From a virus (Duplodnaviria > Caudoviricetes), in the IMG/VR virus record IMGVR_UViG_3300049564_000023, positions 1 through 35,747 of that record: a DNA stretch of 35,747 nucleotides; one strand, 5' to 3'. The notes beneath the pieces were generated by a model. The model had not been told where the DNA came from. It worked only from the letters and a program-made list of their open reading frames with translations, and made no database searches. Of the stretch, positions 1 through 35,747 are shown piece by piece; positions within the stretch are counted from its first letter, which is position 1, and each line of letters starts with the position of its first letter. The position numbers and the translations under genes were made by a program.

Positions 1-127
1 AGTTTCGCCTTGGCCGCGGTCAGCAGCTGCGACCACTTGTAAGCGCCCGGATCCCAGTGGCTGTTCTCCGGAATCTCGACGTGGCCGTACCAGCCCGCGA
101 CCTTGCCCCACTTGCCCGCGTGGCGAC
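1..127. repeat. Terminal direct repeat, copy 1 (assembly overlap of a circular genome)
   Basis: 1-127 is identical to 35621-35747, and the endolysin ORF reads continuously across the join. Confidence 0.97.
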
Positions 128-587
128 GCGAGAACGACTCGACCGCCCACGGGGGAGGAGGCATCGCATCAGGGAACGGCCGAAATAATGGGATCTCGCA
201 CTCGGTGTGGAGCTCGGCGAGCAGCGAGGCGAGCGCATCGGTGACAGCCGCGTCGAGCTGCCAGGGAGTCTGCTTCGAGAACGCGGCGACCTCGATCTGC
301 GCCACCGCGATCTTGTTCGTCTCCGTGCCGCCAGGATGGTTCTCGAGGGCGGAGGCCCAGTGGCCGAGCCAGACGAACTGGACGATCCGAACCTTGCCCG
401 TCTTGTCGCGGCCGACCAGGAAATGCGGCGCGTACTTGGTCTTGAACTCGTTGTAGGCAGACTCGAACGCGCCCTCTGTCGTGTGCAGGACGCCGACGCG
501 TGGAGCCTTCAGGTTGACGGGGCCGGTCGCCGGACAGTTGGCCTGCTCGACGTGATAGTGGCCCGCAAAGTCGAGTGCTGCCTTCAC
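1..587 (-). CDS. Endolysin, N-acetylmuramoyl-L-alanine amidase (Amidase_2-like); 5' part, continuing across the circular junction to 35494
   Basis: Not in the ORF track. Manual translation from GTG 587 (GTGA overlap with upstream stop): MKAALDFAGHY...GVLHTTEG...APHF...QIEV...GWYGHVEIPENSHWDPG. These are the Zn-amidase H, E, H...D motifs. Confidence 0.88.
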   Translation of the reverse strand, partial: MKAALDFAGHYHVEQANCPATGPVNLKAPRVGVLHTTEGAFESAYNEFKTKYAPHFLVGRDKTGKVRIVQFVWLGHWASALENHPGGTETNKIAVAQIEVAAFSKQTPWQLDAAVTDALASLLAELHTECEIPLFRPFPDAMPPPPWAVESFSRRHAGKWGKVAGWYGHVEIPENSHWDPGAYKWSQLLTAAKAK

Positions 588-736
588 GGCGCAGCCGACA
601 ATGCGAGACCGATCGCCGTACAGAACAGGCCGTCGCTGATCAGCGGCGTATGCAGGTCGACGCCGAAGACGGCGCAGCCGAAGAAGAACGCCGCGGCGAC
701 GTAGGAGAGGAACGGCAGGATGCTGGGAACCTTCAC
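584..736 (-). CDS. Small two-TM membrane protein, holin candidate
   Basis: GTG 736 follows AAAGGAGG; 50 aa with two hydrophobic segments; immediately upstream of the amidase. Confidence 0.6.
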   Translation of the reverse strand: MKVPSILPFLSYVAAAFFFGCAVFGVDLHTPLISDGLFCTAIGLALSAAP

Positions 737-918
737 GGTGACGCCTCCTTTTTCAGTACCTTCAACTCGCGCTGCAACCGCGACCACGCCCACGCCTCGA
801 CCTCCTCATAGGAGAGTGGGTGCGCGTTCTGGCACGCCTCGAGATAGTCCGCCCACGCCAGCCGCTCCACCTTCCCGCAGGCAGCCAGCAGGCGCTCTGT
901 GACGGTGGACACCGTCAC
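733..918 (-). CDS. Hypothetical protein (61 aa), first gene of the lysis unit
   Basis: GTGA overlaps at both ends. Confidence 0.6.
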   Translation of the reverse strand: MTVSTVTERLLAACGKVERLAWADYLEACQNAHPLSYEEVEAWAWSRLQRELKVLKKEASP

Positions 919-944
919 TCGATTTCAAGAGGCGAGAGTTTCAT
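915..944 (-). CDS. Possible 9-aa leader peptide MKLSPLEIE
   Basis: ATG lies 10 nt after the late motif core; its TGA overlaps the GTG of the next gene; the ATG sits in the loop of a hairpin (926-933 / 946-953). Confidence 0.35.
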   Translation of the reverse strand: MKLSPLEIE

Positions 945-950
945 TGCCTC

Positions 951-964
951 TTGTTCTTCGGCTA
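951..964 (-). promoter_or_regulatory. Late promoter-like motif TAGCCGAAGAACAA upstream of the lysis genes
   Basis: Exact 14-mer shared with 11106, 19021 and 22478; intergenic. Confidence 0.75.
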
Positions 965-982
965 GCGACTAGCTAGTAGGGA

Positions 983-2356
983 CTAGACCGGTGAGACACC
1001 CCAACGGACAGACCACGGCGCCCCATCATTCGCACCGCTCAGCTCGATCTTCTGGATCCAGAGGTCCTCCTGGATACGCGCACCGCCCCCAGGTGGGGTA
1101 CGCAGAACCCGGATCTTGTCGCCGAGCTCGCGCCTGAACACGGCGAGCGCCACGTCCGCGTTCAGGGTGTTGAGCGTGATGCTCGTGATCCGTGTCATCG
1201 GCTCCTTGTATTTGGCGAGCATCGCCGTGGCTATCGCGGCGGTGTCCGTGTCGGTGGTGACCGGCACATCCGTGAGTGACGCGGGCCTGCCGAAGTAGCG
1301 TGAGACCGAGGTAGCGTCGGTGGCGGTCTGCGTTTCGCCCAGGTCGCCCGCCGACTTTCGTCCCTGCTCGCGCGTCACGTTCCATTCGTTGGCGAGGAAC
1401 GAGTCTGAGTCGTCGAGGGTCAGGTCGAGGTAGGGAAGCTCTGTGCCGCCGGCGTCACCGAAGGTCTCTTGGACGGTGTTGTAGGGGGAGCTGCTTCGGC
1501 TCGCCGCGTCGAGGAACGTCCACTCTCCGCTCGCCCCGACGAACAGCATCGCGTCCACGTTGTCCGCGGCGACAGCCTTGCGAAGCTCGTCGAGCGGAGA
1601 TTGGCCGACGAAATAGGTCTCGGTCACGTAGCGCGACCCGGTGTAGAGACTCCGGGGAGCATGAACTGAGGTGGAGAGGTCGAGGATGTCTCCGATCCGT
1701 TCTCCCGGCTTGGCAGAGGCCAAGCCTCCCGAGATACCCGCTGTGTAGTGGGCTGCGACCCTGCTGGCCCCGATGAACCGCGTATAGGTCGCGAGAGCGC
1801 AGTAACGCATCTGCATGTTCGCGGCCGCGTCCCCGACGTGCATGTCACCATTCGTGGCGCTGAAACTCGAGACGTGAATCGTTGACGCCCAGGCGGTCGA
1901 CGCTTCCTGAGCGCCGTTAATGTAGAGGCGAACTAGCCCGCCGACGCTGTCGGCCGCACCGACGATGTGATACCACGTTTGCGGCTGAAGAGCGGTCGTG
2001 CTGGTTACCAGAATGGCTGTTCCAGCGGCATTGCGAACGTAGAAGCGGATCGTGCCGGTCGTAGTGATCTCGAATCCCCATTCGCGGCTGCCGACAGCAG
2101 TCTCTGGGCCGGTCAGAACTTGCCGGGTCGCTGACGCGGCCGCTTGCGCGTAGAACCAGAACTCGATCGTGGCGTCGGTGCAGCCGCCGAACTCTCCCGC
2201 CTCGCCAGCATTGAGCATACTCGTGGTGAGAATGGCGCCTGTGCCGCCCGTGCTGAGACCTGCGTACTGGTATGGATCGGGTCGGTCTCCAACGATCGGG
2301 CCGTCGCCGACACCGGAGAACATGCTCGCGTTCCCTGTGAGCGTGAGGTTAGCCAT
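983..2356 (-). CDS. Minor tail / hub protein with LamG (concanavalin-like) domain
   Basis: TIEFWF...WYHIVG...LYINGAQ LamG pattern, followed by a hub-like C-terminus (N.W.VTR...SVSRYFGR...ELGDKIRV). Confidence 0.8.
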   Translation of the reverse strand: MANLTLTGNASMFSGVGDGPIVGDRPDPYQYAGLSTGGTGAILTTSMLNAGEAGEFGGCTDATIEFWFYAQAAASATRQVLTGPETAVGSREWGFEITTTGTIRFYVRNAAGTAILVTSTTALQPQTWYHIVGAADSVGGLVRLYINGAQEASTAWASTIHVSSFSATNGDMHVGDAAANMQMRYCALATYTRFIGASRVAAHYTAGISGGLASAKPGERIGDILDLSTSVHAPRSLYTGSRYVTETYFVGQSPLDELRKAVAADNVDAMLFVGASGEWTFLDAASRSSSPYNTVQETFGDAGGTELPYLDLTLDDSDSFLANEWNVTREQGRKSAGDLGETQTATDATSVSRYFGRPASLTDVPVTTDTDTAAIATAMLAKYKEPMTRITSITLNTLNADVALAVFRRELGDKIRVLRTPPGGGARIQEDLWIQKIELSGANDGAPWSVRWGVSPV

Positions 2357-3013
2357 CTACCAGGGAATGAAGGGTCCGCCGGGGTAGCGCGGCGGATGAT
2401 CGGATACCGGGGACGGGTCCGGAATCGTGAGCGGGGGACTGTCCTGAACGCTCGTCTGCTGGACCGTGTTCGGGTCGTCTTTCATCGCCCAGTAGCCGCT
2501 CGGCTGGTCAAAGAGGACGAGGTCGGCGTAGCTCCCGCGAGGCGGGTTGGTCGTAGGCAGATTGTCGAGGGCGACGATCTTGAACTCGTCCACAAGCGTG
2601 ACGGTGCATTCGGCGTCTGACCAGCCACCGCCCGGCCACTGGTTCCCGTAGCTCTCAGCGTACCCCTTGAACAGGTCCTGTACTTCGCCGCTGAATTCCT
2701 CGAACAACCACCAGCGGTTGAGCGGCCGAATGGTCGTGTGGAGGACAGGGTCGAATGTGCGGTCGCGGTTGTCGAGCACGATGGAGGCGGTGCCGGCGTC
2801 GAATTGGCTCTGCTCGGAGTCGCGGCCACGAGAGACCGAGAACGAGCGCAGGTCGCTGTTGTCGACCTCGATCCAGGTCGGCGTCGAGTCGGAGACATCG
2901 TCGGTCGAGTAGCGGGCACGCACGATCGGTGCGAGACCCTGCCCGGTCAGCGTGGTCGTGCTCGTGACCTGCGAGGTCGAGGTCTTGAGGGCTGGCCCAG
3001 TGGTGGCGGCCAT
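2357..3013 (-). CDS. Minor tail protein (N-terminal part of a hub-type protein)
   Basis: SVSRGR..E..QFDAGTASIVLDNRDR.FDP pattern typical of actinophage minor tail proteins; position after the tape measure gene. Confidence 0.75.
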   Translation of the reverse strand: MAATTGPALKTSTSQVTSTTTLTGQGLAPIVRARYSTDDVSDSTPTWIEVDNSDLRSFSVSRGRDSEQSQFDAGTASIVLDNRDRTFDPVLHTTIRPLNRWWLFEEFSGEVQDLFKGYAESYGNQWPGGGWSDAECTVTLVDEFKIVALDNLPTTNPPRGSYADLVLFDQPSGYWAMKDDPNTVQQTSVQDSPPLTIPDPSPVSDHPPRYPGGPFIPW

Positions 3014-3562
3014 CTAGGCCACGCGGACCATCATGAACTCGGGCGAGTAGTTGGTCTGCGAGTTGACGTTTAGGTTGCCACCACTGTTCTGCAAAGCCAC
3101 AAGCTCCACATAGTCATTGACGGCCAGCGAATAGTCAGTGCTCACATGCACTTGATTGGCTCCTGCGACACCGGCGTTGATTGTGTGAAAGCCGATGATG
3201 GTAACGCCGTTGAGACGAATGTAGAGTTCCCGAATTCCGGTCGTATTGGCTGCGAACTCGGCATTCCCCTTGATCGAGTAGATACCGGCATAGAGAGCGG
3301 TCAGACGAGAGTTGTTCGTAACCGTGTCGTGCTGTGTCGAAGCAACGCCGCCAGCCTGGTCGTAACGCTCCGAGTTGAAAGCGAGCGCGAGCGCCACACT
3401 GGTAGTGGTCGCCTGCGCGGCGTTGTGAAAGACGCGCACCGCTGGAGCCAGCGACGAATCGAGGATGCCTTCCTCGATCACGCCCATCCGAGCCGCGCTG
3501 AGCGGGTTCGCGCCGTTGTTGTCGATCCACGTCTGTTTCGTGTACGGGATGACGATCGCCAT
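3014..3562 (-). CDS. Tail fibre / receptor-binding-like protein (C1q-like beta domain)
   Basis: N-terminal W.D...PLSAARM..IEEGI anchor motif; C-terminal AGIYSI...L..NDYVEL beta-sandwich pattern. Confidence 0.65.
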   Translation of the reverse strand: MAIVIPYTKQTWIDNNGANPLSAARMGVIEEGILDSSLAPAVRVFHNAAQATTTSVALALAFNSERYDQAGGVASTQHDTVTNNSRLTALYAGIYSIKGNAEFAANTTGIRELYIRLNGVTIIGFHTINAGVAGANQVHVSTDYSLAVNDYVELVALQNSGGNLNVNSQTNYSPEFMMVRVA

Positions 3563-5671
3563 CTATGCGCCCCCGAACGCCAAACGACCGTTACGTCTCG
3601 AATACACCTGAGCCTTGCCGCGCATCTGGTCGAACACGACACGGGCGACCTCTTCCGGGCCGACCTGGACGATGACCGTGTCGCCTCCGCCGCCCGGCCC
3701 GACGACGCGCTCCGGGCTCCCAGTGTTGTTCACCGCGAGACTCACACCTGTCGGGAGCCAGCCGCCCTTGTCGTATCCGCTGATCGAGTAGTGGACGGGA
3801 TCGGCGCGGCCGAGCCGGTTGTAGAGCCGCTCGAACGCTGGTGCGTGGCGCATGATCCGCCCGAACGCGCCGTAGTCGGTCACATCGACCGCCGCCCCGC
3901 GTTCGTGGCTCGAGGTGCCCGGCTTCGCCGCGAGCGGGCCACCATGCAGGTACCGCTCATACAGCGCCTTCTGCTCCGCATAGGAGCGGTACCCGGACGT
4001 GACGCGGCCATGCCAGCCACTCTGGCGCGCGAAGTGCAACGCCTCCACCACCTGGGGCATTAGATGGCCGAACCCTTCAAAGCTGCTGGCTGGCGCTGGG
4101 CCGCCACGCACCGGCAGACCTGTTCCGACCTGCTGTCCTGAGCCGCTCGAGCCGCCCTGAAACGGGTTCAAGTGCGACAGCGCATCCTTGGCCATGCCGA
4201 CGACGGCGTGCTCGAGCACACCCGCCATCGAGCCGACCCCGTCGATGAAGCCCTGGATCGAGTGTTGCCCGATCTTGTAGAAGACCGTCGACGGGGAGGA
4301 GATGCCGAGTGCGCCTTTGACCCAGTCGATCACCTTCCCGAACAGGCCGGTGACGGCGTCCTTGACCATTTTCCATTCGGCTTTGAAGGCGTCCGCCATC
4401 CGGCCCGGCAGACTCTTGAAGAAGTCCACGATCCAGCCGCCGAGCTCCGTGAAAGCGTTCTTGACGGTCTCATATCCGGACCGGAAGGCGCCAGCGATCT
4501 GGCCTGGGAGCTGGGTGAAGATGCGGATCAGCGTGTCGCGGTGCTTGATGATCTCGGCGACAGCGAACCCGATCGGTCCGAGCAGGATGCCCGCGATCAG
4601 CGTCCAGTGCGCCTTGATCCAGTCCAGGGCCGCGGAGAGTGCGCCCTTGATCGCGTCGAGCGCGGTGAAGAAGATGTCCTTGATCTTGTCCCAGTGCTTG
4701 ATCACCTCGTAGGTGATCGCGATCAGTACCGGGATGAGCAGCGCGATGCCTGCGGTGGCCGCGATCCAGAAGGCGCTCATCGAGGCGGCGGCGATCGTGC
4801 CGGCGACTGAGAGAGCCATGAGGGCGAGCGCGAACCCGGCGAGCGCTATCACCAGGATCTTCGTGACCGTCGTGTGCTTCGCCAGGAAGCCGAGCAGATC
4901 GGACAGTTTCGTCGTCACCGCGACGATCGCTGGCAGCAACGCCTTGCCGAGATTCTCCTGCAACGCTTCGAGCTGGGCGTGGAACTTTTCCATCCCGCCG
5001 GCCGCAGTATCCGCGAACGCTTTCGCTTGTCCCTTCGTCTTGTCGGTGACCGCAGCGATCACCGCGGCGCTCGTCGCCATCTTGTCCTGCAACTTCGCGT
5101 GCGCCTCACGTTGCCGACCAAGCACAGTCGTCAGATCGACGCCCGACCGTTTCAGGGCGTCGTAGTGCGTCGTCACCGCCGGGACCGTGATGCCCAGCTG
5201 TTTGACAGCGCGCTGTGACCCGGCCATCGCCATCGACAGCATCTTCGACGCACTCGCCAGATCGACGTGTTTGAAGCGGGCGATATCCTCAGCCACCCCC
5301 ATCAAGTGAATCGCCTTCGTGTGGTTGTGAGTGGCGACCTCAAGCGAGCCAAGCGAGTCGCGCAAATCCGTGTTCATGAAGCCGAGCTTCCGCCCAGACG
5401 CTTCCGCCGTGTCGATCTGGCCCGAATATCTTTTGGCCGACTCACCCGACGCCTTGAACGCAGCCTCGAGACGCGCCGTCGACGTCTCAGCGCCCATCGC
5501 CGCCTTCACCGACTTCTCGAGCCCGTAGGCGAGACCGCCAGCAATCGCGAGACCGGCAATCCCGGCGACGTGGCCCACCTTTTGCATCCGCCCCTCAGAC
5601 CGCGTCATCGCCGAGTCGAACTGAGCCGTGTTCGCGGAAAGGATCGCCTCAAGACGAGCTACGACCGCCAT
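3563..5671 (-). CDS. Tape measure protein with C-terminal M15-type (D-Ala-D-Ala peptidase-like) domain
   Basis: 702 aa, Ala-rich helical with periodic W/F; LGISSPSTVF; TSGYRSYAEQ...AAKPGTSSHERGAAVD...DPVHY; follows the tail assembly chaperone. Confidence 0.93.
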   Translation of the reverse strand: MAVVARLEAILSANTAQFDSAMTRSEGRMQKVGHVAGIAGLAIAGGLAYGLEKSVKAAMGAETSTARLEAAFKASGESAKRYSGQIDTAEASGRKLGFMNTDLRDSLGSLEVATHNHTKAIHLMGVAEDIARFKHVDLASASKMLSMAMAGSQRAVKQLGITVPAVTTHYDALKRSGVDLTTVLGRQREAHAKLQDKMATSAAVIAAVTDKTKGQAKAFADTAAGGMEKFHAQLEALQENLGKALLPAIVAVTTKLSDLLGFLAKHTTVTKILVIALAGFALALMALSVAGTIAAASMSAFWIAATAGIALLIPVLIAITYEVIKHWDKIKDIFFTALDAIKGALSAALDWIKAHWTLIAGILLGPIGFAVAEIIKHRDTLIRIFTQLPGQIAGAFRSGYETVKNAFTELGGWIVDFFKSLPGRMADAFKAEWKMVKDAVTGLFGKVIDWVKGALGISSPSTVFYKIGQHSIQGFIDGVGSMAGVLEHAVVGMAKDALSHLNPFQGGSSGSGQQVGTGLPVRGGPAPASSFEGFGHLMPQVVEALHFARQSGWHGRVTSGYRSYAEQKALYERYLHGGPLAAKPGTSSHERGAAVDVTDYGAFGRIMRHAPAFERLYNRLGRADPVHYSISGYDKGGWLPTGVSLAVNNTGSPERVVGPGGGGDTVIVQVGPEEVARVVFDQMRGKAQVYSRRNGRLAFGGA

Positions 5672-5890
5672 TTAGTTCCTCCGCGCCTCACGCGCCCGCT
5701 CCGCGGCGTCCTCAGCCTCGTGGTACATATTCGCCGCCCGTAGCCAAAACACTGGCGTCTCCTCTACGTCGGCAACAGGGATTCCGAGGGTGCTGGCGAG
5801 CCGGAAATAGCCGCTCCATTCGGGGGCGGCGGCGGCGTAACTGTGGAGTCCGTGGACGGACCCGGTGACGGCTCGCTTGAGGCTTCCCCC
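5672..5890 (-). CDS. Tail assembly chaperone, -1 frameshift extension (gpGT-like C-terminal part)
   Basis: Slippery G GGG GAA at 5890-5884. The -1 frame is open (...EWSGYFRLASTLGIPVADVEETPVFWLRAANMY...RRN) to a TAA that abuts the tape measure ATG. Confidence 0.75.
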   Translation of the reverse strand, partial: GGSLKRAVTGSVHGLHSYAAAAPEWSGYFRLASTLGIPVADVEETPVFWLRAANMYHEAEDAAERAREARRN

Positions 5891-6198
5891 TCCGCCCTCG
5901 AAGGCAACGAGACGGTCGCTTCCATCATCGCCATCAGATGCGGGATCGGGAACAACGCCAACACGTCGACGCTGATCTCGGCTGGCGCCTCCGCGATCGT
6001 CAGGTTCCAGTCGACCAGGATCTCGGCCATCGCTTTCGCGATTGCGTTCACGTCCTGCTCCTCCAGCAGCCGCTGCTGCTCACCGAACCAGCGCGGCGTC
6101 ACCTTGTTCGCATCGAACGAAAACTCCAGCCTCTCGGCGTCGAAGTCGACGCTCGTGGTGAGGATCTTCGGGGCGAGGACGCGTTCTAGTGCAGGCAT
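5764..6198 (-). CDS. Tail assembly chaperone (gpG-like)
   Basis: ATG 6198 follows AAGGAGG; ILVDWNLT motif; lies between the tail tube and tape measure genes. Confidence 0.8.
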   Translation of the reverse strand: MPALERVLAPKILTTSVDFDAERLEFSFDANKVTPRWFGEQQRLLEEQDVNAIAKAMAEILVDWNLTIAEAPAEISVDVLALFPIPHLMAMMEATVSLPSRAEGEASSEPSPGPSTDSTVTPPPPPNGAAISGSPAPSESLLPT

Positions 6199-6608
6199 AG
6201 CTGCGCCTCCTTTCGTAGGTGATGCCGCAGGCGCAGACACGCTCGGCATTGCCGTCTTCCGTCAGGCGTTAGATAGGTGTTCTCACGGTTGAGCTCGTGA
6301 CCACGCAAGCAATGCGTCTGCCGCGCTTGCCGTGCGGTAATGCCTTCTCCGCGAAGAGTGTTCTCCCGATGTGTAACTGGTTCGAGATGATCGGGATTTA
6401 CGCAGTTGCGGTTGCGACAGAGGTGGTCGATGGTCAGGCCCTCAGGAATCGGGCCGACGAATAGTTCATACGCGAACCTGTGAGCCAATACCAGTTCTCC
6501 CTCAGCCGAGAACCGGCCATAGCCTTGGCCGTGCTTGGCGCCAGTCCATTCCCAGCATCCAGGCCCACGCTTCACCCGAGACAAGAAACGAGTCTCAGGA
6601 TCGGGCAT
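6186..6608 (-). CDS. HNH endonuclease (free-standing homing type)
   Basis: CWEWTG...GYG...LAHRFAYE...GPIP...DHLCRNRNCVNPDHLEPVT..EN, plus THC..GH...RQCRAC. Confidence 0.92.
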   Translation of the reverse strand: MPDPETRFLSRVKRGPGCWEWTGAKHGQGYGRFSAEGELVLAHRFAYELFVGPIPEGLTIDHLCRNRNCVNPDHLEPVTHRENTLRGEGITARQARQTHCLRGHELNRENTYLTPDGRRQCRACLRLRHHLRKEAQLCLH

Positions 6609-6747
6609 CGATGTCCTCCTGGGAAAGCGTGACGTGCCCGTCCGGGGCGACCACTGGCTTCTGCTCCATCACGACTTTGACCTTGTGCTCAGGCCAACCC
6701 ATGTCCGGGGTTGACTCGACCTTCGCTTCCTTCTTCTCGTCAGCCAT
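6595..6747 (-). CDS. Hypothetical protein (50 aa, MADEKKEAKV...)
   Basis: GGAGG SD; overlaps the HNH start; below the ORF-track cutoff. Confidence 0.55.
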   Translation of the reverse strand: MADEKKEAKVESTPDMGWPEHKVKVVMEQKPVVAPDGHVTLSQEDIDARS

Positions 6748-6813
6748 CGGTGTTGCCTCCCGTGTGGAAGTAGACGATCTGTCGCCGCGTGTTCACGCCC
6801 CGAGCTCGCCAGC

Positions 6814-7815
6814 TCATAGCGCCGCAGTCTTGTTCTGGTAGCCCACCTTGAGGTACTGGCCCGAACCCCAGGCCGCGTCATACACCGCATCGAACGTGTA
6901 GGTCACGGCCTTGATCCCGTCGTTGTCGGTCGGCCCCGCGATCCCGGTGATCTTCCCGGCCATGTCGATCTGCATCTGGTAGAAGGCCGTCGCCGCACCC
7001 GCCAGCACCGTCGAGACAGCCTCGAGCCGGATGTATTGGGTCGTGCCGGCGCGAGCGGTGACGAGCGGAGCCATGCCCGCCGTGTCCGCTTCGACCGTCA
7101 ACTCGATCTGACAGGTCGGCAGCGTCTCGACGTGGGAGACATACGAGGTGTTGGCGGAGTTGATCGGCCAGACGGCGTTGCGGGCGTTGTTGTAACGCCA
7201 GACCGCGTTGAAGTCGCGGGTCAGCTTCGTCGTCCCGATCGCGCCGGAGGTCGCGTTCAGGTAGACGTTGAGGTGGGTCGGCAGGATCGGCTGGTCCTCG
7301 ATCGCGGTCGGGCCAGCCGTCAACGTGATGTTGTCCTGAATCGCCTGGCCGAGCGCCGTGCCGCCCGTCACCTTCACACCGTCGGTACGGTTGAACGTCA
7401 TCTCGAGATCGGTGAATAGGAGATAGGTCGCCTTCTGCGCCCTGGTCGCCGACCCCGTCTCAACGGTGTACGTTTTGATGGTGTCTTCGGTGCGGCCGGT
7501 GGGGATAAACGTCCACAGTTTCGCGCTCGTGTCGACCGTGCTCGGTGTGACGTTCGCGAGCAGGCCGCAGAACGGGTAGATCATCTCGGAGTAGGAGCCG
7601 ACATCGGAGCTCACGGCCCAGCTGGTGTAGTCCATGCCGGGTGCGACACCGGATGCGGCCTTCTGGCCGATCGGGACCATCGTGTTGAAGTTGCCGCCCC
7701 AGAACGTCGGTGCGAGGCTCAGGTAGTTCAGGAGCTTCGTCGCGGTGACGCCCGTGCCTGGGGTGGTTTCGGGGCCGATCTGTATTCCGTTGAAGAGACT
7801 GGAGACTTCGGGCAT
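6814..7815 (-). CDS. Major tail (tube) protein
   Basis: 333 aa, Thr/Gly-rich; QIGPETTPGT N-terminal motif; GAGGAG SD; own late promoter motif; synteny. Confidence 0.85.
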   Translation of the reverse strand: MPEVSSLFNGIQIGPETTPGTGVTATKLLNYLSLAPTFWGGNFNTMVPIGQKAASGVAPGMDYTSWAVSSDVGSYSEMIYPFCGLLANVTPSTVDTSAKLWTFIPTGRTEDTIKTYTVETGSATRAQKATYLLFTDLEMTFNRTDGVKVTGGTALGQAIQDNITLTAGPTAIEDQPILPTHLNVYLNATSGAIGTTKLTRDFNAVWRYNNARNAVWPINSANTSYVSHVETLPTCQIELTVEADTAGMAPLVTARAGTTQYIRLEAVSTVLAGAATAFYQMQIDMAGKITGIAGPTDNDGIKAVTYTFDAVYDAAWGSGQYLKVGYQNKTAAL

Positions 7816-7840
7816 TCGCGCGCTCCTCTGCTTGCTTGGA

Positions 7841-7854
7841 GTGTTCTTCGGCTA
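7841..7854 (-). promoter_or_regulatory. Late promoter-like motif TAGCCGAAGAACAC upstream of the tail tube gene
   Basis: 13/14 match to the repeated motif; intergenic; partly within an inverted repeat at 7849-7874. Confidence 0.72.
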
Positions 7855-7884
7855 GAGCGATTCGCGTCTAGCCGGGAATGGGAC

Positions 7885-7890
7885 TAGACT
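7885..7890 (+). promoter_or_regulatory. Possible -10 (TAGACT) of a leaderless promoter for the plus-strand island
   Basis: TANNNT hexamer 6 nt before ATG 7897. Confidence 0.45.
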
Positions 7891-7896
7891 GATCCC

Positions 7897-8157
7897 ATGA
7901 GCGAACCTGCCGCGCAGAGACGCGAACTGCTCTGCGAGCGGTGCGACCGCGAGCATCCTGTCTGGTTCGCGCCGAACGCGGTCTGGAACGCCGTCGTCCG
8001 TCCCAACCCCGACCAAGGCGATGAGTTCGCGTTCCTCTGCCCGCTGTGCTTCATCGTGCTCGCGGAAGAGCGGGGCATGGTGCCTTCGGGCTGGATGGTC
8101 GCACCCGCTGATTCTGTGACCACAACGATGAGTTGGAGGCTTGATGCAGCGGCCTGA
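7897..8157 (+). CDS. Small Cys-rich (CxxC...CxxC) hypothetical protein
   Basis: CERC...WFAPNAVWNAV...LCPLCF; carries the CCT-GCC-GCG start-proximal motif. Confidence 0.75.
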   Translation: MSEPAAQRRELLCERCDREHPVWFAPNAVWNAVVRPNPDQGDEFAFLCPLCFIVLAEERGMVPSGWMVAPADSVTTTMSWRLDAAA

Positions 8158-8392
8158 GAAGGACATTGCCGCGCAGACCCGTGAGTCGGGGACGTTCTCC
8201 GATGGCCGCGTCTACACCCTCGTTCGTTGGAACGGCTCAAACGACTGTGGGGTCTGCTACTTCGAGGAGGATGAAATCTCGCGCACCGTGAGCATCGACA
8301 CCTGGAACCACAGTGCGGAGTCCGCCCAGCTTACGGTCGAGCAAGCGCGATCGCTTGCAGCGTTTCTGATGCAGTTTTGCGAGGCCAAGTGA
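8144..8392 (+). CDS. Hypothetical protein
   Basis: GGAGG SD before ATG 8144; carries the ATT-GCC-GCG motif; coupled to the next gene by GTGA. Confidence 0.7.
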   Translation: MQRPEKDIAAQTRESGTFSDGRVYTLVRWNGSNDCGVCYFEEDEISRTVSIDTWNHSAESAQLTVEQARSLAAFLMQFCEAK

Positions 8393-8544
8393 AGAAGCCG
8401 TCTGAGCGCACAGACCTCCATGTGCGCATATCCGAGAGTCTGGCCGCCCGGTTACGACAAGCAGCGCAGGAGAACGGGCGGACGCTCAACGCCGAGATCG
8501 TGCAGCGGTTGCGGCTCAGCTTCGAGGGTTACAGCAGGCTCTAG
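8389..8544 (+). CDS. Arc-family ribbon-helix-helix DNA-binding protein (51 aa)
   Basis: Not in the ORF track: MKKPSERTDLHVRISESLAARLRQAAQENGRTLNAEIVQRLRLSF, matching the Arc A..NGRSLNAEIV.RL pattern. Confidence 0.85.
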   Translation: MKKPSERTDLHVRISESLAARLRQAAQENGRTLNAEIVQRLRLSFEGYSRL

Positions 8545-8981
8545 AGCGCGTGCGCGCGCACCCGATACATGCCGCCACAGTGCATGATCAGGCTCCCGTC
8601 CGCGACCGGCTGCTCATCAATGTAGGACGACTCGCGGAAGCAGTCAACGCTGACCGTCGTCGACGTTTCGCTGTGCTTGTGCAGGAGCACGTCGAGCCGG
8701 TCGGCGATCTGCTGTGAGAGCGTCCAGTCTTGCTGGCCTGAGCCGACCCAGTGGACGGCACCGCGGACGAGGAAGAGTAGGTCGTCCCAGACGCGGTAGA
8801 GGCCGACCGTGTAGAGGTCGCTGGCGTCTTGGCGGTCGATCTTGACGACGGGTAGCGGCTGCGTTTTTGGGACGCTGTGAATCCAGACGCCGTTGACGAG
8901 TGAGCCGAGTGTGGTGTCGGCGGCGAGGTATGCCTGGAGCCAGGTTTGGGCTGCGATCTCTTCGTTCAGGATCGTGCTCAT
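8541..8981 (-). CDS. Tail completion / terminator protein
   Basis: 146 aa; L.AD.TL..LV.GVW...P...PLP...IADRLD.LLH; AGGAG SD; synteny. Confidence 0.75.
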   Translation of the reverse strand: MSTILNEEIAAQTWLQAYLAADTTLGSLVNGVWIHSVPKTQPLPVVKIDRQDASDLYTVGLYRVWDDLLFLVRGAVHWVGSGQQDWTLSQQIADRLDVLLHKHSETSTTVSVDCFRESSYIDEQPVADGSLIMHCGGMYRVRAHAL

Positions 8982-9021
8982 GCTTTAGACTCCTGACAGC
9001 GGCGTGGCCTGCACGCGGTAA

Positions 9022-9035
9022 GAGCTCTTCGGCTA
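9022..9035 (-). promoter_or_regulatory. Degenerate late promoter-like motif TAGCCGAAGAGCTC
   Basis: First 10 nt match the motif; about 40 nt upstream of the tail terminator gene. Confidence 0.5.
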
Positions 9036-9084
9036 ACCGGGATGCGTGCTGCACCGGGCGGGAGAGTCGCCACGCCGCTCGCGC

Positions 9085-9501
9085 TCACAGTGTCGCCTTC
9101 TTCCAGCGGCCGGCGCTCTTCTTGCGGATCGTGCCCTCGAGCTCGCGACCCATGAATGCGACGAAGACCTTGTTCGCTTTCCGTGCCGCCGGCCCCATGA
9201 ACGGCATCGCCGGAAGCGCGACCGTCCCGTACTCGAAGAAGCGGACCCACCACGGATCGTCACCCCACTTCTCCGAGTGTCCCGTCGCGAAGATTTTGGC
9301 CGACTGGAAGCCGAGCCGTTCCTTGCCGACACCGATGGAGAGGTTGTAGCCGCGAGTGGCCGCATAGTCGTCGGCCTTCTGCTGTGCGAGCGTTTGGGCG
9401 GTTTCCATCCAGAGTTCGCGGGCTTCTTGGACGGCTTCGTAGGCGGCTTCGTTGACGGGTTTGAACTGGTAGCGGACCTCCATTTTTGCTGCCTTAGGCA
9501 T
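9085..9501 (-). CDS. HK97 gp10-like neck / tail-completion protein
   Basis: WWVRFFEYGT..LPAMPFMGPAA motif; start taken as ATG 9501 (TGATG overlap). Confidence 0.85.
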   Translation of the reverse strand: MPKAAKMEVRYQFKPVNEAAYEAVQEARELWMETAQTLAQQKADDYAATRGYNLSIGVGKERLGFQSAKIFATGHSEKWGDDPWWVRFFEYGTVALPAMPFMGPAARKANKVFVAFMGRELEGTIRKKSAGRWKKATL

Positions 9502-9728
9502 CAGCCGGCCGCCTTTGCAACGCCGGCCACTTTGCCGCCGCAGATGTCGACGAACCCGTCGGTGCCATTGCTGTGGACGCGGTCGATGCGGACGTAGGCG
9601 CGGCTCGGGTCGCCGTGGCCGCAGCAGGCATTGACGACGACACCGAGGAGATCCTTGAAGCAGGCGTCGACCTCGACGCCGTCCACGATGATCGGCGTCT
9701 CGAGGCCGCAGTGTGGGCAGACGCTCAT
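9501..9728 (-). CDS. Cys-rich hypothetical protein
   Basis: CPHCG...DAC...GVVVNACCGHG; TGATG overlaps at both ends. Confidence 0.7.
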   Translation of the reverse strand: MSVCPHCGLETPIIVDGVEVDACFKDLLGVVVNACCGHGDPSRAYVRIDRVHSNGTDGFVDICGGKVAGVAKAAG

Positions 9729-9952
9729 CAGGCCGCCTGAGCCGACGGTGAGCCGCAGACTTTCCGGGCATGGTGTTTCGCCTTGTGGCTGTGCTGCTTC
9801 TGTTTGCGGTGATGCACTTTGCTCTTGTGCGACGCCTGGGCGGGCTTGCCGGCGGCAGCCTTCGCGGTCTTCTTGTGCGACTTCTGAACATGCGCAGCAC
9901 GCGGCGCCTTCGGAGCTTTCGCGGAACGGATGACGCGGCAGGCTTTAGCCAT
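9728..9952 (-). CDS. Very basic K/H/A-rich small protein (histone H1-like composition)
   Basis: 74 aa with no D or E; overlaps both neighbours. Confidence 0.65.
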   Translation of the reverse strand: MAKACRVIRSAKAPKAPRAAHVQKSHKKTAKAAAGKPAQASHKSKVHHRKQKQHSHKAKHHARKVCGSPSAQAA

Positions 9953-10151
9953 CGCGGAAGGTCGCCCACCCGTTCGGGAAGATGCGCCGCATCGCGCGCA
10001 CCGACAGCAGATCCTGTAAGCGGTGGATTGCCGCGTAGAACTCGTCGGCCTCCTGGGGATGCTGACGCTCGAGCGCTTCGAAGGCGTCGACCGCGTCGCA
10101 GAGGCAGTCCATCAGTTCGCCTTCTTCGTCGGTGAGCCCGTCATCTCTCAA
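9945..10151 (-). CDS. Hypothetical protein
   Basis: TTGA overlap with the adaptor stop; plausible helical sequence. Confidence 0.65.
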   Translation of the reverse strand: MRDDGLTDEEGELMDCLCDAVDAFEALERQHPQEADEFYAAIHRLQDLLSVRAMRRIFPNGWATFRDG

Positions 10152-11101
10152 CCGACCAGCTCGTCCCGGTAAGACAACGCCACGTCCATCGCGGCGCCCG
10201 GCAACGCATCATCCTTGGCCGCACCGGACGAAGCCGAAGCGGCCAGATCCTCCTTGTACTGCTCCACGTCCCTGTCCATCGTCGAGACGACAGCGTCAAG
10301 GACAGCCTGCCGAACGTTGCCCGGCACAGACGGGAACCCCCACACACCGGTCACTTCAACAACGTACGGGTACCAGGAGGACCAGAACCGCGTTACGTTC
10401 TGGGTGAAGCGGAGCGTCCTGATCGGCTCCCACGTTCGCCGCACCCTCGGAAGCGAGATCACATCCGACAAGGATGGGGTTTGGATCAGGTTGCCGAGCT
10501 CGTCGAGGATTCTGACTTGGGTGAAGCTGGTCAGGTCGCCGACCCGGATCTCGCGCCGCCAGATCGCCACCTCGTCGATGTCGAAGGTGCGGACGAGCGG
10601 GTTCGTGCCGAACACTTTGAATTCGCGTTCGGCTTCTTCGGCGAAGCGGGCGGACATGTCGTTGATGACCCTGACGAGGTTGAGATCATCCGAGGTATCG
10701 ATGTTCAGGTTGCGTAGCCAGGCTTTGGTTTCGGAGAGGCTGACGAGCGCGTAGGTTGCGATGCCAGCGTCGAGGGTGAACTCGTCCGGGTCGACGATCG
10801 CCTGCTGCTGCTCGGTCGCCGCCGCGGCCCCGGTGCCTTCGAACTTGACGTACCAGTAGCCGGATGCGTTGAGGGTGATGCCAGGGTTGAGTTTGAAGAT
10901 CCCGGTCGCGGTCTTCGCCACCGGAGTCGAAGCGCTGTTCAGTGTGGAGACGAGCACGTTGTTCAGCAGTACCGTTTCGACGCCGGCCGCGTCCTGTTGG
11001 CGGACGGTGAGGTTGGTCGGGTCGGTGTTGACGGAGGCGACGGTGAAGGTGGCCTGGGGTACCCAGATGTCGCCTACGTCGTAATGGGTGATCTTCGCCA
11101 C
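10148..11101 (-). CDS. Head-tail connector (gp6-like) with an extra N-terminal beta domain
   Basis: ALVSLSETKAWL...VEVTGVWGFPSVPGNVRQAVL connector pattern, preceded by about 105 aa of YDVGD...TDPT...TGIF...GYWYVKFEGTG. Confidence 0.8.
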   Translation of the reverse strand: MAKITHYDVGDIWVPQATFTVASVNTDPTNLTVRQQDAAGVETVLLNNVLVSTLNSASTPVAKTATGIFKLNPGITLNASGYWYVKFEGTGAAAATEQQQAIVDPDEFTLDAGIATYALVSLSETKAWLRNLNIDTSDDLNLVRVINDMSARFAEEAEREFKVFGTNPLVRTFDIDEVAIWRREIRVGDLTSFTQVRILDELGNLIQTPSLSDVISLPRVRRTWEPIRTLRFTQNVTRFWSSWYPYVVEVTGVWGFPSVPGNVRQAVLDAVVSTMDRDVEQYKEDLAASASSGAAKDDALPGAAMDVALSYRDELVG

Positions 11102-11105
11102 TGTC

Positions 11106-11119
11106 TTGTTCTTCGGCTA
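11106..11119 (-). promoter_or_regulatory. Late promoter-like motif TAGCCGAAGAACAA (leaderless spacing to GTG 11101)
   Basis: Exact 14-mer; GCCGAAGA ends 8 nt before the start codon. Confidence 0.78.
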
Positions 11120-12391
11120 GGGGGTCAGGTCGCGAACGGTGACCTGGGCGCCTGTGCTGTCCTGTGTGCTCACCTGGGCGCCGCTAGTGTCCGTCACCGC
11201 CACTGTCGCCCCGGTGCCCTCCTGGACGCTTACGGACGCGCCGGGGCTATCTACAAGGCCGACCGCCATGAGGATGCTGTCGATCACCGAGACGGCTGCG
11301 GCGACAACCGCCACACCCGGCCCCACGAAGGCAGTGACGAGGGAGGCCGCGAGGGAGACGGTCGCGGTCAAAGTCTTGGTGATCTTCTTCGCTACGGTCG
11401 CGGTTGCGGCGACTGTGATGGTTAGCGGCTTGCTGGTCTGACGGACCATTGACGCTGTCACGGCCACACTTGTCGCGGTAAGCACTCGAATGAACACGCG
11501 GATCGCGGAGAGCGAAGCCGTGACAACGACGTTGGTGGCGCGCAGCGTCTTGTTGGTCTGACGTACCAGGGTCGCGGTCGCGGCGACCGTGGTGGCGGTT
11601 AGTGGCTTCCCAGCCTGCCGGATCAGGCTGCCGCTGACGACGACGGTGGTCGCGGTGAGCGCACGCAGGAATACGCGGATCGCGGCAAGGGTCGCAGTCA
11701 CGACCACAGCGGTCGCTGTCAGCGTCTTCGCGGTTTGGCGTTGGACGGTTGCCGTCGCCAGCACCGACGTGGCGGTCAGCGTCCGCTTCCACGCGAGGCT
11801 CCAGGCCAGCGTCGCCGTAGCCGCGACAGCTGTGGCGGTCAGCAGCTTGTTTGTCTGGCGGATCATCGTCGCAGTCACGACCACGGACGTTGCGGTGAGG
11901 GTGCGAAGGAACGCTCTCGAGGCGACCAGGGTCGCGGTGACGATGACGGTTGTGGCGGTGACCTTCTTGTTCGTCTGACGGACAAGGTTTGCGGTAGCTG
12001 CGACCGCTGTCGCCGTCAACGGTTTTCCCACCTGCCGCACGAGGGTCGCGGTGACCACCACGGCCGTCGCGGTCAGCACACGAATGAACACTCGGAGCGC
12101 TTGAAGGGTCGCCGTTACGGCTACTGCGGTCGCGGTCACGATCTTCGCTGTCTGCCGGACAAGGGTCGCGGTGGCCACCACGCTGGTCGCCGTCAACGCT
12201 TTCAGGGTCAGGTTCACGACCGGGACTGTCGCCGCGACGGTGGCGGAGAGGATCTTGTTCGTCTGCCGCACCAGGGTCGCGGTGACGACGACGACATCCG
12301 CCGTCAGCGATTGCAAGTTCAGGATCGCGGTGAGTCCGCCGGAATGAGGCTGCTGGATTTGCGGGCCAGGCCCAGGAAGGAAGAGAGGCAC
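11117..12391 (-). CDS. Thr/Val/Ala-rich repeat protein, putative fibre shaft
   Basis: Roughly 17 repeats of about 19-21 aa (LTAT.V..TATL.RQT.K. / LTAT.V.VTATL.A.RVF.R.). Start taken as GTG 12391 (TAGTG overlap). Confidence 0.8.
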   Translation of the reverse strand: MPLFLPGPGPQIQQPHSGGLTAILNLQSLTADVVVVTATLVRQTNKILSATVAATVPVVNLTLKALTATSVVATATLVRQTAKIVTATAVAVTATLQALRVFIRVLTATAVVVTATLVRQVGKPLTATAVAATANLVRQTNKKVTATTVIVTATLVASRAFLRTLTATSVVVTATMIRQTNKLLTATAVAATATLAWSLAWKRTLTATSVLATATVQRQTAKTLTATAVVVTATLAAIRVFLRALTATTVVVSGSLIRQAGKPLTATTVAATATLVRQTNKTLRATNVVVTASLSAIRVFIRVLTATSVAVTASMVRQTSKPLTITVAATATVAKKITKTLTATVSLAASLVTAFVGPGVAVVAAAVSVIDSILMAVGLVDSPGASVSVQEGTGATVAVTDTSGAQVSTQDSTGAQVTVRDLTP

Positions 12392-12948
12392 TAGTTCATC
12401 GCGTAGAAGAGGCACCACTGAGTCGTCCACGACCCGGCGACGCTCAGGGTCTTGCAGATGTTCAAGGTCTGGTTGACGGCGTGGTCGAATGCGGCCGAGG
12501 TGCCGCCGAAGGTCACGTCCAGGCCGCTGTTGGCGGTGGCGGCCACCCCGCCCGACTGGAAGATGCCGGTGCCTTTGATCGTGGCGTTGTTGCCGCCGGG
12601 GTCGCCGGTGGTGAGCACGGTCAAGACGAAACGCATCCACCAGGGACCGGACAGTGACGTAGCGGGGACGGTCTGCGCAATGGAGGCGCCGAGAGCGGTG
12701 CCGGTCGTGCCGCTCGTCGTGCTGATGAACGGGGTAATCGTCAGAGCTCCGGTTGCGCCGGTCGTGATCAGTCCGCCAGCCTCGAGCACGTACACCTTCC
12801 CAGGTCGAGGGTCGTAGGCGGGGATGACGAAGTAGCGCAACGAGTTGGAGACGATGTTCGTGATCGCCGTTGCGGCGTTCGCTGCGAGAGGGTCGGTGAT
12901 CGCCGGCTCGGTGAGTAGGCCACCGTCTTGGAGGTATTGGCGCGCCAT
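12391..12948 (-). CDS. Putative virion structural protein (Thr/Gly-rich beta protein)
   Basis: AAAGGA SD; composition; position in the post-capsid cluster. Confidence 0.75.
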   Translation of the reverse strand: MARQYLQDGGLLTEPAITDPLAANAATAITNIVSNSLRYFVIPAYDPRPGKVYVLEAGGLITTGATGALTITPFISTTSGTTGTALGASIAQTVPATSLSGPWWMRFVLTVLTTGDPGGNNATIKGTGIFQSGGVAATANSGLDVTFGGTSAAFDHAVNQTLNICKTLSVAGSWTTQWCLFYAMN

Positions 12949-13059
12949 CTAGATTCCTTTCGTCCGCTGCATGAATGGGATCGCTTTGAACGGGCGGGCC
13001 ATCTGCTGCGGAATCCTTGTGACTTGTTCGACTGTGATCAGGAGCGGCGCAGTCAGCAT
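12949..13059 (-). CDS. 36-aa ORF MLTAPLLITVEQVTRIPQQMARPFKAIPFMQRTKGI
   Basis: Exactly fills the gap, with TAG-ATG junctions at both ends. Confidence 0.5.
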   Translation of the reverse strand: MLTAPLLITVEQVTRIPQQMARPFKAIPFMQRTKGI

Positions 13060-13974
13060 CTATGCGGCCCACACTTCATAGGCAAAACCGCCCCAAGCAT
13101 TGGCGCCGGTCGCGTTGTCGGGGCCGCCGTAGCTGATGTTGTAGCCCGCCGTGCCGACAGTCTCCACGCCCCAGGCGGCGTCCCAGGTGAAACTCGTATT
13201 GCCAGCCAACCCTGTAACGAGGAAGGACGCGTCGATCACGTAGTGGTCAGTCGCCAGGGCTGAGCCGGCCTGGGTGCTCGTGTTGTGGATCGCCTGCCGG
13301 CCTCTGACCGTGGCGCCGTCGAGGATGCCGAGATGGATCGCGCCGGTTGCGCCGGTGGTCCCTTGGAACAGGGTGCGCATCCGGACGAGGACGTTGCCGG
13401 TCGCTGTCGTTGTGAACGTCAGACGCAGGTTGGTGGTGTCGAACGCGGTCATCGCCTGCAAGGTGGAGATCGCCTTGTTGGTGACGGCCGTCCCGGGATC
13501 GTAGAGCGTCCCGGCGAGCAAGTTGGTTGTCTCCCAGACCTCGAAGCAGTAGCCGCCCCAGGCGTCGTTCGCGGTGGCGTTGTCCGGGCCGCCGTATCCG
13601 ATCGTCGACGACGCGACGACCACCTGTGTCGCGACGGCGGCGTCCCAGGTAAGCGCAGCGCCTGGTGTGAGACCTGTGACGACGGCTAACGCCTCGAACG
13701 GCTGAAACGCGGTGGCGGTGGTTCCTGTCTTGGGCCGAAACGGCGCCACCCGTGCCCGTACCGTCGACGCTTCCAGAACACCGCAGAGCACCATTGGCGT
13801 CGAGGTGCCACCTCTGATGTTGCCGCGCTGCCGGACGAGCACGTTCCCGTTCGCTGGAGCGCTGAACGTCAGACGCAGATTCGTGGTGTCGAGCGCCGTC
13901 ATCGCTGTCAGCGTCGACAACGCAGCCGTGGCAGCAGTCGCCGGGTCATACGTTTTGCCCGCCAGCAGCGCCAT
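13060..13974 (-). CDS. Putative structural protein made of two tandem ~150-aa repeats
   Basis: LLAG..YDP.TA...MTA.DTTNLRLTF...GNVLVR and YGGPDNAT...AWGG...EVW each occur twice. Confidence 0.8.
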   Translation of the reverse strand: MALLAGKTYDPATAATAALSTLTAMTALDTTNLRLTFSAPANGNVLVRQRGNIRGGTSTPMVLCGVLEASTVRARVAPFRPKTGTTATAFQPFEALAVVTGLTPGAALTWDAAVATQVVVASSTIGYGGPDNATANDAWGGYCFEVWETTNLLAGTLYDPGTAVTNKAISTLQAMTAFDTTNLRLTFTTTATGNVLVRMRTLFQGTTGATGAIHLGILDGATVRGRQAIHNTSTQAGSALATDHYVIDASFLVTGLAGNTSFTWDAAWGVETVGTAGYNISYGGPDNATGANAWGGFAYEVWAA

Positions 13975-15156
13975 CTAGGTTGCGCCTCCGACCGCGCCCA
14001 CGTTCGTCACCGCCGTAGCCGCAAAACTCTCCCAGCCCGCATAGGTGGTCGCGTCCACGCCGCCGCGCGCATCCCCGATGTTCACCTGGTTACGGTCGAC
14101 CTCCCAGTCGGCGTTGTTCGAACTGATCCACTGGTCGAACTGCTGCACCCCACAGAGAACGTGGCGGCCGGCGGACCCGGTCGGCGTATGCGGATACGAG
14201 ACCGAGCCGATGTTCGTGTACCAGTTCGCCTTCCGCGACGCTGAGCCGCTGTCGTACAGGCCGCCGGTCTCCCAGATCACGATCGGCTTCGCGCCGCCGT
14301 ACTCGTTCATGATCGACGGCTGGCCGCTGTTGTAACCAAGCGTCGTGTAGTTGAACAACTCGTCGAACTCAGCCCAGCCCGTGTGCATCGGCGACGAGTT
14401 GCCGCCGTTGATGCCGTGGTTGTAACGGTCGATCCCGACCCAGTCCACATAGGCGTCGCCGGGATAGGTGGCGAGCAGCTGGGTGCGGCCGGTGAAGCCG
14501 ACCGTGTTGTTGCGGTTCGCGAGCTCGGACGGACACCAACAGAACCCGACATTGGTTGCGCCGGCTGTGCGCATGTAGTTGACGATGTACCGCCAGCCCG
14601 CGATCCAGTCCGACGCGATCGTTGCCAGCTGCGGCGCCGTGTTGCTCGAGTCGCCGGTGAAATACGGCTGGAGGTTCTGGCTGTTCTGTTCACGCCAGAA
14701 CCGCCAGATGATCCGGTGGCCGAAATTGATGAACCGCGTCGCCACTGTGGCGAGCGTGCTGTCGTGCAGACCCGCAGCCATGTCCGCTGGGGTGAACGCG
14801 ACCCCGGCTGTGTCGCAGGGGTGGTAGGTGACGCAGGGGATCGAGCCGAGCCCGTGAATCCAGGTTTCGCTGGTGGTGCCGTAGGTGTCGCCGGTGGCGA
14901 GGTTCGCCGCGTCGAGCTTGTACCCGATCAGATCGAAGATCGACCGGCCTGAGTCGGTCAGCCGCTGCTGCACCAGCGTCCGGTTCTGGGCGGCGCTGTT
15001 GCCGTCCGCGGCGGACCACATGCCGAACAGGAACCCGCCGGTGTTGGGGAGCACGTTGTTCGCTCCAAGCGGACCCGTGTAGTAGGAGGCCGGGAACCCA
15101 GACACCACCCCGGTCTGCGCCGCCGGGTTCGTCATCGTCACTTGGTAAGTCGACAT
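13975..15156 (-). CDS. Glycoside hydrolase family 26-like protein
   Basis: WRFWREQN (acid/base), YPGDAYVDWVGIDRYN, KPIVIWETG (nucleophile). Confidence 0.88.
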   Translation of the reverse strand: MSTYQVTMTNPAAQTGVVSGFPASYYTGPLGANNVLPNTGGFLFGMWSAADGNSAAQNRTLVQQRLTDSGRSIFDLIGYKLDAANLATGDTYGTTSETWIHGLGSIPCVTYHPCDTAGVAFTPADMAAGLHDSTLATVATRFINFGHRIIWRFWREQNSQNLQPYFTGDSSNTAPQLATIASDWIAGWRYIVNYMRTAGATNVGFCWCPSELANRNNTVGFTGRTQLLATYPGDAYVDWVGIDRYNHGINGGNSSPMHTGWAEFDELFNYTTLGYNSGQPSIMNEYGGAKPIVIWETGGLYDSGSASRKANWYTNIGSVSYPHTPTGSAGRHVLCGVQQFDQWISSNNADWEVDRNQVNIGDARGGVDATTYAGWESFAATAVTNVGAVGGAT

Positions 15157-15393
15157 CTATACGGGCACGACGTTGTTGTTGCCGAGCGGCCCGGAGAAGT
15201 AGGAGGGCGGATACCCGCCCACCGGCGGCGCCGTTGTTGTGGGTGCCGTCGTGGCGGTCGTAGTTGTCGTGTGTCTGTGTCTTAGCCCGGCAGCCGGCGC
15301 GAGCAGGTATGCGGCACCGGTGCCCGCCGCGGCAAGACCCGCCGCCTCAAGAAACCTCCTGCGGGTCAGACGTTCCTGCTCCTCCGCGGTCAT
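15157..15393 (-). CDS. Small protein with twin-arginine (Tat)-like signal and Thr-rich linker
   Basis: LTRRRFLEAAGLAAAG...; its C-terminus resembles the N-terminus of the GH26. Confidence 0.7.
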   Translation of the reverse strand: MTAEEQERLTRRRFLEAAGLAAAGTGAAYLLAPAAGLRHRHTTTTTATTAPTTTAPPVGGYPPSYFSGPLGNNNVVPV

Positions 15394-15798
15394 CTATGCG
15401 AATACCGCCTTGAACGTGAACTGGATCGAATCGCCGCTCGACAACGCGATACCGGCGAAATCGCCTTTCACGAACAGGTTCCCACCGGAGGCGGCGTCGA
15501 ACAGACCGGCCACGGTGACGGTGCCTGCACCCGTCGCGGTACGGGTGCCGACCACCTGATAGGTGTCGTTGGTGACCGTCGTCGTGACGCGCGTCGAGGT
15601 GCCAAGCGTATGGTCGGTGCCCGCCGACGTTGACAGATCGACGAGCTTCTCGACGGTGGTCGGACCAAGACCTGTGTCGGTGACCAGCGCTGTGGTCTGG
15701 GTGCCGGTCCCCCAACCGATATTGAGCGGCTCGGTGCCGGCGCCTTTGATCCGGTTCGTAATGATGTCGCGGCCTGCGTTGACGACGACGGTAGCCAC
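15394..15798 (-). CDS. Putative fibre-base structural protein
   Basis: VVNAGR...IGWGTG...TDTGL...AGLFDAASGGNLF...GDSIQFTF resembles fibre N-terminal anchor domains. Confidence 0.75.
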   Translation of the reverse strand: MATVVVNAGRDIITNRIKGAGTEPLNIGWGTGTQTTALVTDTGLGPTTVEKLVDLSTSAGTDHTLGTSTRVTTTVTNDTYQVVGTRTATGAGTVTVAGLFDAASGGNLFVKGDFAGIALSSGDSIQFTFKAVFA

Positions 15799-15966
15799 TT
15801 AGCCCTCCTTTGCGTCCAGGAGCTCGAGGGCGAGGCCCGCGGCCTCCTCTGCGAGATTCGCGGCCGTCTTCGCGTCCGCCTGTTTCGGGTTCAGCGCGTA
15901 GCCCTGCGCGATTGTCTGGATCTGCTCGAGCCGCGCCCGGAGCGTCTTCTTCTTAGCTGCGGCCAT
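15799..15966 (-). CDS. Hypothetical helical protein (55 aa)
   Basis: ATG 15966 follows GGAG. Confidence 0.6.
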   Translation of the reverse strand: MAAAKKKTLRARLEQIQTIAQGYALNPKQADAKTAANLAEEAAGLALELLDAKEG

Positions 15967-16111
15967 ATGTGAGTCTCCACCAGAGTCGCCGAAACGGATT
16001 CGTGCTCCAATAGCTAACGACGCCGAGATCCTCAACGCTGCCGTCGGCACGGATCACGACCGCCTCGATTGACGCCTCCTTCAGCTGCGACGTTGCGGCG
16101 AGTTCACCCAT
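15953..16111 (-). CDS. Hypothetical protein (52 aa, IEAVVIRADGSVEDLGVVSYW)
   Basis: Not in the ORF track; overlaps both neighbours; good codon usage. Confidence 0.65.
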   Translation of the reverse strand: MGELAATSQLKEASIEAVVIRADGSVEDLGVVSYWSTNPFRRLWWRLTYGRS

Positions 16112-16340
16112 CGTCGCGCTTCTCCCCCGGTGCCGCGGTGGCGCGCTCGAGCCCGAACTTGACGTAGTCCTTCGGCTCGGCAGGGTCGAAGAAGTTCATG
16201 CGGCCTTTGAGGATCTTGTGGCCGGGAGCGACGAGGTCGCCCTTGTCGACCCCGATGATCTCGCCGTCGACCATGCACGAGAAGGACTGGTTGGCGATGT
16301 ACAGGTCGGGCTTCTTCGCTGCTGCTCTCTTCGCGGGCAT
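16104..16340 (-). CDS. Small post-capsid protein (VDKGDLVAPGH...ERATAAPGEKR)
   Basis: AGGAG SD; E.ATAAPGEKR tail recalled from genes following actinophage capsids. Confidence 0.75.
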   Translation of the reverse strand: MPAKRAAAKKPDLYIANQSFSCMVDGEIIGVDKGDLVAPGHKILKGRMNFFDPAEPKDYVKFGLERATAAPGEKRDDG

Positions 16341-16350
16341 CTGGCGTCTC

Positions 16351-16476
16351 CTATCGTTTCTTGTCCTGTTGCTGCTGCTGGCTGACGAGCGCCCCGACGG
16401 TCTTCGGTTGGGCGTTGGGCTGAGGGTGATAGACACCCTGGTCAGACGGTTGCAGCTTCTTGATCGGAGCAGCCAT
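16351..16476 (-). CDS. Hypothetical 41-aa protein
   Basis: TAG-ATG junction upstream; its stop overlaps the next SD. Confidence 0.5.
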   Translation of the reverse strand: MAAPIKKLQPSDQGVYHPQPNAQPKTVGALVSQQQQQDKKR

Positions 16477-16605
16477 CTACTTGCCCGGCACCGGGATCGT
16501 CGGGGTGCCCTTGCCGTCGGTCGGCGCGATCTTCATACCCGCCGGCGCCGTCTCAGGCGGCGGCGACTTCTGCGGGCCGATCTTGATGTTCTTGCTCGGT
16601 GCCAT
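16477..16605 (-). CDS. Hypothetical Pro/Lys-rich 42-aa protein
   Basis: AAAGGAG SD before ATG 16605. Confidence 0.6.
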   Translation of the reverse strand: MAPSKNIKIGPQKSPPPETAPAGMKIAPTDGKGTPTIPVPGK

Positions 16606-16668
16606 CGGTTCTCCTTTGGGTGGGGGAGACTCCGAGTGCGGCCTCGAAGCCTCCCCACCACTTTCGGT

Positions 16669-18141
16669 CTAGGTGGTCCCCGTCATCGCTACGAACGCGG
16701 ATGCGGAAAGCACCTTCGAGGTGTTCCTCCACCACGCGTACAAGCCCTGCTGGCCGGTGGGCAGGTTCCCCTGCGACGCACCGAACAGGAAGGGGATGCT
16801 CTGGATGTTCATCCCGAGCCTGTCCAGGATCAGGAAGTAGTTGAAGTCGCCGATCACCATGATCTTGGTGGCGTTGACGACCGTGGCCTGCATCGCCGAC
16901 GCCTCCCATGCTGAGCGGCCGATCAGGGTCGCCCCGGTGTTGCCGGGAGTCGGTGACTGGGTGACGAGCCCCTGCGAGACGTACAACCAGAGGGCTGCGC
17001 CGCCCGCCGTGTCGATCGCACGGATGACGTTGTAGATGCCGCGGTTGGCGACGATCGACGACCGTGCCCTGAACCGCGGCGGTAGCGCCGCCTCCATCGC
17101 GTAGACGTTGGCTGCCGTCACCGTCAGGCCGGTGGCTGCCGCCGAGGTGGCGGTCGTACCGGTCACGAAGCCCTGCGGGTTGACGGTCGTACCGGCGCCG
17201 GTCACGAACGCTGCGCCTTCCTCGTCGTCCTTCGCGTCCTGGAGGAGCGTCGCGAACTCAGTCTCGAGGTTCGTCCAGTCCTCTGCGACCTCGACCGAGA
17301 ACGGCACGAAGCAGTGCGCCTTGGTCACGGTCGCGGTCGGCTGGACGAGCGTCGGTGCGTTGTCGGTTGCCGCCGCCGCCTCAAGTGCGCGCGCCGCGCT
17401 GACCGCCGGCGAACTGACACCGTTCCAGGTGTTCGAGCCGGTGATCGACACGACCCTGGAGATTGCGCGGGCCGGGTTCACGACCGAGTTGGAGGTCGGG
17501 ATGATCGTCGGGTCGAGAGTCACCGGGACCGGAAGACCACCCGTGCCGCTGAGGGCGAGAGCGCGCTGCTCGTCGCTCGAGAGCGGGCTCTGGGTCATCG
17601 CCTTGCCGAACGCGCGACGGTAGATCGGGCTGCCGTGCTCGAGGATGTAGCGGGCCGTCTGGCCCGGCACGACCTCGTGCGTGGTCTCGATCAGCCGCTC
17701 GATGTGGCCCGGCACGTCCTTCTTGACCGTCGCCGGATGCGGATAGGTCGCCTTCTCCGCGAACCGCAGCACGCGGTCGCGAAGCTCTGAGCGCTGCCCC
17801 AGCGGCGACTCCGATGTCGCCCTGACCGTGGTCAGGTCGTAGATGTCGTCGCCGCGGACCGCGCCCGGCCGCTGGATCTGGAACGTCGCCCCGTCACCCG
17901 ACTCGGTCGAACCGTTCCCGTTGCCGTTCGATGCGGTCGACGTGATCTCCTCGTTGCGGACCTCCAGCTCCTTCTTCAGCGGCAAGAGCACCTCGTCGCG
18001 TTCCTCGAGCAGCGCGTTCCACTCCTCGCGCGCCTCCTCGGGAAACGCCTGCCCCGCGAACTCCTTGTCGAGCTCTGCGCGACGAGTGTTGATCTCTCCC
18101 ACCCGTTCGTCGATCTGATCGATGGTCATCTGAGTCGCCAC
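16669..18141 (-). CDS. Major capsid protein, HK97 fold, with N-terminal delta/scaffold domain
   Basis: GGLPVPVTLDPTII...GDFNYFLILDRLG; coiled-coil N-terminus; AAGGAGGT SD; follows the protease. Confidence 0.93.
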   Translation of the reverse strand: MATQMTIDQIDERVGEINTRRAELDKEFAGQAFPEEAREEWNALLEERDEVLLPLKKELEVRNEEITSTASNGNGNGSTESGDGATFQIQRPGAVRGDDIYDLTTVRATSESPLGQRSELRDRVLRFAEKATYPHPATVKKDVPGHIERLIETTHEVVPGQTARYILEHGSPIYRRAFGKAMTQSPLSSDEQRALALSGTGGLPVPVTLDPTIIPTSNSVVNPARAISRVVSITGSNTWNGVSSPAVSAARALEAAAATDNAPTLVQPTATVTKAHCFVPFSVEVAEDWTNLETEFATLLQDAKDDEEGAAFVTGAGTTVNPQGFVTGTTATSAAATGLTVTAANVYAMEAALPPRFRARSSIVANRGIYNVIRAIDTAGGAALWLYVSQGLVTQSPTPGNTGATLIGRSAWEASAMQATVVNATKIMVIGDFNYFLILDRLGMNIQSIPFLFGASQGNLPTGQQGLYAWWRNTSKVLSASAFVAMTGTT

Positions 18142-19016
18142 CGTGGTTCCACCTCCTTCTTGCCTGTGTAGAGAGGGGCCACTACTTCCGCGCGGCGTCC
18201 ACGGATCGGGTGGGAAGTCCCGGCGCGATCTCTTGGAGGTGCACTCGCATCGGCTGCCCTCTTTGTGGCCGATGCCATTTCGTCGTCCTCCGGAGGTTCG
18301 TCCTCCGAAATCTCGTAAGCCTGAAGCTCGTGGAGCGTCTGGATGACAGCCTCCATCCTCGCCTGGTCGCCAGGCTCGTCTTCGATGTAGCTGCCGGCGA
18401 GCGCGATCATCTGCGCTAGGCGGTCAAGGTCTTCGCTGTCGACCTTGTCGGCCAGCATCCGGTCGGTCAGTGAGCGGAGCCCTGCCGTCGCGCCCTGGTA
18501 GGCCGGGAAGGTGACGGGGCCGAACTCGACCATCCGCACCTCTTTGATCGTCCGCTCGGGCAGAGCGTCCGGGTTATGGTCGGAGCGCTTCGCTTTGCGG
18601 TCCCAGTTCTCCCGCAAGACCTCGAAGCGGTAGGAGGATCCGTACGCGCCCGCATCGAGGCCGGGGATCAGTTCCCTGTTGTAGACCGTATCGAACATCG
18701 GCACCGCATAGTCGACGGTGCGCTCGTTCGCTTCAAGCGAAGCGATCACTCCGAGCGGCTTGTCGCCAATCTGCGGATCTTGGCCGTGCTGGAAAAGGAC
18801 GCGCATCTTGTCGCGGTTCTCGCTGATCGTCTTGTCGAAGGCGCCAGGAGCGTTCCGCTCCATGAAGTGGCCTTCGGAGTACGAGTCGATCTCGCTCCAC
18901 TCGTCAAAGACCGCCAGCGAGCCGACCAGCGTCGGCATCCCTTCGTCCTCTGATCGAAGCTCGTAGCCGTGCGGCAGCGCACGAAACTCGGGCTTCGCCT
19001 TGCCGTTCTCTCTCAT
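18126..19016 (-). CDS. HK97-family prohead protease
   Basis: FMERNAPGAFDKT...LFQHG...GSSYRF...ERTIKEVRMVEFGPVTFPAY. Confidence 0.93.
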   Translation of the reverse strand: MRENGKAKPEFRALPHGYELRSEDEGMPTLVGSLAVFDEWSEIDSYSEGHFMERNAPGAFDKTISENRDKMRVLFQHGQDPQIGDKPLGVIASLEANERTVDYAVPMFDTVYNRELIPGLDAGAYGSSYRFEVLRENWDRKAKRSDHNPDALPERTIKEVRMVEFGPVTFPAYQGATAGLRSLTDRMLADKVDSEDLDRLAQMIALAGSYIEDEPGDQARMEAVIQTLHELQAYEISEDEPPEDDEMASATKRAADASAPPRDRAGTSHPIRGRRAEVVAPLYTGKKEVEPRWRLR

Positions 19017-19020
19017 GGTC

Positions 19021-19034
19021 TTGTTCTTCGGCTA
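19021..19034 (-). promoter_or_regulatory. Late promoter-like motif TAGCCGAAGAACAA (leaderless spacing to ATG 19016)
   Basis: Exact 14-mer; GCCGAAGA ends 8 nt before the start codon. Confidence 0.78.
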
Positions 19035-20408
19035 CGGATTCGCGGAGTCGCCGTTCGCGCTCACTGGCGCAGGCTCGGCGGATGCCACAGCGCCGCCGAC
19101 GAGTGAACCCTTGCCCTCTCCGACCGCCCCGATCGGGGTCAGCTGCACCGACAGCATCCCGGTGTGCGCGAGCTCGCTCCATTCCGGGTTGACGGTCGCC
19201 ACAACCGCGTCCGGCTCGAAGCCGGCGGTGATCAGTGAGTGGATCGTGGCCGCCCGGATCTGGTCGATCTCGGCCTCGTCGCGGGCGTTCTCGTGCAAGG
19301 CCGGGATGTCTCGGTCGTCGTACCAGAGATCAGCGCCAGGAGGGACGGTGATGATGGTCGCCAGCGACCCGGCGGCGTTCCGCCACAGCGGCCGCATGGT
19401 CAGGTCGACGAAGCGGCGCATCGCAAGCTGATAGTTCGAGTACGTCGCCGACGCCAGGCCCTCCGAGAACCCGGCGATCACCGGCGGCACTTCGGCGGCG
19501 GCCGCGATTCGGGTCTCGCCGGCGCCCTGCGTGACCTTGAACTCAAGCTGCTGAAAGTTGGCTCCGACCACGGTCGCGTCCGCGCCCGAGGTGAGGAACA
19601 GCGTCTTGTAGGCGTTGTCGATCCCCTCGTGCTTGGCCTTGAACGTCGCGATCAGCGAGTCGAACGCGTCTTTGCGTACGCCTTCGGGAACCTTCACGAC
19701 CATGTTCGGGGTGGCCGCGTTGTTGAAGAAACGCTCCTTGTGCGTGGTTGCCGCCCCGTCCGCCATCACTTCGCGGATCACTGGCGTCAGCCAGGACATC
19801 CCCTTGTAGTTCGCCTCGGGGTCGGGGTTCGGTGCGAAGTGCGCAACCTCGTCGGCGCCGAACGGGATCGGATCCAGGCCGGAGCTTCGTCCTTCGGGCC
19901 AGTAGGCGTATCCGAGCTTGTCCAGACGGCGCAACGGGCTGGTCTCGTTCAGCGCAAGCACGATGTCGACCCAGTCCGGCCGCAACACCTGGAGACGGTC
20001 GCCGCGGTTGATCACGAAACTGTTGCCGGCAAGGTCCGCCTGCTGGATCATCCGCGCCAGCAAGTCCCCTGTCGTGCCGCCAGGCCACGGCACCTCGAGC
20101 GGCCCCAGCGCAGTCGTCCCGAACAGCTTGCCGCGGCGGCCGCCACTCATCGCGCTGAACTGGAACCGAGCCTCCGAGAACAGCCGCATCCTGACCGCCA
20201 TACAGGTGTAGATCGGCCCATTGTTTTTGTAGACGCCACGGATGTAGCCGGCGAAGCTGGGATCCACCGATTCGGGCTTGTTCGGCGGCATCGTCTGCGA
20301 CGGGACGAGATTGGCGCTGACGCCGCCGTACAGGAACTGGGTTGCGTTCAGGTACTCGCTGACCGACATGGTCGGAAACGCGCGCTGCTCCCAGAAGCGA
20401 AGATTCAC
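19032..20408 (-). CDS. Portal protein, HK97 family
   Basis: LAGNSF...LRPDWV...EVAHF...GMSWL...FFNNAATP...IAAAAEVPP...ATYSNY. Confidence 0.93.
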   Translation of the reverse strand: MNLRFWEQRAFPTMSVSEYLNATQFLYGGVSANLVPSQTMPPNKPESVDPSFAGYIRGVYKNNGPIYTCMAVRMRLFSEARFQFSAMSGGRRGKLFGTTALGPLEVPWPGGTTGDLLARMIQQADLAGNSFVINRGDRLQVLRPDWVDIVLALNETSPLRRLDKLGYAYWPEGRSSGLDPIPFGADEVAHFAPNPDPEANYKGMSWLTPVIREVMADGAATTHKERFFNNAATPNMVVKVPEGVRKDAFDSLIATFKAKHEGIDNAYKTLFLTSGADATVVGANFQQLEFKVTQGAGETRIAAAAEVPPVIAGFSEGLASATYSNYQLAMRRFVDLTMRPLWRNAAGSLATIITVPPGADLWYDDRDIPALHENARDEAEIDQIRAATIHSLITAGFEPDAVVATVNPEWSELAHTGMLSVQLTPIGAVGEGKGSLVGGAVASAEPAPVSANGDSANP

Positions 20409-20611
20409 GCCACGGCCTCCTTCGTGATCCGGAGACCAGGACTGAGAATGAGGACATTGTGCTCAGGGAACTCGCTCTTCAACTCAGTCATGAGACGGTC
20501 AACAAGCTCCGGGGTGAAACGGGCTGGCTCCTCGATCGAGACGACTATGCGGTCGCCGGGCTCGAGATGAAGCGACTCGACGCGGCCCGTGATCTTCAAG
20601 TCGACGGTCAC
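20405..20611 (-). CDS. Hypothetical protein (68 aa) between terminase and portal
   Basis: GTGA overlaps at both ends; MTVDLKITGRVESLHLEPGD... Confidence 0.65.
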   Translation of the reverse strand: MTVDLKITGRVESLHLEPGDRIVVSIEEPARFTPELVDRLMTELKSEFPEHNVLILSPGLRITKEAVA

Positions 20612-22122
20612 GCCATCGCCGCCAAGGGGACGTCCGCGAACTCGTTCATGTGCTGGGCACGCCAGACCGCGAGCGCCATCGCCGGCACCGCGTCGATCGG
20701 CATCCGCGGATCGATCTTCCGCACCCGACGCAACTCGGAACCGAAGCCGCGCTCCACCCCCGTGTTCGCGACATGTGAACGGATCACCGGGTCGCCCGTG
20801 TGCCGCAGCTGACCCTCGGACGCGAGGTTGAACAGCGCCTGTAGAGCGTCCCGCATCGCCTTTGACGAAGGCTCGACCGGGAAGATGCACCGCTCAGCCA
20901 GACGCGCGTCGACGATCTCCATCGACCGCTCGAGGTAGCGCGGATCGTAGGCGGCCTCCTCGACCTGGAACTCGTCGAAGCGATCGAGGATGAACGCCTC
21001 CACATCGTCGAAGTCGATCTTGCCGCTGTCGTGAAAAACGTGCGCCTCGATGTCCTTGCGCACACTGAACACCCTGGCCTCAACGGTGACGATTCCTTCA
21101 TCGTCGCAGTCGGCCCAGGCGATCACCGTCGTGTCCCAGGTACGCGAACCGTCACCACCCAGACAGACGAACGAGCCAGCCTTGATCGGTTCCCCGGTCG
21201 CGAGCGCGTCCCAGTCGCGAAGGTCGAGGAATGGATCCTTGCCCTCGTCGAGCGTGGGGATGTTGCAAGTCATCCGCCGCCAGTGCGACTCCGTCATCGT
21301 CGGGTCGGCGAGCTTCTCGGCGAGCGACTGCCGCGTAATCGACTTGAGCGGATTCGCCGCCTTGACCGCGACCGCATCGAGGATGTCTGCCTCCGACCGC
21401 ACAGCCCAGTCATGAAGAACGACCTTGTCGGTGGCGTAGCGGATGAACGCGCCATGCTTGTCGACCTTGCTGGCCTCCGCCTTGATCTTGTCGCGGGTCG
21501 TCTCGAACTCATGGCCCGGCTCTCCCGCGGTCGAGATCACGATCAGCTTCGCACCCTGCACCGAACCCCAGCCCGAAAAGACGTCGCGCACAAAAGCCCG
21601 CTGGAACGGCTCCAGCGTGACGAACTCGCCACTGTCAAGCACAAGCGTCTTGCACCAGGCGTCAAAGTGCTTCAGCGTGAACGGCAACCTGCCGGTCCGC
21701 TTGTTCAGCTTCCCACGCCACGTCCGATGTAACGCCAGATCCTTGTGGCGATGGAGCTCGTCCAAGAACCCGAACGGCCACGGAATCACACCATCCGCGG
21801 CACCAGCATCAGCCGCATGAACCTCGATCTGGCCAACAGTCTCGCCACGCTTCGTATCCCCCGGCCGGCGCAAATGGATCTGCCGATAGCCGTCAAAACA
21901 CTCGAACCAAAAACCCTCATCATCCGGCTGATGGAGCCCCGACCTGGACACGAAACCCTTCATCTGCCGATACATGATCCGCGCCTGATCCCGCGTCGAC
22001 GCCGCAACCGGGATCGACGCCTCACCACCAAACCTCAACCCATACAAGCCGAGCGCCGCCAGCAGCGTCGTCTTGCCGTTCCCCTCCGGCAACACCAGCC
22101 ACAACACCTGAGGCTCAGCCAT
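20608..22122 (-). CDS. terL: Terminase large subunit
   Basis: Walker A PEGNGKTT, Walker B FLDELH, coupling motif ISTAG, nuclease GGDGS..WD, YDP, IDAVPAMALA. Confidence 0.95.
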   Translation of the reverse strand: MAEPQVLWLVLPEGNGKTTLLAALGLYGLRFGGEASIPVAASTRDQARIMYRQMKGFVSRSGLHQPDDEGFWFECFDGYRQIHLRRPGDTKRGETVGQIEVHAADAGAADGVIPWPFGFLDELHRHKDLALHRTWRGKLNKRTGRLPFTLKHFDAWCKTLVLDSGEFVTLEPFQRAFVRDVFSGWGSVQGAKLIVISTAGEPGHEFETTRDKIKAEASKVDKHGAFIRYATDKVVLHDWAVRSEADILDAVAVKAANPLKSITRQSLAEKLADPTMTESHWRRMTCNIPTLDEGKDPFLDLRDWDALATGEPIKAGSFVCLGGDGSRTWDTTVIAWADCDDEGIVTVEARVFSVRKDIEAHVFHDSGKIDFDDVEAFILDRFDEFQVEEAAYDPRYLERSMEIVDARLAERCIFPVEPSSKAMRDALQALFNLASEGQLRHTGDPVIRSHVANTGVERGFGSELRRVRKIDPRMPIDAVPAMALAVWRAQHMNEFADVPLAAMA

Positions 22123-22474
22123 CGACCCGCGAGAGTGAGTTTCGCGAAAACCTGGTCATGGGTATTTCAGCGGCGGGTTCACGATGCTTGCCCACCCCCC
22201 CACGGTCACGTTTGCTCGAGTTGCATGGACGGCAGAGAACGCGGAGGTTGTGTGATGCGTTGGTACCGCCTTTGGAGAGCGGGACGATGTGGTCGAGGGT
22301 GAGGTCGCTCGTGCTACCGCAGTGGGCGCAGCGTGGTGAGCGTGCGATGAGGCGTCGGCTAAGTCGAGCCCATGCTGAGGTGTAGCCGCGTTGGGTGGGT
22401 GTGCCGCGTCTTCGTTCTGTGTTGGGGCAGCGGCCTTGGTGGTGGGTGTTGCAGTGGGTGCAGTAGCGGAGCAC
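22115..22474 (-). CDS. Packaging-associated HNH endonuclease (HK97 gp74-like)
   Basis: RGY..AW.RL...CAHCG...DHIVPLSKGGTN...NLRVLCRPCNSSK, directly before terL. Confidence 0.9.
   Translation of the reverse strand: MLRYCTHCNTHHQGRCPNTERRRGTPTQRGYTSAWARLSRRLIARSPRCAHCGSTSDLTLDHIVPLSKGGTNASHNLRVLCRPCNSSKRDRGGVGKHREPAAEIPMTRFSRNSLSRVDG
22130..22205. other. Probable cos / packaging-initiation region
   Basis: G-run (minus GGGGGGGTGGG at 22201-22191), palindrome TTTCGCGAAA at 22140-22149, and an abrupt switch from C/A-rich to G/T-rich plus strand. Confidence 0.5.
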
Positions 22475-22477
22475 GAG

Positions 22478-22491
22478 TTGTTCTTCGGCTA
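22478..22491 (-). promoter_or_regulatory. Late promoter-like motif TAGCCGAAGAACAA (leaderless spacing to GTG 22474)
   Basis: Exact 14-mer; intergenic; GCCGAAGA ends 7 nt before the HNH start. Confidence 0.78.
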
Positions 22492-22508
22492 GCGCTCTGC
22501 TTAGTTCG

Positions 22509-22748
22509 TCAAGCGGGGTTCTTCTGGAGCCACCTCTTGCGAATGCCCTCGACTTCCTCGCCGGACATTTTCCCGGGGAACGTGAGGATCATCGTGGGCT
22601 TGAGTAGTTCGTTGATCGCGTTCTGGTAGGTGCGCCAAGCGGCGACCTCGGATACCGGCATGTCGAGTTGAGCGAGCGTGGTGCCCTTGTCACAGATCGT
22701 GATCTTGACGTGCAGCGTCTTGGGTGCCGGTGTTGGCGTGTCGGTCAT
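22509..22748 (-). CDS. Hypothetical protein (79 aa)
   Basis: GGAG SD, ATGA overlap. Confidence 0.65.
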   Translation of the reverse strand: MTDTPTPAPKTLHVKITICDKGTTLAQLDMPVSEVAAWRTYQNAINELLKPTMILTFPGKMSGEEVEGIRKRWLQKNPA

Positions 22749-22885
22749 TGGTCTCCAATCCGAGCAGTGAGTTCGCTACGCAGCTGCTCTTGTCTGAGGC
22801 GGATGGTGCGCAGGGGGAGGTGGAGGATGATTGCGATTTCGCGTTCGGTGAAGCCCAAGTAGATCCTGAAGCTCACTTCCTTCAG
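22745..22885 (-). CDS. Sigma-70 region 4-like HTH segment, in the +1 frame relative to the region 2 ORF
   Basis: LKEVSFRIYLGFTEREIAIILHLPLRTIRLRQEQLRSEL. The frame is open back to ATG 23212; mode of translation unknown. Confidence 0.65.
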   Translation of the reverse strand: MKEVSFRIYLGFTEREIAIILHLPLRTIRLRQEQLRSELTARIGDQ

Positions 22886-23237
22886 TGTCCAGAGGCTCGA
22901 TGGTGTGAGGGTGTTCGGGTCGATTGTCGAGGGTGGTGAAGGTGGGTGGTGTCCGTTCGTGGATGCGGTCTTTGAAGACCCAGCGTGTGCGGTAGTTGCC
23001 GCGTTTCCAGTCGACGATGAAGCGGTTAAGGCGGGCGCCGGCGGTGTGGCTAAAGGTGCCGAGCTCAGGGTTGTATTTGCCGTTTTGGCTGAGTTCCCAG
23101 ATGAATGTGATGCAGTCGGCGAGGAGGTCTTCGTGGTCGAGGTAGCCGTATTCGGTGAGGCCGCTGCGTTGGATGGCGTGGTCGGCGAAGGCTTCGACGT
23201 CGCGGATGTCATGGAGTGTGAGCCTTTGTTGGAGCAC
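22776..23237 (-). CDS. Phage sigma-70-family factor, region 2(-3) part
   Basis: EDLLADCITFIWELSQNGKYNPELGTFSHTAGARLNRFIVDWKRG matches the region 2 D-L...YDP..G.F.TYA...I...I.D..R pattern. Start GTG 23237 is tentative. Confidence 0.75.
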   Translation of the reverse strand: MLQQRLTLHDIRDVEAFADHAIQRSGLTEYGYLDHEDLLADCITFIWELSQNGKYNPELGTFSHTAGARLNRFIVDWKRGNYRTRWVFKDRIHERTPPTFTTLDNRPEHPHTIEPLDTEGSELQDLLGLHRTRNRNHPPPPPAHHPPQTRAAA

Positions 23238-23451
23238 GCTTTGAGGGTAGGGGGCGGGGTGGATAGCGTGAGATGTAGGTGCCGGCTGGGTGGTTGTGGA
23301 GTTGGTCGGGTGTGAGTTGGCGTATTTGGCGGCGGGTCTCTTGGTAGTCGGCGGGGGTGAGGAGGGCGAGGGTGCGGAGCCAGTCGGCGTTGTCGGTGAG
23401 GAGTGTGGGTTGGGGTGGGTCGTGGTCGCGGGCGTGGTGGAGGTGGGGCAT
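23209..23451 (-). CDS. Hypothetical protein (80 aa)
   Basis: ATG 3 nt after the helicase stop. Confidence 0.55.
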   Translation of the reverse strand: MPHLHHARDHDPPQPTLLTDNADWLRTLALLTPADYQETRRQIRQLTPDQLHNHPAGTYISRYPPRPLPSKRAPTKAHTP

Positions 23452-23454
23452 GGC

Positions 23455-24786
23455 TTAGAAGGGGATGTCGTCGTCGGGTCTTGGTGGTCGTGTGACTGGG
23501 TCCGGGGCTGGTGGTTCCCCGTAGGGGAAGCCACCGCCAGGGTCCCGGTCGAGGGTCTCAGTCAGGGTCTCGGTCGGGTCCTGGTCGTACCTGGTCGCCA
23601 AACCCGCATGGTTATGCGTAGTGGTTTGGGACCCAGTCGGGACCTGGTCGTCGTGTTGGTTCGTGTACCTAGTCGGGTCCCGGTCAGCTGAATCTTGGGC
23701 CTCTCGGTAGGGGTGAATGGCCTCGACGAGTTTGGCCCCACGAGCTCCGTCGATGGAGCGGAAGTAGTGCTCGCGGACGAGTGTGTCGATGGCGATTCGC
23801 GCGTATTTTCGGTTGCCTCCGACAGCGTCTAGGACGGTGTTACGGCTGACCGGTTCGGAGCAGCTTTCGACGAAGATGGAGGCGCGTTCCATCTTGCCTG
23901 TGGGCCGGAAGACGTCAGGATGAATCTCAGTTTCGTGTTCGACTCGTTCCCATGCTCCGAAGGTGCCCGCACCGATCGTCATTTCCCAGCGGCCGGAGTT
24001 GCCGAAGCGGCTGTCGGTGATCTCGAGGCGTATGCGGCCGACGTTGTCGAGCCCGAACTTCTCTACGGTTTCGAGGACGAACAGGATCTCGTTCAGGTCA
24101 CCTTTGCTGCTGGCGCCGCGGCCGCGTCTTGGCTCGTTGTGGCCGGTGTTGTCGAGGATGAGGGTGGCGATCGAGACTTGGAATAGTGGGTCGATAAGGG
24201 CGGCCATGAAGTCGGCGTAGTCGTCGGACGAGTTTTCTTCGAGGCCGAGGTCCGAGAGATACATGCGTTGTGAGTCAAAGATGACGAGGTCGCTGCCGGC
24301 GCATAGGGCTGCGAGGTCGGCGTGGTCGTCTTTGTGGAAGCGTGGGAACTCGTAGTAGTGAAGGCTGTGCGCGAGTGTTTCTTGGGCTTCATTGTCGAGT
24401 TCGCGGCCCTGGATAATCGCCTCGAGTCGTGAGGCGTAGAGGTCTGCGCCATTCTCGCGGTCAAAGATTGTGGTGTGGCTGCCGGCGAGTGCCATGTCCA
24501 CGATGTGGACGAGCGCGGCGATGGATTTGCCGACTTTCTTGGGTGCTGCCCAGTGGTGTCGTTTGCCTCGGCGGAGCATGTATTCCGAGGCAGGCAGGTA
24601 GTCGGCCGGCGGGACGCCATTGCGAATCCTGTCGAGGAGGTTGACGCGGCGGTCGTGGACGCGCTCGATGAAGCTGCCCGGCAGGGCGCCGTTTGGCGCT
24701 GTCTCTAGGTCGTTGTCAGCGTCGAGAAGGGCGCGCAGGGTGGCTTCGTCGTCTTGTGGGAACAGGTCAGCCATCGCCTCGGTCAT
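23455..24786 (-). CDS. RecA-fold (AAA_25 / RepA-like) replicative ATPase / helicase
   Basis: Walker A AAPKKVGKS, Walker B LVIFDS, ILDNTGH...RGRGASSKG; possible wHTH; acidic DDDIPF tail. Confidence 0.82.
   Translation of the reverse strand: MTEAMADLFPQDDEATLRALLDADNDLETAPNGALPGSFIERVHDRRVNLLDRIRNGVPPADYLPASEYMLRRGKRHHWAAPKKVGKSIAALVHIVDMALAGSHTTIFDRENGADLYASRLEAIIQGRELDNEAQETLAHSLHYYEFPRFHKDDHADLAALCAGSDLVIFDSQRMYLSDLGLEENSSDDYADFMAALIDPLFQVSIATLILDNTGHNEPRRGRGASSKGDLNEILFVLETVEKFGLDNVGRIRLEITDSRFGNSGRWEMTIGAGTFGAWERVEHETEIHPDVFRPTGKMERASIFVESCSEPVSRNTVLDAVGGNRKYARIAIDTLVREHYFRSIDGARGAKLVEAIHPYREAQDSADRDPTRYTNQHDDQVPTGSQTTTHNHAGLATRYDQDPTETLTETLDRDPGGGFPYGEPPAPDPVTRPPRPDDDIPF
23540..23685. 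repeat. Iteron-like array of about 9 direct 10-11 bp repeats around a hairpin; candidate origin
   Basis: GGGTCCCGGTC x2, GGGTCTCAGTC, GGGTCTCGGTC, GGGTCCTGGTC, GTACCTGGTC, GGGACCCAGTC, GGGACCTGGTC, GTACCTAGTC; central CCAAACC-CGCAT...ATGCG...GGTTTGG at 23598-23629. Confidence 0.7.
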
Positions 24787-25028
24787 CGCTTGGCGAAGAC
24801 CCAGTCATCGTCCACGCTGGACCATCGCGCCTTGAGTTCTCCACTGAGGCAAAGGCCGACCATGGCTGCCTCGATAAGAGCGCTTTCACAGAACGAGCAG
24901 AACGCTTGGACTTCGCCGGTTGATAGTCCGCGCGGGTGTTCGCCCTCGAGGACGGCGGAGACGAGCGCCTGGTAATCGTCTGTGTCTAGTTCTGGAAGCC
25001 GGGCTAGGACCGCGGCAGCCTTGCTCAT
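24783..25028 (-). CDS. Hypothetical protein (MSKAAAVL...)
   Basis: GGAG SD; ATGA overlaps at both ends. Confidence 0.7.
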   Translation of the reverse strand: MSKAAAVLARLPELDTDDYQALVSAVLEGEHPRGLSTGEVQAFCSFCESALIEAAMVGLCLSGELKARWSSVDDDWVFAKR

Positions 25029-25282
25029 GGCGTCTCCAGTCCGAGTAGGTGTTGGAGTTTGCGGTGGCGCGCGTCGATGAGGCGGATCGCCTCCGCTACC
25101 GCACCTTCGTCGCCCGGAGCCGTGGCCGCTGCGAGGGCAGCGGCGGTCGGCTCGAGCATCAGCACCAACCACTCGACATGGCCGGCGGCGCGCTCTGCGA
25201 TGTGGTCGCCTGGGTAGCGGCGGCGTAGCCGGCCGATGTCGGCTGCTAGTTCGTTGAGTCGTTGTGTTTGTGCCTCTGCCAC
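25025..25282 (-). CDS. Hypothetical protein
   Basis: AAGGA SD; helical sequence; coupled to the next gene. Confidence 0.65.
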   Translation of the reverse strand: MAEAQTQRLNELAADIGRLRRRYPGDHIAERAAGHVEWLVLMLEPTAAALAAATAPGDEGAVAEAIRLIDARHRKLQHLLGLETP

Positions 25283-25352
25283 TTGCCCGCGTCCTTGTCC
25301 TCGGAGTTCGCCGTGTCGCCGTCTGTCGGCCCTTACGGTTGGTCAACTCGGG

Positions 25353-25985
25353 CTACGGGGGCATGGCGTCAGCGAGCCCGGCCGACTCGTCGACGACGCA
25401 CCGGAACCGTGGCTCGGCGGCTTCGTCGATGCGGCCTACACCCGCCATCCAGCACGACTGAGGCGCATAGCTTGTGAGCTCCGTCCTCAGCAGTGGCCGC
25501 CCGTCCAGGCCTTTGCCGAACGTCCAGCGTTTGCTGAGGATCGTCGCGATCTCATCAAGATCACTCGGAATCCATAGGTACGCTTCGGCGCCTGCGCCGG
25601 CGAGTGCGTCGAGCCATTCCTTCTGGGCCGGGGTTGGCTTGCCCTTGTCGCGCTTCAGTTCGGCGAAGATGATGCGGTCGCGGACGAGGACGCGATCCGG
25701 GAATCCGGACTGGCTGCCCTTGCTGCGGAGGGTGTGGTAGCAGAGGCGCCAGCCGAGGATAGGTGCCAGGCCTTTCTTGCTTCCGAATAGGAGGGCGTCC
25801 CATTCGCGCTCGAGCATGTCGTCGAGGAGGGGAGACGCGGCAGCCCGATCCTCAGCGCGGGAGCGCGGCGCGGAGGCTGCTACCCCCGCGCCGCCGTCAC
25901 CAGGAGAAAGGACAGACTGGTGTTGCTCACCGCCCGGCGTAGCACCGCCGGAACCAACGATCTCAACCTGAACACGACGACTCAT
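25353..25985 (-). CDS. VRR-NUC domain nuclease
   Basis: GFPDRVLVR..IIFAELKRDKGKPTPAQKEWL; start position uncertain. Confidence 0.88.
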   Translation of the reverse strand: MSRRVQVEIVGSGGATPGGEQHQSVLSPGDGGAGVAASAPRSRAEDRAAASPLLDDMLEREWDALLFGSKKGLAPILGWRLCYHTLRSKGSQSGFPDRVLVRDRIIFAELKRDKGKPTPAQKEWLDALAGAGAEAYLWIPSDLDEIATILSKRWTFGKGLDGRPLLRTELTSYAPQSCWMAGVGRIDEAAEPRFRCVVDESAGLADAMPP

Positions 25986-26032
25986 AGCGGACTCCTCTCG
26001 GCAGTAGCGGCAGACTCGCCGTGCCCGGTCAC
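25982..26032 (-). CDS. 16-aa linker ORF MTGHGESAATAERSPL (minimal cassette)
   Basis: GGAG SD; GTGA and ATGA overlaps; contains TCT GCC GCT. Confidence 0.5.
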   Translation of the reverse strand: MTGHGESAATAERSPL

Positions 26033-26190
26033 GCGACCAAGCTCCTCAGCCACTCGCTCGCTCCGAACTTCTCCTCGAACTCGCGCACCCACTTCATCTG
26101 ACGACGACGGCGCAGCAGGCCAGGACGCTCGGTGAGGATCGTGCGGGCGTAAGCCTGCTCCTCCATCCCGTGACCCTGCGCGGCACTCAA
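26029..26190 (-). CDS. Hypothetical protein (53 aa)
   Basis: TTGA overlap; TTG AGT GCC GCG CAG start. Confidence 0.6.
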   Translation of the reverse strand: MSAAQGHGMEEQAYARTILTERPGLLRRRRQMKWVREFEEKFGASEWLRSLVA

Positions 26191-26414
26191 CTCGTGGCCA
26201 GCTTCCATGCCTTCTCCTTGATGTAGACGAGGGCGTTGGCCGACCACCGCTCGATGATCGCCTCGTTGATTTCGCGCCACTCGCCGGTCGGCCCGTAGGC
26301 CCGCAGCGCCATCGCGTAGTCCACGGCCACGTCGTCGCGAGTGCAGGTCGGGTCGGCGATAGCGGCGAGCACGTCCGTCCGCCAGAAGTCATCGCTGATC
26401 GCGGCAGAGGTCAT
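26187..26414 (-). CDS. Hypothetical protein (75 aa)
   Basis: ATGA overlap; ATG ACC TCT GCC GCG. Confidence 0.7.
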   Translation of the reverse strand: MTSAAISDDFWRTDVLAAIADPTCTRDDVAVDYAMALRAYGPTGEWREINEAIIERWSANALVYIKEKAWKLATS

Positions 26415-26578
26415 GCGACCACTTCCTTCCCACACTTCGGACACGGCTTCGGCTGGATGCCGAGCCGGTGAACGACCCGCCGACCCCGCCAGCCGCATGA
26501 CGCCCACTGAGAGCAAGCGACTCCCAGCACAATCGGCCCTGCCGAGCGCAAAGGCGTCGTAGCGGCAGAATCGCTCAC
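26411..26578 (-). CDS. Zinc-ribbon-like protein (55 aa)
   Basis: Not in the ORF track; C....SCGWRG...CPKCG; GTG AGC GAT TCT GCC GCT. Confidence 0.7.
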   Translation of the reverse strand: MSDSAATTPLRSAGPIVLGVACSQWASCGWRGRRVVHRLGIQPKPCPKCGKEVVA

Positions 26579-26889
26579 AGCCCCGCCCTGTCAGCGATCC
26601 AATCGACCGGCGCGAAGGCAGCCTCGGTTGCCCGGTCGAGCAAGTCCCCAGCTACCTCCATTCCCGATGCCATGCGATGACCAACGCTCGGACTGACGAC
26701 GCCCACCGGAAGGGACGCGGCCCACACAATCTCAAGCGGAAGCAGGACTAGAAAGACCACAGGAAGTACGAGCAGCACGCCGATCACCATGCAGGCCATC
26801 GACGCGAGCAGCGCCAGCAGCTTCACTGGCAACAGAAGCAGCGAGCGGGTGTTGTCCCACCGGGTCGCGGCAGAACGGCTGTCAGTCAT
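26575..26889 (-). CDS. Membrane protein
   Basis: Long hydrophobic stretch; GAGG SD; TCT GCC GCG at codons 6-8. Confidence 0.75.
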   Translation of the reverse strand: MTDSRSAATRWDNTRSLLLLPVKLLALLASMACMVIGVLLVLPVVFLVLLPLEIVWAASLPVGVVSPSVGHRMASGMEVAGDLLDRATEAAFAPVDWIADRAGL

Positions 26890-27277
26890 CCTCAGCCAGC
26901 TTTCTCAGCGTCTCTCCGTGCTCGCGGAGCACGCGATCAGCCACAACATCAAGCCACCCGTGCTCCTTCGCAAGCTCCTCGCCGCGCTCAATGTCAGCCG
27001 GTGCCACGTTCTGACCACCGTCGTAGAGTCCGTGCAGCTTGCGGCCAATGTCGAACGCCTCCCATGGCGGACGGCGAGTGCCGATGTAGCGAGCGCCGTT
27101 CGGCACCCACTCGCGGTACTGCATTGAGAGGTAGAACCGGCGCAGGAACCACGGCAGCGAGTCGATCAGCCAGTGCCACGGATCGCGGAAGCGATCGAGG
27201 CGCGGCCTCACGTCGGTCGTGTAGTCGAACCACGGCCGTCGCTGCGTCTGCGCGGCAGAGCGATCAGGCGAGCCCAC
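26882..27277 (-). CDS. Hypothetical protein (131 aa)
   Basis: GGAAGG upstream; TCT GCC GCG at codons 7-9. Confidence 0.7.
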   Translation of the reverse strand: MGSPDRSAAQTQRRPWFDYTTDVRPRLDRFRDPWHWLIDSLPWFLRRFYLSMQYREWVPNGARYIGTRRPPWEAFDIGRKLHGLYDGGQNVAPADIERGEELAKEHGWLDVVADRVLREHGETLRKLAEDD

Positions 27278-27437
27278 GGCGAGCCTTCCACGAGTCCGTG
27301 CCGCCCGCGTCCTTCACGGCGGCACAGAGCTTGACGTACTCCCTGGTGCCGATGAGGTAGCCGGTCGCCTCGCACTTGGCGAGCACGGCCTCGGCAGCCT
27401 TCAAGAGCTGACCCTGCGCGGCAGACGACCTATCCAC
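27264..27437 (-). CDS. Hypothetical protein (57 aa)
   Basis: Not in the ORF track; GGAG SD; GTG GAT AGG TCG TCT GCC GCG. Confidence 0.65.
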   Translation of the reverse strand: MDRSSAAQGQLLKAAEAVLAKCEATGYLIGTREYVKLCAAVKDAGGTDSWKARRGLA

Positions 27438-27579
27438 AACGCTTCTCCCATAGCTCGCAAGCCCACAGGAAGCCGAGCGTCCGCCAGTCGATCAGGAAGC
27501 GACGGAAGCCCTTGATCTCCGTGATGCTTCGTCCGCCAAAGAGCAGGCTAAGAACGAGATCCTGCGCGGCAGACTTCAT
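27430..27579 (-). CDS. Hypothetical protein (49 aa)
   Basis: Not in the ORF track; ATGA overlap; ATG AAG TCT GCC GCG. Confidence 0.65.
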   Translation of the reverse strand: MKSAAQDLVLSLLFGGRSITEIKGFRRFLIDWRTLGFLWACELWEKRCG

Positions 27580-27815
27580 ACGGCCTTCCTGTCGGTCGTC
27601 TCCGCCGGGTCGTAGTGGCGCAGCAGCCGCCGGTTCACGGCGAGGATGTGCGCGACCTCCTCAGCGTGATACGGCGCGAACGTCGTCGCGCTCGGCGTGT
27701 CCGCACCCTGTAGAAGTTCGGTCGAGCGCCTGAGTGCGTCGAGCAGTGGAGCGTGACGGCGGCGGAACCACCAACCGCGCACCCTCGCGGCACTCGACTC
27801 GTTGCACTCAGGCAT
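27576..27815 (-). CDS. Hypothetical protein (79 aa)
   Basis: ATG 27815 overlaps the upstream gene; AGT GCC GCG at codons 8-10. Confidence 0.65.
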   Translation of the reverse strand: MPECNESSAARVRGWWFRRRHAPLLDALRRSTELLQGADTPSATTFAPYHAEEVAHILAVNRRLLRHYDPAETTDRKAV

Positions 27816-27960
27816 CGCGCACCGTCCACGGGATATTCGCGCGGTCGAGGATTTCCACGAAGGCGTCGATTCCGTCCTCGCCCTCGATGGGCCAATGCCA
27901 CCGCTCGCCGTTGCTCGGGAGGGTGAAACTGACCACAACGCGCTTGGTCGCGGCAATCAC
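27808..27960 (-). CDS. Hypothetical protein (50 aa)
   Basis: Not in the ORF track; GTGA overlap; GTG ATT GCC GCG. Confidence 0.65.
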   Translation of the reverse strand: MIAATKRVVVSFTLPSNGERWHWPIEGEDGIDAFVEILDRANIPWTVRDA

Positions 27961-28289
27961 GCTGCCACCGCCTTCTCAACGAGCCGCCACAGCCGCTCGT
28001 TCTCGCGCTCCAACCATTCGATGTACTGCTCCTGCGACGCGCGCCCTGCAGCACGGGAGCCGTTCAGCGCGGCATGAGCGTCGTCCAGCCGGATCAGGAA
28101 CACGCCGCCCACCTTCTCCGCTGGGAGGCGTCCAGCCTTGATCCAGCGGCGCACCGTGCGCTCCGCGACGCCCAGAGCTTCACCGGTCTCGCGGGCGGAA
28201 TAGCGCGTTGCCACAGGCCGCTGCTCGTCGTCGCTCCACTCGAAGCCCGGCGGAAACTCAGTAGCGGCAGGCTGATCGTGGCCGCTCAT
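27957..28289 (-). CDS. Excisionase-like (MerR / HTH_17) DNA-binding protein with coiled-coil tail
   Basis: YSARETGEALGVAERTVRRWIKAGRLPAEKVGGVFLI; start ATG 28289 (ATGA overlap). Confidence 0.85.
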   Translation of the reverse strand: MSGHDQPAATEFPPGFEWSDDEQRPVATRYSARETGEALGVAERTVRRWIKAGRLPAEKVGGVFLIRLDDAHAALNGSRAAGRASQEQYIEWLERENERLWRLVEKAVAA

Positions 28290-28606
28290 TCGCACCGCCA
28301 CACGGGGAACGCCCCCGGCTCGTCCTTGCCGCACTCGACCCAATACATGCCGTCGTACATCACGGCTGCGGGGTCATCGGGCGCGTGCCGAGCGTGCCGC
28401 GAGTAGCACGACACCTCGATGTACGGGATGTCGGTGAACTTGGAGAAGTAGGTCATCGCCTGCGACCGCTTCGGGTAGTGCTCGCGGGCGAACCACGCCT
28501 GACCATCCTCGCTCCACGCACCCTCGCGCTCCATGAGCACGGGCTCGCTCGTCGCGGCAGACTGGTCGCGATTAATCGACCGTTGTCCGTCGTTACGAAT
28601 ACTCAC
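28286..28606 (-). CDS. Hypothetical protein (106 aa)
   Basis: GTGA overlap with recombinase 2; GGAG SD. Confidence 0.75.
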   Translation of the reverse strand: MSIRNDGQRSINRDQSAATSEPVLMEREGAWSEDGQAWFAREHYPKRSQAMTYFSKFTDIPYIEVSCYSRHARHAPDDPAAVMYDGMYWVECGKDEPGAFPVWRCE

Positions 28607-29493
28607 TTCTCCAATTCCTCCATCCGCCGGCGAATGTCGATCGCCTTGGTGTGGACGTAGACCCGCTGCGTCGTCCGGAAGTCCGCGTGCCTCAGCAGGA
28701 AGCCGACGTCATCCATTGCGAGGCCACGGCGGCGCCATTCAGTGGCGTAGGTGTGCCGCGTGACGTGCATGTTCTTGTACGGGATGCCCGCGGCCTCGAT
28801 CGAGCGCTTCCACCACATGTGCATCGAGGCGTCGACGAGCGCTCGATCGTGACAACGCCTTGGGTGGCCGCCTGGTCGGCAGTACCAGATGAAGTCGTCT
28901 TCGTTCAGCCCCTCGAGCAGGAAATACTCAGCGAGCCTGGTGACGAGCTTGTTCTCCATCGGCACCACGCCAGCCACGCCGCCCTTCGCGCCCTCGACGA
29001 CATGGAGCTCCGCGTGTTCGAGGTCGACGCGCTTGACGCGGAGGTTGCGGGCTTCGGCCTTGCGTAGTCCGGTGCCAAGGAGAAGCGCCATGAGCGTCCC
29101 GTCCGGTTCCGGTAGCGAGCAGAGGATCTTGCACTCGGCGTCCGTGAAGACCTCGACTGGCGGATGCTGCGCCTGCTTGACCGTCGGCACATGCACCATC
29201 GGGTTGAACGGGATCCGCTTGGTGCGATAGGCCCAGCTGAAGAGGTTGTGGAAGCAGGAGCGCCGGATCTGGCGGCTGGCCGGCTTCGCCTCGTCGATGA
29301 TCCCGATGATGTGCTCGTCGGTGAACTCCGGCAGCGTCAGCTCAGGCCAACGGGCGAGCAGCTTGTCGGAGGTGAGCCGGTAGCCCTTGATCGTGAGCGG
29401 ACTGAACGCGCTCAGGCGCAGCCACTCGAGCCACTCATCGCGCACTTCGAGAGCAGTCGGCTCGACCTGACGACGCCTCCAAAACGGCCTCAT
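28603..29493 (-). CDS. Tyrosine recombinase 2 (XerC/D-sized, no arm-binding domain)
   Basis: TGLRKAE, GAKGG, HVTRHTYAT, LRH, TTQRVY: full catalytic set. Confidence 0.95.
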   Translation of the reverse strand: MRPFWRRRQVEPTALEVRDEWLEWLRLSAFSPLTIKGYRLTSDKLLARWPELTLPEFTDEHIIGIIDEAKPASRQIRRSCFHNLFSWAYRTKRIPFNPMVHVPTVKQAQHPPVEVFTDAECKILCSLPEPDGTLMALLLGTGLRKAEARNLRVKRVDLEHAELHVVEGAKGGVAGVVPMENKLVTRLAEYFLLEGLNEDDFIWYCRPGGHPRRCHDRALVDASMHMWWKRSIEAAGIPYKNMHVTRHTYATEWRRRGLAMDDVGFLLRHADFRTTQRVYVHTKAIDIRRRMEELEK

Positions 29494-30803
29494 TCCGGCG
29501 GCCCTTCATAAAACCCCTGGACCGAAGGGAATCCAAGCCTGTTACCGTGCGACTTGGACGAGAACGAGGGTTCGAATCCCTCCTTCTCCGTTGGCGGGTT
29601 GGATTCCAACGATTTGGGAGAATCCAAGTGGCTGGTGGACGCCAAATGATCCACTCTTGAGGCGCTGTTGCTCTCGCGCTCCGGGCTAGCACCGGAGTCA
29701 GCAGCCACTCCCCAGTTGAGGCCGCGTACCGTCTCCATGCTCCTGCGCCTGTCCAACCGGCGGAGGTACACCATCGTCGTCTCCACCCGCGAGTGGCCCA
29801 TCAGCTGTTGCAGCGAGAAGAGGTGGTCTTCGCCTTTGGTCTCGAGGTAGAAGACCGCGAACGCGGCTCTTAGGGCGTGGACGGTGGTCTTTACTCCGGC
29901 GCGTTCTGCGACGCGGCGGATGAGGCGCCAGACGACGCGGTCGTCTCTGTCGCCTGGTCGCCGTTGGACGGCGTTGCCGGGAATCAGGTACGGGTCAGAA
30001 ACGGCCTGAGTTCTGCGAGGGCGGCGCTTGCCCGCTTCGCTGCCCATCCGATCTGCTGCATCTTTGCTGTGAGTGTCACCGTGTGCGCTTGTATCGCGCG
30101 GATCTGGCGAAGCTGCTGGTTGTCCATCGTAGCTCCCATCGTATTCGTTGTAGACGCCTGCGAAGATCGCGGCGTCCAACACATCAGCCAGCGGATCGGC
30201 GACGGGCTTGACGATGACCTTGCCGCCCTTCTCCCGGAATCTGAGGGTTCTGGCGAACGGGTCATAGTCGCTCCTCCTGATCGTCGCCAACGCATGACGC
30301 CGAGCCCCGCTATAGACAGCCAGGCTGACGGCGATCTTCTCCTGCCACCCCTCCGCCGCCAACAACATCAGCTTCACGTCCTCGCTCGAGACCGACACGA
30401 CGTTGTCGTTCTCGTAGGCGGGCGCGAGCTTCGGCCTACGAATCCGCTCAGCCGGATCCCTGGTGACGAGGTCTTCTTCGTGCAGCCACTTGAAGAAGCA
30501 GCGCACAATCGTGACCGCCTGCGCGATCGTCGCCGGCCTGTTCTCACCATGGCCCGTCTTGCGGTTCCGCTGGTACCCGTCAAGGAACACGCGCAGCATG
30601 GAGGCGGTGAGTTCTTCGACGTCGTGGTGCGGGTACGTGTCCGCGAGCTTGTGCAGGGTGCGCCTGTAGGAGGCGATGGTGCGTTGTGTGCGGCCTTGCC
30701 TCGCGAGCTCGCCGAGGTAGAGGTCCGCTGCCTGTGAGGTAGTCATGACGCGGACCCTGAAACTTGGCTCGTGCTCGGTCAAGGTTTCGGCGGCTACGGT
30801 CAT
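29490..30803 (-). CDS. Tyrosine recombinase 1 (probable integrase; attP-like core in its 3' end)
   Basis: SGARR, EKGG, HALRAAFA, MGHSRVETTMVY. Start taken as ATG 30803 because the upstream extension overlaps the Rpf-like gene. Confidence 0.93.
   Translation of the reverse strand: MTVAAETLTEHEPSFRVRVMTTSQAADLYLGELARQGRTQRTIASYRRTLHKLADTYPHHDVEELTASMLRVFLDGYQRNRKTGHGENRPATIAQAVTIVRCFFKWLHEEDLVTRDPAERIRRPKLAPAYENDNVVSVSSEDVKLMLLAAEGWQEKIAVSLAVYSGARRHALATIRRSDYDPFARTLRFREKGGKVIVKPVADPLADVLDAAIFAGVYNEYDGSYDGQPAASPDPRDTSAHGDTHSKDAADRMGSEAGKRRPRRTQAVSDPYLIPGNAVQRRPGDRDDRVVWRLIRRVAERAGVKTTVHALRAAFAVFYLETKGEDHLFSLQQLMGHSRVETTMVYLRRLDRRRSMETVRGLNWGVAADSGASPERESNSASRVDHLASTSHLDSPKSLESNPPTEKEGFEPSFSSKSHGNRLGFPSVQGFYEGPPE
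29565..29590 (+). other. attP-like core: 3' part of a tRNA (Ser-like)
   Basis: C-GAGGG-TTCGAAT-CCCTC-CTTCTCC-G is a T-arm, acceptor 3' strand and G discriminator, with no 5' half. Flanked by GAATCCAAG x2 and the palindrome GTTGGATTCCAAC (29598-29610). Confidence 0.85.
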
Positions 30804-30807
30804 GCGG

Positions 30808-31149
30808 TCACCCCACGCCGCAGACGCCAGCCGTTCCCCATTCGCGCCAGCTGCGACCGTCCCAGATGTAGGTGCGCCATGCGATGAAGGTCTGCTGTGC
30901 CGGTGTCGCCAGGTCGGCGCGTGTCGGCCAGCCGCGCAACGGGTGTGGGTGCGCGACATGGAACGCCCAGGTTCCGGGCAGGAATTGGTAGGCGCCGTAG
31001 TAGCCGTTGCCGGTGTTGGTGTGCCATTGGCCGCGCGATTCGTGGTAGCGGATGCAGGCGGCTTCGCGGACCCAGTAGGACGGGTAGCCGTGGTGATGGT
31101 GGTGCGGACTTGTTAGCGATATGACGAGTGCGAGCGTCCAACCTAGGAT
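30808..31149 (-). CDS. Resuscitation-promoting-factor (Rpf)-like transglycosylase; no ATG/GTG/TTG start (ATC proposed)
   Basis: Not in the ORF track: ILGWTLALVISLTSPHHHHHGYPSYWVREAACIRYHESRGQWHTNTGNGYYGAYQFLPGTW...RADLATPAQQ...W..W. Confidence 0.85.
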   Translation of the reverse strand: MLGWTLALVISLTSPHHHHHGYPSYWVREAACIRYHESRGQWHTNTGNGYYGAYQFLPGTWAFHVAHPHPLRGWPTRADLATPAQQTFIAWRTYIWDGRSWREWGTAGVCGVG

Positions 31150-31745
31150 GCCTCAGCCGCTCCGTCAGGGGACATGGCCTCGCCGTTTCGGCGGCGTGCT
31201 TGGTGTCCGCCGTTCGTCCGGCGGTAGTCAGGATTTGCAGCGCGGTAGCGCTGTTTCGCTCTTGTCTGGCAGGCGCGACATGACTGATGGATGCCGCCCT
31301 CGCGAATCTCGCGGTGTCGCATACCGCGCGTGAAGTTCTCGGGCGATTGCCACCGCTCGCCATTCGCGCAGTCCAAATGGATGCAACGAACAGCAGCCAG
31401 GTTGCCTAACTCGTCGAATCGCAGCCGCTCGCGCAGTGCGTCACTGCGGCAGCGCGCGCACAGCATTCGCCCGTCAGGGTTGTGCTTCTTCTTTCCTCCG
31501 ATGAGGCGCATTGCGGGACCGCCGCATTCCTCGCAGCTGCCCGTACGCCAGCGCTTGTTATACGCAAGCTCCCGTTCCTTCCACCCCGGAGAGATGACGC
31601 GATAGATTGCGTTCTTCGTCACGCCATATGCGGCTGCAAGGCTGGCGACGGATTCGCCCGCCGCATGGCGGCTGGCCGCTTCCTCGTGGTCGAACTTGCG
31701 CACATAGACGCGGTTCTTCTCGGCGCTGAAGGTAATGAGGCTCAT
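31143..31745 (-). CDS. HTH plus Cys-cluster (zinc-binding) protein
   Basis: AGESVASLAAAYGVTKNAIYRVI; CEECG, CARC, CRAC; start ATG 31745 (GAGG SD, ATGA overlap). Confidence 0.75.
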   Translation of the reverse strand: MSLITFSAEKNRVYVRKFDHEEAASRHAAGESVASLAAAYGVTKNAIYRVISPGWKERELAYNKRWRTGSCEECGGPAMRLIGGKKKHNPDGRMLCARCRSDALRERLRFDELGNLAAVRCIHLDCANGERWQSPENFTRGMRHREIREGGIHQSCRACQTRAKQRYRAANPDYRRTNGGHQARRRNGEAMSPDGAAEAS

Positions 31746-31942
31746 GCGTCCTCGAGCGTCTGGGCTGCGCTCGGCGTTCCGTCCAAAGCGGTGTCTGCGA
31801 TGTCCCACATCCGCATTCCGTATCCGTCCCCAACCGGAGTAGCCTGGATCCGTTTCAGCGCGTCGCGTAGCCGCTGACATTCGGCTTCCATCAGCCGGAT
31901 GCGTTCCTCATAGAACGCGGGACTCGTCGTCCGATTGCTCAT
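31742..31942 (-). CDS. Hypothetical coiled-coil protein
   Basis: GGAGG SD, ATGA overlaps. Confidence 0.7.
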   Translation of the reverse strand: MSNRTTSPAFYEERIRLMEAECQRLRDALKRIQATPVGDGYGMRMWDIADTALDGTPSAAQTLEDA

Positions 31943-32184
31943 GCGTCCTCCACGTCGAGCACGCCAGTTGAGTGCGCTCGTTCACGGTTCAGCCGCGCTG
32001 CTTCCAGCCGGTCAATCTCTCGGCGCAGCTGGGCTTCGAGGTCACGGTCTCGGCGATGCCATGAGATCGACCACCACCACAACGTCAGTCGAACGTGCGT
32101 ACCGAAGCCGCGCGAGACGACGAGAGAGAGCGCGCGGGTGTGCCAGTCGCGCTCACGCCGGGTGTGCCAGCGCTGGCTGCTCAT
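31939..32184 (-). CDS. Hypothetical protein
   Basis: ATGA overlaps at both ends. Confidence 0.6.
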   Translation of the reverse strand: MSSQRWHTRRERDWHTRALSLVVSRGFGTHVRLTLWWWSISWHRRDRDLEAQLRREIDRLEAARLNRERAHSTGVLDVEDA

Positions 32185-32294
32185 TCGTCCGCGTCCCTCG
32201 ACTGCCACTCGCACTCCTCGACGATGTCCGTGTAGACGAAGACGCAGAGAACGAGAAACGCTGAGAGGAGCACGATGGCGAGGGTGAGCGCCAT
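32181..32294 (-). CDS. Small single-TM protein (37 aa)
   Basis: Not in the ORF track; TGATG and ATGA overlaps; MALTLAIVLLSAFLVLCVFVY... Confidence 0.55.
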   Translation of the reverse strand: MALTLAIVLLSAFLVLCVFVYTDIVEECEWQSRDADE

Positions 32295-33040
32295 CAGAAC
32301 GGCACGATCTTGAACTCGCCGATGTAGCCGCCCTCAGCCCACTGTTTGAGGTCCGCCCCGAGGATGGAAAGCTGCGCCTCGCTCAACCCGTCCAGCGAAT
32401 CGGCGTTCCAGTTCTTCTTGACGGTCGCGAGGATCTCGTCGGCGGTTTTCAGTTCGCCGCGTGCCTCGTCGGCTTCGACGGACATCTCCGTGATCCGCTT
32501 CCGCATCGCCGGCGCCTTGTCTTTCTTCGCCGTTGACTTCCGTTCGGGCTGCGGCATCTCCTCCGCTGGTGTCGGGTTGAACCCGGCCAGCTGCATCACG
32601 AACCCGAGCGGCTGACGTAGCGCCTTCGACGTCGCCCTGGTTTGCGCCATCGAGCGGAGTGCGTAGTCGTCGCGGTTCTTCCAGGTGTTCTCGCTGCGAA
32701 GGCACTCGGCTTCGGCGGCTCCGACGAGGTCTCCGGCACGGGTGCGCGCTTCGACCCGGGCTTCCCAGCCGTTCTCGAGTTTGCGTGTCCAGGTGCAGAT
32801 GGGGAAGACGCCGAGCATTGAGCCGAGCAGCGTCCACCCTTCGACTTTGACGTGTTCGCTGGGGCCGATCGTGACGGCGAGTTTCTGCGACCGGATCACG
32901 TCGACCAATGGCCCGGCGGCGCGCTTGGCGGCTTCAACGACTTCGGCCGGGTCGGTGGTGCCGAAGAGTGTCGGCGTGACGTCCTGGCGCGCTGGCAGGT
33001 CGTCCTCGTAAACGACGATGGGCTCGAGCTCGGCGCTCAT
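32294..33040 (-). CDS. Putative single-strand annealing / recombination protein
   Basis: HVKVEGW...EARV...GAAEAEC...W...ALRSMAQTRATSKALR...TPAEEM resembles Rad52/RecT-type cores; ends in VPF. Confidence 0.6.
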   Translation of the reverse strand: MSAELEPIVVYEDDLPARQDVTPTLFGTTDPAEVVEAAKRAAGPLVDVIRSQKLAVTIGPSEHVKVEGWTLLGSMLGVFPICTWTRKLENGWEARVEARTRAGDLVGAAEAECLRSENTWKNRDDYALRSMAQTRATSKALRQPLGFVMQLAGFNPTPAEEMPQPERKSTAKKDKAPAMRKRITEMSVEADEARGELKTADEILATVKKNWNADSLDGLSEAQLSILGADLKQWAEGGYIGEFKIVPF

Positions 33041-33300
33041 GCGGTCTCCCATTCCTGTAGTAGGTGGGGCGCGTACATAAGCGCCCATGCCCGGTGCGCC
33101 TTCGCAATCGCCAGCGTCAGTTCCCGGCTCAGTGGTTTGCTCGGCTCGGCGTCCCCGCCCCGCATCGGGGGTCTCTCATGCGTGCTTCCATCGCCGTCAG
33201 CAACGGGGGAATGCGGGATAGAGGACGCCGAGCCCAACAAACACACTGGGCATGGGCTGAACGGGGCGGGCTGCTCGCGGCCGCAGCGGCGGCAGATCAT
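33037..33300 (-). CDS. Small Cys-rich protein
   Basis: MICRRC...CPVC; ATGA overlaps. Confidence 0.6.
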   Translation of the reverse strand: MICRRCGREQPAPFSPCPVCLLGSASSIPHSPVADGDGSTHERPPMRGGDAEPSKPLSRELTLAIAKAHRAWALMYAPHLLQEWETA

Positions 33301-33536
33301 GTAGAGCTCCGATGCCAAGGGCCGCACCAGCGCCGGTGATGGAGCGGCACATGGCAGATCCGCCAGTAGCGGTTGCCCTGCTGGTCGTGGCCGGGCTGGC
33401 GGTAGGTGTAGGCGACGGTCGGCCTAACGCAGCCATGCCGCCCCGGACTACGAGGACAGATCGCGCCGGCCGTGCTTGTGAACGCCAGAGCCGCGAGAAT
33501 CGCGACGAGCACCGCGGTAGCGGCGAAGCGAGTCAT
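33297..33536 (-). CDS. Small secreted protein
   Basis: Signal-peptide-like N-terminus ending AGA; four Cys; ATGA overlaps. Confidence 0.65.
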   Translation of the reverse strand: MTRFAATAVLVAILAALAFTSTAGAICPRSPGRHGCVRPTVAYTYRQPGHDQQGNRYWRICHVPLHHRRWCGPWHRSST

Positions 33537-33784
33537 GCGACCGCCTCTTCCGGTTCAGGTTCGTCCTCTGTCTCGCCTTCGAAGAACCAGGAGACAGGCA
33601 GATCGGCGAGTTCGGCGATCTGGCGGACGTACCGGAGGCTGGGCTTGGTGACGCCGCGTTCCCAGCGGGAGATGGTGACGGGTTCGGGGTGACGGCCGGT
33701 GCGGCTTCGCAGCGCGACAGCGAGTTCGAACTGGGTTAGGCCGAGGTTGTCGCGTGCTTCGCGGATGCGGTCACCGACACTCAC
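33533..33784 (-). CDS. Cro-like XRE HTH regulator
   Basis: IREARDNLGLTQFELA...TISRWERG..KP; divergent from the repressor; first gene of the early operon. Confidence 0.9.
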   Translation of the reverse strand: MSVGDRIREARDNLGLTQFELAVALRSRTGRHPEPVTISRWERGVTKPSLRYVRQIAELADLPVSWFFEGETEDEPEPEEAVA

Positions 33785-33786
33785 AG

Positions 33787-33804
33787 GCCTAGACAGTACT
33801 AGGC
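33787..33804. promoter_or_regulatory. Operator-like palindrome GCCTAG-N6-CTAGGC
   Basis: Perfect 6-bp arms that bracket the cro -10 hexamer exactly. Confidence 0.75.
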
Positions 33805-33821
33805 TCGGATGCTACTGTCAA
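33793..33821 (-). promoter_or_regulatory. Housekeeping-sigma early promoter, essentially leaderless
   Basis: TTGACA-N17-TACTGT-N8-GTG(33784). Confidence 0.88.
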
Positions 33822-33888
33822 ATCTAGCCTAATGCCTAGTACAGACTCGGTATCGACAAAGACTAGACGCCTCAGGCAGCTTCTCCTG

Positions 33889-34263
33889 ATGGCGCTGGGC
33901 CTAGAAGAGCTCGGCAAACGCATACACCAGGCGCGCGAGGAAGCCGGTCTAACTCAATCGCAGCTGGCTGATCGGCTGGGGCTTGGGCATCCACAATCGA
34001 TCAGCCGCTACGAGCGCGGCTTGACCGAAGTGCCCTATAAACGGCTGGTGCGGATCGCGGAGGAGACGGGTAAGCCGCTCAGCTTCTTCCACCCGGATAG
34101 TCCGCCTGAGACGGTGGAGTCTGCACCACTCGCAGATCCGGCGACCTTGGCGCTGGCCGAACAGATCCTGGCTGAGCTTCGCGCTCTTCGAGTCGCCGTA
34201 CAGCGTCTCGAAGGCCCGCCAACTCAAGCAGGCACGCCTCGAGAGCGTGGTGCGTCAGGTTGA
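33889..34263 (+). CDS. Immunity repressor, XRE HTH
   Basis: LGKRIHQAREEAGLTQSQLADRLG...ISRYERG; C-terminal amphipathic helix; no S24 peptidase domain; alternative start at 33832. Confidence 0.88.
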   Translation: MALGLEELGKRIHQAREEAGLTQSQLADRLGLGHPQSISRYERGLTEVPYKRLVRIAEETGKPLSFFHPDSPPETVESAPLADPATLALAEQILAELRALRVAVQRLEGPPTQAGTPRERGASG

Positions 34264-34330
34264 CGGTTCCGCACTCCGTCGTTCCTAGAGCGTCGGGGTC
34301 GCCCCTCCTCGTGAGCGGACAATAGTCCAT
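34079..34330 (-). CDS. Possible antisense ORF overlapping the repressor 3' half
   Basis: Encodes LLELAGLRDAVRRLE, mirroring the repressor's LAELRALRVAVQRLE; directly downstream of the lysis operon. Confidence 0.3.
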   Translation of the reverse strand: MDYCPLTRRGDPDALGTTECGTVNLTHHALEACLLELAGLRDAVRRLEEREAQPGSVRPAPRSPDLRVVQTPPSQADYPGGRS

Positions 34331-34376
34331 CGGGACTGATCGCGGCTATGACCTATATGGGTTAGAGCGAGAAGAC

Positions 34377-34811
34377 CTAACCCGCGATGACTTTGCCGTT
34401 GATGATGGCTGCGGCGTGCGCACCCCCGGCGAGCTCCAACGTCGTACACCGTTTCACATGGCGCAACCGGACCCAGGGCGTCCACAGGTTCCCGATGCCG
34501 GCACGCCACAGGTTGCCGCGCCGCTCGAGCCGGGCACGCACCGGCCTGGTCAGCCGCCACGGTTGGACGTGGCTTTTCGCGCCTGCGCCTCGGTTCCATT
34601 CGGCGTAGAGGAAGGCGTGACCCTTGGAGCCTGCGGCGACTCCTGCTTGGACCCAGCGGTGCGCGGTCGGTGTTTGGGCGCCGATCCAGACGGCTGCGGC
34701 GTCGGGTGAGGGTGCGACGGCCCAGGTGAGGGTGAGGACGACGGCGAGTTTGCAGCCCCAGTGCAGGCCGGGGTACAGGATTTGTACCGGCGGCACGAAG
34801 ATCGGAGGCAC
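34377..34811 (-). CDS. Hypothetical protein, weak resemblance to glutamic peptidase G1 motifs
   Basis: AAVWIG...WVQAG...LYAEW; last gene of the lysis unit. Confidence 0.55.
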   Translation of the reverse strand: MPPIFVPPVQILYPGLHWGCKLAVVLTLTWAVAPSPDAAAVWIGAQTPTAHRWVQAGVAAGSKGHAFLYAEWNRGAGAKSHVQPWRLTRPVRARLERRGNLWRAGIGNLWTPWVRLRHVKRCTTLELAGGAHAAAIINGKVIAG

Positions 34812-34813
34812 GG

Positions 34814-34984
34814 TTACTTCCTGGGGTCAGCCCGCCCAGCGAGCGCACCGACCAGGACAACGAAGCCGACGCCGATGATCCGCTCGTCGATCGGTCGGCC
34901 CACGATCGTGATGATGGTGTAACTGACAACGACAAGCAGTAGCGCGGCGAAGAGTAGGAAGGCGTGGTCCTCGAACAGTTTCAT
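34814..34984 (-). CDS. Two-TM membrane protein (56 aa), holin candidate
   Basis: Not in the ORF track; AAGGAGG SD; MKLFEDHAFLLFAALLLVVVSYTIITIVGRPIDERIIGVGFVVLVGALAGRADPRK. Confidence 0.7.
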   Translation of the reverse strand: MKLFEDHAFLLFAALLLVVVSYTIITIVGRPIDERIIGVGFVVLVGALAGRADPRK

Positions 34985-34993
34985 GGCGCCTCC

Positions 34994-35497
34994 TTAGTGA
35001 GTGAGCACATAGACGACGATGCCGGTGAGCAACGGAACGAGCACGGAGGCAAGAGCGAGAGCGCCGAGCAGCTTCGACTGGAACGACTCCACGCGGCCGA
35101 ACCTCGCGCTTGTCTCCTTCCCCACCGCATCCACCTTCTCGATGAGACTTGTGTGAGCGGTCAGGTACTCCGAGCGGGAGAGATAGTTGCCGCGCTCACC
35201 CTCGATCTGTGCGCGCAACTCGTTCGCCTTCTCGTCCCTGTACGCCTGGTTCTCCGCGACCAGGATGCGGGCCGTCTCGTCGGCGGTCTCCTTGATCTTG
35301 AGCGCCTTCTCCCGCTCAAGCGCGACCTCGGTGTAACGGCGATCGCGTTCCTCGAAGAAGCGGAAGATCCACAACGCGGCCGTGTCGTCTGAGTGGCGGA
35401 GCGCCTCGAAGTATTCGCGCAGACTGATGTCAGTGGCGCTCGAGGTGCCTGCCGCCGGGTCGGTGCTCTGGCTCGCACCCCCACCCTTCTCGTTCAT
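34994..35497 (-). CDS. Coiled-coil protein with C-terminal TM helix (lysis cassette)
   Basis: ATG 35497 overlaps the endolysin stop (ATGA); GGAGGG SD; LLGALALASVLVPLLTGIVVYVL. Confidence 0.75.
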   Translation of the reverse strand: MNEKGGGASQSTDPAAGTSSATDISLREYFEALRHSDDTAALWIFRFFEERDRRYTEVALEREKALKIKETADETARILVAENQAYRDEKANELRAQIEGERGNYLSRSEYLTAHTSLIEKVDAVGKETSARFGRVESFQSKLLGALALASVLVPLLTGIVVYVLTH

Positions 35498-35747
35498 TTG
35501 TGGTCGAACCCTCCGCGCTTCTTGATCCACTTGTAGAGCTTGCTGCCGACACGGATCCGCGCCCCCCAGAACGTCACGAAGCGCTTCGTCGGCTTCGGCT
35601 TCGGCGCTGGAGTAGGCGCCAGTTTCGCCTTGGCCGCGGTCAGCAGCTGCGACCACTTGTAAGCGCCCGGATCCCAGTGGCTGTTCTCCGGAATCTCGAC
35701 GTGGCCGTACCAGCCCGCGACCTTGCCCCACTTGCCCGCGTGGCGAC
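35494..35747 (-). CDS. Endolysin 3' part (continuation of 1-587)
   Basis: Reads ...KAKLAPTPAPKPKPTKRFVTFWGARIRVGSKLYKWIKKRGGFDHK to TGA at 35494. Confidence 0.85.
   Translation of the reverse strand, partial: RHAGKWGKVAGWYGHVEIPENSHWDPGAYKWSQLLTAAKAKLAPTPAPKPKPTKRFVTFWGARIRVGSKLYKWIKKRGGFDHK
35621..35747. repeat. Terminal direct repeat, copy 2
   Basis: Identical to 1-127. Confidence 0.97.

Follow-up and report, generated by a model that had tools for sequence, protein, structure and literature searches.

The window analysed is a stretch of 35,747 nt, the whole of the Caudoviricetes record IMGVR_UViG_3300049564_000023, and its host is, at a guess, actinobacterial. The features discussed here are collected in Table 1. 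The stop codon of the Int2 gene overlaps the start codon of the leader, and the similarity of this leader to that of the related locus L002 stops at the core of the first site. The 16 codons claimed by the initial annotation for the shortest unit were recovered; this adaptor contains a purine-rich ribosome-binding stretch serving the next gene, and similar short units were found in L002 and L121. The tRNA-like stretch within Int1 is presumably a tRNA T-arm, and ARAGORN found no full tRNA in the window. No Rfam family matched the window, L002 or L146. No promoter-like site was found in 22000-35000, and no minus-strand terminator-like site inside the array.

Table 1. Features of the array and its surroundings in the window.
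Feature	Position	Strand	Remarks
Recombinase 1 (Int1)	29490..30746	-	Likely prophage integrase; 21% identical to Int2
tRNA 3'-end-like stretch (T-arm stem and loop)	29565..29590	+	Within Int1 3' end; likely attP core
Recombinase 2 (Int2)	28603..29493	-	296-aa tyrosine recombinase, candidate cassette recombinase; Pfam PF00589
Leader and first site (putative primary, attI-like)	28554..28606	-	15 codons, two ACGAC-like repeats 24 nt apart, then TGCCGC; from leader alignments
Gene 1	28286..28606	-	Site 28554-28559; no family
Gene 2	27957..28289	-	Site 28264-28269; HTH_17, excisionase-like
Gene 3	27808..27960	-	Site 27950-27955
Gene 4	27576..27815	-	Site 27787-27792
Gene 5	27430..27579	-	Site 27566-27571
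Gene 6	27264..27437	-	Site 27418-27423; second in-frame copy 27319
Gene 7	26882..27277	-	Site 27252-27257
Gene 8	26575..26889	-	Site 26867-26872
Gene 9	26411..26578	-	Site 26562-26567
Gene 10	26187..26414	-	Site 26401-26406
Gene 11	26029..26208	-	Site 26180-26185; start ATG 26208 or TTG 26190
16-codon adaptor unit	25982..26032	-	Site 26007-26012
VRR-NUC nuclease	25353..25985	-	In-frame fusion behind site 25837-25842 (codon 48)
Last start-associated unit	24783..25028	-	Site 25012-25017
Two orphan units	7897..8392	+	Sites 7908 and 8167 in frame and start-associated; inverted among tail genes

The 12 consecutive coupled ORFs between 28606 and 25982 on the minus strand all contain TGCCGC at codons 2-16 in one fixed frame, as the initial annotation had reported for the genes behind recombinase 2. 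The 12 array copies and those at 25837, 25012, 27319 and 28069 were all located on the minus strand as claimed. In each of the 12 sites the T occupies a third codon position and the ORF start lies 1-15 codons upstream. The two gene-internal copies (27319 and 28069) were also present, and they share the frame of the 12 sites; that at 28069 lies in gene 2, right behind the HTH domain. Spacings from site to site between 28554 and 25837 were in no case multiples of 3 (12/12). In the ORF that starts at 25985 the copy at 25837 comes after 47 codons, and similarity to the nuclease gene of a relative begins there (25828). Among the copies in the plus-strand island, 7908 and 8167 were in frame and start-associated, and 6319 was not.

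The proposed positional enrichment was borne out. TGCCGC ranked top among the start-associated hexamers of the array region, and the minus strand of 25982-28606, a region picked after the fact, contained 14 copies, where the remainder of the strand would predict 1.3 (Poisson 1e-10). In the whole window, 77 copies were counted on both strands against 45.4 +/- 6.3, a number reached by 0/100 shuffles. The first residue at the 12 array sites is S, P or I, and A at 25837 and 25012, while T takes 5-11% of third codon positions in four large genes of the window. T-GCC-GC was start-associated 124 times, with 12 different first residues, against at most 14 times for any of the 15 synonymous Ala-Ala spellings. 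The TGCCGC signal is therefore one of DNA and not of peptide, as the fixed third-position T and the varying first residue had led the initial annotation to argue.

The sites look like a 6-bp spacer flanked by weak inverted arms. When corrected by controls, the dyad score peaked at the core centre (p 0.027, 0.017 and 0.0005 for 4, 6 and 10 positions) and showed a 3-nt periodicity; the raw dyad distance was no better than at control sites (0.39 vs 0.34). The arms are very degenerate, conservation being confined to about 6 bp plus weak flanks, and pairwise covariation between the flanks did not rise above noise. An attC-like hairpin was not supported, since 106 native and 95 circle junctions, taken with 20 nt on each side, folded no better than shuffled partners on either strand. 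The GTTRRRY box was absent from the site profile, whose core is TGCCGC. No clear core was found next to more distant integrases, where the top counts of 5-6 resembled background. A palindrome that had been noted near the first site did not fare well, being absent from most relatives.

Similar arrays with other genes are present in related phages. Five motif scans gave 290 loci, of which those with arrays came from 8 records; the remainder were dropped by density screens as isolated matches. The 12 units of the window itself did not recur in any other array. One unit common to L151 and G007 was 99.5% identical over 198 bp that begin at -1 of one core and end at +6 of the following one; its flanks were unrelated, and it occupied the first position in one array and the third in the other. 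A unit common to G002 and G005 was 75% identical with ends at -5 to +6. Two units adjacent in G001 were reversed in order and separated in G006. Overall, synteny breakpoints between relatives fall at the motif and gene order differs.

Counted over all pairs, in rows that are not independent, similarity ended within -5 to +6 of a core in 16/43 cases, a zone making up 4.3% of array DNA; another 8/43 ends lay in the flanks and 19/43 elsewhere. For pairs at least 90% identical the count was 5/7. The most recent exchanges ended at the core with 0-1 extra matching bases, and some other breakpoints lay not at the core but at common stretches of 7-10 nt around start codons. Flank families on the left and right of the core were independent of each other (p 0.23, n 29), and linkage inside one flank was present (0/5000 shuffles). 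Frame and coupling were kept in every exchange observed. The breakpoints at the motif support the claim of a unit running from site to site, but two units of G001 and G006 ended 10-14 nt before the core. That the array consists of site-bounded, frame-preserving cassettes is very probable. In the assembled contigs of one run, which contains the region and is possibly its source, no site-to-site joint was found at 90% or 80% likeness, which is no evidence either way, since contigs drop rare variants.

Int2 has the catalytic set R-K-H-R-H-Y and the tyrosine recombinase fold. Among 61 homologues R144, K170, H243, R246 and H269 were invariant and Y279 nearly so. Its dN/dS against L002 was about 0.06, which indicates purifying selection. 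Int2 scored 54 bits with TIGR02249, against a cut-off of 265, and was far below the cut-offs of the XerC and XerD models. Profile positions 208-212 span residues 199-238 of IntI4, so the IntI insertion is absent. About 65 other proteins of the Int2 clade are at least 54% identical to Int2, and the integrase of G006 is 37% identical. Short weak matches to Int2 were all that cultured phages and plasmids gave (2 records and 1 record), and the genome collection held no Int2-clade member and 2 distant loci. The loci L019, L018 and L033 were rejected as arrays; their two copies after a distant integrase are not in frame with a start and were not counted.

An in-frame first site lay 37-49 nt behind the stop codon in 9/9 members of the Int2 clade and in 0/37 other rows (SH-aLRT 100), in a quick tree without bootstrap in which neighbouring Int2 loci share descent and the G007 row, translated in a wrong frame, was disregarded. 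A distinct leader site followed the recombinase in all 9 members, and one first site read TGCCTC. The initial annotation had named recombinase 2 as the obvious enzyme. The constant place of the clade before the first site speaks for this, but an intact member was found in only 2 of the 8 records reached through the motif, the other 6 arrays being without one. Three records with terminal repeats (G001, G002 and G008, with CheckV completeness estimates of 57, 58 and 42%) gave no match to PF00589 or PF00239, the tyrosine and resolvase-type recombinases. Neither of the two records that share the near-identical unit, L151 and G007, has an intact Int2 at its array; in L151 the gene was lost through an internal deletion and the leader retained. 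Int2 is a reasonably likely candidate for the cassette enzyme.

The best explanation, which we regard as fairly probable, is a chain of gene units at an in-frame TGCCGC core, exchanged among related phages, in which the adjacent Int2 likely catalyses the exchange on double-stranded DNA. Each unit runs from core to core and contains a gene body with its stop codon; the start codon of the next reading frame, which overlaps that stop, and the initial codons after it belong to the same unit. Since the core is always in the same frame, any excision or insertion yields a coupled in-frame gene. Units have moved between phages and between positions with their ends at the core. The core would be the 6-bp overlap required to match, the weak inverted flanks putative binding arms, and the longer leader behind Int2 the preferred insertion site; the units may travel as circles. 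Int2 would have descended from tRNA-targeting prophage integrases and often been lost, after which arrays would either be frozen or depend on an enzyme supplied in trans by co-infecting phages. Ordinary mosaicism of gene boundaries at start codons probably gives rise to new units and would account for the second class of breakpoints. We lean slightly towards a wider reading, that a lineage of prophage integrases was repurposed as a gene-capture recombinase shuffling mini-genes, which lack promoters and are chained by translation, at an in-frame core of six bases. Phages would then have invented the integron independently, and the pool of cassettes would be common to unrelated phages and possibly to host chromosomes using the same core.

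It is unlikely that the units are true site-specific cassettes served by a host or other trans-acting recombinase using TGCCGC, with Int2 as a passenger or as an integrase inserting the phage into such host sites through its leader site. The arrays lacking Int2 or any such recombinase fit this reading, and so do G004 and G005, where Int2 is the sole tyrosine recombinase and could therefore be an integration enzyme. Against it, Int2 is dispensable for lysogeny in the window, because a separate integrase with its own tRNA-like site is already there, and it is under purifying selection at one distance from the first site in all 9 cases. It is quite unlikely that TGCCGC is kept as an RNA or translation signal near starts and that shuffling is a by-product of short-homology recombination by a phage annealing protein, as proposed for the PeSLs of T4-type phages.

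Such a signal combined with short-homology recombination would fit the breakpoints around start codons and the persistence of arrays that have no recombinase. Weak Rad52/Sak-like neighbours (scores 0.88) were obtained for the gene at 32297-33058 in the window, which is no more than a lead, and another unannotated upstream gene family is common to 7/12 records. However, no single candidate annealing protein is common to all array phages, the latest exchanges end at the core almost without further matching bases, and the homology is 6-7 bp, compared with about 100 bp in PeSLs. The site position also ranges from codon 2 to 16 and 48, and no hairpin is favoured. That the motif merely follows from an N-terminal peptide (xAA) common to the genes, together with a GC-rich codon bias, is extremely improbable: Ser-Ala-Ala is encoded at 66/124 sites, but the synonymous spellings are not enriched, the T is fixed behind 12 first residues, and homology ends at the core.

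Phage mosaicism at gene boundaries is usually attributed to illegitimate recombination followed by selection. The boundaries of this array carry a fixed word, placed so that each exchange gives an expressed, coupled gene. One 296-aa enzyme and short sites are enough to put a directed mechanism for mosaicism to a direct test. Integron-like behaviour would have been reached by a second route, one with neither attC nor IntI and hence invisible to IntegronFinder-type searches. A recombinase requiring just a 6-bp in-frame core and tolerant arms could serve frame-preserving gene assembly.

No description of such an arrangement was found in the literature searched. Its logic is that of integrons, but each known family compared fails on its defining parts. 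Shufflons (Rci/sfx) and Mycoplasma Xer1-type loci also use a tyrosine recombinase to fuse genes in frame at short intracoding sites, but their segments belong to a single gene family and are inverted behind a constant 5' end; in shufflons the sites are oppositely oriented. By that general definition of shufflons, the present units differ in being direct-repeat units of unrelated genes, each with its own start, that move between genomes.

The pdif modules of Acinetobacter plasmids are likewise mobile gene modules bounded by double-stranded tyrosine-recombinase sites. These resemble chromosomal dif, are used by host XerC/XerD and flank the modules in inverse orientation (PMC9455709), whereas the sites here are all co-oriented, GC-rich, degenerate and in frame. 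The SAS of cluster K mycobacteriophages is also a short motif repeated by the starts of small non-structural phage genes; its 13 nt lie near start codons, nearly always outside ORFs, and a regulatory role was proposed (PMC12699233). The present motif lies in frame behind the start codon and marks breakpoints of recombination. Like the array, the PeSL cassettes of T4-type phages consist of small orphan genes that are shuffled at recurring boundary elements. PeSLs are intergenic promoter/terminator elements of about 100 bp with variable crossover points and no identified recombinase; circular intermediates were shown (PMC2839356). In the array the core measures 6 bp and is in frame, the crossover zone is fixed, and a recombinase clade is linked to it.

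Integrons and CALINs, including phage-borne ones (PMC4889954, PMC9892861), likewise have a tyrosine recombinase by a primary site, a same-orientation row of single-gene units, and enzyme-less arrays too. As in integrons, the units here change order and are mobile as segments that end at the site. Unlike integrons as described there, the array has no attC hairpin, GTTRRRY core or IntI insertion, its sites lie inside coding sequence with units chained by stop/start overlap, and its recombinase gene is coupled to the array in the same orientation. In its working the element resembles an integron, without being one.

The window comprises a whole phage record; it bears direct terminal repeats, has a GC content of about 64% and includes terminase, portal, protease and capsid genes. 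On its minus strand a cro-like gene is followed by recombinase 1 (Int1), recombinase 2 (Int2) and the array of small genes, beyond which lie genes for a VRR-NUC nuclease and an AAA protein. All TGCCGC sites listed in the initial annotation were found in the frame given there, and the array held 14 minus-strand copies versus 1.3 expected.

Coordinates of the array, its neighbours and features of related phage records (L002 to L270)
Record	Position (strand)	Feature
Window	7897-8545 (+)	Inverted among tail genes: two orphan TGCCGC units plus a short gene that resembles ribbon-helix-helix when read by eye
Window	25982-28606 (-)	Small-gene array
Window	27957-28289 (-)	Unit encoding an excisionase-like HTH protein; an in-frame core separates the HTH domain from the C-terminal part
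Window	28554-28606 (-)	Leader with first site
Window	28603-29493 (-)	Int2
Window	29490-30746 (-)	Int1
Window	29516-29537 (-)	Terminator-like hairpin after the attP-like tRNA stretch, just before Int2
Window	29565-29590 (+)	tRNA-like stretch inside the Int1 3′ end
Window	32297-33058 (-)	Protein of 254 aa lacking annotation; its neighbours in the Atlas belong to unnamed viral clusters, with weak Rad52/Sak-like leads
L002	~9940-9990	Conserved non-coding element of ~55 nt, upstream of array
L121	~10400-10455	Same element
L146	~8990-9045	Same element
L224	~10155-10205	Same element
L002	12700-13110	Unit carrying a long tandem Ala-rich repeat
L121	about 5000-2600 (-)	~2.4 kb without start-associated sites, splitting the G001 array into two segments
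L270	1925-1975 and 1715-1770 (-)	Integrase 3′ coding end duplicated a little downstream

The core (TGCCGC) was analysed in 18 array segments (48,984 bp) from the window and related records, with bounds drawn by us from motif density. The cores follow a frame rule: 124 of 173 copies were start-associated in the site frame, while the other two frames gave 15 and 6. No synonymous Ala-Ala spelling exceeded 14 start-associated copies, and the residue preceding the core took 12 values. The signal therefore lies at the nucleic-acid level, as first proposed, and these results make a peptide artefact hardly credible. Median unit length, core to core, was 217 bp (n = 97). Lengths were not multiples of three in 87 units, and in 71 the stop lay 3-21 nt ahead of the next core, in agreement with the stop/start coupling described initially and as would be expected where each stop overlaps the next start. 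The in-frame core in the excisionase-like gene may represent a domain fusion at the site.

Units move between arrays with their ends at the core. Records L151 and G007 have in common a unit whose copies match at 99.5% across 198 bp, starting at position -1 of a core and reaching +6 of the core that follows; its flanks were unrelated, and it took first place in one of the two arrays but third place in the other. G002 and G005 had a second common unit, 75% identical from core to core, and two units adjacent in G001 were apart and in reversed order in G006. These cases bear out the suggestion that a unit runs from site to site and that gene order changes. For the window's own units, no copy was found elsewhere. 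We counted 43 similarity ends (rows not independent), setting aside one internal repeat, the 5′ ends of leaders and any end lying upstream of the array. The core, whose zone makes up 4.3% of the DNA, accounted for 16 of them; 8 fell in the flanks and 19 in neither. Restricting the count to pairs with 90% identity or more left 7 ends, 5 of them at the core and 2 in the flanks. Left and right flank families were freely combined on the two sides of the core (p 0.23, n = 29) but were linked within a flank. Two G001/G006 units ended 10-14 nt ahead of the core, directly past the start codon, indicating that a second process, probably an ordinary gene-boundary one, acts besides core exchange.

Int2 had 78 homologues at E 1e-20 or better, and loci were taken from viral, metagenome and genome collections. 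In every fetched locus at least 59% identical, a core lay about 40-50 nt behind the integrase stop. A quick tree (47 rows, of which one was mistranslated and disregarded) placed these loci in a single clade on a long stem (SH-aLRT 100). The linkage is tight: an in-frame first site was present in 9/9 clade members, one reading TGCCTC, and in 0/37 other rows, 15 of which had a tRNA-like stretch at that position. In record L002, whose Int2 is 94% identical, the upstream genes differed, as did the whole array, and DNA similarity to the window ended at the first core. Leader similarity also ended at the core in G004/L007, L007/L151, G001/G007 and G001/G006. Int2-linked leaders of closer members carried two ACGAC-like repeats 24 nt apart.

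The 19-nt core of the ~55-nt element occurred in four viral records only, all with arrays; the element was absent from the window, had no Rfam match and is possibly an antitermination or promoter element. The L270 duplication resembles the trace of an element inserting into the integrase 3′ end. DNA methyltransferase-like genes, read by eye, lay within or just ahead of arrays in L001, L121 and L146.

Int2 had a complete tyrosine-recombinase catalytic set, a predicted model of that fold (pLDDT 90) and a dN/dS near 0.06 by rough count. Int1, 21% identical to Int2, is likely to serve integration, since its 3′ end contains its own tRNA-like stretch. Integration there would alter the integrase C-terminus; it would also sever the early promoter side from Int2, the array and the late genes.

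We consider it rather probable that core-bounded units are exchanged by Int2, which would catalyse a double-stranded crossover inside the core; the units would travel as circles, with the leader as preferred insertion point. That a different site-specific enzyme moves the units is unlikely. Against Int2 as the enzyme stand the records found through motif scans. Six of these eight arrays were without an intact Int2: in L151 it was internally deleted with the leader kept, two had, 0.7-0.95 kb upstream, an integrase less closely related to Int2 (37% identity for G006), and in three no recombinase was found. In the other two, G004 and G005, Int2 was the sole tyrosine recombinase. No recombinase-like family common to all array records was found. 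Against a different enzyme stands the linkage of the in-frame first site to the Int2 clade. The naming of Int2 as the array enzyme is favoured by clade linkage and disfavoured by its intact presence in only 2/8 records. Its absence from the rest fits Int2 loss and action in trans, but also a host enzyme. A regulatory motif combined with short-homology recombination appears somewhat less probable still.

Conservation beyond the six core bases was weak, with 77% C at -1, G-A at -8/-7 and A at both +7 and +10. Flank complementarity corrected for in-frame control copies was strongest about the core centre; arms around a 6-bp overlap are only suggestive, because the uncorrected dyad test did not beat those copies.

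Literature searches of an open-access library turned up no description of this arrangement, and we regard it as a real and previously undescribed cassette system that preserves frame and is carried by uncultured phages. Phage arrays without their own enzyme, if served in trans as proposed here, would resemble CALINs. The initial comparison with integrons holds for the way the system works but not for membership: Int2 is without the IntI insertion, and native and circle junctions folded no better than shuffled partners, so that no hairpin is favoured.
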